From: a virus
Lineage: Duplodnaviria; Caudoviricetes
IMG/VR virus record: IMGVR_UViG_3300003523_000012
Location: 1 to 64,000 of that record
DNA length: 64,000 nucleotides
Direction: 5' to 3' (one strand)
Both the position numbers and the translations under genes were made by a program. Below, one piece after another: positions 1 through 64,000 of this stretch (its first letter is position 1; every line of letters starts with the position of its first letter). Below the pieces are notes generated by a model. The model made no database searches and had not been told where the DNA came from. It saw only the letters and a list, made by a program, of their open reading frames with translations.

Positions 1-313
1 TAGCAGTACCATATACTTCAGCACTACTATATACTTTAGCATTGCCATATATTTTAGCATTACCCCATACTTTGGCATTATCTGATACCCAACAATCTCC
101 TCTCTGATCTAGATTATTGTATGATTCTATCCATCCACCTAAGTCTCCTTTTTTTACTTTCATCGATGGTATGTCTTTAAGAGCTTGAATTCGATGAAAG
201 ATTACACCATTTACTTTTTTTGTCTCATCAGTTAAAGTGTACTTCTTAGTATTAGAATCTATCACTCTCTTGATAGTGTTCTTATTTATAAGTGCTTCTT
301 TAAGATCTTTCAT
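1..313 (-). CDS. Hexapeptide-repeat (left-handed beta-helix-like) protein, truncated by window edge; paralog of 310..1005
   Basis: ATG at 313 overlaps the TGA of the upstream paralog; translates MKDLKEALINKNTIKRVIDSN...GDLGGWIESYNNLDQRGDCWVSDNAKVWGNAKIYGNA. Confidence 0.8.
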   Translation of the reverse strand, partial: MKDLKEALINKNTIKRVIDSNTKKYTLTDETKKVNGVIFHRIQALKDIPSMKVKKGDLGGWIESYNNLDQRGDCWVSDNAKVWGNAKIYGNAKVYSSAEVYGTA

Positions 314-1005
314 TTCTCTATTTTTCCTTTATTCACACCATAATCGACTTTAGCGCTACCGCATACTTCAGCATTGCCATAGACTTTAGCATTTTCATAT
401 ATTATAGCTTTATCATATACTTTAGCTTTGCCATACACTTTAGCAGCATCTCCTACTTGAGCAGTATCATATACTTTAGCATTTTCATATATCATAGCGT
501 CACCAAATACTTCTGCTTTGCCATACACTTGAGCATTGCCATATACATAAGTATCATTATATACTCGGGCCTCATTATATACTTTGGCATTATCACTTAC
601 TTCAGCATTGTCACATACTTCAGCACTATCATATGCACAAGCATTGCCATACACTTGAGCATTGTCATACACTAAAGCTTCACCATACACTTGAGCATTG
701 CCATACACTTTAGCAGTGTTGTATATTAAAGCTTCACCATATACTTTAGCTTCACCATACACTTGAGCATTTTCATCAACCCAGCAATCTCCTCTCTGAT
801 CTAGATTGTTGTATGATTCTATCCATCCACCTAGATCTCCTTTCTTCACATCTATTGATGGAATATCTTTAAGAGCTTGAATTCGATGAAGGATTACACC
901 ATTTGCTTTTTTTGTCTCATTTGTGAATCCATATTTCTTTTTATTAGAATCTATCACTCTCTTGATAGTGTTCTTATTTATTAATGCTTCTTTAAGATCT
1001 TTCAT
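310..1005 (-). CDS. Hexapeptide-repeat (A-x-V-Y-G/D-N) beta-helix protein
   Basis: GDLGGWIE..NL...GDCWV motif followed by more than 20 AxVYGN-type repeats. Confidence 0.85.
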   Translation of the reverse strand: MKDLKEALINKNTIKRVIDSNKKKYGFTNETKKANGVILHRIQALKDIPSIDVKKGDLGGWIESYNNLDQRGDCWVDENAQVYGEAKVYGEALIYNTAKVYGNAQVYGEALVYDNAQVYGNACAYDSAEVCDNAEVSDNAKVYNEARVYNDTYVYGNAQVYGKAEVFGDAMIYENAKVYDTAQVGDAAKVYGKAKVYDKAIIYENAKVYGNAEVCGSAKVDYGVNKGKIEK

Positions 1006-1029
1006 TTCTTTATCTTTTCTTTAATCTTA

Positions 1030-1452
1030 TCACATATCATTCTTAGTCAAAGACCTATATGTAGGGTCTAATCTATATCTTTTGAACAATTGAATGACAT
1101 CTCTTATGTCATGTATCTTAGACACATCTATAAGTTCTTTAGAGATTTTAGTTATCTTTCCACTTGAGCGATGAAGTTCACCGTCGTACATGAATTCATC
1201 AGTATAATGGTAGAAGTAACCACTTTCAGTCTTTGCAGGACAAATAATGAAATCTGCAAGGAATCCATCTTCTTTAAGCGCACTCTCTGCAGGAAGCACA
1301 ATCATGTCTCTTACTTTGTTCCAGCCATCTACAAATCTAACTGCTCTTCCTGGAGTAAGGTCCTTCAATGAAGAAGGTTCTATCCACGTGATACCTATTA
1401 ATGCTCTCTTGATATTGTTCTTATTTATTAATGCCTCTTTAAGATCTTTCAT
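1030..1452 (-). CDS. Hypothetical protein with shared N-terminal tag (MKDLKEALINKNNIKRA)
   Basis: Start re-assigned to ATG 1452, matching paralog N-termini and overlapping the upstream stop. Confidence 0.7.
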   Translation of the reverse strand: MKDLKEALINKNNIKRALIGITWIEPSSLKDLTPGRAVRFVDGWNKVRDMIVLPAESALKEDGFLADFIICPAKTESGYFYHYTDEFMYDGELHRSSGKITKISKELIDVSKIHDIRDVIQLFKRYRLDPTYRSLTKNDM

Positions 1453-2299
1453 TTGAGTAAGTGAAGTTTTTTTCTCCAACTTTAAAATATTTTCCAGAAA
1501 GAGTTCCCAGTGTATTGTATTTCTCTTCTCCTGTTCCAGAATCAGCTTCATGTCTATCCACTGGAAGTTTTTCATCTATATGAATGTAACTTTTCTCTTT
1601 GCCACCACGTATGAAATTGTCTTCAAAGATTACAGTTCTTGGCATGTACACTGGAAGGTTTGACTCAATCTCATAAGTGATCTCAATAGTTCTATTTTTT
1701 GAGTCAGTAGTTACACCATCAAACTCAAGGTTCAATTGTCCATCAACAGAGTCTGGCAACTTGTATGTGCAGAATATAGTCTCACCCATGTAAGATATAG
1801 TGTAATCATTTATAAAAGCTAGATTAGTGATTATGGATTGAGAAGCTTCCATAAGGTCTGAGAATGAGTCAAAATAGTATTTCACTCCAGCTTCACATCT
1901 TATTGGCATTCTGCGAAACTCAGCAGTTATGCCATATAAGAAATCTTTATAAGGTAGTTGGAATTTACCTCTCATATAAGGAGAAGACAATTGGTCGGTC
2001 AAAAGATTTATTCCATTGAACTGGACCATTGCTCTTGGAATTTGGTTGTACACATAGTCTTCATTGACTACTTCAAGAGGCTCTTTAGAATGGTCTTGCC
2101 CTTTGACTTCAAGAAACATTGTGTCATCACCAGTGTTCAAGACTATATGTGGTATCTCACACTTTCTGATCTTGATCTTCTGGTTTATATCATGTATGAA
2201 TCCTCTATAAAGAGCTTTGAAGTAGTTCTCTTGGTTGTTGATGTCAATCTCACCACGAATTATTTTCTCTCTTAGCTCTTTTTGAATCTCACTAGTCAT
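1439..2299 (-). CDS. Putative tail terminator/sheath stabilizer (T4 gp15-like)
   Basis: IPRAMVQFNGI...MPI...DLMEASQSII pattern resembles gp15 family; size about 290 aa; structural context. Confidence 0.45.
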   Translation of the reverse strand: MTSEIQKELREKIIRGEIDINNQENYFKALYRGFIHDINQKIKIRKCEIPHIVLNTGDDTMFLEVKGQDHSKEPLEVVNEDYVYNQIPRAMVQFNGINLLTDQLSSPYMRGKFQLPYKDFLYGITAEFRRMPIRCEAGVKYYFDSFSDLMEASQSIITNLAFINDYTISYMGETIFCTYKLPDSVDGQLNLEFDGVTTDSKNRTIEITYEIESNLPVYMPRTVIFEDNFIRGGKEKSYIHIDEKLPVDRHEADSGTGEEKYNTLGTLSGKYFKVGEKNFTYSNERS

Positions 2300-2301
2300 A
2301 G

Positions 2302-5300
2302 TTATCTACGATTCTTATTTTGATTCACCACACCTGAGATCTGGTTACCTCTTTTAGCTTTTGTCTGAGTCTCAACTTGTTTCACCACAACACTTTGATA
2401 TGGAGTCTTAGAGACTTGTTTCATAGCATTCTCTTTTTTGACTTTTTGATATACATCAGAAGTTCTAGAGACACCAATAGTGAATATGTAATTAACAGGA
2501 TCTGTGTATAGTGAAGTTCTCAAGTCAAATGACATTGTTCTTTCAAGATGGGTCACATTCTGATCAGAGAAGAAATAATACACAGACAATGGGATTGTGA
2601 TGCTTTCACCAGGGTTCAAAGTCTTGTACATATCATTAGCATCAATGCAAATAGCAGTGATATCTCCAATATAAGGATATATAGTGATATAATTGTTCAT
2701 TGTTCCATGAGTTGGTGGATTCAATGAGTCCCATGTGCTAGGAATAGCTTCTTTAGTTGCTTTGATCTTTCCAGTTCTACCAGAGTCAATGTTAGATGTT
2801 GTTTGGTCATCATAGTATGGAGATCCATCATATATAGAGTTCATTCTCCAATACATCCATTGGTTATGGTGCTGTAGAATAGCATTCTCTGTTGGATCAT
2901 CAACTTTCATCCAGACACCACCAACTGGCTCATGTGTGCTAGAGTCAGTAGCTAGCACATAATCACTAGCTAAGAACTTGCTTCTTGCTTCTTGTTTCAA
3001 AATCTCAGTGTATGCACCTGGGAACATAGTGTAAAGTTTAGTAGAATATTCACCAGCATTGTATATAGAAAGCTCAAGTTGAGTGTATGCTACTTCTTTA
3101 TTAGTAGGAGTCTGCTCTAAGATATTGAACACAGTATTGTCTGCTTTATGCTCATTTGATGAGTAGTCTGTGCACTCGAAGTAATTCTCAATATATGGAG
3201 AAATGTTCTGAGCTTGCATATTGTCACTCAGTGTCACAATCAAGTTCTGTGATTGCCATCCTAGAACCTCAGCTTGAAGATCATATATAGATGAGTCAAT
3301 CATTTGAAGTTTGTCTTTCAAAGGAATGATTCGTCTCTCTTCAGTGTAGAATCCACTAGAGATATGCTCAGGCTTGTGGAAATAAGTTACATCATTGTCT
3401 CTCACTTTGTCTTCAACATGCTCAGGTATTCCTTTCTCCAATAAAAGAGACTCAAATTGATATTCTTTCACATCATTGTTGTTCTCTTCAATGATGTCTA
3501 ATATAGAGACTTGTTTGACAAATTTTTCAGGGAATTCAATCTGCATGATCTCACTCCATTGAGAAGTAGTCTCAATAAATGGCCAGCCAAGATCATATAT
3601 GTATCTTACTCTAAAATCAACTAACTCACCTTGAGAGATTGGGATGTCAATTTGGTTCCAAGATGGCTCATTCTTTATAGAAGTGTTCTCATTGTACTCA
3701 TAGAAGAATGTGAACCCATCAGTAGAAGGATGTCTCATATCTGTTATAGACACCATACGGTTCCAATCAGAGAATATGTTCTCGCCAATTGAAGATGCAT
3801 TTCCAGCATAGCGAGCTTTGTTCTTGTATCTATACTCACAATCAATTCTTATAGGTTTAGGAAGGTCAGCAGGATATTCTTCAACAAAGCCACGAATATG
3901 GAATTTTGCTCCATCAATAGGAAGCTCAGTGTCATTAGCTGCTTGAGCAATCTCTTGTGAGATGCTAGCTATAGAGTTGTTCAACTCAATCTTCTTAGCA
4001 TTCCATTCAGTGAGTTGTGACTCATACAGTTGTCTGTTGCTCTCACTATCATCAAATGAGATGCTTGATAAGATCTTTTGGATATTAGCAATAGAGTTCA
4101 ACACACCTTGAAGATCTGTCTTATACTGTGACTTTTGTGAGTAAAGTCTTCTGATATTCTGTACAGTGTCAGAGTCATCTAAATGCTTGTTGATTTGGAC
4201 AACATCAAAATTAGAAGGCACTAGAACTGGTTGGCTAGCAAGAATCCTATCAAACTCATCTTTATGTATATTATTGATTGTATTTCTAACCATATCAGTG
4301 ATTCCAAACAGAGTGTCACCAATGTTGTTCACATAATCATTGTAATAGTCTCTGAAGTTGACAATATCTCCATTCAAGTTTATAGTCAGCTCATCAGTAT
4401 TTATGTAAAGACCTTCACCCCAAGGAGCTTGGATGTTCATCTCATCATTGATGGCTGAAGCAAATATGCACACGTGCTGATCTTCTTCCAATGGAACATC
4501 AATGTACTTGAATTGAGTGTAGTCTCTTTGCTTGAAGTATCTGAGCTTGCACTTGTCATCACCTTGTGTGATGTCATGGATCTCTGCATATGCGCCATAG
4601 AGTACTTTGCAAGTAAGAGTTCTCACAGCTGGCTCAACAGACTCAACTAAGAGTTTCACTGTATCATCGTTCATCACTAAGAAGTCACCAACTTCAATGT
4701 CAAACTCAACTGATTGATTCTGAGCAGTGTAAGTCAGATCTTCATTGAACTCTAGAACATAGTGCTCTTCAAAGTTATCATCAATCCATTGTTGCTTGAC
4801 TTGTCTTACAGTGTATGTACCATAAGGAGTATTGTCTTTCAATGGCAAACGTTTCAAAGTGTCATACTCTACATAGTCTTTGTCTTCTTCATAATTATAT
4901 AAGATATGAGCCATATCTTCCCATTTCATCACTCCACCATTTTGCATCTGCTGGATAGCAGCAACCATGTCTAAGTTTCTAGCAGCAATCTTCTTCACAT
5001 TCACCCAAGAAGCATTCTCTGTAAGATTAGAGAGATTCAACTTCACATAAGGAGCAGGAGTCATGAAGTCTTTCAATATGTCTGCTTTTTCAGAAAAGAA
5101 TGTAGTGACAGGAGTGAGTTTTTGCTCTTCTGGACAATTTGAATAACCCAACAGACGAATCTTTTGAGTGTTCTCATCAAATGTTATAGCAGCTTCACCA
5201 GTTTTAGGAATAGAGACTAGATTCTCAAAGTCTGCTTGAAGCTGGTCAACTTTGTTCTCTAATGCAATGTATGAAGGGATAATGTATCTTTTAGTTCCTA

Positions 5301-5418
5301 TCATTACAGCAAGATGTTCTTTCTTGGTTGAGAACGCATCATTTATAGCGGTCAAGATCTTGAGATTAGTGTTTGTCAAGTCTTGAAGTCTGTAAAGATA
5401 GTCAGTGATGTTTGCCAT
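2302..5418 (-). CDS. Large virion structural protein (1038 aa, central coiled coil)
   Basis: Long ORF with coiled-coil segment, between endolysin and gp15-like gene. Confidence 0.55.
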   Translation of the reverse strand: MANITDYLYRLQDLTNTNLKILTAINDAFSTKKEHLAVMIGTKRYIIPSYIALENKVDQLQADFENLVSIPKTGEAAITFDENTQKIRLLGYSNCPEEQKLTPVTTFFSEKADILKDFMTPAPYVKLNLSNLTENASWVNVKKIAARNLDMVAAIQQMQNGGVMKWEDMAHILYNYEEDKDYVEYDTLKRLPLKDNTPYGTYTVRQVKQQWIDDNFEEHYVLEFNEDLTYTAQNQSVEFDIEVGDFLVMNDDTVKLLVESVEPAVRTLTCKVLYGAYAEIHDITQGDDKCKLRYFKQRDYTQFKYIDVPLEEDQHVCIFASAINDEMNIQAPWGEGLYINTDELTINLNGDIVNFRDYYNDYVNNIGDTLFGITDMVRNTINNIHKDEFDRILASQPVLVPSNFDVVQINKHLDDSDTVQNIRRLYSQKSQYKTDLQGVLNSIANIQKILSSISFDDSESNRQLYESQLTEWNAKKIELNNSIASISQEIAQAANDTELPIDGAKFHIRGFVEEYPADLPKPIRIDCEYRYKNKARYAGNASSIGENIFSDWNRMVSITDMRHPSTDGFTFFYEYNENTSIKNEPSWNQIDIPISQGELVDFRVRYIYDLGWPFIETTSQWSEIMQIEFPEKFVKQVSILDIIEENNNDVKEYQFESLLLEKGIPEHVEDKVRDNDVTYFHKPEHISSGFYTEERRIIPLKDKLQMIDSSIYDLQAEVLGWQSQNLIVTLSDNMQAQNISPYIENYFECTDYSSNEHKADNTVFNILEQTPTNKEVAYTQLELSIYNAGEYSTKLYTMFPGAYTEILKQEARSKFLASDYVLATDSSTHEPVGGVWMKVDDPTENAILQHHNQWMYWRMNSIYDGSPYYDDQTTSNIDSGRTGKIKATKEAIPSTWDSLNPPTHGTMNNYITIYPYIGDITAICIDANDMYKTLNPGESITIPLSVYYFFSDQNVTHLERTMSFDLRTSLYTDPVNYIFTIGVSRTSDVYQKVKKENAMKQVSKTPYQSVVVKQVETQTKAKRGNQISGVVNQNKNRR

Positions 5419-5507
5419 TTCTTATATATCTTTTATTAGTTATAAAATAAAAAAACGAAGTATATTACTTAATATACTTCGCTGGAATGAATGAGTAAAG
5501 ATTTTGC

Positions 5508-6209
5508 TTATGCCAATTGTAAGATCTTTTTGATCCACTCTAAAAGAGTCTGGAGCCAAGTCACTTTCTTCTCTTCTAGAACTTGCTCATTTTTGGGAGT
5601 AGGGATCTCTTCTTTATTCTCAACTACAATAGGTTTGGTCTCTTCAATTTGAGTTGTAGATCCTCCTTCTAATTGAGAAGGATCTTTGTCTTCAAAAGGG
5701 GATGGCTCAAATGTGAATGAGTTCAATCGGCGAAGCCAACCTTTGAGATACTTCCAAGCTCCAGAGCAAGATGAGAGATAAATCTTTCTACGATCCCAAA
5801 GCATTTGGAATAATTGAGCTTGAGGGTCCCACTCATTTAGAGTTCTAAGGCTCATTGGTCCAAAAATCCCATCAGCTGTGACACCAAGAACTTTCTGTAT
5901 CACTTTAATGTAGCCAGTTCCAGAGCCCCACACACAGTCAAAGCACAAGTTAGCAATAGACTGGTTCTTGATATTGTCACCTTGTATCTTTGACCAATAA
6001 AGAAGATCTGCTAGATCCAAGATTTCTTCATTAGTGATTCTTTTGAGATCTTCTACAGTAGGAGCCTTTTTTCCTTTTCTTCTACAGTATTCTTTATATG
6101 TAGCAATGGTGACTCCTTTCATTGTTGGGCCACCACTATCATCAGGATCATTAGCAAATCCGCCTTCCCAACCGAGTACTTTCTTTAGTGCTATCTCTAA
6201 GTTCGCCAT
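5508..6209 (-). CDS. Endolysin, glycoside hydrolase family 108 with peptidoglycan-binding region
   Basis: EGGFANDPDDSGGPTMKGVT catalytic signature; ADGIFGP and GWLRRL motifs. Confidence 0.88.
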   Translation of the reverse strand: MANLEIALKKVLGWEGGFANDPDDSGGPTMKGVTIATYKEYCRRKGKKAPTVEDLKRITNEEILDLADLLYWSKIQGDNIKNQSIANLCFDCVWGSGTGYIKVIQKVLGVTADGIFGPMSLRTLNEWDPQAQLFQMLWDRRKIYLSSCSGAWKYLKGWLRRLNSFTFEPSPFEDKDPSQLEGGSTTQIEETKPIVVENKEEIPTPKNEQVLEEKKVTWLQTLLEWIKKILQLA

Positions 6210-6224
6210 TCACAATTAATTATT

Positions 6225-6413
6225 TTACCAACCAAAATCATCGGGATTACTACCGTAATATTCTATCATCATTCCTTCATCATGATGTCTTCTTTTCTTG
6301 CTAGCTTCTTCACAAGCTTTGTCACTTGCTTCTTCAGCAGAATCACAAGTTATCAAGTGTCTTGAAGACTCATTCACAAGGGATTCATTAAATATTTCTA
6401 CAATAGATTTCAT
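6225..6413 (-). CDS. Small protein with T4-like capsid-targeting N-terminus
   Basis: MKSIVEIFNESLVNESS. Confidence 0.6.
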   Translation of the reverse strand: MKSIVEIFNESLVNESSRHLITCDSAEEASDKACEEASKKRRHHDEGMMIEYYGSNPDDFGW

Positions 6414-6436
6414 ATTATACATATTTATTTTTTCTA

Positions 6437-6649
6437 TTAAAGTTCAATATCATTAGGACCACCATCTGCATGATAAATATCATTATTTATCTCTGATTCT
6501 AGCCATTCATCAAAAAGATTAGCATCACTAGGATATCTAAGTTTAATATCTGTAGTAATAATTTTTCCCTTGATATTGAATGCTACTGAGTAAGGATAGT
6601 TTCTTGATTCATTTATAGAATCGTTCATTGTCTTTGTTAATGATTTCAT
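6437..6649 (-). CDS. Small protein with capsid-targeting-like N-terminus
   Basis: MKSLTKTMNDSINESR. Confidence 0.6.
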   Translation of the reverse strand: MKSLTKTMNDSINESRNYPYSVAFNIKGKIITTDIKLRYPSDANLFDEWLESEINNDIYHADGGPNDIEL

Positions 6650-6999
6650 TATATCTCAAATTTATTTTTATCTAATCCAATTTTTTCAATCTCATCTAAT
6701 ATAGTGTCATTCATATTCAGATTCACCATTTCAGATGTGACTGGCACCACTAAAGTGTTCTCTTCAACAAAACAAGTCTCTACACCAAATCTCTTCTTAA
6801 GTATAATAGAGTCTTTTTGCGGAGTGCTTGTAGTATAAGTTGCAATGCACATAGAGTCTAAAGATTCCATAGCTTTGTCTATAGAGTCTTCAATTTTTAA
6901 AGGATTATTTATATAATTTATTAAATCCATTTTAATAGTTAAATATTTCATACCAAGCTTTTTCATCTTTGGTATTCTTGATTCCATCAAAGGTTTCAA
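6649..6999 (-). CDS. Hypothetical protein (true start possibly 6951)
   Basis: ORF in tightly packed operon. Confidence 0.55.
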   Translation of the reverse strand: MKPLMESRIPKMKKLGMKYLTIKMDLINYINNPLKIEDSIDKAMESLDSMCIATYTTSTPQKDSIILKKRFGVETCFVEENTLVVPVTSEMVNLNMNDTILDEIEKIGLDKNKFEI

Positions 7000-7234
7000 T
7001 AGCTAGATCAATTTGATCTTTGAAATTTTTAACTTCTTTATTATATTTTTTTCTTAGCATTTCCAAGTGTTCTTCATCTAATTGATAAGCTTCATCATCA
7101 TCTTCGATTTTGTTCTTTTCTAAATACTTTTTCTCATCCAAATAGTTTTTATAAAGCTCTTTAGCTTCTTCACTTGGAGAATAAGCTTCATTTACTTCTA
7201 AAGCTTCATTCAAATAATCAGTTATATCTTTCAT
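6932..7234 (-). CDS. Acidic small protein with capsid-targeting-like N-terminus
   Basis: MKDITDYLNEALEVNEA from ATG 7234. Confidence 0.6.
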   Translation of the reverse strand: MKDITDYLNEALEVNEAYSPSEEAKELYKNYLDEKKYLEKNKIEDDDEAYQLDEEHLEMLRKKYNKEVKNFKDQIDLAIETFDGIKNTKDEKAWYEIFNY

Positions 7235-7250
7235 ATTTTCTATATTTTTT

Positions 7251-8192
7251 TTACACAATCAATGCCCAACGGTCATCTTTCTCTGGCTTGATTTCTTCAC
7301 CATCTCCTAATATCCAATTGTCTCCATCATAGAATGCTTGAACCGTGTCAAGCTCCCAGCCGATTCTTCTATCTAGTTTAACTAACACATTCTCATACTC
7401 TTTAGGTTTCTCAGTAGAGAATTTCTTGAATTTCACTTGCTGACCTCTCAAGCGTGGTTTCACATTAGATTGCCAGAATTCTTCATCATTACCATATTCT
7501 AATTCACCTCTCAAGAATTGGTTGAAATAGTCTTTCTTTCCTTTAGCTCTCTCAGCACTAATCAAGTCACATGCACAAACAATCTTAGCTTCAGCAGTCA
7601 TAGGAATTACAGGAGATCCCCATTCACGTTTTGAGTGGTGTGCTAATATGCAATGAGTCACAGAGTCTTTCACAAAGTTTCCAATTCCAAATTGTCTAGC
7701 ATCTTCATCAAAGTGCTCAGCTGACATGAATATGTGTCCTTTAGACATCATAGCATAAGTAATTCCCCATCTCCCATTCTCATCAGCACCTTTAGAGTGC
7801 TCATACTCATTCAGTTTTCCCCAGTCATGATACAATATAGCTGTAGCACAAATGCCCCAATTAAAATGCTCATTGTCTTTCTTTTTAGAAGAGTTGAACT
7901 TCATAGCATTCTTAGGATGTTTCACATATGTGTTGTATAATATATCTAACATCTCAAAAGTATGCACTGCAAGACCTCCTAAGAAATTGTGGTGCTTTCC
8001 AGCAGCACCAGTTTTGTCACTGAACAAGTTTGCAAACTCTAAACATTTAGATCTGAATAGCTCAAACAATTTCTTGTCCTCAAAGTAAGGCTCAAACATA
8101 TCTGAGTATCTTCTACCCATTCTATACACATCTTGTATAGTAGGTGTATCTTCAGAAAGAGCTTCAAATAGTAAATAAGTTAGACTTCTCAT
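7251..8192 (-). CDS. HD-domain phosphohydrolase (YhaM/Cbf1-like)
   Basis: HHNFLGGLAVHT, LYHDWGK, GHI, ILAHH..EWGSP..P.T.EA.IV..CD motifs. Confidence 0.85.
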   Translation of the reverse strand: MRSLTYLLFEALSEDTPTIQDVYRMGRRYSDMFEPYFEDKKLFELFRSKCLEFANLFSDKTGAAGKHHNFLGGLAVHTFEMLDILYNTYVKHPKNAMKFNSSKKKDNEHFNWGICATAILYHDWGKLNEYEHSKGADENGRWGITYAMMSKGHIFMSAEHFDEDARQFGIGNFVKDSVTHCILAHHSKREWGSPVIPMTAEAKIVCACDLISAERAKGKKDYFNQFLRGELEYGNDEEFWQSNVKPRLRGQQVKFKKFSTEKPKEYENVLVKLDRRIGWELDTVQAFYDGDNWILGDGEEIKPEKDDRWALIV

Positions 8193-8211
8193 ATATCTTT
8201 ATGTAGTAATT

Positions 8212-8634
8212 TTATCTTTCAATATATTTCATACCTTTTACAATTTTGTGTATCTCTTTATAGAAATTTTCTGTAAAGTTTTTTATCTCATTTTCTTTTA
8301 GAACTCTATCATAGATTATGACAATATCATATTCATGATAGGCTCTATCATTATATTTAAGATCATCAGTATAGTCTATTAGATCAAAATAACAAACTTC
8401 TTTATCTTTAGAATCATAAGTTAAGATAATATTATGATCTGTTATAAATACAAAATCAAATTTATCCTCTATATATTTAGACAACTGGTCATCAACATAT
8501 ACACCTAGAGTGCCATCTTCAAAGCCAACTATAGTCCCACATGTAAAATTAGACTTAGAGAACATCGATAACACCACACCAGCATGTGCTCTTTTTATTG
8601 TGCTCTTTGATATCAATGCTTTAAGTGGCTTCAT
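8212..8634 (-). CDS. Hypothetical protein, LISK..I.RAH N-terminal family
   Basis: MKPLKALISKSTIKRAH. Confidence 0.7.
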   Translation of the reverse strand: MKPLKALISKSTIKRAHAGVVLSMFSKSNFTCGTIVGFEDGTLGVYVDDQLSKYIEDKFDFVFITDHNIILTYDSKDKEVCYFDLIDYTDDLKYNDRAYHEYDIVIIYDRVLKENEIKNFTENFYKEIHKIVKGMKYIER

Positions 8635-8649
8635 AGTATTTATCTTATT

Positions 8650-9027
8650 TTATGCATTTATAGTCTTTCCTTCCTTCAGATCATCTGCACATAGCTTTGA
8701 TGTCTCTAGATCTTTCACCAGAACTTCAATGTCAGAATATTCTTGCGGGATTTCAAATGTCAACACTTCAGCGCCGAATCCATTTGGATCATATTCAGCA
8801 AGCAGGCTCTTGATCTTTTGGAGAAGCTGTTTGTTGTTTGGAATGATGTAGCATTCATGCTCCCAGTCGTGTTGGCCTCTTCCGATTCCTCCGAAGTTTA
8901 TGCGAACTCTTCTGCAATCATTTTGGTCGTTCAAGTAATCTCTCACGTCATCTGCTATCGGATGAGCAATCAAGAAGTCACGGCTTAGACTCTTTGCCTC
9001 TGTTATATAGTCAACTATTGATTTCAT
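8650..9027 (-). CDS. Hypothetical protein with capsid-targeting-like N-terminus
   Basis: MKSIVDYITEAK. Confidence 0.65.
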   Translation of the reverse strand: MKSIVDYITEAKSLSRDFLIAHPIADDVRDYLNDQNDCRRVRINFGGIGRGQHDWEHECYIIPNNKQLLQKIKSLLAEYDPNGFGAEVLTFEIPQEYSDIEVLVKDLETSKLCADDLKEGKTINA

Positions 9028-9446
9028 TATCTAATCTCTATTTTACCATATTTGTATTTCTTAAAATATTCTCTGATCTTTCTCATTGCTTCTGAAGACT
9101 TGACTAGAATATCTCCTTGTCTAGTTCCAACTAGAATACAACCACTAGTGTGCTCTTCAGTCATTCCTCCATGAATCAAAATCCCAGTGAATCCAGGAAC
9201 ATTTGTTATCCATGGATAATAGTTTTTATACTTGGTCCACCAATAGTTCTCTATAGAGTATTTTCCTCTTGGTATGGCGGTCTTAGAGTATACTTTTTCC
9301 TTTCTCAATGTCTCTATATCTGGAAGATGATCTTCAAGATGTCTGTCAGTGTCTTCTAAAGTGTCACAGATCTCTACATTATCTATATAAAGTTTTCCAA
9401 ACACTCGAAGTGGTTGCTCTTCATATCTTTTCACACATAATTCCAT
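9027..9446 (-). CDS. DUF5675-like protein (possible cell-wall transpeptidase fold)
   Basis: CDTLE, TAIPRGKY, GILIHGG...HTSGCILVG motifs. Confidence 0.75.
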   Translation of the reverse strand: MELCVKRYEEQPLRVFGKLYIDNVEICDTLEDTDRHLEDHLPDIETLRKEKVYSKTAIPRGKYSIENYWWTKYKNYYPWITNVPGFTGILIHGGMTEEHTSGCILVGTRQGDILVKSSEAMRKIREYFKKYKYGKIEIR

Positions 9447-9512
9447 AAAAAAGGACTTGATTCTATGATTAATAATAAAATCAAGTCCTAGACTATTATA
9501 TTCAATTTTTAA

Positions 9513-9890
9513 TTAGCAGAATTGTGGATCCTTTTCAGAAGTAGCTGTTGCAGTGATTGTGTTTTCTATTGAAGGATCTGATATAGAAGATACTGCAGTA
9601 TACACTACATTGTTTGGAAGTCCAGTAGAAGAATCTTTTTCATTCCACCAAGGATTGATAACATCATCTCCAGTATTATTAATTTTAATTCCATTGCCAC
9701 CAGTAGTAGTTATAGTATATGGTCCTCCAGTCCAAGTTGTTGTCAATGGTTGTTCAGTATGAGTGTAAGGAATATAGATTGGATCTCTATTTTCTTTAAA
9801 CAAAAGCTCTAGAAGATAATATGCTTCTTCTGGTTGGATTTGTCCTCTTGTTATAAGATTATAAATACTCTTGAATACTTTCTCTTTCAT
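9513..9890 (-). CDS. Hypothetical protein
   Basis: ORF in operon, terminator downstream. Confidence 0.6.
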   Translation of the reverse strand: MKEKVFKSIYNLITRGQIQPEEAYYLLELLFKENRDPIYIPYTHTEQPLTTTWTGGPYTITTTGGNGIKINNTGDDVINPWWNEKDSSTGLPNNVVYTAVSSISDPSIENTITATATSEKDPQFC

Positions 9891-9903
9891 ACTTATTTGA
9901 TTT

Positions 9904-10158
9904 TTATTTCATTTTCTTGTGTACTGCGCACAATGTGTCTCCAGCAACTCTATGGTTCTTGCATCTTACTCCGGCTTTAGTGATAGCCACACAATGAAGT
10001 GTATCAGTCATATCAACTTTCAATGAATCTACTGGAATAGAGTCGCACACTACAGTAATAGTGTCTTGTTCGATTACATTTTGTTGATTGCCTTGAGGAT
10101 CACAAGCAGTAAATACCAAAGCAAAAGCTAATACTAACGATAACAAAATTTTCTTCAT
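9904..10158 (-). CDS. Lipoprotein with C-terminal Cys/His (zinc-finger-like) motif
   Basis: MKKILLSLVLAFALVFTAC lipobox; CVAITKAGVRCKN...CAVH. Confidence 0.65.
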   Translation of the reverse strand: MKKILLSLVLAFALVFTACDPQGNQQNVIEQDTITVVCDSIPVDSLKVDMTDTLHCVAITKAGVRCKNHRVAGDTLCAVHKKMK

Positions 10159-10265
10159 AGTTATAGTTTTATTTTGATAATATAATATAATCAAGTTATG
10201 GATTCTTTTCATACTAAAAAAAGGTGACTATTCAAGCCACCTTTAAGTTTGTTCATAAAGTAGAA

Positions 10266-10622
10266 TTAAGCTAATGAGTCAATTTCCTTGCTATAGACTG
10301 CAATGCTCTTTCGCATAGAGTCAATACGACGCATTCTCTGAGCAATACGAGTCTCATACTCATCAATCGCAGATTTATAGAGCTTAATATCTTCTTTAGC
10401 ATCCTGGATAAAATATCTTTTGCGCTTTTTACATGCACGCAAGTAGGCAATGCGCTTTCCAGTCTCTTCATTGAATGTGTCTTCAGGGCTGCACTTAGCA
10501 ATGCCACGGAAAGAGGTGAAGTAGTCTTCTTTGATGATGCAGATAACCATTCCACATTCAGGCTTTACAATGTAACGTACACTTCTATCAGTCATTTTCT
10601 TAAAGTTTTTAATGTTATACAA
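10266..10622 (-). CDS. Conserved phage protein
   Basis: GIAKCSPEDTFNEETGKRIA motif, common in phage hypothetical proteins. Confidence 0.65.
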   Translation of the reverse strand: MYNIKNFKKMTDRSVRYIVKPECGMVICIIKEDYFTSFRGIAKCSPEDTFNEETGKRIAYLRACKKRKRYFIQDAKEDIKLYKSAIDEYETRIAQRMRRIDSMRKSIAVYSKEIDSLA

Positions 10623-10653
10623 TTAATTTAATATATCTAATTTATCTTACTTA

Positions 10654-11949
10654 TTAAAGATCTCGTTCCTCTTCATAAATATATTTCACTACTGGGAATC
10701 TTAACGAGTAAGTTCCATTAGCATTTTGTGATTCTTGGAAATACTTCACTGTTACAGTCTTGCCAATCAACTCATCATGACGGTCTCTGTACCAAAATCT
10801 TTGAGCTTTAGAGAAGCCACTTCCTACTTCTACTTTATTTCCTTTATACTCTATAGTGATTGATGAAAGGACATTATAGACCTGCTGCTTGCCATTTTCG
10901 ATAAATCTGATGTCGCCATTCTCACAGCTTATGATCTTAGCTTCAAGATCTTGGAACTTCTTCACTTTCAACATGTTCTTAGATCGCTTTCCTTCATATC
11001 CTACATTCTTTCTAAGCATCAAGCCTTCCCAGCCTTTCTCAAGTGATTCATTGAAGTGCTCATCAAATTGCTCTTTACTAGTAAGAATCCTTTGCTCAAC
11101 AGCTTCAAGATGTGGATACAAGCCTTGCTTGATCTCTTTGAATATCACTCTATCCAATCTGTCTAATAACTTCACTGAGCTAGAGTTAGTGAAGAATTCT
11201 TCAATAGTAAGACAGTCAAATACTTTGTAGCAAGGATTAGAGATTGTCCAATTCTTACGTTTGATTTCTGATACAATAGAGATAAAGTCTTCATCACCAT
11301 TGACATCTACAATACAGCACTCACCATCAAGGACAAATTCACCAGGAATCTTCATAATAGAGTCTTTAAGGACATCTAATGTGAAAAACTCTTTGCCTGA
11401 ACGTGCATAGAAATGGACTTCATTGTCTTTCTTCACACATATGCAGCGCACACCATCGAGCTTGCGAGAAGAGCACCACTCACCAGAAGTGAAGTCAACA
11501 AACTTCTCAGTCTTCTCATTATACTTGTCTGACAAAGCTACAGAGAACTCTGAGAACATGTTAGGAAACACTTTTTTGATGCTAGCTTTAGCCATACCAA
11601 TAGCCAGATCATGCTTCAAGATTCCAAGAAAGATAGGTCTTATAGCTGGATTATACACAGCAAACTCTGTAGCATACTTTTGTGCCTCATTGCCAGTAAT
11701 GACTCTAGTTTTGAGATCATATAAGAGACTAAACATGTCATAGTACATAGGGAATATAGTCTCTTCCTGCATGAAAGTGTCTATCTGGTCTGGAGAGATG
11801 AAGTACTTCTCACCAGAGTATGCAGCATGCAGCACTTTAGCTAGTGTCTCATCTTCTTTGTATGACTCTAAGATCTGTAGCTTCTCTTTGTTCTTAGTAG
11901 TCTGCTTGAGTTTCTCAAAGCACTCTAAGGTCTTAGTGTAATTATTCAT
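10654..11949 (-). CDS. lig: ATP-dependent DNA ligase
   Basis: KLDGVR (motif I), LDGE, EGLMLR, KVK, VGSGFS, SLRFP. Confidence 0.95.
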   Translation of the reverse strand: MNNYTKTLECFEKLKQTTKNKEKLQILESYKEDETLAKVLHAAYSGEKYFISPDQIDTFMQEETIFPMYYDMFSLLYDLKTRVITGNEAQKYATEFAVYNPAIRPIFLGILKHDLAIGMAKASIKKVFPNMFSEFSVALSDKYNEKTEKFVDFTSGEWCSSRKLDGVRCICVKKDNEVHFYARSGKEFFTLDVLKDSIMKIPGEFVLDGECCIVDVNGDEDFISIVSEIKRKNWTISNPCYKVFDCLTIEEFFTNSSSVKLLDRLDRVIFKEIKQGLYPHLEAVEQRILTSKEQFDEHFNESLEKGWEGLMLRKNVGYEGKRSKNMLKVKKFQDLEAKIISCENGDIRFIENGKQQVYNVLSSITIEYKGNKVEVGSGFSKAQRFWYRDRHDELIGKTVTVKYFQESQNANGTYSLRFPVVKYIYEEERDL

Positions 11950-12184
11950 ATATAGTGTCTCGTTTATTAAGTCCTATTGTCAATGTATCACCAACTCTAT
12001 ATCTTTCATTTGTGTAAAAGTAATGGAGTACTTTACAGTTTTCTCCTTTAATATACACACGATAGTTATTGCCAGATTCAGAATATGCTATTTTTGAGAT
12101 TACATAATCATTACTATTCCCCATCCAATTTGTACAACCGGAGAGCATCAAAAATGATACAATAACTAATAATATCTTTTTCAT
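11942..12184 (-). CDS. Small lipoprotein
   Basis: Signal peptide with LSGC lipobox. Confidence 0.6.
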   Translation of the reverse strand: MKKILLVIVSFLMLSGCTNWMGNSNDYVISKIAYSESGNNYRVYIKGENCKVLHYFYTNERYRVGDTLTIGLNKRDTIYE

Positions 12185-12189
12185 GATTC

Positions 12190-12633
12190 TTATTTATCTG
12201 AATTATTAGATTCATGTGTGTAATGGATCACCTCGAGCATCTCATCACATTTCTTTGCATAATAGCCATCAGCCTTGATCTCTCTCCAATCCTGTGGGAA
12301 AGTGTACCAGCCAGCATTGCAATAGTAGGTCTTCATTCCAGGGAACTTCTCTTTCAGCATTCCAATGCCAGTAGAAAAACCCATAGATCCATAGTACGAA
12401 GAGTTGCTGTCCATCAAGAGCTCAATAGTTCCCTTGTACCATCCTTCTCGTGCTTTGTAATGACCTTCACCATCCTCGATTTCAAGTTTAAGCTCTTTAG
12501 GTGTTACAATCTCGTGGTCCTTAACGACCAAAGCCAAATTAGCATCCATACTGAGGTGATCATAAAAAAATGCATAGATTCCATCACCATTCTCTTTGCA
12601 CTTGTTGATAATATCATCAATCATATATCCCAT
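12190..12633 (-). CDS. Hypothetical protein
   Basis: ORF with phage-like codon usage. Confidence 0.6.
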   Translation of the reverse strand: MGYMIDDIINKCKENGDGIYAFFYDHLSMDANLALVVKDHEIVTPKELKLEIEDGEGHYKAREGWYKGTIELLMDSNSSYYGSMGFSTGIGMLKEKFPGMKTYYCNAGWYTFPQDWREIKADGYYAKKCDEMLEVIHYTHESNNSDK

Positions 12634-12682
12634 AATTCTTTATTGTTTATTAGTTTTACTTATATTATTAATCTTTTATGAC

Positions 12683-13417
12683 TTACTTGATCTCATTAAG
12701 TTTGACATTCAAATCATATATTCCATCCGTACGATAAAGTACAGGGCTTATTTTCTTAGATTCAGCCATAGTGATGTCATATCTCTTGTCACCAATGATC
12801 TTGCCGCTTTTGACAGAACCACGCTTTTCAGCATATATCTTGAAGTTCCCTTCAATGACATTGCACTCATAGAGGCCAAATTCGTTCATGATATGAGACA
12901 CATCTGAAGCATCATAGTTCTTAGGGAGTCTGAACATCACATAGCCTCTGTCCTTAGAGATCAATGCCTGATAGTCAGCAGACATTCTTTGCTCAGTCTT
13001 TAAAGAATATTTGCTTCTGTCCATGTCTTCACGAGTAGCTCTGACCGTGATGTCAATCCCACTGAGATCAGATATTCTCTTAGCTTCTTTAAGAAAGAAC
13101 TCACCATGGCCTCTGCGTTTGCCTTTAGACCAAGCAGACAAATAGATCTCTTTTCCATTGACAACATAGTCTTTGATATGGATCATCTCATGAAGCAAAG
13201 TAGACATTTTCACATCTTCTGGTTGATCCCAGTAATTGCTAATAGTTATAGAGAAATCAGTAGTAGAGCCTGTAATGTCATCATACCTAGCACTAGCCAG
13301 TCCAAGATAAGACTTAGCAGATGAAGTTCTGAACTTTATTTTAGGAAGCTCATTGTTGAAGTACATCTTGTTGAACTTCTTATAGTTGTCTGATATCCAT
13401 TTCTTATTTACAATCAT
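12683..13417 (-). CDS. SprT-like zinc metalloprotease
   Basis: FN..YFNNELP, TLLHEMIH, HG.FF motifs. Confidence 0.85.
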   Translation of the reverse strand: MIVNKKWISDNYKKFNKMYFNNELPKIKFRTSSAKSYLGLASARYDDITGSTTDFSITISNYWDQPEDVKMSTLLHEMIHIKDYVVNGKEIYLSAWSKGKRRGHGEFFLKEAKRISDLSGIDITVRATREDMDRSKYSLKTEQRMSADYQALISKDRGYVMFRLPKNYDASDVSHIMNEFGLYECNVIEGNFKIYAEKRGSVKSGKIIGDKRYDITMAESKKISPVLYRTDGIYDLNVKLNEIK

Positions 13418-13466
13418 ATTTTTTAGGTGTTACAATAGTAACATATGTCACTTTTTTTAAAGTTAA

Positions 13467-13997
13467 CTACCTTATTCTATAATCGTAAACAGCAGTAGGT
13501 GAGTCACTTAAGAAAAACATACTATGCTTGTCTTTCTTAGTGTAGAACACATTGTTTATTCCTCTCTTTAATTTAATTATATATTTATTAGGAATTGGCA
13601 AATCTCTTTCTTTGAATTTTAGATACACATCTAACTTAATGACTTCAAACAAGTTAGAATCCACTTCTTTGACAATCTTGTAAGCTTCTTTATATATATT
13701 CCAGCTTAACTCATTAGTGCTCTCTACTTTAATGAAATACTTGTTCTCCATAGGAAGCACTTCTAACCTCTTCTCCATCAAACTGTTGACAATCCGATTA
13801 CGCACTTGGTAAGCAGAAAGGCCAGTGTTCTCATAGTTGTCTATAATCTTTCTTTTCAAGTCCAACCAATCTTCTTGAGACAATCCTTGACCTTTCAAGC
13901 CAAATTCTACAATAGAGTTGTTGACTTTAGCTAACCTTTCTTCTAAAGAAGGGATTATATTTGTCATTATGTTTATCTTGTACTCTTCTATAGTCAT
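13467..13997 (-). CDS. Hypothetical protein
   Basis: ORF preceded by promoter motif at 14022-14049. Confidence 0.6.
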   Translation of the reverse strand: MTIEEYKINIMTNIIPSLEERLAKVNNSIVEFGLKGQGLSQEDWLDLKRKIIDNYENTGLSAYQVRNRIVNSLMEKRLEVLPMENKYFIKVESTNELSWNIYKEAYKIVKEVDSNLFEVIKLDVYLKFKERDLPIPNKYIIKLKRGINNVFYTKKDKHSMFFLSDSPTAVYDYRIR

Positions 13998-14061
13998 AAG
14001 TAATAGGTTTATATCTTTATCAATATATCCTATTACTTAATATTGTAACAAAAATATTTTT

Positions 14062-14159
14062 GCCGCCTGATGGCGGTTTAGACCTTAGGAGTATAATTAT
14101 ATCGGGTACCGGTTATTCCGCCAACAGGCGCCGCGCTACGGACTTCAGGCGGCGAAATT
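14062..14159. repeat. Dispersed ~100-bp GC-rich inverted-repeat element, copy A
   Basis: GCCTGATGGCGG...CCGCCAACAGGC arms around an AT-rich core; near-identical to 32369-32468. Confidence 0.85.
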
Positions 14160-14177
14160 CATGGTGCCTTATACACG

Positions 14178-14203
14178 AAAAGGGATCCTGTTGGATCCCT
14201 TTT
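14178..14203 (-). terminator. Rho-independent terminator
   Basis: AAAAGGGATCC-tgtt-GGATCCCTTTT hairpin after the Hc1-like gene. Confidence 0.75.
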
Positions 14204-14228
14204 CTATTGTTTCAATTTACTAAGTAGA

Positions 14229-14423
14229 TTACTCTTCAGCTTTTTGTGAAAGCTCGTTCTTAGTAGCTTGAGCGTCAACACGAATCTCTTGAGCAAGAGC
14301 TTTCACTTCTTGCATTGCTTTACGGATTCTGGTAGATGCGGCTTTTACACCTTTCTCATAAAGTTTCACAAAATCTTCTTCGCAATTCATAATGACTTCT
14401 TTAAGCTGTTCGTACTTTTCCAT
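14229..14423 (-). CDS. Histone H1-like nucleoid protein (Hc1 family, Bacteroidetes type)
   Basis: DFVKLYEKGVKAASTRIRKAMQEVKALAQEIR. Confidence 0.8.
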   Translation of the reverse strand: MEKYEQLKEVIMNCEEDFVKLYEKGVKAASTRIRKAMQEVKALAQEIRVDAQATKNELSQKAEE

Positions 14424-14526
14424 TGTTTTGATTGTTTAATTTAAAAAAATTTGTTTAGATAATTTGTTTAATTTGTATGAATAACTGCTGATAAATAAAT
14501 ATAAAACAAAACTAATAGTTTTTTCA

Positions 14527-14976
14527 CTATATGTGAATAGATTTTGCAATTTCTGGAAAATTGGTTTTTAATTGGTCACAGACTTTCAAAGTCATTTCTT
14601 CAACACCTTTTTGTATTTCTAAGTCTTTTTCCTTGCATGAAGTCCTGAATACATACTTTATACTATAACCAATGTTGGGATTATTTACCCATTTAAGATC
14701 ATCATCATATTTGGTAAATGGCAAATATGATTTTGATATGCCATAATTCACTAAAGACTGTACAAATATCATTTTGTCATCATCAGAATCATTAGTATGC
14801 TTTATATTAAGCCATGAATTCACAATATCTTTTGATGCAACAAAATATATATTAGACTTGTTCTCATTAGTTATGACAAAATCTCCAACTTGTAAAGTCG
14901 ATTTTTTAGGATTCTTTACAATAAACAAGTCTCCGGCATGCGCACGCTTTATTGTGTTTTTAGATATTAATGGCAT
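14527..14976 (-). CDS. Hypothetical protein, LISK..I.RAH family
   Basis: MPLISKNTIKRAH. Confidence 0.7.
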   Translation of the reverse strand: MPLISKNTIKRAHAGDLFIVKNPKKSTLQVGDFVITNENKSNIYFVASKDIVNSWLNIKHTNDSDDDKMIFVQSLVNYGISKSYLPFTKYDDDLKWVNNPNIGYSIKYVFRTSCKEKDLEIQKGVEEMTLKVCDQLKTNFPEIAKSIHI

Positions 14977-15401
14977 TAAAGTCTTGCAAATTTATTTCTG
15001 ATTTTTATATACTTTGTTTCAAGCTCATCATATTTCTTCTTTTGATCATCATCCATTTTTGAGTACAAGCCATTTCTCAATTCAGATAGCATCTCAGTAG
15101 TCCACTCACCAGTGTTGTTCAACACTGACTCTGCTTGAGGGATGTCACTGACATCAAAATCAAGATCTCTGACAAAGTTCTTGAGCTCTTGAAGCAATTC
15201 AACTTTCTCTTTTCCAAATTTGTTTCTGTTCTTTTCAGCAATCAATGCTCTTACCATTTGAGAAGAGACACCGCATCCAATAGAGATCAAAGTTGCTATT
15301 GATGATGATATGAGTGATATAAAAGTCACATCAAACATTGAGAATAATGAGCTTTCATTTATCTGTTGCTCTTCATTTATTACATCTATTACTTCTTTCA
15401 T
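14976..15401 (-). CDS. Hypothetical protein with capsid-targeting-like N-terminus and a hydrophobic segment
   Basis: MKEVIDVINEEQQINESS followed by a TM-like stretch. Confidence 0.6.
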   Translation of the reverse strand: MKEVIDVINEEQQINESSLFSMFDVTFISLISSSIATLISIGCGVSSQMVRALIAEKNRNKFGKEKVELLQELKNFVRDLDFDVSDIPQAESVLNNTGEWTTEMLSELRNGLYSKMDDDQKKKYDELETKYIKIRNKFARL

Positions 15402-15432
15402 ATATATTATATAGTATTTTTCAAGTTTATAT

Positions 15433-15816
15433 TTATAGTCCCCATAATTCTTTTATCTCATCATACGTAAGAGGAGGGACATCACCAATGCTGTCATCTG
15501 TTCCCCAGTATTTTTTCATGAACTGGTAAAGCTCTTCTTTGTCTATAGGAAGATCGCTCATTGGGTATAAAAGAAATTCTGACCTGATGATATCTAATGG
15601 TGTTGGAGCATACACAAGAAAAAGCTCATCAATCTCCTCATAAGTCATTATCCAAACATCTACATCTGAAAAAGAGAAAGTTGGTTTCTTGTATTTTTTA
15701 TATTGATTATAAAAACCACAACTAGGTATAACTAGATACTCATTAGATACTCTAGACCTTTTAACATGTGCTCGGTGTATAGTGCTCTTTGATATTAATG
15801 CTTTAAGTGGCTTCAT
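15433..15816 (-). CDS. Hypothetical protein, LISK..I.RAH family
   Basis: MKPLKALISKSTIHRAH. Confidence 0.7.
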   Translation of the reverse strand: MKPLKALISKSTIHRAHVKRSRVSNEYLVIPSCGFYNQYKKYKKPTFSFSDVDVWIMTYEEIDELFLVYAPTPLDIIRSEFLLYPMSDLPIDKEELYQFMKKYWGTDDSIGDVPPLTYDEIKELWGL

Positions 15817-15824
15817 ATTGATTC

Positions 15825-16247
15825 TTATTTGATTTTATTGCAAATCTCATCATATATTACTTTAAAATCTTCTTTAGATTTTATTGTTTTAAAGTCTACA
15901 TTGCTAATCAATACCTTTTCAATTTTAGTATCATCCCAATGTCTGTGATATGGGAATTTTTTCTCAAAAGAAGCAGCATTCCAATAAGAAAATCCATATT
16001 TATTTGTATCATATTTTATAAACACTATATCACGCCCTTCTGATATTTCTTTTTGGAACTCTTTAGGAAGACTTTCTCTATTTGATACAATATATAGTCT
16101 TAAGATCTTTTCATCACTTATAATTATTACATTGCCAGGTTTTATAGCATCTTCATACTTTGGGTTTTGAATATAGTTCTTTAGAATTATTCCAGTATGT
16201 GCGCGATTTATAGTACTTTTAGATATCAAGGCTTTAAGTGGTCTCAT
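15825..16247 (-). CDS. Hypothetical protein, LISK..I.RAH family; paralog of 16257..16676
   Basis: MRPLKALISKSTINRAH; shared GFSYW.A..F...FPYHR.W.DTKI. Confidence 0.75.
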   Translation of the reverse strand: MRPLKALISKSTINRAHTGIILKNYIQNPKYEDAIKPGNVIIISDEKILRLYIVSNRESLPKEFQKEISEGRDIVFIKYDTNKYGFSYWNAASFEKKFPYHRHWDDTKIEKVLISNVDFKTIKSKEDFKVIYDEICNKIK

Positions 16248-16256
16248 ATTAATTTC

Positions 16257-16676
16257 TTATCTGATTTTATCACAAATCTTATTATATAACACTTTAAAAT
16301 CATTTTTAGATCTTAGATTACTCATGTCTATATTAGCATCCCATATCTGGACTATTTTTGTATCATGCCAAGTTCTGTGATATGGAAAATTTGGAATAAA
16401 ATTAGCAGCCTCCCAATAAGAATAGCCTATGGCATTCATATCCCAATATCTTATAAATATATCCCCATCACTTGTATAAATTTCTTTTTGTATGTATTTA
16501 GGAAGATTTTTTACATCTTGCACAATGTATATGTCATATCTATCTTCATTCCACATCTTTATTATGTTCCCATTTCTTATATTTTTCAATTCTATAGGGA
16601 CAGATACATTTATGGAAAAAGGTGCATGTGCACGATGAATAGTGCTTTTAGATATCAAGGCTTTAAGTGGTTTCAT
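16257..16676 (-). CDS. Hypothetical protein, LISK..I.RAH family; paralog of 15825..16247
   Basis: MKPLKALISKSTIHRAH; shared C-terminal motifs. Confidence 0.75.
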   Translation of the reverse strand: MKPLKALISKSTIHRAHAPFSINVSVPIELKNIRNGNIIKMWNEDRYDIYIVQDVKNLPKYIQKEIYTSDGDIFIRYWDMNAIGYSYWEAANFIPNFPYHRTWHDTKIVQIWDANIDMSNLRSKNDFKVLYNKICDKIR

Positions 16677-16682
16677 CTTATA

Positions 16683-17486
16683 CTATAATGTATTTGGTTG
16701 GAAGATAAAGTCCATTGTGTGGTTCTTTTCTGCCCACTCTTCAATCTTTTCTAATTCTCTATCTGCTTGGTCAGAATACATCGAGTAATTGATAGTGACA
16801 CCACCAGGGAATTTGAACTCCCAAGTTCCATAGATAGAAGCTAGATTCTGTTTGCAGAATGCTACTACTAGTCTGAAAAAGTAAAAATTACCATATAAGT
16901 CTTGGATTCTGCATCTTTTATAGCAGTTTATCAAGATATCAGATTTTCCAAGATCACCTAAAATAACTAATTTATGTGAGTTCTCATTATAGTTATATGA
17001 CAAAGGAGCATTAAGATTCTGGTTGAATGTGTCAACTTCATACATAGAAGTGATCACATCCGCAAGAGAGAATCCAGACATTCCAGCAGTTCCTGAGAAT
17101 CCATTAGCAATAGTTCCAACTCCACCAAATAGAGAATAAGTAGACATCATCATTCTCTCAAGTGAGAAATCGCCCATTGCTCCATATCTCATGTTCTTTT
17201 GAAGTTTGTAACAGCCATGAACATTTTGTATCTGTTGTGGAAGCTGTATGATCTTGTTCAATATGTTGCACTTGCAAACGGCTTCATACGGAATGACATA
17301 CATACGCTCTTCAAGTGATTGGTCTACATTCAGCCAGAACCATTGAGCAGCTTGGATAATGTACTCAGGGATACGCTCTACTGGCAATGCAAACGGAAGT
17401 GCACAGCTTTGTGTGACCTCAGCTTGCACTCTCATTATGAATTGATAGTCTAATTGATCTTCTATTCTAGTTATGTCTTCAATCAT
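16683..17486 (-). CDS. Neck/head-tail adaptor protein (T4 gp13-like)
   Basis: C-terminal FKFPGGVTINY resembles gp13 LPGGVTLNG. Confidence 0.7.
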   Translation of the reverse strand: MIEDITRIEDQLDYQFIMRVQAEVTQSCALPFALPVERIPEYIIQAAQWFWLNVDQSLEERMYVIPYEAVCKCNILNKIIQLPQQIQNVHGCYKLQKNMRYGAMGDFSLERMMMSTYSLFGGVGTIANGFSGTAGMSGFSLADVITSMYEVDTFNQNLNAPLSYNYNENSHKLVILGDLGKSDILINCYKRCRIQDLYGNFYFFRLVVAFCKQNLASIYGTWEFKFPGGVTINYSMYSDQADRELEKIEEWAEKNHTMDFIFQPNTL

Positions 17487-17541
17487 TTGTATATCATTTG
17501 ACTTATTTAATAATAAATATCAAAAGATACAAATGACAAGC

Positions 17542-18189
17542 TTATATGAACAAACGAAGAGCTTCCATCATTGTTGGATTCTCTTTTATCTTCTTTATAA
17601 TCTTTTTATTTGTCACCGTAACGGTGGCAGCAGACACATTGAAGCTCTTTGCAATATCAATCCCTTTTGACTCTTCTCTACCATTCAATCCAAAGTACAT
17701 GTAGAACATCTCACAATCTCTTTTAGAGAAGTTGAACTCCAGCCATTTGAACAGGTCAGTCATGACTTCTTCATATGATAGATTGTCTACTTCTGGATCT
17801 TCAACACCAAGTATCTCCAACTTGTCTTCTTGAGTGTCTTCATAAATGTTTGAGATGCTTTGAGAGATGAATGTGCTCTCACCTCTCTCTTTTGCTTTCT
17901 TCTGCTGGTATGCATTGAACTTCACGACATGGCCTTCTTCATTTGCTGAAGTGAGAATGTTGTTACGCATGCACCATCCTGCATATTGTTGGAATGATTG
18001 AGAAGTTCCTTCTTTATAGCCATTCATAGCCTTCACAAATCCCTCCATAGCAGCACCAACAATATCATCAAAAGTCAATGGGAGCTTTCCAGCATACTGG
18101 TTCACAATCTTGAACATTAGATTCTTATATTGCAAGAACAACCTTTCACGTTCTTTTGGGTCTTTTAGATTCAAAGTTTCTTTATTCAT
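17542..18189 (-). CDS. Sigma-70 family RNA polymerase sigma factor
   Basis: Region 2 DDIVGAAMEGFVKA..Y...SFQQYAGWCMRNNI; region 4 HTH YFGL...DIAKSFNVS. Confidence 0.88.
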   Translation of the reverse strand: MNKETLNLKDPKERERLFLQYKNLMFKIVNQYAGKLPLTFDDIVGAAMEGFVKAMNGYKEGTSQSFQQYAGWCMRNNILTSANEEGHVVKFNAYQQKKAKERGESTFISQSISNIYEDTQEDKLEILGVEDPEVDNLSYEEVMTDLFKWLEFNFSKRDCEMFYMYFGLNGREESKGIDIAKSFNVSAATVTVTNKKIIKKIKENPTMMEALRLFI

Positions 18190-18385
18190 ATTTTGTAAAT
18201 ATTTCTTTAAAAGTTTTCTTTATTATATTCCATTTGATATAAATAACATATACCATATTGAATACTGGAATTAATGATAGCAAAACTGGTATTGCCACAT
18301 TATCTGTCTTTTCTAACATATAACTAAAACATACACCAAAAAAGACTAAATATCCTATTATTAAAAAAATCAACATGTATTCCAT
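18182..18385 (-). CDS. Small membrane protein
   Basis: Two hydrophobic segments, LSLIPVFN. Confidence 0.55.
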   Translation of the reverse strand: MEYMLIFLIIGYLVFFGVCFSYMLEKTDNVAIPVLLSLIPVFNMVYVIYIKWNIIKKTFKEIFTKYE

Positions 18386-18497
18386 GATCTAATTTTTAGT
18401 TGGTTCAATAATAACTTATATATATATTTCCCACATTAACAAAAAACTTTTTCTGTTCACAAGATTATTATTTTCATATAAATATATATGTCAACAT

Positions 18498-19133
18498 ATG
18501 TTAAGCTTAACACCAAGATTTGACTTGTTTGAGTTCAGATTCCCTAAAGACTTTTTTCCACAAGAAGTATATGATAAATATTACAGATTGATAAATGAGA
18601 ACCAAGCAGTCATATTTGATCCAGTGAATTTGGTGAATGAGTCTATACAAGGCATCACTATTCCTGGAATAAATGATATTGTAGAGCCACAGCCACAGAC
18701 AAGCACAAACTCTATAAAAAGAGATTCAAGACATATCAATAGAGAGCCAAAGCATGATAATTTCTATGATGGCCCTAGCAATCCACTTGATCTAATGGAC
18801 AAAGATTTCACTGTAACATTCAGGCAAAATCAAGGCTTGCTGAACTATTTCATAATGTATGAGACTTTATTTCATCATTTGTGCAAGCCAATACTATACA
18901 ACAAAGGAAATGATGTCTGGACTATACGTATATTGAATGAGCAAGGAAGAGTATATTCTAATATAATGCTATACCAACCAAGAATAATGGGGATTGATGG
19001 GTTAGATTTCTCTTACTCAAAATCTGAACGAACTTCTGAGTCATTTAATGTGAAATTCTCATTCAACAATCTTGATTTTGACTTCATAAGGTTCAAAGAC
19101 AAAGAACCAAACAATGTGAGTCTTTTAGTGTAA
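18498..19133 (+). CDS. Tail tube-like / baseplate-tube junction protein (gp19/gp54/gp3 fold)
   Basis: SIQGITIPGI, FTVTF, LDFSYS...FNVKFSF patterns. Confidence 0.55.
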   Translation: MLSLTPRFDLFEFRFPKDFFPQEVYDKYYRLINENQAVIFDPVNLVNESIQGITIPGINDIVEPQPQTSTNSIKRDSRHINREPKHDNFYDGPSNPLDLMDKDFTVTFRQNQGLLNYFIMYETLFHHLCKPILYNKGNDVWTIRILNEQGRVYSNIMLYQPRIMGIDGLDFSYSKSERTSESFNVKFSFNNLDFDFIRFKDKEPNNVSLLV

Positions 19134-19185
19134 AACAAAAAAAAGGTGACCATACAGCCACCTTTTTTTATTACATCTCATTTGA

Positions 19186-20262
19186 TTAATCTTCAACCAG
19201 TGAAAAGACAAAACGTAAGTTGCATTTCTTAAGAATGTTGTCTTCAACAATAAATGCTTGCTTGTGCTGCATTTGTCCAACTTCAGAGTTCCATACAACT
19301 GGCTCTTCAATCTTCTCAAGCTTGACTTGGACTTCTTGACCAGGATGGTAATGGTTCAATTTGCTAGAAGGCATTTCAATCATTCCTGTAATGTTTATTT
19401 CAGGAATCTCAACAAACACACCTTGTTTCTTAGATGAGTTGATAATACCAGTCACAACACCATTCCATTTTGTGTTAACGATCTCCTTCCAACGATCTGA
19501 CTCAAGGCAGTACTCATTGAAGAAGTCCATCTTGACTTTGTCTCCTTGGAATTTGAGATACTCTTTTGTAGAGCAAATCAAATTCATCTTGTCAGAAGGA
19601 CCATTGCTAGACTTGATGTAGTTTGTGATAAATGCCTTCACAGACTTTCCATTCCACTTCTCAAAGTCAGACTCAATGTTCAACACAATCTGAGAACCAG
19701 GAATAAATGCTTTAAGCATAATGTCTTGACCACAGAAGTCACTTACTGGATCAACTCTAACATCTCCTGAGAATCCACCACGCATAAGGTTGAGGTTTCT
19801 GACTTCAATTGAGCAATCTTTTTTGACATTGTACTGAGATTTGATGTTGTTGATCTTCTCATCTAGCCACTCATCAAACATTGGAGCTAATGGGTCAACA
19901 ACAATCTTATCACTAGTCTTAGAGATAACTTTGCAATTGATAGTCTCTTTTGGAGTGTTTTTCTTGAATCTCTTGTATTGGAACAAGTTCACTGCACTTA
20001 CAATCACTTCTTTGAACAAAGACTGATCAAAAGAGACTGTCTTCTTGTCAACATAAGTGATCTTGAGAGGAATGATGTCTCCAGGCTGCACATCATAGTA
20101 CATCTGGTTAGCTTCTTTCTTTCGGCTTTTCTTGATTTTCAAACCATACTCTTGAGCAAATGCTTCTCTAATGTCAACATCTTTGTAACGCTCAGAATTT
20201 TTTTTGATTCTTTCTAACTCAGAACCAGAGTTTGGCCATTCAAAACCATTGTTTTTCATCAA
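19186..20262 (-). CDS. S1 RNA-binding domain protein (ribosomal protein S1-like)
   Basis: AFIPGSQI and GVVTGI..KQGVFVEI...ITGMI S1-type motifs. Confidence 0.7.
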   Translation of the reverse strand: MMKNNGFEWPNSGSELERIKKNSERYKDVDIREAFAQEYGLKIKKSRKKEANQMYYDVQPGDIIPLKITYVDKKTVSFDQSLFKEVIVSAVNLFQYKRFKKNTPKETINCKVISKTSDKIVVDPLAPMFDEWLDEKINNIKSQYNVKKDCSIEVRNLNLMRGGFSGDVRVDPVSDFCGQDIMLKAFIPGSQIVLNIESDFEKWNGKSVKAFITNYIKSSNGPSDKMNLICSTKEYLKFQGDKVKMDFFNEYCLESDRWKEIVNTKWNGVVTGIINSSKKQGVFVEIPEINITGMIEMPSSKLNHYHPGQEVQVKLEKIEEPVVWNSEVGQMQHKQAFIVEDNILKKCNLRFVFSLVED

Positions 20263-20322
20263 TAAATAAATTAAAGGGTTATTAAATTAAGTAAGTATAC
20301 TCTAAAATAAGACAATTCAGTT

Positions 20323-21084
20323 CTATTTTAACTTATTGTACTCTTCCATCACTTTATTTTTAGATGGTTTTGAAAGAATATTTCCAAACAACCATTTGAT
20401 ATATGATGGATCTTTCTTTATAACATCAAGTATAAGTGAATCTTTATGCTTTCCACCCATAAGTTGAATTCTTCCATTATCATTATATGAAAGTATAGAT
20501 TCTGGAAAATCCATTTTCATGTCTTTTGGCTGAAGTATTTCAGAAATATCATATCTATTCATTTGTTCTTGAAATACTCTAATTGTCATTTTAGCATCAG
20601 AAGCAGCATTATGGGCAGTATCTGGATCAAGTCCAGTATATCTTGTATATGCGGATTCAAGAGTATTAGAATTGACTGCTTTCTCTATAAGATATGAATC
20701 AATAAGTCTGTTCTCAATGATCTTTGGATCTAATCCTTCACGAGCAAAATCAGCATACATGAATGGTATGTCAAATGAATTGCCATTGAAAGTGATTATG
20801 TCACATCCATTGATAAAGTCTAGCCATTCTTGATATACTGAAACTAATGGCACTCCAGTTTCTTCAACATATTCTTTAGAGAAACCATGAGTTGTTTCAG
20901 CATCAGGAGACATTTCCCATTCTCCTGTAGGAAGTATCATATAGTTGAATATTGCAACTTTTTTCCAATTTTTGGTATACTTAATTGCACCTAATTGGAT
21001 AATTCTATCTTTTGACTTATCAAGTCCAGTAGTTTCAATGTCAAAAGATATTATATTGTCAGTAAGTTCTAAAGGCATATCCAT
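20323..21084 (-). CDS. DEDDh 3'-5' exonuclease (DNA Pol III epsilon-like)
   Basis: FDIETTGL, FNGNSFD, AHNAASDA; C-terminal GKHK...DPSYIKW. Confidence 0.9.
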   Translation of the reverse strand: MDMPLELTDNIISFDIETTGLDKSKDRIIQLGAIKYTKNWKKVAIFNYMILPTGEWEMSPDAETTHGFSKEYVEETGVPLVSVYQEWLDFINGCDIITFNGNSFDIPFMYADFAREGLDPKIIENRLIDSYLIEKAVNSNTLESAYTRYTGLDPDTAHNAASDAKMTIRVFQEQMNRYDISEILQPKDMKMDFPESILSYNDNGRIQLMGGKHKDSLILDVIKKDPSYIKWLFGNILSKPSKNKVMEEYNKLK

Positions 21085-21129
21085 TTCTTATAAATTCACT
21101 ATAAGAATATAAGAAAATAGATATGTTAT

Positions 21130-22749
21130 TTAAGACTTTTTCCACCCATTCTTGAAACTTTTGAGCTTGTTATATGCGGTGAAAACATTTCCATTAGAGA
21201 GAGCTTTTATTCCACTTGACAGTTTCTTGTATTGAGAAACATAAAAATTGCCAAGAATAAGCTTTTTGTATTTATCTATTTCTGGAGCTATATATTTCTT
21301 ATCTACATAATGATATATCTGATTGACTGCTTTAGACATAGGACTTCCACTATTAGCTGCTAATGTTCCCTTCCAAAGAGTTCTAATGTTTCCAGTATTC
21401 TTTTTAGGAACAAGATCTGAAGCATTGATTCCAACACCACCAGTAGTTTTTAGATCTTTTACTGTTGCAGATGTACTTTTATTTTTAGACTCTTCATTGG
21501 CATCATCATATTTGAGCAAAGATTTTCTCATATCAAATTCATCTTGATGAGTTGTACGCCATTCATTTTCAACACCAAGCAACTCACTCCAGAATGCAGC
21601 TTCATCTGTATCATCTGAATCAGAAATATTGACATCACCTTCTAAGTTAGTTGTGTATCTTGATTGTTTAGATGAGTTCAAGTTCAAATCCCAAATACAG
21701 AAGTCTCCTATATTCTTCAAGAAGGTCTCATCATATCTATTCTCAAAAGCATCATCATAATTTATAGTGATAGTATATTCTTGTTTAAATCCTTCTGCAT
21801 TGCTCAAATCACCATATGCACTTGCACTGCTATTATAGTCTATTTCACAATTGTGAAACTCTATGTATTTATAGCTTGTCTTGTACTCTGAAGTGTCTTT
21901 TCCAGCAATTTTCAAATCTAGCTCTGGTTTGAAATTAGCATATATGTTGTTTGATCCAGTTTTTCTAGCAGTGTCATTCAGATCTTTTGATGCATCCCAA
22001 TTCTCTCCATTAGATGCATTGTTCAACAATGTTTTGCCAGAAACTTTTCTATGAATGTTTTTTATTGGTCTAGAGAATATGAAGATCCCCATATCAAATT
22101 TTCTCAAGTTTGATGGGAGAATCTCTTTTTTCATCAGCTGGCTATAAGTTACATCTCTATATAAATCTAATAGTTTTCCAATCTTATTGTCTTCTGAGTC
22201 AGGAAGACATTTTATTTGGAAATTTCTTCTTTCCTCTCCTATTTTGAAATCATTTTCAGTGAATTCTTTTCTTGTTAAAGCATTATCAAGTCCAGATATG
22301 CTTTGGAAATACCATGGGTACTTAGAAGATATCTCAGAAAGCAAGTCTATGAAATCAATAAGCTTTTGAGCTCTTTCCCACTCATAATTGAGCATAAGGT
22401 AGTTTAAAGCGGTATTCACCGACTTGTAGTTGTTTTTCTCTTTCAACTTATTGACTTTTCCACCATTCCAAGGCAAACCATTCTCAAATATGGTCCCATC
22501 ATATGACAACCCTAAGAGATTAGACAATGGTATTCCATTATTTGAAGTTTGAGCATCTGGTTTTCCATCATCAAAGAAAAACATTATCTTGAAATAATAT
22601 GTTTGAGGCCCATCAAAACTTATAGTTGTGTCTTTCCCATTAGATCTTCTAAAATTAGATATGCTTGAAAGGACACTACCATAATCTAGAGAAAGATCAT
22701 TTGTAGCATCTCTAAACAATGAGTTCTTTATAAATGCAGTGCTTGCCAT
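21130..22749 (-). CDS. Putative tail/baseplate structural protein
   Basis: 539 aa; PWYFQSISGLD and EFHNCEID tube-like motifs; context. Confidence 0.5.
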   Translation of the reverse strand: MASTAFIKNSLFRDATNDLSLDYGSVLSSISNFRRSNGKDTTISFDGPQTYYFKIMFFFDDGKPDAQTSNNGIPLSNLLGLSYDGTIFENGLPWNGGKVNKLKEKNNYKSVNTALNYLMLNYEWERAQKLIDFIDLLSEISSKYPWYFQSISGLDNALTRKEFTENDFKIGEERRNFQIKCLPDSEDNKIGKLLDLYRDVTYSQLMKKEILPSNLRKFDMGIFIFSRPIKNIHRKVSGKTLLNNASNGENWDASKDLNDTARKTGSNNIYANFKPELDLKIAGKDTSEYKTSYKYIEFHNCEIDYNSSASAYGDLSNAEGFKQEYTITINYDDAFENRYDETFLKNIGDFCIWDLNLNSSKQSRYTTNLEGDVNISDSDDTDEAAFWSELLGVENEWRTTHQDEFDMRKSLLKYDDANEESKNKSTSATVKDLKTTGGVGINASDLVPKKNTGNIRTLWKGTLAANSGSPMSKAVNQIYHYVDKKYIAPEIDKYKKLILGNFYVSQYKKLSSGIKALSNGNVFTAYNKLKSFKNGWKKS

Positions 22750-24434
22750 TAGTTAGTTTGTGTTTTTATAGATTCCCAGTCGAAATACTCTTTCTGGTCT
22801 TCTGGTCTAGAGAGAGTCAGTATATGTTGCCATTTGAACTCACCTCCATTGTATTCATATATTATTTTTGAATCTACTATATAATATTGTCCAGATATTT
22901 GCTTGTCAATAATCATCTCATCATCTTGCTTGTCTGGATCCAGTCCTCTAAGCTCTTCAATCTCACTATCCTCTGGAAGTGGGATATTTGAGTTCACATC
23001 ATCTGAGTCTTTTGTCGATTTTGTAAACTCATTCACAGTATACCAATAGAAATTCACTTTATGGCCTTTCATAAGTGACAAGCAAGGCTGTCTAAGTGAG
23101 ACTTTTATCATACTGTTCCGGATCTTAGACAACCACATTTCTCTACAGTATCTTTGTTTGAGATACTTGTGTTCGCCAAAATTCTCACCACCATACTCAT
23201 ACTCAATGAACAAGTCATTATTGACATCTCCATCTCTGATGATGAAGTTGTCTTCTTCCATATCACCGATCTTGTATGTCTCAATCATTTTGTCTGCTAT
23301 TGGAGAAGAGCTGAACACTTCTTCATATTCTGAGACATATAGTTGAAAGTCTCTATAGAACTCTTGGTTTGTCAACATAGCTTCACACAGTATAGGTTCT
23401 GGATTTGGTCCTGTTTCAGTCTCTATATACTTGTGTGGTGTTGCCCACACTTTGATGTCTTTGTCTATAGTCTTGTTTCTCTCTAATACATCTACAAGAT
23501 TGACATAATTCCACCAGTCAATCCACCAGTCAAGAATCTGCTGCTCATTCCCACCGATCTCACACTCATTGGTCAAAGAATCAGTCACATGAGTGTTCGG
23601 CATGTATATCCATCTCTTGTCTTCAGTGTTCTCTAAGTTAGAAGCAAATCCTAATTGATACTCTTTTGCAATTTGCTCAAAGAACTCATATGTAGAAAGC
23701 TCTCCATAAGCTTTTAACTTTATGTCATTGAATTTAGGAATGTTGTATATTCCTCTTATGTACACATCATTATTGTCAAAATCTACTTTAGTTATCCAAA
23801 AAGTCAAATTTATCTTTTTGTATGCATTCTCAAAACTAGGAATTATCTGGACTTGGAGCTTGTTGTCTTTAGTTGGCTTGTCAAATGTTTTAACCAAATC
23901 AAATCTGTCTTTAAACTCTAAAGTCACTCTTGGAACAGGATTGTCTGAAAGCTCTAAGTGTGAGATACTGTTGAATGGGATGACAGTGTCATTCACCATC
24001 ACTAGTGGAGCAAGTATACCTTCTACTTTTGTCTGCTGTAGAAAAGTGTCTCCACCATATTCAGGATCTTCTTCTGGAGATGCATTGTTCAAGAATTCTT
24101 TTATCTCTGGCAACTGTATTGTAGGGTCAAATTTCACTAGGATCCCAGTTGCTTGCTCTGTCTCTTCTTCAGTTTGCTCTATTTCTGATGTTTTTTCTAC
24201 AGAAGCATATTTCTCTTTCTCATCTTCTGGGATGAGAGAATTTCCAGTTGATATAGATTTAGCGATATTGATGAAATCATAAGCACTACTAGGTTGGTTG
24301 CTTTGGATATTCTCCATGTCTCTGAGAAAGTTACTAGTACTTGCACCCAAAGCTTTTAACTCTTCTTCTGAATAGCTTTTTATCGTTTGGCTTTGGTGTT
24401 TAGGAGAGTCATTATCTTGCAAGCCATTTTTCAT
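22749..24434 (-). CDS. Putative baseplate hub protein
   Basis: C-terminal ISGQYYIVD...H.LTLSR typical of hub proteins; context. Confidence 0.5.
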   Translation of the reverse strand: MKNGLQDNDSPKHQSQTIKSYSEEELKALGASTSNFLRDMENIQSNQPSSAYDFINIAKSISTGNSLIPEDEKEKYASVEKTSEIEQTEEETEQATGILVKFDPTIQLPEIKEFLNNASPEEDPEYGGDTFLQQTKVEGILAPLVMVNDTVIPFNSISHLELSDNPVPRVTLEFKDRFDLVKTFDKPTKDNKLQVQIIPSFENAYKKINLTFWITKVDFDNNDVYIRGIYNIPKFNDIKLKAYGELSTYEFFEQIAKEYQLGFASNLENTEDKRWIYMPNTHVTDSLTNECEIGGNEQQILDWWIDWWNYVNLVDVLERNKTIDKDIKVWATPHKYIETETGPNPEPILCEAMLTNQEFYRDFQLYVSEYEEVFSSSPIADKMIETYKIGDMEEDNFIIRDGDVNNDLFIEYEYGGENFGEHKYLKQRYCREMWLSKIRNSMIKVSLRQPCLSLMKGHKVNFYWYTVNEFTKSTKDSDDVNSNIPLPEDSEIEELRGLDPDKQDDEMIIDKQISGQYYIVDSKIIYEYNGGEFKWQHILTLSRPEDQKEYFDWESIKTQTN

Positions 24435-24510
24435 CCTATTTTAATAGTGTTTATTTTTACTGTTATTATATAACTATAATAATTTTAGGACAATAATTTT
24501 TTGATAAATC

Positions 24511-24957
24511 ATGTTAAGAAACTCTCTTTTATCTGAGAAAAGAATAAAGAAATACTCAATCACGGATGAAGATATGATTGACCTTTTGTCTAAGACATTC
24601 ATATACTCAACTAATTTTGAGTATAGGATAGTTGAGGTTACTGAGATGACTGTTGCGAGACCAGATATATTGTCTAATGTTGCTTATGGCAGTGACATGT
24701 ATGGAGATCTGATCTGCAAGATAAATGGAATATCAAATCCATTAGAGATGAATGTTGGACAGTTGCTAGTTGTTCCAGAGCCACAATCATTGAAACTATT
24801 CTTCACTAAAGAGACTAGTGATATAGATGATTTGAGCAAAGACTCTAATCTTCGTCCTACACCTAAAAAGAAGAAAGAGAAGAGAAAGACTAATGAAGCT
24901 ATTGATGGAGATGTTCGATACAAGATTGACTCTTCTAATAGAATTATAGTGTATTAA
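24511..24957 (+). CDS. Baseplate wedge protein (T4 gp53-like, LysM-like)
   Basis: RPDILSNVAYGS...ICKINGISNP. Confidence 0.75.
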   Translation: MLRNSLLSEKRIKKYSITDEDMIDLLSKTFIYSTNFEYRIVEVTEMTVARPDILSNVAYGSDMYGDLICKINGISNPLEMNVGQLLVVPEPQSLKLFFTKETSDIDDLSKDSNLRPTPKKKKEKRKTNEAIDGDVRYKIDSSNRIIVY

Positions 24958-25022
24958 AATTTATAGAAGTTGATTTTCGACTCTATTATATAGATAGAAT
25001 ATAAAATAAATCTAAATATATT

Positions 25023-25598
25023 ATGTTACCACACATTACAAATTCTGTGGCAGGTGTAAATAGACAAGATCCTGTCCATAATTGTTTATTTGAAGCTTAC
25101 TTCACAATTCCAGAAGCTTTGAAGGCTGCTGGATTTGCACAAGATGAACAGCTTCTTACTCAACAAATTCTTAAGATCACTGGTCTTGATTCTCTTGATA
25201 AAGGACCTAATGCTGGTGAACAAAAGTTTATGGGTACTTCTCGTTCATATCTTGAACCTAAACTTGATAATACTTATCATGAGTTTACTGTTACTTTCAC
25301 TTTGAACTTGAGAAATCGTACAGATAACTGGGTTTACAAACTTCTCAAAGCTTGGAACAAACTTTGCTATGATCTCAATACTGGTGAAACTGTAATTAAA
25401 CCAGATTATCTTGCTGACTGGTTTAAAATTTCTATTGGTAACCGTGCAGGTGAAATTTATAGAGAAATTCTCTTTAAAGATGTTATGATGGTTGGTGGTC
25501 TTAAAGGTGGAAATAGCGATTTGGATTATGACAATAAAACTCATATTGACATTGATGTAACTTTCCGCTCTGACTGGGCTGATGATGTTGATGTATAA
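25023..25598 (+). CDS. Tail tube protein (T4 gp19-like)
   Basis: 191 aa; FTVTF, LKAWNKL, LDYD...IDVTFRSDW; high-expression codon bias. Confidence 0.75.
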   Translation: MLPHITNSVAGVNRQDPVHNCLFEAYFTIPEALKAAGFAQDEQLLTQQILKITGLDSLDKGPNAGEQKFMGTSRSYLEPKLDNTYHEFTVTFTLNLRNRTDNWVYKLLKAWNKLCYDLNTGETVIKPDYLADWFKISIGNRAGEIYREILFKDVMMVGGLKGGNSDLDYDNKTHIDIDVTFRSDWADDVDV

Positions 25599-25698
25599 TC
25601 GCCTCCTTTGATAGCCTAGGCCGCCCTAGGGACACAAACAAAAATGGGATGATAAATTTATCATCCCATTTTTGTTCCGCCATCAGGCGCCATCCTAG
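25599..25698. repeat. Dispersed element copy B, containing a perfect 40-bp palindrome (25637-25676)
   Basis: aacaaaaatgggatgataaa|tttatcatcccatttttgtt flanked by CCTAGGCCGCC and CCGCCATCAGGCGCC. Confidence 0.9.
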
Positions 25699-25702
25699 AG
25701 GT

Positions 25703-26512
25703 TTATAACCATTTAGGAATCTTATTTATATTAAAGAATTTCTGAATATTTTCTGCATTATGAATCTTAGAATCTAACTCTAATATTTGTTGTTTTCTTA
25801 TATCATCTATTGCAGGATTTGCTGGATTTCTAAAAAGATTACTTCCAACAATTATTCTATCAAGATCTAATTGAGGCAATATAGGATTATTCAATACTAT
25901 ATCTAAAGCAATCCAAGAGATATCACCCCAAACATTAGGATATTTTCTTTGAAGCTCTATGAAGTTATTTATAGCTATTAAATTTCCATATGTAGAAAAA
26001 CATGAATTGCAACCAAGATGACAGATATTTATCTTTATATTTGGATGCTCTTTTATTCTTTTTTCTAATTTAGCAAGATCATATTTATCATTTAAATCAC
26101 AATGAATGTATATTGGTCTTCCATCTTCTAAAGCTAAATCAAATAGATTCCAGTTCTTATAATGAATAACTGGTTTTGATTTATCTGTTTCATATACTTT
26201 ACAAACATAGATCTCACCAATTCCTTGAAAAGTCTTGTCTTCTAAAGCCTTTCTCATATAGTCATATTTAACTCCATTAGTAAGAACAATATCAAACGGA
26301 TGCTCTTGTTGCCATTTTTTAAGTTCAGGCAAAAGATCTCTTTCACTATCACTAACAGTCCAACTAGCAAGAACTACATTGTTTATGCATATTGGTACTA
26401 TATTAGTATCTTCGGCAAGATGAATATGTCCATCCCACAAAGGTTTTCTCAAATAATCTTTTAGTTCTCCCATAATATTTATGTAATAAAAATGGGGTGA
26501 ATTACACCCCAT
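25703..26512 (-). CDS. Amidohydrolase-superfamily metal-dependent hydrolase (start probably MGELK)
   Basis: DGHIH, GIGEI, PIYIH, ICHLG, NVWGDIS, RIIVGSN. Confidence 0.75.
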   Translation of the reverse strand: MGCNSPHFYYINIMGELKDYLRKPLWDGHIHLAEDTNIVPICINNVVLASWTVSDSERDLLPELKKWQQEHPFDIVLTNGVKYDYMRKALEDKTFQGIGEIYVCKVYETDKSKPVIHYKNWNLFDLALEDGRPIYIHCDLNDKYDLAKLEKRIKEHPNIKINICHLGCNSCFSTYGNLIAINNFIELQRKYPNVWGDISWIALDIVLNNPILPQLDLDRIIVGSNLFRNPANPAIDDIRKQQILELDSKIHNAENIQKFFNINKIPKWL

Positions 26513-26516
26513 GTTG

Positions 26517-28763
26517 TTATTCGAATCCTACAACATCCGGTCCTGGCTCTACCCACTCATCATTAGCTATTGCGTCTGGATCTGGAAGATATACTCTTGA
26601 CTTCTGCTCAATTCGTCTTCCTTCACTCCAGTTATTGATCTTGGTAAGATAGCCAATGACTCTATCATACAAAGCAATGTTCTCACTTCCACATTTAGGG
26701 CATTTACCTATAGGATGTTTAGTGATGTAACCACAATCTTGACATTCTGAATTAGGAATATTGAATGTAAAATACTGGCATCCTTCATCTGCGGCAAACT
26801 TGATGATTCTCTTGTATTGCTCTTCTGTGAGGTGCTCTTCAAGATTCAAGTGAGCAGCAGCACCTCCATCTAGATAATCACCAATATAATTCTTCCCATG
26901 CAATATGATTTTGTCAAAGATAGAAAGTGTCTTGTCATTAGGCTTGAAGATATATGAAGCATAAAGGTTAGTGTCTTTAGGAACCCAATATCCATCCTTC
27001 TTGTCCCAATTGTAGTTCTTGATAGCAAGAGACTCAGCTGGAACCTGCTCAGTGTTGAATGTGAGCTGATGGTTGTTGAATTTTCCATTATGAGTTTTGT
27101 TAGATTCTTGAATAGCTCCAAAGATTGTCTGACAGAAATGCATATATCCAGGATTATTGTTGCACTCAAGACCAATGAACTCAGCAGCTTGGTTCAGACC
27201 ATTCAAACCAATAGTGAGGTATTGCTTGTTAAGGTCAATGAAATGTGCAGAGTAAACTGGAAGGAGTCCAGCGTTCTTCATGTCCCATAATAACTCATTG
27301 TAAGCTGTATGGTACTTGTAGACTCTCTCTAAGATAGAGCCAAGATACTCTTTGAAAAGGATCCCATATCCAAACTCTTCTAATCTGTCTTTAGGATCTT
27401 CATCAAGATGTTGGGTATTGTCTTTGAAGAAATTCTGAATGATTCTATTGAGATTCAATGTGATGACTGACTTCGATCCTGTTTGGACTCCCATGTTTCC
27501 ATTTGTGAAATTGAACTCTTTAGATTGGACCATATTCTTGAGTCTGCAACAAGAGCTTAATGAGTCAACCGTATCTGAGATGTAAGTGAAGAATGAGTGA
27601 CCTCTAGCATACTCAGCAGCAACAAAGTCTGCAGAATCTTGATCTAAGAAATGCCCATCTTGATATACTAAAGCAAATGACTCAACTGGGAATGTCAAGA
27701 TAGTCTTAAGCCTTTCTGCATTGAACCATTGCATGAACTCTTTCTGTAGCCAACAAAGTGATTCCCATTTGGGTTGAGTGTTGTCTGGAAAATAGAAGTC
27801 ACCAAACATGCCTTCAAAGAATGGCTTGTCAAAATAAGAGAAGTTGACAAATGCTGCTTGCATGCCACGTGCGGCCGCAGGTTGGTTGATGGAGTACACT
27901 ACTTGTTGGAAGTACTGGTGAATCTGGCTTTGGATAGTCTTTGTTCTTGCACAATACTCTGTACTGATTACTGCATCTGGTTTCTGATAGTATACGTCAC
28001 CCCACTCTTTTCTGGCAAAGTAATCGAAGTACAGCAAGAACTCAGATGTAGCCACAGCACCAGCAAATTGAGAAGCAGTAGCAAAGATGTAATTGATGTA
28101 CATGCCGCAGAAAGAGTCTAGGTTCTTTGGAGCTGCTGACAATCCACCTAAGTCTTTTATCCCATTAGTGAGGAATGGGTACATAGTAGTAGAGACACAA
28201 TATGGAGCTATAGCACCAGCAAAAGATGACTCATCATGCTTGTATATGATATGGTTCCCTAGATCACGAATGTACTGCTTAGCATCAAAGTCTGGAAAGA
28301 TCTCTTTAAGCTTGTTCATCACCATCTTTCTAGAGATCTGGATATTGTCTTCCTTGTGAATCTCATTGTTTAAGATAGCAATGTTCTTAGATGCAACATT
28401 TGAGTTGTCATCTACAGTGGCATCAGCAGTGTTTCCAGAGTTCTTGTACTTGTTTATGAACTCTTCTTTTGTAGCTACCCATTCACGGATCTTAGAGTGC
28501 TGGTTACGATAAAGGATATAACTTTTTTGGACATCCAAATGATCACTTTCCGCTAGTGCTCTTTCAATAAGGTTTTGGACTTCTTCAATGTCTATCTCTC
28601 CATTGTTGAACTCTATTTTTCCTTCTACATACATACATGCTAACTTGTACACGGCGGGATCCCATTTCACTTTGGCATCTTTGAATGCACCTTTGAGTGA
28701 TTGCTCAATCTTTTTTCTAGTGTACTTCTCTTTAGAGTAGTCTCTTTTGATAACGTAATTCAT
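26517..28763 (-). CDS. nrdD: Anaerobic (class III) ribonucleoside-triphosphate reductase
   Basis: N-terminal ATP cone (VIKRD), SCCRL, CQDC..CPKC zinc site, RVIGYL glycyl-radical loop. Confidence 0.95.
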   Translation of the reverse strand: MNYVIKRDYSKEKYTRKKIEQSLKGAFKDAKVKWDPAVYKLACMYVEGKIEFNNGEIDIEEVQNLIERALAESDHLDVQKSYILYRNQHSKIREWVATKEEFINKYKNSGNTADATVDDNSNVASKNIAILNNEIHKEDNIQISRKMVMNKLKEIFPDFDAKQYIRDLGNHIIYKHDESSFAGAIAPYCVSTTMYPFLTNGIKDLGGLSAAPKNLDSFCGMYINYIFATASQFAGAVATSEFLLYFDYFARKEWGDVYYQKPDAVISTEYCARTKTIQSQIHQYFQQVVYSINQPAAARGMQAAFVNFSYFDKPFFEGMFGDFYFPDNTQPKWESLCWLQKEFMQWFNAERLKTILTFPVESFALVYQDGHFLDQDSADFVAAEYARGHSFFTYISDTVDSLSSCCRLKNMVQSKEFNFTNGNMGVQTGSKSVITLNLNRIIQNFFKDNTQHLDEDPKDRLEEFGYGILFKEYLGSILERVYKYHTAYNELLWDMKNAGLLPVYSAHFIDLNKQYLTIGLNGLNQAAEFIGLECNNNPGYMHFCQTIFGAIQESNKTHNGKFNNHQLTFNTEQVPAESLAIKNYNWDKKDGYWVPKDTNLYASYIFKPNDKTLSIFDKIILHGKNYIGDYLDGGAAAHLNLEEHLTEEQYKRIIKFAADEGCQYFTFNIPNSECQDCGYITKHPIGKCPKCGSENIALYDRVIGYLTKINNWSEGRRIEQKSRVYLPDPDAIANDEWVEPGPDVVGFE

Positions 28764-28855
28764 TAAGTATATCTAGTTTTTTTATTGTCTATTTTAATAT
28801 AGATAAAATCGGCCTAGATATTTTCCAGACCGATTTTTATTATTTGGAAATAATA

Positions 28856-29563
28856 TTATGCATCATACACACAACTCCATTCTCTGTCAGTGAAGAACTT
28901 AGTGTCAACCTTGTCCTTTCCAGCAAAGTTGTCTTTCACCATTTTGTATGTAGCTTTGATCATAGGTAAGAATGACTTGTGATTCTCTAAAGTGAAAGTT
29001 CTTTTGAACTTGTATGAGTACATCTGGCGAGGGTTTTGATAAGTGAGCTTGCCTTCAAAGTAGGCTTCATTCTTCTCTTTGTCAGAAGTGACTTTGACTT
29101 CTGAAAGAAAAAGCTTCTTAGTGTCTGGGAAGGCGTAGTTCTTGACTTTCCAACCTACTGCTTTGATATAGCTGTTCATGTAAGTCTTGAGTTTAGACAG
29201 TGTCTTAGGTGTAGGAAAGTACTCACCAGGCTCAAGCTCAACTTTTTTCTTAGCCACCTTTTTCTTAGTTACTTTTTTCTTGACAACTTTCTTAGTAGGA
29301 GTACAGATAACTTTTACTGGAGACTCTAGATATGCCATGCGCATCTCTTCAGCTGGAGTCTTGACCTTCTTCTTTTTAAGCCAAACAAGTTCTTCTTTCA
29401 AATTCTTGAATACTGGAGCTTTCTCTTCTTTGACTTCCTCTTTAACTGCTTTAGTAGAAGACTTAGTAGTCTTCTTGCCAGTAGAGGACTTAGCAGTAGT
29501 GGCTTTAGTGGTCTTTTTTGGCTCAGCAGCTTTTGTTGACTTTTTCTTAATTATCTTTATCAT
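28856..29563 (-). CDS. Lys-rich basic protein (histone-like N-terminus)
   Basis: K/T/A-rich low-complexity N-terminal half. Confidence 0.65.
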   Translation of the reverse strand: MIKIIKKKSTKAAEPKKTTKATTAKSSTGKKTTKSSTKAVKEEVKEEKAPVFKNLKEELVWLKKKKVKTPAEEMRMAYLESPVKVICTPTKKVVKKKVTKKKVAKKKVELEPGEYFPTPKTLSKLKTYMNSYIKAVGWKVKNYAFPDTKKLFLSEVKVTSDKEKNEAYFEGKLTYQNPRQMYSYKFKRTFTLENHKSFLPMIKATYKMVKDNFAGKDKVDTKFFTDREWSCVYDA

Positions 29564-29708
29564 ACTTTATGGGTTTATCAATAGTAATATATACCACACC
29601 AGATATAATTAACAAAATTGGTAAACAATTTGTTGGTTACATAACAAGAAAAAAGAGCCAGTGGAGACTCTTTTTCTTAAAAATAATGGTAACAAGTTTT
29701 TATGAAAT

Positions 29709-30368
29709 CTAGCTTAAAAGTTTCTCATACATAGATTTGAAGCTTTCAAGAAGATCATCAATAGAGTATTCTTTGTCTTCAGTAACTTCTTTTGACTCAA
29801 TCTTGCAAGGCTGCTCTTCTTTAGGCAAAAGAGCTTGATTGTAATTTCCTTCAAGCCAACTGATCATATCAAGACAATCCTGACATTCTTGACAGATCCC
29901 ATACAAAGATTCAATCTTTTCATTGAGACTCTTCAATTTGTTATAGATTTGTGTGCGCTCATAATCAAGCTCATTGTACTCATTTTTAGCATTTTGCATT
30001 TGGTCCAAATAGAAAACTTTTTCATTCTTAAGGCTTGCAAGCTTATATTGGATAGAATCTTGCAATTGCTCTTGACTGATTCCTTTTGGAAGCACAAATT
30101 TTCTATTGTTCTTAAAATCTTCCATCCATTTTCTTTGGTCTTTTGCTTGAAGATATTCTACATAAAGGTCATCAAGATCAGGAATAAGTTTATTGACTTT
30201 TTCTAAATTGATCTCTTCATTCTTTATGTTTCCAATAAAGTCATCATACTCGGTAGAGTATGAGCAGTTTGCAGTGAATGAATTTCCAGATTTTTGCATC
30301 TCATTAAGATCACGATAATATTCACCTTGATCTTTATATTCTTTTTCGTTAATGTAACCTTTAAACAT
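29709..30368 (-). CDS. Hypothetical coiled-coil protein
   Basis: ORF with coiled-coil segment. Confidence 0.6.
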   Translation of the reverse strand: MFKGYINEKEYKDQGEYYRDLNEMQKSGNSFTANCSYSTEYDDFIGNIKNEEINLEKVNKLIPDLDDLYVEYLQAKDQRKWMEDFKNNRKFVLPKGISQEQLQDSIQYKLASLKNEKVFYLDQMQNAKNEYNELDYERTQIYNKLKSLNEKIESLYGICQECQDCLDMISWLEGNYNQALLPKEEQPCKIESKEVTEDKEYSIDDLLESFKSMYEKLLS

Positions 30369-30439
30369 AGTAATATGATTTTTTGTATGTATTAAAATAA
30401 TCTTTTATTTGAGTTTTTTATTCATAAATATACTTATCA

Positions 30440-30829
30440 TCAAAATCTATCAGATTTTTGAAAGTAATTGATCACTGCTAAAATATCATCATGAGTGAAT
30501 CTTTCAATCTCAATTGACCTAATAGAATCTTTGCAGTCTTCTTTCTCTTCATCAGTCATTGAAGCTAATGGAATAGAAAATCCAGTGTGATCATGAATAA
30601 ATGATATTTCTACTCCATCATCTGCTACAAATAAAAGTACATGTGCAAATTCCGGATATGTTTTGATAACCTCTCCACTAATAAAGTATATATCTAATTT
30701 ATGAGTTTCACCACTATTCAAGTCAACATCTTCATATTGCTCCAAGTGCTTGATTTCAATATCACTAGAAGTAACATACTTTATAGTGTCTTTTATTTTC
30801 TTTAATACTTCTTCTTTCATTTTTTTCAT
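30440..30829 (-). CDS. Hypothetical protein
   Basis: ORF coupled to upstream gene. Confidence 0.6.
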   Translation of the reverse strand: MKKMKEEVLKKIKDTIKYVTSSDIEIKHLEQYEDVDLNSGETHKLDIYFISGEVIKTYPEFAHVLLFVADDGVEISFIHDHTGFSIPLASMTDEEKEDCKDSIRSIEIERFTHDDILAVINYFQKSDRF

Positions 30830-30830
30830 A

Positions 30831-31655
30831 TTATAATTTTACACAAAGTTCTTTAGGAGTGATGCCAAACTTCTCTTTGATGAACTTGAGAGCTTCAAGC
30901 TTGATTTCAAGGCTAGATACTTCATTCTTCGGAGCAATAATGTCATCTTCAGTGTCAGCGGTGGTCACTTCAGTGTGCTTCACAGTAGCTTGCTCAATAA
31001 GAGCTTTTCTCTTGGCTTCAGCTTCAGCGAGCTTAGCGGCTTTCTTAGCTTCTTTCTCAGCTTCCTTTGCGGCAGCTTTCTCTTTGGCAACTTCTGCATC
31101 ATTCTCGGCATCAAGCTTGTTACGATTAACCGTCTCTTTCATGAGCTTGTGATATTTGTTGAACTCCTTCACACTCACTTCTTTGGAGTAGTACTTGTTA
31201 TAGATCTCTTCAGTGAAGACTTCGAGGAAGCTCTCATTTTTTGCATAGTTCGGCCAATTCTCATAGTCTTTCAGGAAGGCCTCATAGGAATCATATTTGA
31301 CTTTCAGACACTCCACAGAAGATCTGTTGACCTTAGAGGTGATGAGATCATAGTTCTCTTGAGTGTCTTCGAAGCAAGCTCCTAATCTCACAAAGTTGGC
31401 GCATCTCCAGGCCCAGTCATTTTTACCGTCGGTCATATAGCGGCCCCACTCGTTGAGGTTGTACTTCTTGCGGATCCAGCGGTCAGCATAGTTTAAACCA
31501 TCGGGGTCGATAAAGACGTCACAGTCACAAACCCAGTTCCAGTGGTCATAAGGACGAGAATTCTCGTACTTGCCGTCAGAGATTTGACTGGAAAGTTCCC
31601 AGTTGTAAAGGAGTGCAGCGCTCAAGGTATTGAAATATAATTTGTTGTTTGCCAT
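30831..31655 (-). CDS. Hypothetical early protein
   Basis: ORF preceded by promoter at 31689-31716. Confidence 0.7.
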   Translation of the reverse strand: MANNKLYFNTLSAALLYNWELSSQISDGKYENSRPYDHWNWVCDCDVFIDPDGLNYADRWIRKKYNLNEWGRYMTDGKNDWAWRCANFVRLGACFEDTQENYDLITSKVNRSSVECLKVKYDSYEAFLKDYENWPNYAKNESFLEVFTEEIYNKYYSKEVSVKEFNKYHKLMKETVNRNKLDAENDAEVAKEKAAAKEAEKEAKKAAKLAEAEAKRKALIEQATVKHTEVTTADTEDDIIAPKNEVSSLEIKLEALKFIKEKFGITPKELCVKL

Positions 31656-31688
31656 ATTTTTTATTTTTTTTTATTGGTTTACATTATT

Positions 31689-31716
31689 AATATAATTCAC
31701 TATAAATGGAGTTAAC
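31689..31716 (-). promoter_or_regulatory. GTTAA-N17-TATATT phage promoter
   Basis: Exact motif match directly upstream of the gene. Confidence 0.7.
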
Positions 31717-31731
31717 AGGAAAAAATTTTTT

Positions 31732-32259
31732 CTAGAACTCCCAGTCATAGTGCTTGTAAGGTTTGCTAGAGCAGATGAAAGGACAACTGTTGTCTCCAGC
31801 AGTATAGAAATAACCATTCTTGTGTCTACGAATGATAATGATGTCATCCTCTGTGTATTCAGGCATAGTGATCTCCCAATCTTGAGAGTAAGTCTCTCCA
31901 ACCAGCTTGGATTTCATTTTCACCACACCTACCTTATTAGGAGTGAACTCTTTGACACACTTGTACGGATTTACATCAGAGTACAAGAAATTATTGAAGT
32001 ACTTCTCTTCAGTAGGCAAAGCATCTGCTTTAAGTTTGCCAATCTTGTCAACTAGCTTGTTTTTCCACTGAGAAGCCAGGTATAAAGACCCATAAGGGTT
32101 CTCTTTATAATTTAAGTACTTATTTTCAGCCTCTTTATCTTCCGGATGATTGAAGTGATAATCAATAAGCTCATCAATCTTCTTGATCTCATCTTCTAAA
32201 GCCGGAATCTGAGAGAGGCATGATTGTTTATATTGTTCTAATCTAGTCATTTTTGCCAT
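31732..32259 (-). CDS. Hypothetical early protein (start MAKMTR)
   Basis: ORF preceded by promoter at 32288-32315. Confidence 0.65.
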   Translation of the reverse strand: MAKMTRLEQYKQSCLSQIPALEDEIKKIDELIDYHFNHPEDKEAENKYLNYKENPYGSLYLASQWKNKLVDKIGKLKADALPTEEKYFNNFLYSDVNPYKCVKEFTPNKVGVVKMKSKLVGETYSQDWEITMPEYTEDDIIIIRRHKNGYFYTAGDNSCPFICSSKPYKHYDWEF

Positions 32260-32287
32260 ATTCTTAAGTTTTAGTGTTATCAATAAC

Positions 32288-32315
32288 AATATATTTCACT
32301 ATATCAGTAATTAAC
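32288..32315 (-). promoter_or_regulatory. GTTAA-N17-TATATT phage promoter
   Basis: Exact motif match. Confidence 0.7.
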
Positions 32316-32368
32316 GAAAAAAATTTTTTTTGCTAACTATGTGATTATCAATATAAAAACCCAAAATA

Positions 32369-32468
32369 TGGCGGCAGATGGCGGTTTAGACCTTAGGAGT
32401 ATAATTATATCAGGTACTGGTTATTCCGCCATCATGCGCCGTCCTAGATATCTTAGGCGGCGAAATTT
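32369..32468. repeat. Dispersed element copy C
   Basis: GATGGCGG...CCGCCATC arms; core nearly identical to copy A. Confidence 0.85.
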
Positions 32469-32540
32469 AGGTCTACGTGCAGGCAGGAATTCTATTATAT
32501 TATACAATTATAAGTGAAAAAAGAAAAAGAAAATTTTTCT

Positions 32541-32568
32541 GTTAATCTTCCAAGAGTTGAATTATATT
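32541..32568 (+). promoter_or_regulatory. GTTAA-N17-TATATT phage promoter
   Basis: Exact motif, 30 nt before ATG 32599. Confidence 0.7.
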
Positions 32569-32598
32569 GATATTGAACAACAATAAAAAAGAATAAAG

Positions 32599-33351
32599 AT
32601 GAATAAAAATACTAAAATAGATAAAATACAGAAAGCTCTTGAGATGCTTTATGCAGAAGCTAATTCGGTCTTTCCTAGACCAATTCAGTGGAAAGAGCTC
32701 AATACTAAAGAGGTTGCAGACTGCATGGATGGCAGTCCTTCTCTCTGGTCTGCTTTCTATGTTCCTAAAGAGAGATTTGACCAAGTGATCAATTCTTTGA
32801 CTCGTGGTTGTAGATATTCTTGGAGGTGGCCTAGAAAGACTCAAATTAATGAAACTACTGGAGAGATTGTTCCAGATCCTGAATGGGATGAATATATTGG
32901 TGAATATGATATAATGGCTGCTAAGTTGGAGAAGAAAGTGATTACTCGCAAAGAGTTCAACAAGTGGCAAGCAGAAGCAGCTAAAAAGTATGGTATGCAA
33001 AAACGTAACTATGATAGAGAATCTATTTCATTCAATGTCTGGAACTTTGGTCCTTCTTGTGATGAAGATTCTTTTTTAAGACTTAAAAGAGCTTATGTGT
33101 GCAATACTATGAATAACATGCCCTTGGAAGAGGCTGTTGATAAAGCTTTCAAGAAGAGAACTTTTGAAGAAGAGTATGATTTGAGAAACCAGATTGCTGC
33201 TAATTGGGTGAACAAAGATCAAGATGAATATCTCAGTAAAGAATCTATCATGTCTGAAGTAAATAGATATAATGAGGATCGCAAACAAAGAATGATGGAA
33301 CTCATTAACCAACTCAAAAGTGTCTGGGAGGTAGTCTCCAAAAACAAATAA
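32599..33351 (+). CDS. Hypothetical early protein
   Basis: 250-aa ORF with promoter. Confidence 0.7.
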   Translation: MNKNTKIDKIQKALEMLYAEANSVFPRPIQWKELNTKEVADCMDGSPSLWSAFYVPKERFDQVINSLTRGCRYSWRWPRKTQINETTGEIVPDPEWDEYIGEYDIMAAKLEKKVITRKEFNKWQAEAAKKYGMQKRNYDRESISFNVWNFGPSCDEDSFLRLKRAYVCNTMNNMPLEEAVDKAFKKRTFEEEYDLRNQIAANWVNKDQDEYLSKESIMSEVNRYNEDRKQRMMELINQLKSVWEVVSKNK

Positions 33352-33360
33352 ATTTTTCTA

Positions 33361-33388
33361 GTTAATTTGGAAAAATAAAGAATATATT
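33361..33388 (+). promoter_or_regulatory. GTTAA-N17-TATATT phage promoter
   Basis: Exact motif upstream of 33439. Confidence 0.7.
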
Positions 33389-33438
33389 ATCAACGACGAC
33401 AACAATTAATTACTAACCTTATAAAATTTTTAAGAATT

Positions 33439-34041
33439 ATGACTAAAATCAATGTGACTGAAATGAATTCCCAAATCTCTAACGCTCAAGCTGGTCCCTG
33501 GATTTCTTACGTATGCAAGGACTCTGCTCTGATTGGACGCGCTAAGAAGCTGGCTCCAAAGGTGAATGCTATTTGCAAGGTTCTGGAACTTGACCCCGAC
33601 TCTGTCAATGTGTCATTTGATAATATCAAGCCGGTAAGTAAGTCTATGTTTGACAGAATCAACATGGATATTGATACTACCAATATCCAGATTGACTTCC
33701 ACAATGCTAGCAAGAACTCTCGTGGATTCGTCTTCTTGACTATCAACGATAATGGTGAGGCCGTAGTTGAGCAGGAATATCCTACTTGGAAGGATCTCAA
33801 GGCCGCTCTTCCGGAAATGGTAGAAGTGACTGAAGATTCTGAGTGTGTGGAACCTGAAGAGGAAGAAGTTGAGGAAGTAGAAGAGGAAGAGGAAGAAGTT
33901 GAGGTGTGTGATGAAGACTGTGACCAGTGTGAGTGCATCTGTGAAGAGGAAGAAGATGAAGTAGAAGAGCTTGGTACAGAGAAAAGAGATGAGTGCCCTT
34001 TTGAAGATGAACTTGACAACCCTTATGACGATGAAGACTAA
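33439..34041 (+). CDS. Hypothetical protein with very acidic, Cys-containing C-terminal tail
   Basis: About 70-residue E/D-rich tail. Confidence 0.75.
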   Translation: MTKINVTEMNSQISNAQAGPWISYVCKDSALIGRAKKLAPKVNAICKVLELDPDSVNVSFDNIKPVSKSMFDRINMDIDTTNIQIDFHNASKNSRGFVFLTINDNGEAVVEQEYPTWKDLKAALPEMVEVTEDSECVEPEEEEVEEVEEEEEEVEVCDEDCDQCECICEEEEDEVEELGTEKRDECPFEDELDNPYDDED

Positions 34042-34195
34042 TCCATGGGATCAAGCACACATCATATTTTATGACAATATAGAAGATATTCTTTCACTGT
34101 CAGACACAGAATCGGATGAAGAAGATGATTCTTTTGAAATCTAATACTAACTAAAGAGAGTGGGAGACTTCCCACTCTCTTTTAAAGCAACAAAT

Positions 34196-34555
34196 ATGAT
34201 TGAAGCCATAGAAACTATTAAAAGAATGTTCAAAATGTGTCTCATGCAGACCATATATCTTTCAGATAGAATCAATATGCATCGTGTTGAAGACTATACT
34301 GGCATATTTGATCTTGAAAATCATAAAAGATGCCATCAATATATTATTGACATATTTGATGCAGAAGAGCCATCAAAGATTCATTATGGTAGTTTCAATC
34401 TTGAAATAATTACTGAGATCAATAAAGGTAATGAACAAATCTGCAAAGTTACTATGTATACTCAAGTATATGGTCTTCCTTATGTGTTAGAGTTTGATGA
34501 CTTTAAGAATGCTCTTTATGATATGATTGTAAGAAGAAACAAATTTTCTAAATAA
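34196..34555 (+). CDS. Hypothetical protein (start MIEAIE)
   Basis: ORF; ATG after AT-rich leader. Confidence 0.55.
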   Translation: MIEAIETIKRMFKMCLMQTIYLSDRINMHRVEDYTGIFDLENHKRCHQYIIDIFDAEEPSKIHYGSFNLEIITEINKGNEQICKVTMYTQVYGLPYVLEFDDFKNALYDMIVRRNKFSK

Positions 34556-34569
34556 CTAAAACTATTAAA

Positions 34570-34962
34570 ATGAAAAAGATTATTGGATTTCTATGTATTC
34601 TATTTTGCCTAGTGATAACTGCACAGGCACAACATTATGTTATTCCTAAAGACTACACTCCAGCTAAAGCTACTATTGTTGGTGATGGGTTTGAGATGAC
34701 TAAAACAGTTTATGTTGATCTTGACATTGACTCTTTGTATAATTATGTAGACTTCAAAGTGATCTCTGATTCCTACACTAGTGACTGCATTAGATTTAAA
34801 GTCAATTACATGACTGATTCTGGCCATTGTCTTCATCTAGACAAAAGCTCTACTTTAGTCATTGATGAGACTATGCTAGGCAATGAGTACAAACTGACTA
34901 TCAGAGATACTTCTCAAGATGAGTACTCTAAGATGGTATTTCTCTTTTATAGATACGACTAA
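34570..34962 (+). CDS. Secreted protein (signal peptide)
   Basis: MKKIIGFLCILFCLVITAQA-Q signal, Bacteroidetes-style Gln after cleavage site. Confidence 0.65.
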   Translation: MKKIIGFLCILFCLVITAQAQHYVIPKDYTPAKATIVGDGFEMTKTVYVDLDIDSLYNYVDFKVISDSYTSDCIRFKVNYMTDSGHCLHLDKSSTLVIDETMLGNEYKLTIRDTSQDEYSKMVFLFYRYD

Positions 34963-34965
34963 ACG

Positions 34966-35068
34966 TTAGGATGGCGCCTGATGTCGGAATCAAAACGGGA
35001 TGATAAATTTATCATCCCGTTTTTGTTTGTGTCCCTAGGGCGGCCTAGGATATGCCTATCGGCGAATT
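34966..35068. repeat. Dispersed element copy D (inverted relative to B), 32-bp palindrome
   Basis: aaaacgggatgataaa|tttatcatcccgtttt; reverse complement of copy B. Confidence 0.9.
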
Positions 35069-37118
35069 ATTTGGATTTCGTACCAGCTTTAGATTTGCTT
35101 CCAGTGTTCTTTGATGCTGTGGCTTTTGGCTTGTTGTTAGTTGTTCCAGTAACATTCTTTCCAGACATCTTGCTGCCATATGCAGCTTCAGCAGCAATAG
35201 TTGAAATGACATCAGTGTCATTAGTTCCAAACCATTGATAGAAATATTTTGTCACTCTTTTTAATTCTCCAGCTAGCTCTGTGTCTTTCTTTGCTTTAGC
35301 AGATGTTTCAGTATTTAGATATGGTATTGGTGTTTCAGATGAAGTTATTCCAAGTTTAGTTTGTGTATAATTATAATAGCTTGTAGCATCTGATGGGTCT
35401 TTTTGGCTTAATTCTGCTTTTACTGGTGGCAATATGTTTTTTACGTTTCTTTCTCTTTCTTGCTTCTCTAACTCAATAGCCTTTTCTTGTTGTATTTTTT
35501 GAGCATTTATTGGATCTGCAGCTTTGTACATCTCAAGAACTTCTCTATCAACTGGAGTGTAGATCCTATCATCACCTTGCATAAACATATGCTCAATCAT
35601 TGTGGAGTCTCTTGATTTTCCATGTTTCAGTTTGCATGTCACTCTTATTCCAGTTGGAAAGTCATCCAATCCAAGTGGACCATATTGTTCAACTGTAGCT
35701 CCATCAAGAATAAGATTACCAATAGACATGATTGGGTTCCATGGATTACCAACAGTGAGGTGCCAGAATCCTACTGGGGCTGGTGAGAGCAATGAGTTTA
35801 CAGCATTCTTTTGAGGTCTTCCTAAAGCATTAAGACCAGAGCCTAGCAAAGCCGAAAATATTCCTTTTGCTAAAGTTGCGGCAATGTTTTTCAAATCTGT
35901 CAAAAAATTTCCAGATCCACCACCAGCAGTCTTGAATATAGTTTGTCCAGACTCTACAAAAGCACCAACCACATCTGAGAATGATGAGTCACCATTAAGT
36001 TTATATATAGGAAGATTGGCAAACACATTAGATTGTGATGGGCCACTCCCGTGATAAGCACCACCCCAGAATGCACCATTAGCATAAGTGACTGCAAGAA
36101 TATTTCCTAATAAGTCAAGAAATGCCATTTTAGGATTGATACCATCATAAGAGCGAAGCTCATAGTCAAAAGTTAGATTTATTTCATGATTGAAATCAAG
36201 ACCAACACCTCTGATATGTGTTTTATTTATAACATCCAATGGTCCATACACTTTATTTCCATCCATATGTCCTCCTGTATATGGTGGATCTGTGCTGGTT
36301 CCCATTTTATCAGCAAATTTCCCTATTCCTCTAGAGGCCCAACCAACTGGTCCTTTCATCATGTTCATATATTGTACTGGAGCTCGGCCAGCATAACCAC
36401 GTACCATTTGATCACGATACTTGTTATTACCCATAACATTCAAAAATGTTCCAATTGGTCCACCATTGTCTCCACCTCCGCCTCCACCTTGCTCCATAGT
36501 ACCAGATTTTTCTTCAAATGGCATTTTGACATCCCATTTCAAAATTCCAGACATCTCATTTCCAGGTGTGCCTAACCATGTCACAAGTCTGCCAACATCT
36601 GGATTGTGTTTCTCAGTCTCTTTGTATGTGTTGTCATTATGTACAAATGGATTAGTGTAGTTTATGTGGTCTCCAGCTGGGAATGGAAATCTTCTTAATG
36701 TTATAAGATAGTTGTTAGGAACTTTTCCAAGATGCTTGCAATACATGAAGTCAGCATAAGAGTATACAGCACGTCCTAACATATTGTTTTGGCTAGCTTC
36801 TACTAGAGCTTTTATAGAACAGTCTTTTCCTCTACGAGCAGTAGCTCTAATTTCAGGAGAGTCTAGCAATGGAGCATTTTGTCTTACCTGCATAAATTGG
36901 TTATATCCAACAGCATACACCGGGTTGAACAATGACTTTATGCTAGTGTTTGGCAAAGCAACATCTTCTTCTGGTTTTTCACTTACTTCCATTTTCTGAA
37001 TTGGTGCAGTAAAAGTACCCCAGTTTCTATAAGTGTTGAGGTTCTTAAGATCTTCTGCATCAAACAGATCTGCTCTTCTGGTATTGTTGAAATTGAAAAA
37101 TGGTCCTATTGATGACAT
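35067..37118 (-). CDS. Putative baseplate/tail-associated structural protein
   Basis: 683 aa at the end of the baseplate operon; WHLTVGNP.NPIMSIGNL motif. Confidence 0.55.
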   Translation of the reverse strand: MSSIGPFFNFNNTRRADLFDAEDLKNLNTYRNWGTFTAPIQKMEVSEKPEEDVALPNTSIKSLFNPVYAVGYNQFMQVRQNAPLLDSPEIRATARRGKDCSIKALVEASQNNMLGRAVYSYADFMYCKHLGKVPNNYLITLRRFPFPAGDHINYTNPFVHNDNTYKETEKHNPDVGRLVTWLGTPGNEMSGILKWDVKMPFEEKSGTMEQGGGGGGDNGGPIGTFLNVMGNNKYRDQMVRGYAGRAPVQYMNMMKGPVGWASRGIGKFADKMGTSTDPPYTGGHMDGNKVYGPLDVINKTHIRGVGLDFNHEINLTFDYELRSYDGINPKMAFLDLLGNILAVTYANGAFWGGAYHGSGPSQSNVFANLPIYKLNGDSSFSDVVGAFVESGQTIFKTAGGGSGNFLTDLKNIAATLAKGIFSALLGSGLNALGRPQKNAVNSLLSPAPVGFWHLTVGNPWNPIMSIGNLILDGATVEQYGPLGLDDFPTGIRVTCKLKHGKSRDSTMIEHMFMQGDDRIYTPVDREVLEMYKAADPINAQKIQQEKAIELEKQERERNVKNILPPVKAELSQKDPSDATSYYNYTQTKLGITSSETPIPYLNTETSAKAKKDTELAGELKRVTKYFYQWFGTNDTDVISTIAAEAAYGSKMSGKNVTGTTNNKPKATASKNTGSKSKAGTKSK

Positions 37119-37435
37119 TACTCATTAAGATGTTTTTGTCCAGATATAGTATTTCTGACTCTCTCTACTATAGCTTTAAAGAAATAATCCCAAGAGAGAT
37201 ATTGTATAAAGAATCCATAGAACATGGCTTCAAAACTACGATGGAATGCATAGTACATGATTGCACCAAGCACAATAGCAACTCCAGTTGCAATGCATCT
37301 CTTTATCCAAGTAGTTAGAGTCTCTTTTAATTTTGTCAAGTACAAACACTCTAGTATAAACCATGTTATTACATTGCATAATATGATATACAAGAAATCT
37401 ATACTTCCAAGAATTGTGTCAATCACAGTTGTCAT
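37118..37435 (-). CDS. Holin-like membrane protein
   Basis: 105 aa, three hydrophobic segments, basic C-terminus. Confidence 0.5.
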   Translation of the reverse strand: MTTVIDTILGSIDFLYIILCNVITWFILECLYLTKLKETLTTWIKRCIATGVAIVLGAIMYYAFHRSFEAMFYGFFIQYLSWDYFFKAIVERVRNTISGQKHLNE

Positions 37436-37716
37436 TTTTTAAATTCTATTTTTATATGGTCTTTTAGTTTGAACTTGTCTTGCTTGACTAGCTCCATATC
37501 ATCATCAAACTGTCTGTAATAGACCTCAGCTTTGTCATACACTTTTTCTGTCTTCACTATATTCTTCAAAGCACTGATAAGGTCTTCACTCTCATACAGC
37601 TCAGTGATCTCAGCTTCATCAGTGTACCAAACAATTGGATAAGTGTTCAAAGCTACTTGAGAGTATAGCAGATCACTATCTTTAGTTGGTGACACTATGT
37701 TCATTACATACATCAT
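37432..37716 (-). CDS. Hypothetical protein
   Basis: Overlap-coupled ORF. Confidence 0.6.
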   Translation of the reverse strand: MMYVMNIVSPTKDSDLLYSQVALNTYPIVWYTDEAEITELYESEDLISALKNIVKTEKVYDKAEVYYRQFDDDMELVKQDKFKLKDHIKIEFKK

Positions 37717-40583
37717 ATCTTCTTTCTTATCTTGAATGCACCATCTCTGCTTTCACAATGCTCTTCATTGCCATATTGATAGTGTAGATTTATATTATAA
37801 TAACCAGGGGTAAGAACTCTTGGTTCAAATTTACCTATATAAGGTTCCATAAAGTCAATGCTTGTAGTGCTTTTGTATATTGGCATATGATTTGCACCAA
37901 ACTCTGGAGTGAATGCTTTATACTCAATTGTGTTCTCCATTGTAGATGAGTTCAAGAACTCCCATACAATCTCATTATGGTCTTTATATGTTCTTTTCAA
38001 CTCAGGAATAGCTACCATTAACTCTGAAGGAAGTACTTCACAATTGTTCTCTTCTACTTTAACAAGCTTGTGGAAAATAGGAATGAATCTGTCTTCATCA
38101 ACTAGTTGGAAGAAATTACCTTCACATTTCACTTTGTTCTCAGCTAATCCATAAGGTACATTATTTGAGTCATACTCCAAATGATACCAATTATAGTCTG
38201 GATATACTCTCACATCCATTGGATGGCCAAAGACTTCTATATGAGCATAATCAGCTATCTTATAAGTGTTTATACTTCCAGGTATGCCATTTGAGCATAT
38301 CACTATTACATACATCAAGCCTTCAATTTGTATGATCTTTACAACTGCATCATCTTCACCACGATAGAATTGGTTATCGTATAATATTACGGCTTTATTG
38401 TTTATAGTGAAATATTTTCTAATTCCAGTTATGACATTCATTGGAGCACCCAATATACCAGCACTGTCAATATCTGTGTAAATGTTTCTCTCAAACCACC
38501 AATATTCTGGATGGTTAGATTCTAACTGAGACACTGTGACTGTATTAGCTGAAATACCATCAACTTTAGCATCAGGAGAGTTTCCAGAAGTAGTGAATAT
38601 GATGACATGATTCAAGCCGGTGTTCTTTTGCATGTTAAGTATGTCTGCACAAATGTATTGTGAGCATGCAAGGCTTTCTGGCTCAAATGTCTGAGTGAAC
38701 ATGTAGTCATTTATATCATAAGAGTATTCTCCATTAGATATAGTGACTGTGCCACCAGCATCTGGATCTGTCGACACTTGGATCTCAAGATCTTTGTACT
38801 CTTTAGGATCAACTCTTTCTACTTTATAAATGTGAATTGGATTGTCTGCATCATCTAACACATTGATAATGAACTCTCTAGAGTATATGAAACTTTTAGT
38901 GGAAGTGAATGTCACAAAAAAATGGTATCTTCCAGCATTCTGGAAGAGCAGATTGAAGTTGAACTCATATTTCCAGTGACCAGTTAGATTGCCATCTTCG
39001 TCTTCAATCTCAATTGGCTCGATCCAAGTAGCATTGTCTACATAGTCAAACAGTTGCTTTGAGTCTCTTACCCAATGTATCTCAGCAGACTTTATTGCAT
39101 CATCTCCAGCCACATTAGAAGTTATCTTTACATCAATAGGGACTAATGCACCAAATTTATGTATTATATTTGCACCAGAGAACACGAATTCCCATGGAGT
39201 GCCACTTCCTGCAAATGCATTCTGTATATAGCTTGTGTCTGCTTCAGTGTCAACACCAAGAATGCTCACTTCATCATAGTATCTTGAGTCATCTTGGACT
39301 CTATCCATTCTAAGTATTGCACCAGAGTCAAAACGAGTTGGACCATACCCTCTTCCATCATTTGAAGTGTCATCATCAATCACTCTATCAAACTCTTTGT
39401 AACCAAGAATTGTTCTTGAGTTCACATACACATCTTGAGGCTTTATGTAATAGTTAGCTTCTTTCTTGACACTTGACAAGAAATTGTTGCATCTGTCTAT
39501 ATAGTCTTTTCTTTGAAACACCCCAGAAGAGATGATCTTTATAGTGTTTGTGAAGCAAATGTCTTCTATTGTAGAATGGATCAAGTCTAAATGGAGTGGC
39601 ATGAAGTAAGTTGAGAAGAAGTTCCCAACTAAAGTCATTTTCAAAGAAAGATCTAAAGCACTCCATATAGTTGACACTCTGTCAAGTATTGGATTATCCT
39701 GTGCAAGTGGATCACTAGGGTTCTCATCAAACTCAGTAGGAACATAATCTCCTATTGCATCAGTATCATGTTTTATTTTCTCTAATGCAAGATAAAGTCC
39801 TGTATATGTAGTCTTAGAGAGGACTGACAACTGCTCTCTGAACCTATCATTTAGAATCTGCTCTAAATCATTAGAGATGAGTATGTCTTTGTTGTAGTGT
39901 ACTTTCCAGAACTCCATGATCTTCACTAGATCTCCATACTCAAAGAACTTCATTGAGTTGACTAGAGACTTGTAGCTGCCTTTGTTTGCTACAATGTTCC
40001 AATACTCTAGAAGAAGCTCTTTCCATTTTCTATTCACAAGTATGTTGTCCATAGCTTCTTCATGGACATTGCTCTCATAAATAGCTTTCTGGATCTGCAT
40101 AGGAATCTCAATCCCAAGATTCTCTAAGTCATTAGTGATAAGCTCATTCTCTGGATAGAAGTCAGCTCCAACTTGAATAGGCTCACCATTGATTTCCACT
40201 TTAACAATATATTCTCCAGTAGATGAAGAGAAAGTATAGACAAAGAATCTGTACAAGTAAACTCCATTGTAAGATATTCCTTGAAGAGTCAAAGAAGAAA
40301 CTAAAAAATTATTGATATTATAGTAATCAAACCCATTCAAGTTCTCTATCTGGGTTGGATCAATAGTCTGAGTTGGATCATCTGGATTGGCTCTAGACAT
40401 GAAATCCATAAGCTTGAAATATGGATTGTCTTCTATAGTGATATTCACACTAGGCACATCAGAGATGAACACAATCTCTTTGCAATAGTTTATGTTGGTT
40501 GATTGTCCTTCATCAAACCAATGCACATACTTTCCAGTTCCATCAAAAATGTCTCCAGTTTCTATGTCTATGAATTTTAGCAT
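37713..40583 (-). CDS. Baseplate wedge subunit (gp7-like)
   Basis: NKGSYKSL..SMKFF motif; follows gp6-like gene. Confidence 0.6.
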   Translation of the reverse strand: MLKFIDIETGDIFDGTGKYVHWFDEGQSTNINYCKEIVFISDVPSVNITIEDNPYFKLMDFMSRANPDDPTQTIDPTQIENLNGFDYYNINNFLVSSLTLQGISYNGVYLYRFFVYTFSSSTGEYIVKVEINGEPIQVGADFYPENELITNDLENLGIEIPMQIQKAIYESNVHEEAMDNILVNRKWKELLLEYWNIVANKGSYKSLVNSMKFFEYGDLVKIMEFWKVHYNKDILISNDLEQILNDRFREQLSVLSKTTYTGLYLALEKIKHDTDAIGDYVPTEFDENPSDPLAQDNPILDRVSTIWSALDLSLKMTLVGNFFSTYFMPLHLDLIHSTIEDICFTNTIKIISSGVFQRKDYIDRCNNFLSSVKKEANYYIKPQDVYVNSRTILGYKEFDRVIDDDTSNDGRGYGPTRFDSGAILRMDRVQDDSRYYDEVSILGVDTEADTSYIQNAFAGSGTPWEFVFSGANIIHKFGALVPIDVKITSNVAGDDAIKSAEIHWVRDSKQLFDYVDNATWIEPIEIEDEDGNLTGHWKYEFNFNLLFQNAGRYHFFVTFTSTKSFIYSREFIINVLDDADNPIHIYKVERVDPKEYKDLEIQVSTDPDAGGTVTISNGEYSYDINDYMFTQTFEPESLACSQYICADILNMQKNTGLNHVIIFTTSGNSPDAKVDGISANTVTVSQLESNHPEYWWFERNIYTDIDSAGILGAPMNVITGIRKYFTINNKAVILYDNQFYRGEDDAVVKIIQIEGLMYVIVICSNGIPGSINTYKIADYAHIEVFGHPMDVRVYPDYNWYHLEYDSNNVPYGLAENKVKCEGNFFQLVDEDRFIPIFHKLVKVEENNCEVLPSELMVAIPELKRTYKDHNEIVWEFLNSSTMENTIEYKAFTPEFGANHMPIYKSTTSIDFMEPYIGKFEPRVLTPGYYNINLHYQYGNEEHCESRDGAFKIRKKI

Positions 40584-40595
40584 TTAGTTTTTTCT

Positions 40596-42296
40596 TTATT
40601 CAAATATAATAGTCAATGGGTCACTTACTTGAATTGTGTCAATGTTTGTCACAACTCCATTAGTTGTCATTCCATTCTTGAATTTCCATCCACCCATCAA
40701 TACAGGGAATTGGTCATTATTGTCTAGATAGATGTTCCCATGAGCATCTAGCCCAACTCCTGGATTCTCATCAGGCTCAATATAGATAGTTGTAGTCTTT
40801 ATATTGTATTTTTGAGTAGCTGGATTGTAGTTATAAGTCTTTTCTTCGTAAAATCTGTCTATAAGTGCTTGCTCATTCTTTTGTGACAAGAAATACACAT
40901 CTACACCATCTATAGCATTAACATTTCTCTTCAATAAATGAACTATATCAGATTTTGGAATGAAGATATCACTCTGTACATTAGCAAAGAACAGACCTAT
41001 CTCAGCTCTTATCTGCTGAGCTATCAAAGCAGTGTCATAATCACCATCTTTCAATTTCACATACACATAACATGCATATTTGCAAATCTCTGGATCAAAC
41101 ACATTGAACACAACACCAGCAAGCTGTTCACCAGACATTGCAATAGAATTATATATAGATTGTTTCTGAGTTCTTGACAGCTTGAAGTCTTCTTCTTTCA
41201 ATCCAAAATAGTCAGATCCATTCTTAAGATATGCTTTATAGTTTCTCATCACAATAGCATTCACTACCATTGAGCCAGGTTCAGTCCATACACGGTTGTA
41301 TCCAACAAATGAGAACTTCTTGAACATTTTTGTGTAATTCTTAGCATCAGCGAGCACAAGCGCACGTGAATTCATTCCAATCATCTCTCTAACTAAATCA
41401 ATATCATCAGAATAGACACCACTTGTGATATAATCTCTATCAACAAGATCAATAGAAAAGATCTTGTTTCCATCAACTTCTTCACCGTCAATAGTTTTCA
41501 ACTTGTCTTGAAACAAGAACATAGCACCTTCATCCCAGTCAATATTGCCAGACTCACCATTATGGATAAGATAAGTCACTCTAACTTGCTGCCCATCAGC
41601 AAGAGCTTTACCATATTGGTTGTTTCCAAACACGATGTCAAATCCACTCTTCAATGAAGTTCTAGCTACATACTGGTTGGCATTAGGCTCCATATCATAC
41701 ACAGATTCAACACGCTCCCATGGCTCATTGTCAACATACACTTCTAGATAGTCAATATCTGCATCACCAGAGAATTTTATGTTCTTAGAGTAAAGCTGGC
41801 CACCTGTTGAGATGAATTTCTGGGTCTCAAACTCACCTTCTGCTACTGTAAGATACTTGCTAGAGTTGTCACTTTGGAGATTGCAAACTATAGACTCTTG
41901 AGGAAGTATGATGTTGTACCCCATGCCGGTTTGAGAGCTTACAAGCTTAGTCCTATTTGGGATCACAATGCTAGAGACCTGCTCATTATTTGGTTTCCAA
42001 GTGAGTCTTATGACAGCTGTAGTAGACTTTCCCATTGATGGGTTATAGCCACTGATAGATGCTAGATTGTATATAGAGCGCTTTCTCTCAGCAGTGTATT
42101 TGTTCTGCTCAGTCAAAGAGTCTTCTATATAGTACATCATATTCTGGCATGCACTTCCAAGAATATTCACCAGTTGTCCAAATATAGTGTTTGCATTAAA
42201 GTTAGTGTCATATCTAGAAAGAGTGCTAGAAAGACCATTTCTAACTGCATCAAGGAATTTCTCCCATTGTAATTGTATTAAAGAGAATATTTTCAT
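40596..42296 (-). CDS. Baseplate wedge subunit (T4 gp6 / baseplate J-like)
   Basis: SIYNLASISGYNP, IVFGNNQYGK, VTYL..NGESGN, RALVLADAKNY. Confidence 0.85.
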   Translation of the reverse strand: MKIFSLIQLQWEKFLDAVRNGLSSTLSRYDTNFNANTIFGQLVNILGSACQNMMYYIEDSLTEQNKYTAERKRSIYNLASISGYNPSMGKSTTAVIRLTWKPNNEQVSSIVIPNRTKLVSSQTGMGYNIILPQESIVCNLQSDNSSKYLTVAEGEFETQKFISTGGQLYSKNIKFSGDADIDYLEVYVDNEPWERVESVYDMEPNANQYVARTSLKSGFDIVFGNNQYGKALADGQQVRVTYLIHNGESGNIDWDEGAMFLFQDKLKTIDGEEVDGNKIFSIDLVDRDYITSGVYSDDIDLVREMIGMNSRALVLADAKNYTKMFKKFSFVGYNRVWTEPGSMVVNAIVMRNYKAYLKNGSDYFGLKEEDFKLSRTQKQSIYNSIAMSGEQLAGVVFNVFDPEICKYACYVYVKLKDGDYDTALIAQQIRAEIGLFFANVQSDIFIPKSDIVHLLKRNVNAIDGVDVYFLSQKNEQALIDRFYEEKTYNYNPATQKYNIKTTTIYIEPDENPGVGLDAHGNIYLDNNDQFPVLMGGWKFKNGMTTNGVVTNIDTIQVSDPLTIIFE

Positions 42297-42301
42297 ATCT
42301 T

Positions 42302-42643
42302 TTACTCTACTTTATATATTTTTTGATATTGTTGCCCATTCACATACACATTGACTTCAAGCAATATGATGTCATTGAACTCACCTTTAAGTATTGACAC
42401 ATTCACGGAGTATGAGTTGCCAAAGAACTCAACATTTTGAGCTAGCTGGTTCTCTGCATATTCTTTTATAACGCTAGTTGGATATGAGAGGTCCCAAATG
42501 AATGTCTCATACTCACTGCCATATTTTGGCTCACCTATCACATCAGTAGGTGTTGTAGAGAACAACATGTCAATTTGTTGCAGTATCAAATCTACTTCTT
42601 CCGTAAGTTGGATTTCATCTTCAGTTGCGCAAAAATCAATCAT
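42302..42643 (-). CDS. Baseplate protein (gp25-like)
   Basis: LFSTTPTDVIGEPKYGS..E.FIW. Confidence 0.75.
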   Translation of the reverse strand: MIDFCATEDEIQLTEEVDLILQQIDMLFSTTPTDVIGEPKYGSEYETFIWDLSYPTSVIKEYAENQLAQNVEFFGNSYSVNVSILKGEFNDIILLEVNVYVNGQQYQKIYKVE

Positions 42644-42656
42644 TTATAGTATCAAT

Positions 42657-44189
42657 TTATTCAAGGGTGTAATTGCCAGTTGTGATGATCTCATCATTAT
42701 CATCTAAGATATAGAAGATCCCATTCTCAATTTCTTCTGGAAGCTGTTTTCCAACAACTTTGAAGATCACATTAGAGCTTTGTCTTCCATACTCAACAAA
42801 ATCAACATCAGCAATTCTTAGTGTGAAGGTCTCGACATAGTTCTTGTACTCTCTAAGATTTATAGCAATGTTCTCAGTAGCACTTGGATGCACTACTATG
42901 CTGTTGCTAGCTTGAGTCCTTATAAACACAGGTCTAGTTAAGTTGTTCTTGAAATCATTAGGCTTGTCTATATTGATTATTTGTTTCTGGGTCTTGTTCA
43001 CTATATTTATTGTATCCATATTGTTGAATGATGTTGTATTGTTGTCATTGTCAAACTCACTCAAGACTGAGTCTATATCCACTGGCACTTCATTTGCAAG
43101 TATCTTTGCAAACATGTTTTGGTCTACACTTATAGAGTTACTCAATAGTGTGAGCATTGGCAACTCATCGACTTTTATCTCAGTCACAGCTTTGAATTGC
43201 AATCCAGCAGAGAACTCATTCCATGAGTTGAATTTTATTGTAGAGAACTGGTCATCTGGATCTGGAATTACATAGAAATCAACTCCACTTCCTGATCCAT
43301 TTCCACTTCCTGATCCAGTCTCAGCATAGATGTTGTAAATGTTTTCATTATCAAACAATGTGAGAGTAGAGCTTAAAGATATTGGGTCACTCCCACCAAG
43401 CTTGTAAGTCTCATTTATGTATTCTTCTAAATTGTTATATATCCCATTGTACACAAAGTCTAGATGGATAGTGGATGGAGCAATGTAGCTTATTAGAGTA
43501 GTCAAAGTCATGTTCTCATCATTAGATAGCAGCAATGAGTTCATTCCACCAAGATAGTTATCAAGCTTTGACCATTGTGTGTCAGAAAGCTTTTTGACTG
43601 GATGGATCTCAATAGTGAGCATGCTTCCAGTATTGTTCAAATTTGCTGGCTCACCACAAACCTGTTGTCTGAATCTGGCCCAATCATCAGAGTAAGCTAA
43701 CTCCCATGGGTCTGGAAAGATGATGTTGATGTACTCCATATATCTTATGTTGTTCATCTCTTTCTTTCCAGGATAAGAGATTGCATTTCTTCTATCTAGA
43801 ACAGTCTCATTCAAGACAATCTTGTCACCATTGATATAAGTATATGCAGAGAACACATAAAGCCAGTTTCCAGTATAAGTCTCTACACTGTAAGTTGGGA
43901 AATACACATTCACAGAGCTCAAGTTCACATGGTCTGGAATAAAGTCCTGCTGTGTTCTTGGATCATTGTCTTCAATGAGGTTCCATTGGTTTGTGTTTCT
44001 CTCTGCATCTTTTATGTTTGAGTTCTGGAACATGTTCACAAATTGGAATATGTTCTCACCAACAGATCCAATACCTTGATTGATGTAAGCAAAGTTCCCA
44101 CTTTCAACAGACTCAATGTTGTCAACATACTCAACCCCATAGCGAAATTGTTTCCTGCCATTGTATATATTAATTTGAGTCTGTTGCAT
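42657..44189 (-). CDS. Putative virion structural protein
   Basis: 510-aa ORF heading the baseplate operon. Confidence 0.55.
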   Translation of the reverse strand: MQQTQINIYNGRKQFRYGVEYVDNIESVESGNFAYINQGIGSVGENIFQFVNMFQNSNIKDAERNTNQWNLIEDNDPRTQQDFIPDHVNLSSVNVYFPTYSVETYTGNWLYVFSAYTYINGDKIVLNETVLDRRNAISYPGKKEMNNIRYMEYINIIFPDPWELAYSDDWARFRQQVCGEPANLNNTGSMLTIEIHPVKKLSDTQWSKLDNYLGGMNSLLLSNDENMTLTTLISYIAPSTIHLDFVYNGIYNNLEEYINETYKLGGSDPISLSSTLTLFDNENIYNIYAETGSGSGNGSGSGVDFYVIPDPDDQFSTIKFNSWNEFSAGLQFKAVTEIKVDELPMLTLLSNSISVDQNMFAKILANEVPVDIDSVLSEFDNDNNTTSFNNMDTINIVNKTQKQIINIDKPNDFKNNLTRPVFIRTQASNSIVVHPSATENIAINLREYKNYVETFTLRIADVDFVEYGRQSSNVIFKVVGKQLPEEIENGIFYILDDNDEIITTGNYTLE

Positions 44190-44269
44190 TTATAGCCTTT
44201 TGTTTTGTAAATAATAACTGAATTAGAAATGCTTTTATAATATGTTGATACCAAATAAACCATTTTAGA

Positions 44270-47149
44270 ATGATTTTAGATTATACTTTTTCAAAGCAAG
44301 ACAAGAGATTTGAAGTCTCTTACATTACTGAGAAAGGTCAGAAGTCATTCCTTACTTTTGATAACCTGAGTCGGTTCAAGACTTACTACTACACACCAGC
44401 AGGAGAGTTTGACACTTATGATGGAGCAAAAGCAGGGATATGCTATACTGACTCTCCAAGCAAGTTTGACATCAAGGAGTATCTCACAGAGCTTCCTGAC
44501 CAATACAAAAGCTTGATCTCACAAAAAACTTATCCTAAGTTGTACACATTCGATATTGAGACCAAGATCTCTGAGACTGGTGAGTTCCCAGACCCAGCAA
44601 TAGCAAAGCAAGAGATCACAACTATATCTGTTGTGTCTCCAGATTTGAATGCTATAGTGTTTGGAACTAAGGCATTGAGTCAAGAAGAGCTAGCTTATTG
44701 TGAGAAGTCATTCAAGGAATATGTAGAAGCTAATGAATTCTTCCAGACTTTGAAGAAACCTACTCCAACATTCAAATACATATTATGTGACAATGAGAAA
44801 GAGATGTTGAGATTATTCTTGACAAGGATAGTTGCAAAAGTCTCAATATTAGCTGGTTGGAACTCAATATTGTTTGACTGGCAATATATAGTGAATCGTA
44901 TAAAGAACAATTATCCAATGCTTTCTCTTAAGTTAGCTAGTTGCACTAAACAATTGACTAAGAAGAGATTCACATCTCGCTTGGGTGATAAGATTGATCT
45001 TCCTATGCCAGTTCACACTCTTATTCTGGATATGATGGACATCATCAAAGATGACATCACAATCATGCCAATCAAAGAGTCACTTGGACTTGACTATATA
45101 GCTTCAGAGTCAGTGAAAGCTAACAAGATCAAGTATGATGGGACACTTCAAGACTTGTATAACAATGACTATAAGAATTATGTGTTCTACAACTGCATCG
45201 ACTCTGTGTTGGTACAATTGATAGACTATAGGTTCCGTTGTCTTGAACTTTATTACCAATATGCTTTGTATTGCAATGAGAAGATAGGGAACTGCTTCTC
45301 TCCTATTGCTCTTACTGAGTCATTAGTGTTCAAAGACTTCTATGAGAATGGAGTCAAGATTGTGTATCAGAAAGCTGAGACACCAGAAAGAACACCATTG
45401 ATTGGTGCATATGTAAAAGTCCCAATTCCTGGCAAATACAAGTTCATATGCTGCAATGACTTTGCTTCTCTGTATCCATCAACAATCATCACATGCAACA
45501 TCTCATTTGAGAACTATGTTGGTGCATTCTATGATGAAGCTAAGCTTGAGTATTTCAGAAAGCAAGAAGGAAAATATCTGATCATTGGTGGGCAAGTCTA
45601 CAAGAATGATGGGAAACCAAATAAGCCATCAATTGGTGAGTTTATTGGAAACTTCATTGATGAGAAGAGACTAGAGAAGTACAAGAAAGACAAGAACTAC
45701 TTTGTCAGTGTGAATGGACACGTGTATAGAAATGACAAAGAGTACACATTCAAGAGAATCCAAAGAAAACTTAAAGCTGAGAGGAACATTGACAAGTATC
45801 TTGGCAAGAAGATTGAAGCAGAAGTAGTTACAGATATCAGACATCTCATAAAAGGTGCGGATGAGAAGCTCCATACTTATGAAGCAGACATTATAGAGTC
45901 ATTAGAGCAGCTTGGATATAAAGGATATTCTTGTGGTGAAGACTTTAGAAAGCTTTCTGTTGAAGAGTTGAAAGATGCTGAGAGAATAATCTACGCAGAG
46001 TGCAAGTTCAAAGAGTCACATCAGATGGCTATGAAGTTGCTAGGTAACTCAATGTACGGAGGATGCTCACATGTTGCTTTCTATTTCTATAATATGAACT
46101 TAGCAAATGATATCACTGGTGAAGCAAGAAATGTGATTCACATGATGGAGCATCATATTCCTAAGTTCTTTGAAGACAATTGGTTTGATATGAAAGAAGA
46201 GCACAAGAGATGGGGCATTGAAGTAGACCAGTCACTTAGAGGCAAAGTCAAGAATTTGTGTATACCTATATATGGTGATACTGATTCTATATATTCATCT
46301 TACCAGAATCTGCTCAAGACTATTAAAGGAATTGACAAGATGACGGATTCAGAAAAATTGAACATCATCTTGAATTTGAACACAGACTTCTTGGACAAGC
46401 ACAATTTTGAGTATATGAGAGACTATTATGCAAAAAGATTTGTAGATTCTGTCCAGAATTTTGAATTAGAGACAATTGCCTCATCTGGAGTGTGGCTCAC
46501 ATCTAAAAAGAAGTATGCACAGATACTCCTATGGAAAGATGGAACGTTCTATGATGCAGATGATCTCCCAATGAAGATCAAAGGATTGGAAGTTGTGAAG
46601 TCTAGCACATCTAAAGTGGCTAGAACTCAACTCAAAGAGATCATTCGAAGACTTCTTGAGATTAATGACACACCAGAGAATGAGACTCAACTGATGAACA
46701 TTGAAGTCCAGAAAAAGAAAAATGAGTTCTTGAAGTGTGATGTTGAGTCAGTTAGTGGAAGCTGCAATGTGAACACTTATAGAAATTATGTCATATCTGA
46801 TGATGGAGATCAGCCAGAGTTCAGGCCAAAAGTCCCATACAATGTTCGTGCATTAGCTTTATATAACAACATTATCAAGAAAAAGCACTTCAAAGAAGAG
46901 CCAATCTATGCTGGAAAGCTCAAATGGTACATTGTGAAATCTAGAATGAAAACTAAAGACACTCAATATTTTGCATTCCAGTCAAAGAATCTTCCAGATT
47001 GGAGTCAAGACTTTGCACCGATAGACAAAAAGACTATGTTCCAAAAGCAAGTGCTAGACCCATTCAATAGGATCTTGGAATCAATTGGCTATAAGAAACT
47101 TGAGATTGATGGCAATATCCAAACAGATCTGTTTTCACTATTCATGTAG
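44270..47149 (+). CDS. Family B DNA polymerase (T4 gp43-like)
   Basis: Exo FDIET, GWNSILFD, YNCID; pol DFASLYPS, KLLGNSMYG, YGDTDS, KKKYA. Confidence 0.96.
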   Translation: MILDYTFSKQDKRFEVSYITEKGQKSFLTFDNLSRFKTYYYTPAGEFDTYDGAKAGICYTDSPSKFDIKEYLTELPDQYKSLISQKTYPKLYTFDIETKISETGEFPDPAIAKQEITTISVVSPDLNAIVFGTKALSQEELAYCEKSFKEYVEANEFFQTLKKPTPTFKYILCDNEKEMLRLFLTRIVAKVSILAGWNSILFDWQYIVNRIKNNYPMLSLKLASCTKQLTKKRFTSRLGDKIDLPMPVHTLILDMMDIIKDDITIMPIKESLGLDYIASESVKANKIKYDGTLQDLYNNDYKNYVFYNCIDSVLVQLIDYRFRCLELYYQYALYCNEKIGNCFSPIALTESLVFKDFYENGVKIVYQKAETPERTPLIGAYVKVPIPGKYKFICCNDFASLYPSTIITCNISFENYVGAFYDEAKLEYFRKQEGKYLIIGGQVYKNDGKPNKPSIGEFIGNFIDEKRLEKYKKDKNYFVSVNGHVYRNDKEYTFKRIQRKLKAERNIDKYLGKKIEAEVVTDIRHLIKGADEKLHTYEADIIESLEQLGYKGYSCGEDFRKLSVEELKDAERIIYAECKFKESHQMAMKLLGNSMYGGCSHVAFYFYNMNLANDITGEARNVIHMMEHHIPKFFEDNWFDMKEEHKRWGIEVDQSLRGKVKNLCIPIYGDTDSIYSSYQNLLKTIKGIDKMTDSEKLNIILNLNTDFLDKHNFEYMRDYYAKRFVDSVQNFELETIASSGVWLTSKKKYAQILLWKDGTFYDADDLPMKIKGLEVVKSSTSKVARTQLKEIIRRLLEINDTPENETQLMNIEVQKKKNEFLKCDVESVSGSCNVNTYRNYVISDDGDQPEFRPKVPYNVRALALYNNIIKKKHFKEEPIYAGKLKWYIVKSRMKTKDTQYFAFQSKNLPDWSQDFAPIDKKTMFQKQVLDPFNRILESIGYKKLEIDGNIQTDLFSLFM

Positions 47150-47224
47150 AAAAATTTAATTATTAAAAATCATAGCTTATTATATATCTTGAATTATAAC
47201 AAAAGAAATTTTAATTCCTTTTCA

Positions 47225-47311
47225 ATGACACAAAACTTGCACATAGCAGCCAATATTTATCGCCCAAGTTCACTTAATACAGAATTTGGCAAAGATTGGT
47301 CTATGCTATAG
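47225..47311 (+). CDS. Putative 28-aa attenuator leader peptide MTQNLHIAANIYRPSSLNTEFGKDWSML
   Basis: Short ORF whose TAG overlaps the anti-terminator strand GGGCAGG. Confidence 0.6.
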   Translation: MTQNLHIAANIYRPSSLNTEFGKDWSML

Positions 47312-47342
47312 GGCAGGTGGATGTGATTATATAATATCTCTT

Positions 47343-47372
47343 AAGCCTGCCCAGAAATGAGCAGGTTTTTTT
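47343..47372 (+). terminator. Attenuator terminator with alternative anti-terminator pairing
   Basis: AAGCCTGCCCA-GAAA-TGAGCAGGTTT plus U-tract; CCTGCCC (47346-52) is complementary to GGGCAGG (47311-17). Confidence 0.75.
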
Positions 47373-47434
47373 GTTGTTAAATACCAAAAGGATTGAGATA
47401 TATTAGAACCGTTGACGAATGATAAACAACACTC

Positions 47435-47462
47435 GTTAACTCTAAAGAAACTGAAATATATT
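47435..47462 (+). promoter_or_regulatory. GTTAA-N17-TATATT promoter of tRNA array block 1
   Basis: Exact motif. Confidence 0.7.
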
Positions 47463-47494
47463 GACACTGATGAGTCATTAAAACATCAAATTGA

Positions 47495-47518
47495 GTTCTT
47501 TGACATATTGGCTAGAAT
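47495..47518 (+). promoter_or_regulatory. boxA-like antitermination site (copy 1)
   Basis: GTTCTTTGACATATTGGCTAGAAT; repeated with 1 mismatch at 51943. Confidence 0.7.
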
Positions 47519-47708
47519 GCATGAATGAAAGAAAATTATTTGGGTGAACCTGAATGAGGAAATGAATTTGATCTGAAAAGATCTACTTATTCAGGAGCCC
47601 TTCACCCATCACAATAGCATTGTTTGGTTGATGCCGCCGAGGGAGGTATCACGGTTCATATAGAACTCTGAACGGTCTGCTTGCCGGTGTCAAGAACAAT
47701 GCTCATAT

Positions 47709-47793
47709 GCGCCCGTAGCTCAGTTGGTTTGCGAAAGCTTAGAGTACGTGACTTTTAATCTCGGGGTCGTGGGTTCGAGTCCCACTGGGCGCA
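47709..47793 (+). tRNA. tRNA-Lys(UUU) with extra hairpin in D-loop
   Basis: Cloverleaf; loop CTTTTAA. Confidence 0.85.
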
Positions 47794-47796
47794 CAA

Positions 47797-47875
47797 AAGG
47801 CAGCTGACGAGCACTCGGTAGTGCATTGCCTTCGAAAGAAGCGAAGGTACGGTTCAACTCCGTCTCAGAGGCCTT
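47797..47875 (+). ncRNA. tRNA-like RNA, no canonical anticodon loop
   Basis: D-arm GCAC/GTGC, T-arm ACGG-TTCAACT-CCGT, terminal AAGGC/GCCTT. Confidence 0.55.
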
Positions 47876-47879
47876 ATTT

Positions 47880-47954
47880 GGGGGAGTAGCTTCAATCGGT
47901 TAGAGCGGCGGCCTGTTAAGCCGATGGTTGTGGGTTCGAGTCCCACCTCCCCCG
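47880..47954 (+). tRNA. tRNA-Asn(GUU)
   Basis: Cloverleaf; loop CTGTTAA. Confidence 0.9.
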
Positions 47955-47967
47955 CAAAAAAAAAAAT

Positions 47968-48050
47968 GGGAGTGCGCCAACGATGGTGAGTTGGGGCGGA
48001 CTGTAAATCCGTTGCCTTAGGCTTAGTAGGTTCGAATCCTACCACTCCCA
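47968..48050 (+). tRNA. tRNA-Tyr(GUA)
   Basis: Loop CTGTAAA; long variable arm. Confidence 0.9.
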
Positions 48051-48069
48051 CGAAATTAATAAGAATAAT

Positions 48070-48142
48070 GGAGCTCTGGTGTAACTGGTGTGCTCGCTGG
48101 ACTGAAAATCCAGAGGTCGTCGTTCGAATCGGCGGGGCTCCA
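48070..48142 (+). tRNA. tRNA-Phe(GAA)
   Basis: Loop CTGAAAA. Confidence 0.9.
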
Positions 48143-48145
48143 CTA

Positions 48146-48354
48146 AAGTCAAGAACAGACCACCAAGTAGCGATCGGGGTAAGTCTTATAATAATGTCGA
48201 CTTAGTTTGAGATGTTGTCTCGGAGCGTAAGAGCTGCCGTCAGCCCGATGAACGGTGTTGGTATCGTGAGGTGCCATAGGATGCAACGCAACAGTGCAGT
48301 TTGTGAAGAGCATATAATCAATACACTGCCATTGCTCGTAAATTTTCTTGACTT
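48146..48354 (+). ncRNA. Unassigned structured ncRNA (~210 nt)
   Basis: Closed by perfect AAGTCAAGAA/TTCTTGACTT stem; GC-rich interior; no ORF. Confidence 0.55.
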
Positions 48355-48360
48355 ATTTTT

Positions 48361-48435
48361 AGGGAGTTAGCTCAGAGAGAAGAGTGTCACTGAACGTGGA
48401 GGTGAAGGTCGGTGGTTCGATTCCATCACTCCCAA
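48361..48435 (+). tRNA. Atypical tRNA, anticodon undetermined
   Basis: Acceptor GGGAGT/ACTCCC and normal T-arm; enlarged anticodon loop; no D-loop GG. Confidence 0.5.
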
Positions 48436-48662
48436 CAAATGTCTTTCTTTGGTGTAATCTTGCAATGAATTAGTTACACTTGAACCAGATTATCAAACAC
48501 CGGTTGTAGATATTCTAAGTTTGGTGTGACATGTTCAAAACTGATCCAGAGAGTTTTGTGAGAAGCGGCCGCTTCTCACACGACACGAAGAGTACCAGAA
48601 TAGCATACCTGTCATGGGACAGGAGATGAGATAGCAGTAATGTCTCAAGTTAGACTTTTTTT

Positions 48663-48746
48663 GGAGAATTAACTGCAGCGGCCTGCAGACCGGTCTTGAA
48701 AACCGTGGGAGTGTAACAGCTTGGGGATCGACACCTCAGTTCTCCG
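48663..48746 (+). tRNA. tRNA-Ser(UGA)
   Basis: Loop CTTGAAA; long variable arm; G73. Confidence 0.85.
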
Positions 48747-48756
48747 CAAATATTTT

Positions 48757-48830
48757 GGACCTATAGTCCCAGTGGTCTAGGATGCCTGACTGTCTATCAG
48801 GAGGCCCGGGTTCGAGTCCCGGTAGGTCCG
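48757..48830 (+). tRNA. tRNA-Asp(GUC)
   Basis: Loop CTGTCTA. Confidence 0.9.
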
Positions 48831-48836
48831 CTTTTT

Positions 48837-48909
48837 GCCGGTATAGCTCAATTGGCAGAGCGCCGCATTTGTAATGCGATGGTTGTGGGTTCGATTCCCT
48901 CTACCGGCT
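48837..48909 (+). tRNA. tRNA-Thr(UGU)
   Basis: Loop TTTGTAA. Confidence 0.9.
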
Positions 48910-48915
48910 CAAAAT

Positions 48916-48974
48916 GGAAGTCATACAGCAAATCTTAAAAACTTCTAATGGTGTAGAAAAGAAAATTGACTTCT
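48916..48974 (+). ncRNA. Free-standing ACAGCAA stem-loop module
   Basis: GGAAGTCA-TACAGCAA-loop-TGACTTCT. Confidence 0.7.
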
Positions 48975-48979
48975 GAATT

Positions 48980-49052
48980 GCCTTTGTAGCTCAATAGGTA
49001 GAGCTGGATCCTCTTAAGATCAGGGCTAAGGGTTCGAGTCCCTTCGAAGGCA
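48980..49052 (+). tRNA. tRNA-Lys(CUU)
   Basis: Loop CTCTTAA. Confidence 0.85.
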
Positions 49053-49058
49053 CAAAAT

Positions 49059-49133
49059 GGTCCCTTAGCTCAGTTTGGTTAGAGCGCCTGACTCATAATC
49101 AGATGGTCGTAGGTTCAAGTCCTACAGGGACCA
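49059..49133 (+). tRNA. tRNA(CAU), probably Ile2 (lysidine type)
   Basis: Loop CTCATAA; GGTCCCT acceptor similar to Ile2 tRNAs. Confidence 0.8.
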
Positions 49134-49146
49134 CAAAAATAAACAT

Positions 49147-49221
49147 TGCGGGATAGAGCAGTGGTCTTAGCTCGTCAGGCTCATAACCTGGAGGTCGGGG
49201 GTTCGAATCCCTCTCCCGCTA
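49147..49221 (+). tRNA. tRNA-fMet(CAU)
   Basis: Unpaired 1:72; GCGGGA acceptor; loop CTCATAA. Confidence 0.85.
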
Positions 49222-49227
49222 CAAAAT

Positions 49228-49301
49228 GGGCCCATAGTGATAGTTGGTTAGCACGGAAGCTTTGCAAGCTTTTAGCCTGGGTTCGAGTCCCAGTGGGTCC
49301 A
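49228..49301 (+). tRNA. tRNA-Ala(UGC)
   Basis: Loop TTTGCAA; G3-U70. Confidence 0.9.
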
Positions 49302-49310
49302 CAAGAACAT

Positions 49311-49382
49311 GGGTCTTTAGTATAATTGGTAGTATGGTGGTCTCCAAAACCATTGGTTGAGGTTCGAATCCTTGAGGGCCTG
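49311..49382 (+). tRNA. tRNA-Trp(CCA)
   Basis: Loop CTCCAAA. Confidence 0.9.
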
Positions 49383-49388
49383 CAATAT

Positions 49389-49495
49389 TACAATATGGTG
49401 TAATGGTAACACACTCCTCATGCGGGATCGGATCGCGCACCGAATGAAGTTCTTAAATGAGCTAAGAGATGTGGGTTCAACCCCCACTATTGTAT
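49389..49495 (+). ncRNA. tRNA-like RNA with structured insert replacing the anticodon loop
   Basis: TACAATA/TATTGTA acceptor, GTGT/ACAC D-arm, GTGGG/CCCAC T-arm. Confidence 0.65.
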
Positions 49496-49501
49496 CAAAT
49501 T

Positions 49502-49579
49502 ATGTCTAACAAATTAAATTCAAAAAAGATGAAAAAGTACACACAACTGTAGGTTTGTATCTTAGATGTTCCTCCGTAA
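49502..49579 (+). other. Putative uORF with internal amber codon and Pro-Pro-stop end
   Basis: MSNKLNSKKMKKYTQL*(TAG 49550)VCILDVPP*(TAA). Confidence 0.45.
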
Positions 49580-49645
49580 TTAAGATGATTTTCTATTAAA
49601 AGTAATCAATTCAAAAATTCATTATTCAAATAAAAAATCATCAAA

Positions 49646-50068
49646 ATGAAAAAAGAACAATTTTTAAGATTCAAAGAAGACCTCAAGAAAGAGGCAAAAG
49701 AGCAAAAAGAATTAAAGAACCAAAGAAAATTTGTCCACATTAAAGGTAAGAGGACAATTAATCCTTATGATGCAGCTTGGAAAGTAAGATCGAATAGATG
49801 GGAGCTTGATAAGAAGTATGTCATCTATTATATCTTTAAACATAGAATTGAGGTGACATCATACAACAAGGAACAGGTAATCTGGGATGCATATGTGAAA
49901 CTGCATCAGCAATACAGTACCGCTCGCAGAGAACTCACTCTGACAAACGGCAAGAAGCAAATTAGTTATTACATCGACGCTCCAGACGGCCGTGACTACA
50001 CTCCTGAGGATGCAATGTATGATTTGATCAAAAGATATGACAAGATTATCAAACAATATGGGAACTAA
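49646..50068 (+). CDS. Hypothetical basic protein upstream of Pth2-like gene
   Basis: 140-aa ORF. Confidence 0.7.
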   Translation: MKKEQFLRFKEDLKKEAKEQKELKNQRKFVHIKGKRTINPYDAAWKVRSNRWELDKKYVIYYIFKHRIEVTSYNKEQVIWDAYVKLHQQYSTARRELTLTNGKKQISYYIDAPDGRDYTPEDAMYDLIKRYDKIIKQYGN

Positions 50069-50366
50069 TCATTAGAAAAAATCTCGCCTTTACGTGATCA
50101 TTGATGAATCTTTAGATCCTATATATGGATGTGTTCAAGGTGGACATGCTGTTGCTCAATATCTCTTAGAGAATCCTGATTCCAAATGGAAGAACAATTA
50201 TCTTATCTATTTGAAAGCTAATTTAGAAAGAATTGTTGTTAAACTCCAAAGATATGGAATATGTTATACTGAGTTCCACGAACCAGACCTGGATGGGAAG
50301 CTCACTGCAATAGCGGTGCTTGACAATCAAAAGGTCTTTAGGAATCTACATTTAATAGGAAGCTAA
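50058..50366 (+). CDS. Peptidyl-tRNA hydrolase 2 (Pth2)-like protein with in-frame TAG at 50073-75
   Basis: RLYVIIDESL...VQGGHAVAQY...LIYL...EFHEPDLDGKLTAIA; ATG 50058 is in frame with the called GTG 50094. Confidence 0.7.
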
Positions 50367-50380
50367 GGCTTGTATTAAAT

Positions 50381-50406
50381 AAAAAGGGAGCTAAGGCTCC
50401 CGATTT
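50381..50406 (+). terminator. Hairpin (terminator or processing site)
   Basis: GGGAGC-taag-GCTCCC. Confidence 0.45.
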
Positions 50407-50478
50407 GCTCGGTTAGTTCAATTGGCAGAACAAGTGGCCCTAACCCACATGACACGGGTTCGAACCCTGTACCGGGCA
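50407..50478 (+). tRNA. Probable amber suppressor tRNA (CUA), atypical C33
   Basis: GCTCGGT/ACCGGGC acceptor; GTGG-CCCTAAC-CCAC anticodon arm puts CTA at 34-36. Confidence 0.65.
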
Positions 50479-50487
50479 CATTTTTAT

Positions 50488-50560
50488 GGCGCCATCGTCT
50501 AGAGGCCTAGGACACCAGATTTTCATTCTGGGAACCCCGATTCGAATTCGGGTGGTGCTA
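50488..50560 (+). tRNA. tRNA-Glu(UUC)
   Basis: Loop TTTTCAT. Confidence 0.88.
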
Positions 50561-50702
50561 CAAAGAATATAAGATTGCAGCAATACTAGTTAGGCTGGTC
50601 TTTCCGTGAGAGTCGGACGTATATCCTGCAACGATAGCGATGATCCCGACGCATTGGTTGGTGTAGCAAAGGACGTCCAGAGGTAGCTCCTCTGGAATTA
50701 AA

Positions 50703-50775
50703 CTTCCTATAGTTCAATGGATTAGAACGTAGGTCTACGGAACCTTAGATGGGGGTTCGAGTCCCTCTAGGAAGA
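50703..50775 (+). tRNA. tRNA-Arg(ACG)
   Basis: Loop CTACGGA. Confidence 0.88.
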
Positions 50776-50784
50776 CTAACATAT

Positions 50785-50858
50785 TGCGGGATGGACTGGA
50801 GAGGTTCCAGCTGGGTCTCATAAGCCCAATGACGGGGGTTCGATTCCCTCTCCCGCTA
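50785..50858 (+). tRNA. tRNA(CAU), second initiator-like
   Basis: Unpaired 1:72; GCGGGA acceptor; loop CTCATAA. Confidence 0.8.
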
Positions 50859-50995
50859 CTAATTCATCTATACCGATAATTCAGTTGATAATTCTAGATG
50901 AGTCTTCTGATGTTGGGGGTTACTAGTGGATGTATTGACGAGTATATAAGCTAGTTATAAAAAACGTGGTTCGATACCTCAATAGGTGGCTAATT

Positions 50996-51086
50996 AGAGA
51001 GATACCCAAGTTGGTGAAGGGACCAGTTTGCTAAACTGGCAGGGCAGCTAATCACTGTCGCGTGGGTTCGAGCCCCACTCTCTCTG
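50996..51086 (+). tRNA. tRNA-Ser(GCU)
   Basis: Loop TTGCTAA; long variable arm. Confidence 0.9.
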
Positions 51087-51099
51087 CAAAGAATTATAT

Positions 51100-51224
51100 G
51101 GGGCGGTGGTGAAATTAGTAAAAAAGCTCCACTGCATGAATGGTGGTGATACTGCAAAGATTAAAAGGTATACACACAAATTCTGTTAAATTTGAAAATG
51201 TTGGTTCGAGTCCAACCCGCCCCA
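51100..51224 (+). ncRNA. tRNA-like RNA with ~50-nt D-loop insert (hairpin + ACTGCAA)
   Basis: GGGGCGG/CCGCCCC acceptor, normal T-arm, GTG...CAC D-stem split by insert. Confidence 0.7.
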
Positions 51225-51229
51225 CTTAT

Positions 51230-51353
51230 AGGGAGATAGTGTAATGTATGGTAGCACGCGTTAATTTTATGACTTTTAATATGAAAGTCTAACAGCAATT
51301 AATGTAAATGTCTTTGGTGTAACGTAGTGAAGGTTCGAATCCTTCTCTCCCTG
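51230..51353 (+). ncRNA. tRNA-like RNA with ACAGCAA module inserted at the anticodon loop
   Basis: AGGGAGA/TCTCCCT; CGTTA/TAACG anticodon stem enclosing GACTTT/AAAGTC-TAACAGCAA. Confidence 0.75.
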
Positions 51354-51358
51354 CTAAC

Positions 51359-51479
51359 CATGCAGTAGCTCAGTTGGTAGAGCACGTTTTTTGTGACTCT
51401 TGTAGAAGCGTGAGTCCTACAGCAATTGATTTTTGTCCTTCCAAGACCGGGGTCGTGGGTTCGAGTCCCACCTGCATGG
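51359..51479 (+). ncRNA. tRNA(UCC)-like RNA with 48-nt ACAGCAA insert between positions 28/29
   Basis: Removing 51387-51434 restores CGGTC-CTTCCAA-GACCG. Confidence 0.8.
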
Positions 51480-51487
51480 CTTTATAT

Positions 51488-51561
51488 GGTGTTAGTAGCT
51501 CAGTTGGTAGAGCGCTAGATTGTGGTTCTAGTGGTCGCAGGTTCGATCCCTGTCTAACACA
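51488..51561 (+). tRNA. tRNA-His(GUG)
   Basis: G-1 present; loop TTGTGGT. Confidence 0.88.
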
Positions 51562-51571
51562 CAAATCAAAA

Positions 51572-51678
51572 TGAGACTGGTTGGAGGCATTGGCCTCATT
51601 CGGCGCTCTTCAATTGAAGAGAGACATCCGGCGCGAACTTGGTCAGGAAAGGACGTGAGTAACACGGAATCAGTCTCA
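51572..51678 (+). ncRNA. Unassigned structured ncRNA (~107 nt)
   Basis: TGAGACTGGTT/AATCAGTCTCA closing stem with internal hairpins. Confidence 0.5.
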
Positions 51679-51682
51679 AATT

Positions 51683-51756
51683 GCGGGAGTAGCTCAGTTG
51701 GCTAGAGCGGAACCTTGCCAAGGTCCAGGTCGGGGGTTCGAGTCCCCTCTCCCGCT
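51683..51756 (+). tRNA. tRNA-Gly(GCC)
   Basis: Loop TTGCCAA. Confidence 0.92.
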
Positions 51757-51758
51757 CA

Positions 51759-51861
51759 AATTCGCCGATAGGCATATCCTAGGCCGCCTCTGATGGCGGA
51801 ATAACCAGTATCTTATATAATTTATCATCTCAAGAATAAACCGCCATCAGGCGGAAAATTT
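51759..51861. repeat. Dispersed element copy E
   Basis: CTGATGGCGG...CCGCCATCAG arms; left 30 bp is the reverse complement of copy D's right end. Confidence 0.88.
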
Positions 51862-51867
51862 ATTGGT

Positions 51868-51895
51868 GTTAACTTCTGAAATTGTTGTATATATT
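51868..51895 (+). promoter_or_regulatory. GTTAA-N17-TATATT promoter of tRNA array block 2
   Basis: Exact motif. Confidence 0.7.
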
Positions 51896-51942
51896 ATGAT
51901 TGCTGAGGTAAATAACTATACTGAAGCAATTATTATACATAA

Positions 51943-51966
51943 GTTCTTTGACATACTGGCTAGAAT
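51943..51966 (+). promoter_or_regulatory. boxA-like antitermination site (copy 2)
   Basis: GTTCTTTGACATACTGGCTAGAAT. Confidence 0.7.
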
Positions 51967-52109
51967 TAAAGATATCCGAAAAGGGATCGGGAGGTTCTCA
52001 CAAACCAGAAACCCTGAGGCTGATGGTCCAGAATTGCGAGAGCAATTCTGGACCATCAGTCGACAGCTCACTGGGTAATTCCCAAGGAACGCTGTTAGGC
52101 GAGAAATAT

Positions 52110-52181
52110 TGAGCTGTGGTATAATTGGCAACACGTCGGGTTTTGGTCCCGAAGTTCTGGGTTCGAGTCCCGGCAGCTCAA
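52110..52181 (+). tRNA. tRNA-Gln(UUG)
   Basis: Loop TTTTGGT. Confidence 0.88.
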
Positions 52182-52188
52182 CAAAAAT

Positions 52189-52261
52189 GTCCGAGTGTCC
52201 GAATTGGCTTAGGTGACGGTCTGCAAAACCGTCTATGCAGGTTCAAGTCCTGTCTCGGACT
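52189..52261 (+). tRNA. tRNA-Cys(GCA)
   Basis: Loop CTGCAAA; U73. Confidence 0.9.
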
Positions 52262-52277
52262 CTTAGGAAAATAATAT

Positions 52278-52352
52278 GCGCAGGTAGCTCAGTTGGTTTA
52301 GAGCACTTGTCTGATACACAAGAGGTCGAAGGTTCGATTCCTTCTCTGCGCA
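52278..52352 (+). tRNA. tRNA-Ile(GAU)
   Basis: Loop CTGATAC. Confidence 0.88.
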
Positions 52353-52358
52353 CTGAAT

Positions 52359-52423
52359 GGAAGCCTTACAGCAAATTTTTCAGCACTAATTTATAAACTA
52401 GGAACGCTTAAAATGGGGCTTCT
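52359..52423 (+). ncRNA. Free-standing ACAGCAA stem-loop module
   Basis: GGAAGCCT-TACAGCAA-loop-GGGCTTCT. Confidence 0.7.
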
Positions 52424-52429
52424 GAACTT

Positions 52430-52501
52430 GCGGGTATAGCACAACGGTTAGTGTAAGAGATTTCCAATCTTTTGATGTGGGTTCGATTCCCATTACCCGC
52501 T
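52430..52501 (+). tRNA. tRNA-Gly(UCC)
   Basis: Loop TTTCCAA. Confidence 0.9.
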
Positions 52502-52509
52502 CTAGAGGT

Positions 52510-52978
52510 GAAATGATATACCCTCTCAATGATGGCAGTGTAACGTGTTGCACATACTTGTGAGTGGATGAGTCCCATCATTGCCCTGATCTAGGATCAG
52601 TTTCCATATTTTATACACAACTCCATTTCGGCAATACATTCCTCGAAGCCGTTATCACACATAAGACAAACCAGAGAAGGAGAGAGGGCGATGCAATGGT
52701 TGAAGCGATGAATTATATAAAGAGACTAAGAATGACACTCATTGGACGTATAAGAAGTCCCTTGAGAAAGATACTCAGTGTGCCTCGAGAGAGTGTATCA
52801 TTAAAAGGTAAAAGCCGTGAACAGGTGTGTGGAGTTCTCAAGTGAAAAATTCCGTAATTAGCGGTAGAGAGAATATAAGCACCACGGATGTAGCACTGAT
52901 TGAATGCTAGACAAATCGATAGGGGTTCTACCTCATCCCCGATAATCAGTCTGGATTCTGACTGGTGAGTGTCATTTC
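52510..52978 (+). ncRNA. Large structured ncRNA (~470 nt), candidate ROOL/GOLLD-class or new
   Basis: GAAATGATAT/GTGTCATTTC closing stem, several internal helices, flanked by tRNAs. Confidence 0.6.
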
Positions 52979-52986
52979 TTTTTTAT

Positions 52987-53060
52987 GCACTTGTAGCCCA
53001 ACTGGCAGAGGCCTATGACTTAGGATCATAAAAGTGTGAGTTCGAATCTCACCAGGTGCA
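52987..53060 (+). tRNA. tRNA-Leu(UAG), short variable arm
   Basis: Loop CTTAGGA. Confidence 0.85.
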
Positions 53061-53064
53061 CTAT

Positions 53065-53138
53065 GTTCCAGTAGCCCAACTGGCAGAGGCAATAGTTTGA
53101 GGGACTATACAGTGGCAGTTCGAATCTGCCTTGGAACA
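53065..53138 (+). tRNA. tRNA-Leu(GAG), short variable arm
   Basis: Loop TTGAGGG. Confidence 0.85.
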
Positions 53139-53149
53139 CAAATTAATAT

Positions 53150-53222
53150 CTAGGTGTAATTCAGTTGGTAGAATGCTAGAATTGGGATCTAGTTGTCGTC
53201 CGTTCGAGTCGGATCACCTAGA
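53150..53222 (+). tRNA. tRNA-Pro(UGG)
   Basis: Loop ATTGGGA. Confidence 0.85.
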
Positions 53223-53278
53223 CGAAGAGATGTCAAGCTCGAGTTAAAAAATTTCGACAAATTGTTTATTATCATAAT

Positions 53279-54262
53279 ATGATGGATAAAAAAGTATTTG
53301 AAATATTTAACTCGAGCTATTCAAAAATAGAATTGTGTAAAAATCTTGATTTAGATGTATCTCACATGAATGGAAGTAATGTTGATAAATTACTAAATAA
53401 GATTATGAAAGATTCTGATTTTGAAATGGATATTACTGCTAACGGTTTTAAAGAAAGGCGTTTAGCCAGAGAAAAAAAGAAATGGGAAAAAGAACAACCA
53501 AAATGTAAATTTTGTGGAAAAGTTCTTCCATTTGAAAGAAGATTTAATAAATTTTGTAGTTCTAGTTGTTCTGCTAAAAGTGGAAATAAACAAAGAGCTA
53601 AAAATGGTTATACTTCAAAAGGTAAAACAAAAAAAGTTAATTGTTTAAAGTGTAATAAAGAAATTGAAGTAAATATCAATTGTGGACAAAAATCTTATTT
53701 TTGTAAAGAGTGTAGACCTAAATCTGTAAATAGTCTTAGACTAATTGAACATACTTGTATAATTTGTGGAAAAAAATATTTTACTAAAAGATATATTTCT
53801 AATCATTGCTCACCAAAATGTTCAGCAGCAGATCCAAACATTAGAAAAAAGATTAGTGAAACTCAATTACAACACGTAAAAGATGGAACTCATAAAGGTT
53901 GGACATCTAGAAATATTAGATCTTATCCTGAAAAATTCTTTGAACAAGTATTAAAGAATAATTTTATAGAATTCAAACAAGAAGTCTATATAGAAAAATT
54001 CAAATATTTCTTAGATTTTCTTATAGAAATTGGTAATAATAAAATTGATCTTGAAATAGATGGTAAACAGCATAAATATGATGATAGAAAAGATAAAGAT
54101 GTTGAAAGAGATCAAAATCTTAAAAATGCTGGATATATCATTTATAGAATAGAATGGAATGAGATAAATTCTAAAGAAGGTAAGACAAAAATGAAAGAGA
54201 AAATTAATAAATTTTTAGAGTTTATTGAACAATATAAATTAGCCCAGTACTCCAATAGGTAG
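53279..54262 (+). CDS. Free-standing putative homing endonuclease (zinc ribbons + DUF559/Vsr-like nuclease)
   Basis: CxxC repeats; YFLDF..LEIDGKQH...D.ERD..L...GY.I.RI.W; lower GC than neighbours. Confidence 0.8.
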   Translation: MMDKKVFEIFNSSYSKIELCKNLDLDVSHMNGSNVDKLLNKIMKDSDFEMDITANGFKERRLAREKKKWEKEQPKCKFCGKVLPFERRFNKFCSSSCSAKSGNKQRAKNGYTSKGKTKKVNCLKCNKEIEVNINCGQKSYFCKECRPKSVNSLRLIEHTCIICGKKYFTKRYISNHCSPKCSAADPNIRKKISETQLQHVKDGTHKGWTSRNIRSYPEKFFEQVLKNNFIEFKQEVYIEKFKYFLDFLIEIGNNKIDLEIDGKQHKYDDRKDKDVERDQNLKNAGYIIYRIEWNEINSKEGKTKMKEKINKFLEFIEQYKLAQYSNR

Positions 54263-54314
54263 AGGGAGTCGGCTCAAACCCGATACAGTGTGAGTTCGAA
54301 TCTCACCTGGGCTA
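54241..54314 (+). tRNA. tRNA-Leu(CAA), short variable arm
   Basis: Loop CTCAAAC; 5' end overlaps endonuclease ORF. Confidence 0.8.
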
Positions 54315-54317
54315 CAA

Positions 54318-54506
54318 ACAGAATACCTATCTGCAATAGGCATGATACATTCACAGCAATGCTTTATCCCAGAAGGTGTAACTCAAATGGACTAGAGTCT
54401 TGACATCCTGAAGAATAGCAGCTCTTTTTAGGGAAGTGTCATAGAGATCCGGGTTCGAATCCCGGCACCCTCAGATCTTAGATCCTTTATAATGTATTGA
54501 TTCTGT
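54318..54506 (+). ncRNA. ACAGCAA stem enclosing a tRNA-like domain (54372-54473)
   Basis: ACAGAAT/ATTCTGT and GATACATT/AATGTATT stems; inner D-arm, elongated anticodon arm, CCGGG-TTCGAAT-CCCGG. Confidence 0.7.
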
Positions 54507-54513
54507 ATTTTTT

Positions 54514-54587
54514 GTCGGTGTAGCGGAGCTGGTTTCTTGCGCCGCTCTCATAAGGCGGAGACGGTGGTTCGATTCCACCCACCGGCA
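54514..54587 (+). tRNA. tRNA-Met(CAU), elongator-like
   Basis: Loop CTCATAA; paired 1:72. Confidence 0.8.
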
Positions 54588-54592
54588 CGAAA

Positions 54593-54694
54593 GTGAAAAA
54601 AGCTATGGCATGTAGCTCAGTTGGTAGAGTGGACAATATCTTGTCAGGTCGCTAGTTCAAGTCTAGCCATGATAAATAGTTTGTATCGCTTCAC
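54593..54694 (+). ncRNA. tRNA-mimic (D and T arms, 4-nt anticodon loop) on an extended stem, YrlA-like architecture
   Basis: TAGCTCAGTTGGTAGAGT, GACAA-TATC-TTGTC, GCTAG-TTCAAGT-CTAGC; outer GTGAA/TTCAC and AGCTAT/ATAGTT. Confidence 0.6.
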
Positions 54695-54731
54695 ATGGTA
54701 CCTAGTCGTTGTGATACACGCTTTCTCGCGA

Positions 54732-54805
54732 GGGCTGTTAGTTTAGCTTGGTAAGAATATCTGGCTTACATCCAGGAGACTACGGTTCAAATCCGTGACG
54801 GCCCA
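54732..54805 (+). tRNA. tRNA-Val(UAC)
   Basis: Loop CTTACAT. Confidence 0.88.
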
Positions 54806-54930
54806 CTATTAAAAGTAGGACAGTTAGTTAACGGCTAATTGAGATTGATTCCATATAAATCTCTAACTACTTTTGTTATTTTATATATAAGGTTACCGTT
54901 AATAACCTTATTCAATAAAGTTAAAAAAAT

Positions 54931-55857
54931 ATGGACAATCAAAAATTTATTTGTGAAAATTGCGGTTTAGAACATAATAGAAGTTATGGTTCTGGACGTT
55001 TTTGCTCTGAAAAATGTGCTAAAAGTTATTCAACTAAAAATGAATCTAAAAAATTAAAAGAAGCAAATTGTATTATTTGTGGAAGAAAAATACACATAAA
55101 TAAAAGAGCATCAACAAAAACTTGCAAATGTGAAAAATGTCAAAAACTACATCATAAACCATCTGATTTAAAAATATGTAAGATATGTGGTAAGAAATAC
55201 TATAAACAAGATGGATGTTCAAATCAATTTTGTAAAAATCATAATTTAAATGGATTCAAACTACTTATACAATATTTTGGATTTGATGAATCAAAACTTG
55301 GTACTATAGAAGTTGAAAATGAATTTTTAAGAATTAAGAATTTGATACATAATTTATACTGGAAAGATAATTTATCCAGTAAAGATATAGCTGAAAAATT
55401 TAACTTTAAAAGCAAACATTCACTTATTCAAACAGTATTCAAGTTTTTAGATATACCATCTAGAAATTTTAAACAATCAACTTCAAATGCTTACTATACT
55501 AGAAAAATGTGTAGTATTTTAAAAAATCAATATAAATCAGAATGGCATACAACATGGAATGGAAAAGAAGTTTATCTTAGAAGTTCATTTGAAAGTGATT
55601 ATGCTAAAGAATTAGATGCCAATGAAATTGATTATGATGTTGAATACCTTAGAATAAAATATTTCAATACTAATAAAAATGAGTATAGATGTGCAATACC
55701 AGATTTTTATCTTCCAGAAACAAATACAATTGTTGAAATAAAATCTAATTGGACATTAAATATTCAAGAAATGAAAGATAAAAAGAAAGCGTATTTGGAA
55801 CAAGGATATAATTTTAAATTGATTCTTGATCATAAAGAAATAGATTTGCCTTTGTAG
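54931..55857 (+). CDS. Free-standing putative homing endonuclease (zinc ribbons + TnsA-like PD-(D/E)XK domain)
   Basis: CxxC repeats; YLRSSFE...YDVE..IKY...IPDFYL....IVEIKS. Confidence 0.8.
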   Translation: MDNQKFICENCGLEHNRSYGSGRFCSEKCAKSYSTKNESKKLKEANCIICGRKIHINKRASTKTCKCEKCQKLHHKPSDLKICKICGKKYYKQDGCSNQFCKNHNLNGFKLLIQYFGFDESKLGTIEVENEFLRIKNLIHNLYWKDNLSSKDIAEKFNFKSKHSLIQTVFKFLDIPSRNFKQSTSNAYYTRKMCSILKNQYKSEWHTTWNGKEVYLRSSFESDYAKELDANEIDYDVEYLRIKYFNTNKNEYRCAIPDFYLPETNTIVEIKSNWTLNIQEMKDKKKAYLEQGYNFKLILDHKEIDLPL

Positions 55858-55920
55858 CTTAATCGGTAGAGCAGCTGTTTAGTAATCAGCAGGTCGTGGG
55901 TTCAAATCCCTCCATCGGCT
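55848..55920 (+). tRNA. tRNA-Thr(AGU), two acceptor-stem mismatches
   Basis: Loop TTAGTAA; GCCTTTG vs CATCGGC. Confidence 0.7.
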
Positions 55921-55924
55921 CAAA

Positions 55925-56265
55925 GCTGGCGTCAATGACGCTCTGGTGAAAGGATGTTTGGACGAGGGTTCGACTCCCTCCGGGTCCACTATGATTCTAT
56001 AGAATCACAATTAGCTTATCAACCAAGATGTTGAGAAAGTTAAGATTTGCGAGAACTTAATATGAGACTCGTGATTCAGCGCACTAGCCGGCTGCGTAAT
56101 TGCTGGCTTTATAATTGGGCCCGTTTGGTTTTGACAGCATTTGAGTAAGAAGAGAAGAGATGCTGGTGAGTAAGAATAATTCACAAATCTTACACAACTC
56201 GTCTTGCTGCGTAGTCTAGGACTATAGCAATGAGAGGTCTAGGGTGGCACCAAAGTCCACCCATT
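55925..56265 (+). ncRNA. ssrA: Circularly permuted (two-piece) tmRNA
   Basis: Acceptor piece ends GAGGG-TTCGACT-CCCTC-CGGGTCC-A (55988). Coding piece starts GGGCCCG-TTTGGTTTTGACAGC (56117), giving G3-U70. Tag ...HKSYTTRLAA* ends 56214. Outer boundaries approximate. Confidence 0.85.
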
Positions 56266-56269
56266 TTTT

Positions 56270-56343
56270 GGCTCGGTAGCCCAACTGGCAGAGGCATCAG
56301 ACTTAAACCCTGTATAGTGTGAGTTCGAATCTCACTCGGGCCA
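56270..56343 (+). tRNA. tRNA-Leu(UAA), short variable arm
   Basis: Loop CTTAAAC. Confidence 0.82.
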
Positions 56344-56353
56344 CTTTTTTCTC

Positions 56354-56381
56354 GTTAACTTCTATCTTATTGATATATATT
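56354..56381 (+). promoter_or_regulatory. GTTAA-N17-TATATT phage promoter
   Basis: Exact motif upstream of ATG 56412. Confidence 0.7.
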
Positions 56382-56411
56382 AGACATGTAATAACCAATA
56401 ATATTAAGAAT

Positions 56412-56711
56412 ATGAATGTATATAGAATTATTAGTAGATGTAAAGTATCAGATTGGGGATGCCATGATTTCTCTGTTGAGACTGAGGTCTATGACTCTGT
56501 TGAAGAAGCAAAAGAGGACTATCCTAAATTTGATGAGACTTCTTCACGTGCTATTGAAGAGTATGATATGGAAGAGTACTATATACTTGGAACAGCTAAG
56601 CAAATCCAAGACACTTATGACCGTGGCAAATGGTATGATTTGTGTGGTGATGAAGATGAGATTGAAGCTCATGCGAAAGAGTTCACTTATGAAGTCGATA
56701 ACCTTGAATAG
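56412..56711 (+). CDS. Acidic hypothetical protein (start MNVYRI)
   Basis: Start moved downstream of tRNA and promoter. Confidence 0.65.
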   Translation: MNVYRIISRCKVSDWGCHDFSVETEVYDSVEEAKEDYPKFDETSSRAIEEYDMEEYYILGTAKQIQDTYDRGKWYDLCGDEDEIEAHAKEFTYEVDNLE

Positions 56712-56737
56712 TAAAAATATTAAGTCATGTGCAAGTT

Positions 56738-57007
56738 ATGAAATCAATATTAAAATTTATTAATGAATCTGAAAAGAAATATGATAATTTTCTTAATTTG
56801 CCTCCTATAACAGAATTAGGAGATGGTGAATATGATTGTGCTATTTGGGGACACAGTGTTGCTTATGACGGTAAGAAATATTATTCAGAAATTGGTATAA
56901 TGAATATTTATCCTATCAAGATAAAGATAATCATCAAAGATAAAAAAGAAAGATTTGGAGATTCAGATAATCTTCAAAGAGCGGAATTAAAAAAACTTTT
57001 CGATTAA
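56738..57007 (+). CDS. Small protein with capsid-targeting-like N-terminus
   Basis: MKSILKFINESE. Confidence 0.6.
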   Translation: MKSILKFINESEKKYDNFLNLPPITELGDGEYDCAIWGHSVAYDGKKYYSEIGIMNIYPIKIKIIIKDKKERFGDSDNLQRAELKKLFD

Positions 57008-57090
57008 TTATAATCACTATCAAATCTATATAGTTAGAAATGGTGGGAAGAAATTGAAAAGCAAAAGTTGAACTAATAAAAATAAAGACT

Positions 57091-57366
57091 ATGTGCAAAT
57101 ATTGTGAAGCTTTGACATCGGACAAGATGGATTCATACCATCACAAATATAGAGAATTACTTCCTATCACTACCGATACTAGAGACTATAGTGAGTATGA
57201 TTCAATGGCAGTAATCATGCCTCCAACACCTATCTCTTTGAGACGACATGAAGAAGATGGTTTGGTATCTAATTTGAATGTGTTCTTCTATGATGATCAT
57301 GCACGAGTGGTGAACTTTTGGATCCCTATCAAGTATTGCCCAATGTGTGGAAAGGAGATACAATAG
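57091..57366 (+). CDS. Zinc-finger phage protein
   Basis: MCKYC...IKYCPMCGK. Confidence 0.7.
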   Translation: MCKYCEALTSDKMDSYHHKYRELLPITTDTRDYSEYDSMAVIMPPTPISLRRHEEDGLVSNLNVFFYDDHARVVNFWIPIKYCPMCGKEIQ

Positions 57367-57427
57367 ATTTTAGAAATTCTTAAAAATAGAAGATGTTTGG
57401 AAAAGAAAAGGAAGTAAAATATAATAT

Positions 57428-57499
57428 GCCCTTGTAGTTCAATAGATAGAATAGCGGTCTTCTAAACCGTTGATAGGAGTGCAATTCTTCTCAGGGGTA
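57428..57499 (+). tRNA. tRNA-Arg(UCU)
   Basis: Loop CTTCTAA; atypical T-loop. Confidence 0.75.
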
Positions 57500-57572
57500 C
57501 TAACAGATCCAATTATATGGATCAAAAATAGAATCATGTTAAATTCTAGCCAGTAATGTATATATTATAAGC

Positions 57573-57818
57573 GAACCTTCTAATGGAAGACATACAGCAA
57601 AGTTCAATCTATATTTTAATCAGATCAATAAAAATTGTACTTTGTTTCACAGAAGGCGATGATTCAAAAGGTCTAAAGTCGCTCCAGTTTACGAACTGAA
57701 AAACAAGACCTTAAATCTTCTGGGAAGGTTCACTTTTATTAAATGATAGTCGTACAGCAAAATTATTTATAAATTCTGTACCATTTTATATTAACGGAAA
57801 AACCACAAAAGACTATTG
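57573..57818 (+). promoter_or_regulatory. Structured 5' leader with two tandem ACAGCAA modules
   Basis: GAACCTTCT/GGAAGGTTC and GGAAGA-CATACAGCAA/TCTTCT; TGATAGTC-GTACAGCAA/GACTATTG ending 4 nt before ATG. Confidence 0.7.
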
Positions 57819-57822
57819 AAGT

Positions 57823-59124
57823 ATGAATAAGAATTACAAGAACACTGAACTGGAGAACATTTTCTCCACAAAAAGAACTGAGAATGGCGATTTTGCCTAC
57901 AACACTGTTGGAAACCATCTTTCTGACATTCTCTTCATGACTGCTTATTTCGAGAAGAACTTGAGCAGACTCCCTAAGATTGGTACTACTCCTTATGAGC
58001 AATTGTTCTCAATGTTCATCAGAGATCCTCGTTTTGGTATTGGAAGACGCGACCTTGGTAGAGAGCTTATGAGAAAGACTCATTGCACTCCTCAAATGGT
58101 TATTGATGCTGGCCGTTGGGATGACATCTTTGAAGTCTTTGACACTGAGATTGCTGCTAAGGTCTTCTATGATGCTATCAAGGATGGGAACTTCTTGGCT
58201 AAGAAGTGGGCTCCTAGATACTCTTCAAAGAACCTTATGAAAGCTCGTGAGTTCGCAAAGCTCTGGAAGATGAACAAGCAGCAATATGGAAAGTTCATCA
58301 AAGCTGTTGAGACTCCTGAGTTCAAGCTCTCTTCTCACAACACTAATGCTATTGACTTCTCTAAGCTTCCTTCTCTTGCTTTGATAAAGTACTGGAAAAG
58401 ATTCGCTGGAAAGGATGACACCAAAGAGAGATTCCAAAAGTATTTGGACTCTGTCAAGAAGGGTGAGTCTAAGATGAATGTCTCTACTACTACGGTGTAC
58501 GATATCTATAGAAATAGAGGCAAAATTGATGCTGACCTTGTGTACTCTCAACTAGAGAAGATCTCTGGATCTTGGCTTCCTATCATTGATGTGTCTGGTT
58601 CTATGTATGATGGAAACGACTCTATTGGAAAGGCTCTCTCAATTGGAAAGTACCTTGCAGATACTTCTACTTATTGTCCTAACTCATTCATCACTTTCTC
58701 TTCTCTACCTCAACTTGTCAAGCTCTCAAATACTTCTTATGCTAATCAACTTGAACAGATCAATAAATCTAGTTGGGGTTTCAATACAGATCTTGGTGCT
58801 GTGATGGACATGCTTTCTAGATTGAATAGAGAAATGCCTGAGTATCTTGTCATCCTTTCAGACATGGAGTTCGACTGTGGCTCTTCTATGAAGAAAGATG
58901 CTCTTATGCAACTTTGGAAATCTAAAGGCTGGACTACTAAGATTGTGTGGTGGAACTTCAACTCAAGAAATGAGACTTGCCCTGAGATGGACAAGAGTGG
59001 GAACATCTTCCTCTCTGGCTACAATCCTATGTTGCTCAAGTACCTTGAGGTTGGATTCGACAACAACAAATTCATCGAGAAACTTTTGACTGAGTACTTG
59101 AAGAATTTGAAATCTAACAAATAG
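57823..59124 (+). CDS. TROVE/Ro60-like helical + vWA protein (DUF2828-like)
   Basis: TENG..AY, RDPRFGIGRR, GRWDD, AKKWAPR; vWA MIDAS DVSGSM, FITFS, WGFNTD, ILSDMEFD, IVWWN. Confidence 0.8.
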   Translation: MNKNYKNTELENIFSTKRTENGDFAYNTVGNHLSDILFMTAYFEKNLSRLPKIGTTPYEQLFSMFIRDPRFGIGRRDLGRELMRKTHCTPQMVIDAGRWDDIFEVFDTEIAAKVFYDAIKDGNFLAKKWAPRYSSKNLMKAREFAKLWKMNKQQYGKFIKAVETPEFKLSSHNTNAIDFSKLPSLALIKYWKRFAGKDDTKERFQKYLDSVKKGESKMNVSTTTVYDIYRNRGKIDADLVYSQLEKISGSWLPIIDVSGSMYDGNDSIGKALSIGKYLADTSTYCPNSFITFSSLPQLVKLSNTSYANQLEQINKSSWGFNTDLGAVMDMLSRLNREMPEYLVILSDMEFDCGSSMKKDALMQLWKSKGWTTKIVWWNFNSRNETCPEMDKSGNIFLSGYNPMLLKYLEVGFDNNKFIEKLLTEYLKNLKSNK

Positions 59125-59165
59125 TTTAATATATTGATACAAATAAAATTAATTGTTGACAATTA

Positions 59166-59434
59166 TGGCAAATGATCAAATCCAACAACCAATTCAACCA
59201 TCTTATGAAGAGTTAGCTAGAATGTATAATGAGCTCCAATCAAACAGAGCTTTTGAAGAAGCTAAGACAAGACTCGCTTTCTGCTTAGAGATCATGAAGC
59301 TCAAGAAAGATTTTCCTGCAAAGTACATTGAAGGAATCACTAAAGAGGTCATGACTATCCTTCCTATCGACGGACTTGATGCTGAGAAGCTCATGGCTAA
59401 GAAAAAGAAAGCTAAAGAAGAAAACGAAGAATAA
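59166..59434 (+). CDS. Hypothetical protein (start MANDQ)
   Basis: ORF followed by terminator. Confidence 0.6.
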
Positions 59435-59451
59435 TTCTGGCTAAGACAAGG

Positions 59452-59485
59452 GAAGAGCTCAAGAGAAATCTTGGGCTCTTTTTTG
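59452..59485 (+). terminator. Rho-independent terminator
   Basis: AAGAGCTCAAGA-gaaa-TCTTGGGCTCTT plus U-tract. Confidence 0.8.
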
Positions 59486-59523
59486 TTATTATTGTCTTAT
59501 ATTGGATAAATAAACTAGAAAAA

Positions 59524-59736
59524 ATGGAAAATTCTAATATAACATACCATGTAGGTGACTCAGTGCAAGTCCTCTACAATGGAAAATGGTTCTCTGGCAC
59601 AGTGATCAGTGAGCCTAAGATACTTCTTTCAATGCATTACTATGATGTGCAGTTCATATATAAAGAAGACAACAAAGCACCTGAAAGCATGATAAACACT
59701 TTTGGAGTGTCCGAGATAAGGTTTGATAATGCCTAG
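59524..59736 (+). CDS. Small SH3/Tudor-like protein
   Basis: VGDSVQVLYNGKWFSGTVI. Confidence 0.55.
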   Translation: MENSNITYHVGDSVQVLYNGKWFSGTVISEPKILLSMHYYDVQFIYKEDNKAPESMINTFGVSEIRFDNA

Positions 59737-59802
59737 AATATGGCGGAGGTGATAGTACGATGGTAGTGAGATGCCACCACGCTGTACGCCGCTAGGCGGA
59801 CA

Positions 59803-59885
59803 TAGGATGGCGCCTATTGGCGGAATAACCAGTACCTGATATAATTTATCATCTCAAAAATAAACCGCCATCAGGCGGCAAATTT
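59803..59885. repeat. Dispersed element copy F
   Basis: TAGGATGGCGCCT..TGGCGGAATAACCAGTAC...AAACCGCCATCAGGCGGC; near-identical to copy E. Confidence 0.88.
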
Positions 59886-59921
59886 AGAAAAAGTATATTA
59901 ATAGACAAATAATTATATAGA

Positions 59922-60827
59922 ATGGTATCAATAATAACACCTACACACAAGAAGTCAGTGTTCTGGGAAGCTACTGTATTGAGTGTGCTGAGCCAGACAT
60001 CTGCTAACTGGGAATGGATAGTTCTAGACAATGCTAAAGAGCCATATTTCAAGAAGCTTTTAGATATGCTTCTAGACATGTATCCAGAGTTCAAGAAACT
60101 GAAGAAGAAGATAAAGGTCTATGAAGAGACTTTTCCAGAAGTCTGCATTGGCAAACTCAAGAATAGATGTGTTGAGCTGACTAATTGCAAAGATGATGAC
60201 TTCATACTTCTATTAGATCATGATGACTTGCTCATGCCTAGTTGTGTGGCTGACATTGAAAAGACTCAGAAGAAGATAGGGAAAGAGATTGACTACATCA
60301 CAAGTGATTGTCCAATTGTTTCTTATTGGAAAAACAGATTAGTGCCAGAATCTCTATATGAGACTTGGACAGAGCCTATTCCGGTTGAAGACCTGACCAT
60401 TAAGAATTGGTCATTCAGCTTTTATAATATGAAATCTTCTAAAAGAATAGACAAGATTCCAATTGGTGATCATGTGACATATATAGCAGAGCATCCCAGA
60501 ATCATAAAGAAAAGAGTCATAAAGACAGACACTTGCAAGTTCTATGAAGGGCTGCACTATAGTGAAGACACAATGCAGAGAGTTGTCCTCACTCTTTTCC
60601 ACAATGGTGTGTATATCCCTAAGCAAGAGATTATCTGCATACACAACAGGCCAGATCCTAATGATGATACATTCATTGACTCTGGAACATACTTGCAATT
60701 CCACGATGGTATAAATGAGTTCACTGAGTGGTATCAAAAGCTGAACAATTTCTATATAGTGTATAGAAGCTTGTTCCCAGACAAGAAAGTGATTGAGATC
60801 CCACATTTTAATCCAGATGAAGAATGA
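59922..60827 (+). CDS. Glycosyltransferase family 2
   Basis: VSIITPTH, SVLSQT..NWEWIVLD, LLDHDD, SED. Confidence 0.85.
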   Translation: MVSIITPTHKKSVFWEATVLSVLSQTSANWEWIVLDNAKEPYFKKLLDMLLDMYPEFKKLKKKIKVYEETFPEVCIGKLKNRCVELTNCKDDDFILLLDHDDLLMPSCVADIEKTQKKIGKEIDYITSDCPIVSYWKNRLVPESLYETWTEPIPVEDLTIKNWSFSFYNMKSSKRIDKIPIGDHVTYIAEHPRIIKKRVIKTDTCKFYEGLHYSEDTMQRVVLTLFHNGVYIPKQEIICIHNRPDPNDDTFIDSGTYLQFHDGINEFTEWYQKLNNFYIVYRSLFPDKKVIEIPHFNPDEE

Positions 60828-62614
60828 TAGAAATAGCTTATAATCCACAAGACAAGAGATACTTGTTCTTGCAGTGTGACAACACACGACATACAGTCAA
60901 AGTTAAAGGGAAAGAGAGGAGCATCAATGAGATCCAATGGCTAGAGATGCATTTGAATCTAGTGCCTGACTATATGTTTCTCCCATCATTCAAAGGAATT
61001 CCTACTCCAGAAGTTTTCTTGCACAAAGTAAAAAAGAATGACAAGACATATTATTGGTGTCATTCTGGCTTGTGGCATGAGATTGAGATATGGTGCAAAG
61101 CACACAATGTCCAGTTGAAGAGCAATATAGACAAAGACTTCAAGTACATCAAGCTCCCAGACAACAAAGAGTCATTCATTGAGTGGGCAAAAAGCTTGAA
61201 TCTCTCTTTAGAGTTGAGACCATACCAAATAGATGCTATATGGAAGATCTTGAACTACAAGATGAGCATGTCTCAATTAGCCACTCGATCTGGAAAGACT
61301 CTGATTGCTTATGTTGTCTTTCGATATATGAAAGAGAAGCTTGGTGCCAAGAACATCTTGATGATCGTCCCAAACATATCTCTAGTGAAGCAAGGAGTAG
61401 AAGACTTCACTAAGTATGATGACTACTTCAACATTGACCAAGTGTGGGCCAAGTCAGAGTATTGTGCAATGTCTGACTTGACTATAGGGACATTCCAGAG
61501 CTTAGTCAGGAGAATAGACCAAAAGAGCAAGAAATATGACCCTAAGTTCTTTGACAAGTTTGACATCATACTTTGTGATGAGTGTCACAAAGCTGCTTGC
61601 AAGTCTATAGACATGATACTTAGGCAGCCATTTGTCAAGAATGCTAAGATTCGATTTGGATTCTCTGGAACTATTCCAGATCCAAACACTATAGAGAACT
61701 TGTCATGCCAGAGCTTGATTGGCCCAATGATTCAAGACATATCTTCTAAAGAATTGATAGATGATGGGTATCTTGCTGATGTTGAGATTGAGCAATACAG
61801 AATCCATTATGACTGGACTGAAGACCTCATCAATGAGTATCAGAGATGTGGTGAATACTTGTGCTCATCTTATGTAGAAGATGCAAGCAAGAAGAAGATA
61901 CTTAGAAAGAAAGAAGATCGAGAGTTCTTGATGCAGCATGAGAAAGTCCTTCCATTTGCTGTGAAGAAAGTGAGAGATGTGATGAATGATGAGATCAAGT
62001 CACTGAAGCATGAGAAAGACCCATACAAGAAGCAAGAGAGACTGCTAGAAGCTAAGATGAAGTACATTGAGTACCTTGTTGACTTGTGCAAAGCTAATGC
62101 TGCTAATCTCCTATTGCTAGAGCAGATGGTGATGTTCTTTCAAGAGAAGAAGATCAATGTGCTGAAGGAAGTCCTCAGAGAGAAAGATGGAAACTACATA
62201 GTCTTTGCACACCACACTGAATGGCTCAAGCATCTTGAAGAGAGACTAAAAGCTGAGATGCCTGACAAGCAGATTCTCTTGATTACCGGTGCAGTCACTC
62301 AAAAGAAGAGAGAAAAGATTATGAAGACTATGGAAGAAAATTCTAATTGTATTCTATTAGCATCATATGCATGTGTAGGCACGGGCCTCACGTTTAAAAA
62401 CGTGGCGGCTGGAGTGTTTGCTGAGTCATTCAAGAGTTCTATTATTAATAAACAATCATTAGGTAGAGGACTGCTTCTTGCTCCTGGAAAAAAGAAGTTC
62501 TATCTGTATGACTTGATTGACTGTTTCCCAACTCGTAGATTGGAATTTCAAGGAAATGCTAAAAAGAAGCTTTTCACTAAGGAAGGATATAATGTTATTA
62601 TAAAACATAGATAA
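60824..62614 (+). CDS. uvsW: SF2 DNA helicase (T4 UvsW-like)
   Basis: LRPYQ, ATRSGKT, DECH, GFSGT, QSLGRGL. Confidence 0.88.
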   Translation: MIEIAYNPQDKRYLFLQCDNTRHTVKVKGKERSINEIQWLEMHLNLVPDYMFLPSFKGIPTPEVFLHKVKKNDKTYYWCHSGLWHEIEIWCKAHNVQLKSNIDKDFKYIKLPDNKESFIEWAKSLNLSLELRPYQIDAIWKILNYKMSMSQLATRSGKTLIAYVVFRYMKEKLGAKNILMIVPNISLVKQGVEDFTKYDDYFNIDQVWAKSEYCAMSDLTIGTFQSLVRRIDQKSKKYDPKFFDKFDIILCDECHKAACKSIDMILRQPFVKNAKIRFGFSGTIPDPNTIENLSCQSLIGPMIQDISSKELIDDGYLADVEIEQYRIHYDWTEDLINEYQRCGEYLCSSYVEDASKKKILRKKEDREFLMQHEKVLPFAVKKVRDVMNDEIKSLKHEKDPYKKQERLLEAKMKYIEYLVDLCKANAANLLLLEQMVMFFQEKKINVLKEVLREKDGNYIVFAHHTEWLKHLEERLKAEMPDKQILLITGAVTQKKREKIMKTMEENSNCILLASYACVGTGLTFKNVAAGVFAESFKSSIINKQSLGRGLLLAPGKKKFYLYDLIDCFPTRRLEFQGNAKKKLFTKEGYNVIIKHR

Positions 62615-62624
62615 ATTGATAAAG

Positions 62625-63821
62625 ATGAAAAATTTAAAATCAGTTTTATTAGAAAAACGAGATATAAGAAAAGAAATTACTGGTATTCATTCTAATCCAG
62701 AAGGAACTAGACTTGTATTTGGATTAGTAGATTATGATAATATTGAAAAAAGATTTAATAATACAGAATGGCTATCAGCAAAAGCAACTAGTCCAACAGC
62801 AAAAACTGAAATCCAAGAAAAATTTACAGCTTTAATATTTAATACTTATAAAGAAAATCTTGATCAAATGGATAAGGAATTAACTATTGAGAATCTTCCT
62901 TATGCATTGAAAATAGATAAAAATAATGAATTGTGGTTGACTTCTGTAAAAGGTCAAGTAAAAACTATTGTAGAGTTTTTAAAAAAAGAAAAATGGAATA
63001 TTTCTAATCTTATTGCTGTTCATTATTTAGAAGATGATCCTATTGCAAGAAATATAATAGTTTTACACTCATCATTATCTGGAACTCTTAATAATAGACC
63101 AAAAGATGCCATAGACCCATCCGATATAATTATATATGACAAGACAAAAGTAAAAGTTATCAATAAATTTCAAGACACTCTTATGAGTAATGGAGGAACT
63201 AATAAAGAATTTCTTTCAGAGTATAAAGCACTAATAAAATTATTAATATCAAATCATTTATATGTTGGTGTTTCATTAAAGAAAGGTGATACTTTTAGTG
63301 CTCATTATAATAACTATATAGAAGCTCCAGATGCATATTCTAATGTAGAAATAACAAATATAACTAAAACTCCACAAAATCTAAAAGTATCTTTTTCTGC
63401 ATATAATGAAACACTAAATAAAAATACTAATTTTGATTTTAGAATAAGCGCTCAAGGTGGAAGACATGCAGTAATAGAACTTCAAGGATATAAATATGCT
63501 CAAGGTGGAAAAGGAACTTGGGCAATTTTAGATGCAAGAAATCCTAAAGAACAATTAGAATTAGATTTTAATGATAAAGAAGGAATAGTTAAATATCCTA
63601 AATTTCTAATTAATTCAGATTGGGATCAAAAATTGATAAATGACTTTTTAGAAGAAGAGCATCCAGTAACTAAAAACAATAATCACACAATTGATACTGA
63701 GATATTTAATATTTTTAAATATATAATTGAAAACAATCAACAAAGTGTAATAGCATTAATGTATTATTGCGCTAAAATTGGTGACGAATGCGCACCGTAT
63801 CTTATGATATCTCCAAATTAG
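62625..63821 (+). CDS. Hypothetical protein, possible PD-(D/E)XK-like nuclease, with capsid-targeting-like N-terminus
   Basis: MKNLKSVLLEKR; PSDIII...GVSLKK; low GC. Confidence 0.5.
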   Translation: MKNLKSVLLEKRDIRKEITGIHSNPEGTRLVFGLVDYDNIEKRFNNTEWLSAKATSPTAKTEIQEKFTALIFNTYKENLDQMDKELTIENLPYALKIDKNNELWLTSVKGQVKTIVEFLKKEKWNISNLIAVHYLEDDPIARNIIVLHSSLSGTLNNRPKDAIDPSDIIIYDKTKVKVINKFQDTLMSNGGTNKEFLSEYKALIKLLISNHLYVGVSLKKGDTFSAHYNNYIEAPDAYSNVEITNITKTPQNLKVSFSAYNETLNKNTNFDFRISAQGGRHAVIELQGYKYAQGGKGTWAILDARNPKEQLELDFNDKEGIVKYPKFLINSDWDQKLINDFLEEEHPVTKNNNHTIDTEIFNIFKYIIENNQQSVIALMYYCAKIGDECAPYLMISPN

Positions 63822-63824
63822 AAT

Positions 63825-64000
63825 ATGAAAAAACCTTTGATAAATAGAAAAAATTTGCATCGTGCACATGTCTCAGATATAATGCTCTTAGAAAATATTA
63901 CTTTCTTTGATCTTCAAGAAGGTGACTTTTGCATGACAAAAGAGAGAGATGACAATATGTACCTTGTTGTAGATGTAGGATCTATAGATTATCTGCATCC
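63825..64000 (+). CDS. LISK..I.RAH-family protein, truncated by window edge
   Basis: MKKPLINRKNLHRAH. Confidence 0.65.
   Translation, partial: MKKPLINRKNLHRAHVSDIMLLENITFFDLQEGDFCMTKERDDNMYLVVDVGSIDYLH

Follow-up and report, generated by a model that had tools for sequence, protein, structure and literature searches.

The stretch of DNA analysed here (hereafter the window) comprises the initial 64 kb of an IMG/VR phage record with a length of 93.9 kb and has a G+C content of 35%. Its plus strand carries a gene for a family B DNA polymerase (polB, 44270–47149), which contains the Pfam DNA_pol_B and exonuclease domains and has relatives with 48–98% identity, including those designated P0001–P0008 and P0012 at 82–98%. 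An intein domain (PF14890) is present in some of the polB relatives (P0007, P0008, P0045, P0057 and P0081) and absent from the polB of the window. On the same strand, polB is followed by a tRNA array (47717–57500) of at least 32 tRNA genes, including a CUA amber suppressor and a permuted tmRNA. The first block of the array (47717–51757), identified with ARAGORN and Rfam, contains 16 distinct anticodons, one of which belongs to the amber suppressor (anticodon CUA, 50407–50479). The second block (52110–57500, plus strand) contains 13 distinct anticodons, with endonuclease-like ORFs and the permuted tmRNA (Rfam RF04321, 55929–56214, plus strand; 56.8 bits, threshold 47) in between. The ORFs at 53279–54262, 54931–55857 and 57823–59124 in the array region encode a DUF559/REase-like protein, an endonuclease I-like protein and a DUF7788/DUF2828 protein, respectively. 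Rfam additionally gave tRNA or tRNA-Sec-like matches that were not called by ARAGORN (48361–48435, 48662–48746, 49389–49495, 51230–51353, 51359–51479 and 54372–54473), several of which span 100–124 nt, i.e. are tRNA-like RNAs with insertions.

The gap between polB and the first tRNA is 570 nt long and contains a short leader ORF and the elements of a putative switch. The leader ORF (47225–47311, plus strand) consists of 28 codons and a TAG stop and reads MTQNLHIAANIYRPSSLNTEFGKDWSML. Re-reading of the sequence confirmed the composition given in a preliminary description of the window, namely 18 amino acids, Cys and Val being absent, encoded by 25 different codons. As many as 18 amino acids are reached by only 0.5% of the stop-free 28-codon windows in the phage genome, and the ORF ties for the top diversity among 208 ATG ORFs of 24–32 codons, a rank that, on its own, could be a post-hoc extreme. 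Minimum-energy folds predict a hairpin within the ORF (approximately 47266–47291), which does not pair with the anti-terminator strand described below. No Shine-Dalgarno sequence was found ahead of any gene of this phage, nor before the leader ORF, and its absence from the leader is uninformative with regard to translation because no gene of the phage has one. The regions upstream of the phage genes are rich in A and T, a feature shared with Bacteroidota and their phages.

No convincing promoter was found ahead of the leader in the window. An AT-rich island, TTATTATATATC (47177–47188, plus strand), is an uncertain candidate for the -10/-7 box of a leader promoter. In an alignment, the island is kept in L019, a 203-kb contig from a metagenome scan whose polB is 57% identical to that of the window; the L019 copy, TATATTTG, is a perfect Bacteroidetes -7 box located 16 nt before the ATG, whereas the window copy is imperfect. 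Since only the L019 copy of the conserved island is a perfect -7 box, the leader of the window may be transcribed from polB, the transcript of which may run on into the leader.

Downstream of the ORF lies a predicted intrinsic terminator (47343–47372, plus strand), composed of a hairpin with a GAAA loop (AAGCCTGC..GCAGGTTT, 47343–47368; -12.3 kcal/mol, z -3.1) and seven T residues (47366–47372). A simple terminator scan overlooked this hairpin because the stem is interrupted. The 5' strand of the predicted anti-terminator, GGGCAGGT (47311–47318, plus strand), has as its first base the last base of the TAG stop. Its proposed pairing with GCCTGCCC (47345–47352) in the 5' arm of the terminator was recovered as the minimum-energy fold, and the hairpin computed for the RNA before the 3' arm of the terminator is transcribed has a free energy of -19.6 kcal/mol (z -3.4). 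The 3' strand of the anti-terminator, GCCTGCCC, sits inside the 5' arm of the terminator, and the two hairpins are therefore mutually exclusive.

The choice between the two hairpins was modelled by blocking part of the RNA to simulate a ribosome, the size of whose footprint was assumed. Both the free RNA and the RNA on which a ribosome had stalled eight codons early folded into the anti-terminator, with no terminator pairs. With the ribosome at the stop codon, the pairing of GGGCAGGT was lost and 10 terminator pairs formed; the terminator appeared only if the first 60 nt of the fold were masked. According to these constrained folds and the assumed footprint, the end of the ORF is positioned so that a terminating ribosome would mask the anti-terminator. 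A hairpin equivalent to region 1:2 of trp, which would act upstream as a pause or anti-anti-terminator element, was not identified at the leader of the window, and an untranslated leader would therefore be read through by default. Two assignments to structured RNAs were rejected. The Rfam Trp_leader model (RF00513) scored 23.7 bits against a gathering threshold of 41, and its match comprised the terminator and one TGG. A structured non-coding RNA in the small-ORF region was discarded given that RNAalifold returned the terminator only, the indels are multiples of three and no Rfam family matched.

The segment between the terminator and the first tRNA contains two copies of the motif GTTAA-N16-19-TATATT. 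The 94-kb genome contains 13 copies of this motif, compared with 3.9 expected, and most of them immediately precede genes. The motif differs from the Bacteroidetes TTTG/TAnnTTTG consensus and may therefore mark a phage-specific transcription class. One copy (GTTAA-N18-TATATT, 47376–47404, plus strand) is located immediately 3' of the terminator. The other (GTTAAC-N16-TATATT, 47435–47462, plus strand) had been singled out in the preliminary description as a separate promoter motif and is genuine, as it belongs to the enriched set and is kept in L019, where GTTAAC-N17-TATATT is followed by ACACTG. Other copies are found in the window at 32541, 33361, 56354 and 57538, on its minus strand at 32315, 31716, 29613 and 10705, and elsewhere in the genome at 66041 and 90716.

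A 17-mer further downstream, GTTCTTTGACATATTGG (47495–47511, plus strand), contains a match to boxA, an element that acts on RNA: GTTCTTTGACA agrees at 10 of 11 positions with the consensus GYTCTTTAANA (PMC5725501). The exact 17-mer is present in the 16S-23S spacer of two Bacteroidales genomes, after the spacer tRNAs and approximately 45 nt before the 23S rRNA. On account of the consensus match and this position, it was assigned as a host rRNA antitermination site, and an interpretation as a promoter was dropped. The 17-mer points to a Bacteroidales-like host. Because boxA works on RNA, the transcripts must begin upstream of it. A second promoter motif, again GTTAA-N16-19-TATATT (51868–51895), and a second boxA, GTTCTTTGACATACTGG (51943–51959), both on the plus strand, head the second tRNA block. 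To judge from these motifs, the array appears to have its own promoter-plus-boxA units, resembling small rRNA operons. A G+C-rich hairpin repeat, CCGCC..GGCGG, is found at 51785–51800 and 51841–51854, where the two copies precede the second promoter and could pair mutually (TGATGGCGG with CCGCCATCA), and a third copy on the minus strand near 59.9 kb (approximately 59880) is followed by a T run. Between the first boxA and the first tRNA there is an untranslated, hairpin-rich stretch of approximately 200 nt (47512–47716, plus strand) with a long hairpin (GGGTGAACCTGAAT...ATTCAGGAGCCCTTCACCC, approximately 47543–47610) and a second paired stretch. It belongs to no Rfam family and gave weak Rfam matches only, one of which, to the DUF2693 RNA, involves the boxA letters alone.

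The arrangement downstream of the terminator bears on what the putative switch could control. The preliminary description had it turning on the complete tRNA set of the phage, and this part of the proposal did not stand: the switch is not the sole gate, given the promoter motifs at 47376, 47435 and 51868 and the boxA elements downstream. Since two promoter motifs and a boxA separate the terminator from the tRNAs, the array of the window is independent of read-through, and an attenuator at this site, if operative, could do no more than add or suppress the contribution of read-through to the transcription of the array. The intervening motifs at 47376 and 47435 distinguish the window from several other phage loci, where there is no space for an intervening promoter.

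L019 allowed the arrangement to be compared over a considerable evolutionary distance. After its polB, this contig carries an extra 145-aa gene and then a 29-codon ORF, an anti-terminator, a terminator, a T run, a promoter motif, a boxA and tRNAs, in this order. The promoter motif is the GTTAAC-N17-TATATT copy mentioned above, and the boxA is identical to GTTCTTTGACATATTGG. The L019 leader ORF uses 19 of the 20 amino acids and ends in TAG; its diversity against its own background (P approximately 0.003–0.005) is an independent test of the claim of codon diversity. Its anti-terminator, a 9-bp hairpin formed by TGCAGACTT and AAGTCTGCA, begins 5 nt past the stop, is unrelated in sequence to that of the window and competes with the terminator (-17 kcal/mol) for AAGTCT, the terminator being thermodynamically preferred in this case. 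Only 5 of 29 residues are identical between the two leader peptides. The layout has thus been kept between the window and L019 despite the divergence of both peptide and anti-terminator sequences, and covariation for the window's leader is drawn from this one distant relative. Searches based on polB yielded, among viral contigs, only relatives not exceeding 51% identity, most of which lack neighbouring tRNAs, and, among genome contigs, two loci, both lacking tRNAs.

Both leaders end in TAG, a stop used by only 20 of the 104 long ORFs of the window's phage, and both arrays encode a tRNA-CUA (15803–15874 in L019, where the incomplete array has 27 tRNAs). These coincidences would be accounted for if the switch reported amber suppression rather than general decoding speed, with read-through of the TAG moving the ribosome 4–5 codons across the anti-terminator strand. 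In the window, read-through would add GGC AGG TGG ATG before a TGA (47324–47326), and in L019 it would add four codons before TAG TAA. A ribosome at the TAG or at the next stop would, however, cover GGGCAGGT alike, and the outcome should not change; furthermore, most other leaders of the class described below end in TAA or TGA. We consider a report of amber suppression very improbable.

The boxA sequence was then used as an anchor among viral contigs. The 16-mer TTCTTTGACATATTGG is present in more than 115 of them, mostly 5–20 nt upstream of tRNAs or non-coding RNAs; in many cases a terminator or the 3' end of a tRNA immediately precedes it. The 16-mer is also located directly before several conserved unnamed RNAs, e.g. 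at approximately 15 loci that continue with taaaatggtgttttggaag. This distribution suggests that the borrowing of Nus antitermination for untranslated RNA genes is widespread among phages. A gapped promoter-plus-boxA pattern searched across viral contigs gave only chance matches inside genes. A scan with our own script covered 106 non-redundant viral boxA sites with at least 300 nt upstream, of which 49 have a terminator within 190 nt upstream. An ATG ORF of 20–60 codons ending 8–45 nt before the hairpin accompanies 43 of these 49 terminators, compared with approximately five expected from shuffles, and 32 of the 43 ORFs start with MK. The ORFs form 27 peptide clusters that are mutually unrelated in sequence, although they may share deeper ancestry and are hence incompletely independent. 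In one contig (L024), a GOLLD RNA (5010–5434; 270 bits) precedes, by approximately 100 nt, a module composed of a 28-codon leader ORF, a terminator, a boxA and a tRNA array.

Many of these leaders appear to have promoters of their own: a perfect Bacteroidetes -7 box, TAnnTTTG, is present within 100 nt upstream in 11 of the 27 clusters (1.5 expected), and the full TTG-N17-23-TAnnTTTG in eight (0.1 expected). At several loci only 2–5 nt separate the end of the terminator from boxA, and in the largest leader family the first tRNA begins 6–14 nt past the T run. As there is no space for a second promoter at such tight loci, polymerase must cross the terminator there. The sequence preceding the terminators is enriched in complementarity to the 5' arm (mean z -2.5), with 54% of the modules having p values of 0.05 or less. 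Ten clusters have z values of -2.5 or below, and in each of them the anti-terminator strand lies between -32 and +13 nt from the stop codon, and the weaker cases also concentrate near the stop codon. No significant anti-terminator was found in the largest leader family (10 members). An upstream ORF of similar length and diversity and covarying hairpins are kept in L019, and the layout recurs upstream of tRNA arrays in many Bacteroidota-type phages.

The largest leader family also indicates how the ORFs evolve. Every indel in this family is a multiple of three, the ratio of synonymous to nonsynonymous single-base differences is 108:251 and entropy is flat across codon positions. RNAalifold detected no conserved structure in this family (family A) besides the terminator. 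A conserved frame combined with a free peptide is what characterizes an ORF that matters for being translated rather than for its product. The small ORF could instead encode a functional micro-protein, with the strand overlap serving the stability or translational control of its own mRNA rather than the tRNAs. Many leaders do have their own promoter and an MK start, as in well-expressed genes, and the residues H, P, W and Y recur within families A and E. A product under selection is nevertheless difficult to reconcile with the near-neutral substitution pattern and with the few identities between the window and L019 peptides. In addition, 27 unrelated clusters share position, length, codon match (see below) and anti-terminator geometry, and several loci have boxA or a tRNA right after the terminator, with no space for a promoter. 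A micro-protein is therefore an unlikely explanation.

The codons of the leaders provide a further line of evidence. Across the class, amino-acid diversity is elevated (mean z +1.2, positive in 24 of 27 clusters, p approximately 7e-7), and one 31-residue leader contains all 20 amino acids. The idea that the window's leader samples the tRNA pool was upheld and can be stated more precisely, in that the tRNAs sampled are those of the phage itself. Of the 28 anticodons in the array, 21 read codons of the leader, compared with 14.3 +/- 2.0 for 28-codon windows taken from the phage's own genes (P approximately 3e-4). The leader uses 14 of the 16 anticodons in the first block (14 of the 15 sense anticodons), plus the reader of ATA, and the CUA suppressor of this block is the counterpart of the leader's TAG stop. 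Several of its codons are rare in the phage genes, where CGC accounts for 4% of the Arg codons, GGC for 13% of the Gly codons, GCC for 6% of the Ala codons and CTA for 11% of the Leu codons. Three of these match tRNAs of the phage, namely CGC (Arg-ACG), GGC (Gly-GCC) and CTA (Leu-UAG). The three Leu codons of the leader call three different phage Leu tRNAs.

Similar matches were observed elsewhere. Of the 22 anticodons seen in the incomplete L019 array, the leader calls on 18, a number that no null window reaches, and codon match exceeds that of phage gene windows in all 23 evaluable clusters (mean z +2.4). When diversity was controlled for in a cross-match between leaders and arrays, the own leader ranked first of 21 for nine arrays and among the top three for 14; the window's leader ranked first of 21 against its own first tRNA block. 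The leader thus carries putative regulatory codons in a modified form, with no codon run but with a match to the tRNAs of the array.

These results can be set against the simplest account of the locus, in which the hairpin is a constitutive polB terminator, the small ORF is there by chance and the array is driven solely by its own promoters. The two recurrent promoter motifs and the boxA downstream of the terminator speak for this account, some ORF among the 208 must be the most diverse, and the Trp_leader score is below its threshold. It leaves unexplained, however, why L019, where an extra 145-aa gene follows polB, retains an ORF with its TAG, a terminator and an anti-terminator unrelated in sequence, why such ORFs precede 43 of 49 comparable terminators, and why the codons of the ORF match the phage's own tRNAs. 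A plain terminator preceded by a chance ORF is thus quite improbable. The layout of an attenuator that had been proposed, i.e. a short ORF, an anti-terminator masked at the stop and a terminator, is present, and its reading as an attenuator is supported by sequence comparison. We conclude that a ribosome-mediated (leader-peptide) transcription attenuator probably heads the tRNA array of this phage.

The analysis shows the parts of the switch, the competition between their predicted folds, the conservation of these features and the match in codons. The mechanism that we infer from them would depend on translation of the ORF, the geometry of the ribosome footprint and timing. Polymerase would arrive on the polB transcript or from a weak promoter approximately 40 nt before the ATG and transcribe the 28-codon ORF, which would serve as a test ORF. 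A prompt ribosome sitting on the TAG would cover GGGCAGGT, allowing the terminator (47343–47368) to form and transcription to stop at the T run. A ribosome delayed within approximately the first 22 codons, or one that never starts, would leave GGGCAGGT free to pair with GCCTGCCC, and polymerase would read on. The boxA at 47495 on the transcript should then load Nus factors, by which polymerase would be carried through the long untranslated tRNA array. Written in the codons of the phage tRNAs, the test ORF would monitor decoding speed and feed back on tRNA transcription, which would increase when decoding is slow, and the loop would be self-limiting because the leader codons are those served by the phage tRNAs. 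Starvation, codon mismatch and tRNA-cleaving defences would be plausible triggers.

Extended to the class as a whole, this model suggests that Bacteroidota-type phages carry a general decoding homeostat, consisting of a codon-matched test ORF, a terminator/anti-terminator switch and a boxA borrowed from rRNA operons, a generalization towards which the evidence leans slightly. If the generalization is correct, transcription of tRNA arrays should rise when decoding slows, be it through codon-usage mismatch, starvation or tRNA-cleaving host defences. Phage tRNA arrays are common, and their proposed roles include compensation for codon usage and replacement of tRNAs destroyed during infection or by anticodon nucleases, roles which all predict that supply should track demand. 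To our knowledge, little has been established about how these arrays are regulated, and we found no description of such control of tRNA genes in the literature on the boxA motif and on leader peptides before phage tRNA arrays. The attenuator, if real, would be the first described sensor to close the supply-demand loop for phage tRNAs, and leader-peptide attenuation, known from amino-acid biosynthesis, would then also apply to the decoding machinery. The design is compact (approximately 150 nt), and the borrowed host rRNA boxA would protect the long untranslated arrays.

Several known systems resemble the putative switch in part. The boxA has counterparts in the Nus-factor antitermination sites of the rrn leader and spacer and in lambda nut sites; the 17-mer is identical to the Bacteroidales rRNA spacer element and is located ahead of long untranslated RNA genes. 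The phage copy differs in serving tRNA and non-coding RNA arrays behind a terminator gate, with putative binding of NusB/S10. T-box riboswitches resemble the proposed attenuator in coupling tRNA status to the choice between terminator and anti-terminator, but they bind one uncharged tRNA directly, without a ribosome, and control genes for aminoacyl-tRNA synthetases and amino acids, mainly in Firmicutes; neither T-box features nor a T-box match in Rfam were found at the window's leader.

In architecture, the putative switch resembles the enterobacterial trpL, hisL, thrL, ilvL and pheL leaders, in which a short leader ORF is likewise followed by two alternative hairpins, terminator and anti-terminator, with one strand in common, and the anti-terminator is masked once a ribosome has reached the end of the ORF. 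As in these attenuators of amino-acid operons, slow decoding is proposed to lead to read-through. Classical attenuator leaders are enriched in one amino acid, whereas the phage leader has no run of a single codon and contains approximately one codon for each of many tRNAs. It further differs in the absence of a detectable 1:2 pause hairpin, such that the default without translation would be read-through, in an output of tRNAs rather than enzymes, in the boxA located downstream and in its setting in a phage with a Bacteroidota-type host.

The vmlR, bmrCD and lmo0919 leaders, identified by Term-seq, are ribosome-mediated attenuators that respond to translation inhibitors. They share with the phage leader a short ORF without bias towards a single amino acid, and any stall in it blocks the terminator and turns on the downstream genes, as proposed for the phage. 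They serve antibiotic-resistance proteins in Firmicutes in response to drugs, whereas the output of the phage attenuator would be the decoding machinery itself, and the phage ORF, unlike those leaders, is matched to the set of tRNAs encoded downstream.

What the first reader, a model, noticed from the sequence alone, without database searches (positions are those of the whole stretch)
49502..50478. Amber-readthrough circuit: uORF with internal TAG, Pth2-like gene with in-frame TAG, and an adjacent CUA tRNA
Seen: the Pth2-like ORF called from GTG 50094 starts inside the family's first strand (RLYVIIDESL). An in-frame ATG at 50058, overlapping the upstream gene's end, gives MGTNH*KKSRLYVIID with TAG at 50073. 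Upstream, a uORF reads ...MKKYTQL*(TAG)VCILDVPP*(TAA). The first tRNA after the gene has anticodon arm GTGG-CCCTAAC-CCAC, i.e. CUA. TAG still ends ordinary genes here (polB, helicase, vWA), so the code is not globally reassigned. Established: Pth recycles peptidyl-tRNA, Pro-Pro-stop impairs termination, and some gut phages recode TAG. Inference: Pth2 synthesis is gated by amber readthrough, either sensing RF1 shortage or timed by the suppressor. This could be an intermediate stage towards code 15.
Basis: partly seen in the sequence, partly recalled or inferred. Interest (0 to 1): 0.85.

Follow-up and report, generated by a model that had tools for sequence, protein, structure and literature searches.

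The report
Phage operon that senses stop-codon suppression
Next to its amber-suppressor tRNA, this phage carries a small operon that seems to switch on only when ribosomes read through a TAG stop codon, and the same design recurs in many large phages, with the sensed stop codon always matching the neighbouring suppressor tRNA.

Summary
The TAG at 50073-75 sits between an ATG and the conserved first strand of a Pth2-fold protein. It is kept in about 15 distinct relatives, most of which have no alternative start codon. A tRNA-CUA follows the gene in every one of them.

The uORF is also real, but its conserved start is 49529, not 49502. It reads M-x(1-8)-TAG-x(4-16)-Pro-Pro-stop. At least 35 different versions lie at the same place in diverse large phages.

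A hairpin links the end of this leader to the ATG of the next gene ("A", 49646-50068). Matched hairpin arms pair much better than mismatched ones (0 of 5000 permutations).

The leader's internal stop matches the linked suppressor: TAG with tRNA-CUA, TGA with tRNA-UCA, TAA with tRNA-UUA (Lak phages).

My best reading is a translational attenuator that senses suppression. Only ribosomes that read through the stop reach the Pro-Pro-stop, melt the hairpin and free gene A. The coupled Pth2-like gene B follows, and in this clade it carries a second TAG lock.

The genomes carrying the module use the standard code, so "an intermediate towards code 15" is not supported. I found no prior description in the literature. 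None of this has been tested experimentally.

The parts
49529..49579 (+). Leader mini-ORF MKKYTQL-TAG-VCILDVPP-TAA. This is the proposed sensor of amber suppression.
   Evidence: Sequence. Conserved in frame, with all indels in multiples of three and with synonymous changes, in WIN, L004, L005, L007, L011, L013, L111, L112, L153 and L181. The same design, in at least 35 distinct versions, lies about 400-600 nt upstream of the Pth2-like gene in diverse phage contigs.
49550..49552 (+). In-frame TAG inside the leader
   Evidence: Invariant in all relatives and in contigs of further runs. Replaced by TGA where the linked tRNA is UCA, and by TAA where it is UUA.
49571..49579 (+). Pro-Pro-TAA at the end of the leader. 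This is the inferred site of slow termination or stalling.
   Evidence: Pro-Pro-stop, or a related ending such as RGPD, RSPN, GRASP-stop or RGP-stop, closes the leader in all lineages. Stalling itself is inferred from what is known of Pro-stop termination; it was not tested.
49584..49592 (+). 5' arm (GATGATTTT) of the hairpin that masks the start of gene A. It begins 5 nt after the leader's stop codon.
   Evidence: RNAfold. L013 shows two compensatory changes (GATAAGTTT pairing with AAACTTGTC). Analogous hairpins occur in 22 or more distinct loci. Matched arms average -13.2 kcal/mol against -7.0 for mismatched arms, with 0 of 5000 permutations doing as well. The design also holds in the TGA, TAA and RGPD classes.
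49634..49642 (+). 3' arm (AAAATCATC) of the hairpin. It ends 3 nt before the ATG of gene A.
   Evidence: In many relatives the 3' arm includes the ATG itself: CCATAA (Pro codon plus stop) pairs with TTATGG.
49646..50068 (+). Gene A: a 140-aa protein of unknown function, with a long helical hairpin, a small beta domain and the family motif YVxYYIxKH
   Evidence: ORF. Homologues sit between the leader and the Pth2-like gene in nearly all of 72 loci, Lak phages included. AlphaFold pLDDT is 94.5. No informative fold or family match was found.
50058..50366 (+). Gene B: a Pth2-fold protein of 102 codons that includes one TAG. Its ATG overlaps the stop codon of gene A.
   Evidence: AlphaFold pLDDT is 91.5. 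The top 13 Foldseek PDB matches comprise archaeal and human Pth2/Bit1 entries and structural-genomics proteins that I take to be of the same fold (TM 0.59-0.73). It matches PHROG 3668 'hydrolase' at 1.4e-8. There is no Pfam hit. 220 homologues were found.
50073..50075 (+). In-frame TAG at codon 6 of gene B
   Evidence: Kept in about 15 distinct relatives. It sits at codon 3 instead of codon 6 in L008/L009. In L039 and L066 the TAG follows directly on an upstream in-frame ORF. It is unchanged in four further runs, while 50094 varies.
50386..50401 (+). GC-rich hairpin (GGGAGC-TAAG-GCTCCC) between gene B and the tRNA. Its role is unknown.
   Evidence: The scan lists it as terminator-like only on the minus strand. 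On the plus strand the T tract is weak.
50407..50479 (+). tRNA with anticodon CUA (amber suppressor) and C33. It has elongator-type features, including a G1-C72 pair.
   Evidence: ARAGORN and Rfam tRNA at 54.1 bits. A suppressor is the first tRNA downstream of gene B in 85 of 92 loci. C33 occurs in 23 of 51 distinct CUA tRNAs against 22 of 573 sense tRNAs.

Best explanation
The region 49529-50479 is a four-part module: a leader mini-ORF, gene A, gene B (Pth2 fold) and tRNA-CUA. I read it as a translational attenuator whose input is stop-codon suppression.

**Proposed mechanism**
1. A ribosome starts the leader at ATG 49529.
2. Without an active suppressor it terminates at TAG 49550. The hairpin 49584-49592 / 49634-49642 stays closed, so the start of gene A stays masked.
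3. When tRNA-CUA decodes the TAG, the ribosome runs on to Pro-Pro-TAA, where termination is slow.
4. The ribosome's footprint then covers the 5' arm of the hairpin, which frees the ATG of gene A.
5. Gene B is translationally coupled to A, because its ATG overlaps A's stop. In this clade B needs a second readthrough at TAG 50073.
6. A and B are therefore made only when suppression is working, and steeply so.

**What is shown**
- Both in-frame TAGs are conserved, with coding constraint on both sides.
- The hairpin is conserved and its arms co-vary.
- The suppressor tRNA is tightly linked to the module.
- The leader's internal stop matches the tRNA anticodon.
- B has the Pth2 fold.

**What is inferred**
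- That the TAG is really decoded, and that the ribosome stalls at Pro-Pro-stop.
- The direction of control, i.e. that suppression turns the operon on.
- What A and B do. My guess is that B hydrolyses peptidyl- or aminoacyl-tRNA. It would either clear the by-products of suppression or hold the suppressor's own activity in check, and A might be a tRNA-binding partner.
For: **1. The TAG in gene B is decoded.**
- About 15 distinct relatives keep an ATG, 1-6 codons, a TAG, and then x-E-P-R-L-Y-V/I-I-I-D.
- The Arg, Leu, Tyr, Pro and Val codons after the TAG vary synonymously (CGC/CGT/CGA/CGG and so on).
- The window's GTG codon is GTA, GTC or ATC in most relatives.
- In L008/L009 the TAG has moved to codon 3 in a leader of the same length.
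- Contigs from four more runs show the same.

**2. The leader is conserved.**
- It has an internal TAG and ends Pro-Pro-stop, with all indels in multiples of three.
- There are at least 35 distinct versions, always upstream of gene A.
- The control patterns with TGA or TAA as the internal stop give 2 and 5 hits, against 67 for TAG.
- Each of four genomes has only one such leader.

**3. The hairpin runs from the leader's end to A's ATG in every class**.
- Matched arms average -13.2 kcal/mol against -7.0 for mismatched arms; 0 of 5000 permutations do as well.

**4. The internal stop matches the linked tRNA.**
- TAG goes with CUA in dozens of loci.
- TGA goes with UCA in L018, L059 and L062, where tRNA-UCA lies 41-142 nt after gene B.
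- TAA goes with UUA in Lak phages.

**5. A suppressor is the first tRNA after gene B in 85 of 92 loci**.

**6. B has the Pth2 fold**.

**7. In-frame TAGs are confined to this module.** G000, G001, G002 and G005 use the standard code. The baseplate wedge gene and TerL are intact under table 11.
Against: - There is no experimental evidence for readthrough, for stalling or for regulation.
- The amino acid carried by the tRNA is unknown. C33 is atypical and could weaken decoding.
- The TGA and TAA leader versions each probably reflect a single evolutionary event, so the three-way match rests on few independent switches.
- In the permutation test the loci are related to one another, so its p-value is too optimistic.
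- The window's hairpin is AT-rich and modest (about -10 to -16 kcal/mol).
- The CCN-TAA at the leader's end is partly dictated by pairing with uuAUGg. The second Pro could therefore be an RNA constraint rather than a peptide constraint.
- G000 is only about 44% complete by CheckV, so recoded genes in the missing part cannot be excluded.
- B has no Pfam PTH2 hit, and its catalytic residues were not checked.
Confidence: 0.68

Rival explanations
1. The leader senses release-factor activity rather than the suppressor. Readthrough would rise when RF1 is scarce or inhibited during infection (RF2 for the TGA versions), much as the prfB frameshift site senses RF2. A and B would then respond to poor termination.
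For: - Readthrough at a stop codon is always a competition between a release factor and a tRNA, so the same leader reports both.
- A Pth-like output makes sense when termination fails.
- The anatomy is the same as.
Against: - The internal stop tracks the anticodon of the adjacent tRNA.
- TAA, used in Lak phages, is read by both RF1 and RF2, so it is a poor sensor for either factor alone.
- A suppressor tRNA lies directly downstream of gene B in 85 of 92 loci.
- No phage release-factor gene or anti-RF gene was seen in the module.
Confidence: 0.14
2. The conserved 'second half' of the leader is only an RNA element, namely the 5' arm region of the hairpin. Just the short ATG-to-TAG minigene is translated. 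It may promote peptidyl-tRNA drop-off, like the lambda bar minigenes, and so create the substrate for the Pth2-like enzyme. On this view the leader is not read through.
For: - The first halves are 2-8 codons long, which is minigene size.
- CCN-TAA pairs with the ATG region of gene A, so part of the conservation belongs to the RNA.
- The classical link between minigenes and Pth is from my own knowledge.
Against: - The Pro-Pro-stop is in frame with the internal stop in every lineage. No other stop lies between them, although the second-half length varies from 5 to 16 codons.
- Indels in the second half are multiples of three, and the Val, Leu and Pro codons there change synonymously.
- Some leaders carry two or three in-frame TAGs.
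- This idea does not explain the TAG inside gene B, which must be decoded.
Confidence: 0.09
3. The TAGs are neutral passengers. Because the phage carries a suppressor, nonsense mutations near it are tolerated and have drifted in. They would be the first step of recoding, with no regulatory role.
For: Borges et al. propose that acquiring a suppressor lets in-frame stops accumulate.
Against: - In-frame TAGs are confined to this module in four genomes.
- They persist across lineages in which B is only about 50% identical.
- The TAG in B moved position but was not lost.
- The stop type switches together with the tRNA.
- The leader is tied to a co-varying hairpin.
Confidence: 0.04
4. TAG serves as a start codon read by an initiator-like tRNA-CUA. 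C33 is found in some initiator tRNAs, and the TAG in B sits about where homologues have their ATG.
For: - The TAG lies 3-4 codons before the conserved Arg. Homologues without the TAG start 2-4 codons before it.
- C33 is enriched in these tRNAs.
Against: - The tRNA has a paired G1-C72 end, U11-A24, and only two G-C pairs at the foot of the anticodon stem. These are elongator features (the identity rules are from my own knowledge).
- An upstream in-frame ATG is always present in this clade, or an upstream in-frame ORF in L039/L066.
- The leader's TAG is internal, with conserved codons before it.
Confidence: 0.03
5. The TAG is a sequencing or assembly error, or gene B is a dying pseudogene.
For: None beyond the presence of a stop codon.
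Against: - The same feature appears in many independent assemblies and samples, with a signature of purifying selection.
- The full-length fold is predicted with high confidence.
Confidence: 0.01

Closest known systems
Leader-peptide translational attenuation (ermC, cat and cmlA type)
   Same: A short leader ORF lies upstream, a stem-loop masks the start of the next gene, and a ribosome stalled late in the leader opens that stem-loop.
   Different: In those systems the signal is an antibiotic bound to the ribosome. Here the signal would be readthrough of an in-frame stop codon by a phage suppressor tRNA, and the stall site is reached only after readthrough. The stall itself was not tested here.
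tnaC leader of the tryptophanase operon
   Same: A leader peptide ends in Pro-stop, and slow release at the stop codon is the regulatory event.
   Different: tnaC senses free tryptophan and controls Rho-dependent termination. It has no internal stop codon and no link to a suppressor tRNA. Here the output seems to be unmasking of a start codon.
prfB (RF2) autoregulatory frameshift site
   Same: An in-frame stop codon early in an ORF acts as a sensor of how well that stop is decoded.
   Different: prfB uses a +1 frameshift within the regulated gene itself and reports RF2 level. Here there is no frameshift. The sensor sits in a separate leader (and, in this clade, also in gene B), and the matching partner is a tRNA.
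Engineered amber-codon leader switches (a TAG placed in tna or trp leaders to couple unnatural-amino-acid incorporation to transcription; reviewed in PMC6412442)
   Same: The logic is identical: the downstream gene is expressed only if the leader is translated beyond an inserted UAG by a suppressor tRNA.
   Different: Those switches are man-made and transcriptional, acting by masking a rut site. This one is natural, is conserved in many phages, and appears to be translational.
Code-change modules of recoded phages (suppressor tRNA plus aaRS plus release factor; Borges et al.) and PTH2 genes of jumbo phages (Iyer et al., PMC7824862)
   Same: Phage-encoded suppressor tRNAs are grouped with translation factors. 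PTH2 is already known to occur in jumbo phages and has been proposed to serve ribosome rescue.
   Different: Neither paper links PTH2 to suppressor tRNAs, to in-frame stops or to a leader. The carrier genomes here use the standard code. No aaRS or release-factor gene lies in the module.

Membership tests
Pth2 / Bit1 peptidyl-tRNA hydrolase family (Pfam PF01981) | Pth2 alpha/beta fold | tested here: met
   The AlphaFold model (pLDDT 91.5) gives 13 top PDB matches: Pth2/Bit1 entries (3erj, 1q7s, 1xty) and structural-genomics proteins (2zv3, 2gax, 1wn2, 1rlk) that I take to be of the same fold, on my own knowledge for the untitled ones. TM scores are 0.59-0.73 and probability is 1.0. The next matches drop to TM 0.24.
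Pth2 / Bit1 peptidyl-tRNA hydrolase family (Pfam PF01981) | A match to the family's sequence profile | tested here: not met
   No PF01981 hit even at E up to 1. A profile of 50 homologues finds no PDB chain at E up to 10. The only sequence match is PHROG 3668 'hydrolase' at 1.4e-8. It is best called Pth2-like, a divergent phage branch.
Pth2 / Bit1 peptidyl-tRNA hydrolase family (Pfam PF01981) | Catalytic residues and peptidyl-tRNA hydrolase activity | not tested
   The invariant residues of the phage family are Q27, G28, H30, W44, N46, E75, D77 and T83. They were not superposed on the Pth2 active site. Activity needs an assay.
tRNA (Rfam RF00005), amber suppressor | Cloverleaf with a 7-nt anticodon loop carrying CUA | tested here: met
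   ARAGORN and Rfam at 54.1 bits against a cut-off of 29.
tRNA (Rfam RF00005), amber suppressor | The near-universal U33 | tested here: not met
   Position 33 is C. C33 is found in 23 of 51 distinct linked CUA tRNAs against 22 of 573 sense tRNAs, so it is a recurrent feature and not an error.
tRNA (Rfam RF00005), amber suppressor | The tRNA is charged and decodes UAG in vivo | not testable with these tools
   There is indirect support only: conserved in-frame TAGs next to it. It has no close paralogue in the tRNA array (70% identity at best), so its amino-acid identity is unknown.
Leader-peptide translational attenuator | A short ORF upstream, plus a stem-loop that masks the downstream start and overlaps or abuts the leader's end | tested here: met
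Leader-peptide translational attenuator | Signal-dependent ribosome stalling in the leader that changes expression of the downstream gene | not testable with these tools
   Inferred from the Pro-Pro-stop (or RGP-type) endings and from the geometry of the hairpin.
TAG-recoded (code 15) phage | Many genes with in-frame TAG, and a coding-density gain under TAG=Q | tested here: not met
   - ORF coverage is 0.865 under table 11 and 0.893 under TAG=Q. The TGA=W control gives 0.903, so TAG=Q adds nothing.
- TAG ends 21 of about 102-110 ORFs.
- The baseplate wedge gene is intact.
- Caveat: the record is about 44% complete.

The most novel reading that the evidence does not exclude
The module is a self-contained suppression homeostat. 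The leader measures how strongly the phage's own suppressor tRNA reads the stop codon. Its outputs, protein A (a tRNA-binding helical arm) and the Pth2-like hydrolase B, then act back on the suppressor's aminoacyl- or peptidyl-tRNA. This feedback would set a fixed, low level of readthrough in phages whose genes still end in TAG. C33 would be part of that tuning. If so, regulated partial stop-codon ambiguity would be a phage strategy in its own right, not just a step towards recoding.
Probability: 0.25. Interest if true: 0.92.

Novelty: new variant of a known kind. Interest (0 to 1): 0.86.

Why it matters
- **An open question in phage recoding.** Phage suppressor tRNAs are thought to drive the switch between genetic codes, but nobody knows how a phage monitors or controls suppression. 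This module would be the first natural sensor of stop-codon suppression.
- **It is testable.** Its clear sequence grammar (internal stop, stall motif, start-masking hairpin) can be checked with simple reporters.
- **It names two proteins as the output of suppression.** These are the Pth2-like enzyme and protein A, an unknown protein. That gives a handle on how phages cope with, or tune, readthrough.
- **It changes the picture for standard-code phages.** Suppressor tRNAs in standard-code jumbo phages sit inside a regulated unit. They are not just leftovers or forerunners of recoding.
- **It has practical uses.**
  - The leader and hairpin are a compact, evolved part for genetic-code-expansion work.
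  - The module's signature helps annotation: gene callers truncate or miss gene B.

Tried and rejected
**Database and fold searches that gave nothing**
- Pfam gave no hit for A or B.
- A sequence-profile search of the PDB for B gave nothing.
- For protein A, Foldseek PDB, the ESM Atlas and a large sequence search (32 unnamed homologues) gave no function.
- VIA-align found only generic helical hairpins for A (Z up to 7.2). The seryl-tRNA synthetase and FemA arms are among many ties, so these are not evidence.

- Judging the code from the 12-kb loci failed, because tRNA arrays inflate every alternative code. Whole-record analysis replaced it.
- TerL family PF03237 was not found in G000 or in four of the five relatives, which are fragments. 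It was found only in G005.
- A metagenome pattern scan added only one new variant. Most hits of the viral pattern scan were chance matches.
- No sequencing run holds more than 23% of the sampled words. The laid contigs come from relatives, so they show conservation but not expression. One is from a metatranscriptome library, which does not prove transcription.

**Ideas I considered and dropped**
- The leader's TAGGTTTG as a Bacteroidota -7 promoter box (TAnnTTTG). The motif is not kept in L004, L011 or L013.
- The uORF starting at ATG 49502. Single-base indels in relatives break that frame.
- An initiator-tRNA reading of the TAG. The tRNA has elongator features.
Full report
**Context.** The window is the first 64 kb of a 93.9-kb linear IMG/VR virus record. 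CheckV puts it at about 44% complete. The record carries polB, a helicase, NrdD, a DNA ligase, a baseplate wedge gene and an array of at least 32 tRNAs at 47.7-57.5 kb. Related contigs come mostly from bovine and rumen-type metagenomes.

ATG 50058, TAG 50073-75 and GTG 50094 share a frame. ARAGORN and Rfam both call a tRNA at 50407-50479 with anticodon CUA. Its anticodon loop is CCCUAAC, so position 33 is C.

**The TAG in gene B is a conserved, decoded codon.**
- I found 220 homologues of the protein and fetched the DNA of the closest ones.
- Every close relative has the same layout: an ATG, 1-6 codons, a TAG, then x-E-P-R-L-Y-V/I-I-I-D.
- The Pro, Arg, Leu, Tyr and Val codons after the TAG change synonymously. 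That is the signature of a translated sequence.
- The codon that is GTG here is GTA, GTC or ATC in most relatives. In them no canonical start lies after the TAG.
- In L008/L009 the TAG sits at codon 3 instead of codon 6, in a leader of the same length. In L039 and L066 the TAG follows directly on an upstream in-frame ORF.
- Contigs of four further runs keep the TAG while neighbouring bases, 50094 included, differ.
- The AlphaFold model (pLDDT 91.5) puts strand 1 at L11-D16. A GTG start would therefore remove the nearly invariant R-L-Y.
- Sequencing error and pseudogene are excluded.

**Gene B has the Pth2 fold.** The 13 best PDB matches comprise archaeal or human Pth2/Bit1 entries and structural-genomics proteins that I take to be of the same fold (TM 0.59-0.73). 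After them the scores collapse. There is no Pfam PTH2 hit, and the only sequence match is a PHROG annotated as a hydrolase. I therefore call it Pth2-like. PTH2 genes are already known in jumbo phages and have been proposed to serve ribosome rescue (PMC7824862).

**The suppressor tRNA is linked to gene B far beyond this clade.** In 92 loci (76 distinct B sequences), the first tRNA downstream on the same strand is CUA in 82 and UCA in 3. The median gap is about 65 nt.

**The uORF is a conserved leader.**
- Its conserved start is ATG 49529. Single-base indels break the frame from 49502.
- Relatives read, for example, MRKVHTSL-TAG-VRVLDVPP, MKRFTHL-TAG-VSMVLDVPP and MKKIKEQL-TAG-VFDILNVPP. All indels are multiples of three, and the Val, Leu and Pro codons change synonymously.
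- A pattern search then found the same grammar about 400-600 nt upstream of gene B in dozens of diverse loci, including many whose gene B has a plain ATG. Examples are MIMR-TAG-ITYKPP, MTH-TAG-VLNPP and MRY-TAG-VLWPP.
- A second class has two or three TAGs and ends in IRGPD, IRSPN or GRASP-stop.
- The same pattern with TGA or TAA as the internal stop gives 2 and 5 hits, against 67 for TAG.
- Each of four genomes has only one such leader.

**Between the leader and gene B lies gene A.** It is homologous across nearly all loci, Lak phages included, and carries the motif YVxYYIxKH. Its model is confident (pLDDT 94.5): a long helical hairpin plus a small beta domain. I found no informative match for it.

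**A hairpin ties the leader to gene A.**
- In the window, GATGATTTT (49584-49592, starting 5 nt after the leader's TAA) pairs with AAAATCATC (49634-49642, ending 3 nt before ATG 49646).
- L013 has two compensatory changes in this stem.
- In many lineages the last Pro codon plus the stop (CCATAA) pairs with the start region of gene A (TTATGG).
- Over 22 distinct loci, matched arms average -13.2 kcal/mol and mismatched arms -7.0. None of 5000 permutations does as well. Because the loci are related, this p-value is too optimistic.
- The design also holds in the TGA, TAA and RGPD classes.
- No U-tract follows the stem, so it is not an intrinsic terminator.

**The internal stop matches the linked tRNA.**
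- The three loci that have tRNA-UCA instead of tRNA-CUA after gene B have leaders with TGA, such as MKRI-TGA-TRNRGPDNV.
- Lak phages have MKLQHW-TAA-VTCDRGP-TAA, with a tRNA-UUA just upstream.
- Each of these variants is probably a single evolutionary event, so the number of independent switches is small.

**Mechanism.**
- The anatomy is that of erm- or cat-type translational attenuation, with readthrough as the input.
- Only ribosomes that decode the internal stop reach the Pro-rich end, where termination is slow. There they cover the 5' arm of the hairpin and free A's start.
- A ribosome terminating at the TAG sits 18-30 nt upstream, so its footprint does not reach the hairpin.
- B is coupled to A, and in this clade it needs a second readthrough.
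- The shown steps are conservation, co-variation and linkage. Decoding, stalling and the direction of control are inferred.

**What the module is not.**
- It is not evidence of a code-15 intermediate.
- G000, G001, G002 and G005 (364 kb, 94% complete) show no gain under TAG=Q beyond the TGA=W control.
- TAG ends 7-20% of their ORFs.
- The baseplate wedge gene and TerL are intact under table 11.
- The in-frame TAGs are confined to this module.

**Function of A and B.** This is unknown. Two readings fit.
- *Clean-up.* Suppression causes readthrough and stalled ribosomes, which raises the demand for peptidyl-tRNA hydrolysis. The phage also carries a permuted tmRNA.
- *Feedback on the suppressor itself.* This would suit a phage whose own genes still end in TAG. 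It could also relate to the marked enrichment of C33 in these suppressors: 23 of 51, against 22 of 573 sense tRNAs.

**Novelty.**
- Borges et al. describe suppressor tRNAs, release factors and aminoacyl-tRNA synthetases as code-change genes, and they note standard-code phages that carry suppressors.
- Kienbeck et al. link theta ribozymes to suppressor tRNAs.
- Neither paper mentions a hydrolase, and none of my other searches returned a paper describing a hydrolase, a stop-containing leader or this operon.
- The nearest analogue is man-made: a TAG inserted into the tna or trp leader (PMC6412442).
- The library lacks most subscription journals, so earlier work cannot be fully excluded.

Noticed in passing
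window 55929-56214: Rfam match to the permuted tmRNA family (RF04321), 56.8 bits against a cut-off of 47, inside the phage's tRNA array. A phage-borne two-piece tmRNA beside a suppressor tRNA and a Pth2-like gene suggests a ribosome-rescue toolkit.
   Followed up: no
window 16257-17486 (-), 62616-64253 (+, runs past the window), G000 77066-77794 (-): Three TAG-terminated genes are each followed, in the same frame and 1-2 codons later, by the ATG of a gene that starts with the shared basic tag (K..L..LISK..I.RAH). Amber readthrough would fuse each pair. This could be chance, or it could be programmed fusion.
   Followed up: partly
tRNA-CUA genes in the window (50407-50479) and in loci L004-L112: C33 instead of the near-universal U33 is strongly enriched in the phage suppressor tRNAs. 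It occurs in 23 of 51 distinct CUA tRNAs, 2 of 4 UCA and 1 of 3 UUA, against 22 of 573 sense tRNAs in the same loci. Within this clade, L005 has U33.
   Followed up: partly
window 47709-47793, 51230-51353, 51359-51479, 54372-54473: These Rfam tRNA matches are 85-124 nt long, so the tRNAs carry inserts. ARAGORN does not call most of them.
   Followed up: no
window 49384-49497: A tRNA-like element lies between tRNA-Trp and the leader. It has acceptor-like and T-arm-like ends (GTGGGTTCAACCCCCAC) and a long internal insert. Neither ARAGORN nor Rfam calls it. The leader begins about 30 nt after it, so the operon's mRNA may be released by tRNA processing.
   Followed up: no
window 52987-53139, 54241-54315, 56270-56344: All the tRNAs with Leu anticodons are about 75 nt long with a short variable loop. 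Bacterial tRNA-Leu normally has a long variable arm.
   Followed up: no
L025, L050 (about 5500-5700) and L039, L066 (about 6000): In some lineages the stop-containing leader is in frame with gene A itself. In others, gene B follows an upstream ORF directly after a TAG with no ATG of its own. The readthrough lock is thus built in several different ways.
   Followed up: partly
L005 8466-8532; L013 4027-4097; L072/L075/L078: Some relatives carry more than one suppressor: a second, 67-nt tRNA-CUA in L005; a tRNA-UUA in L013; and both tRNA-UCA and tRNA-CUA flanking the module in L072, L075 and L078.
   Followed up: no
L002 (Lak-A2) about 1440-1500: The Lak-A2 homologue of gene B has no ATG, GTG or TTG between the preceding stop codons and its conserved first strand.
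   Followed up: no
whole record G000: The record is a linear fragment that CheckV puts at about 44% complete. No terminase was found by PF03237, so statements about the phage's genetic code cover only the 94 kb held.
   Followed up: yes
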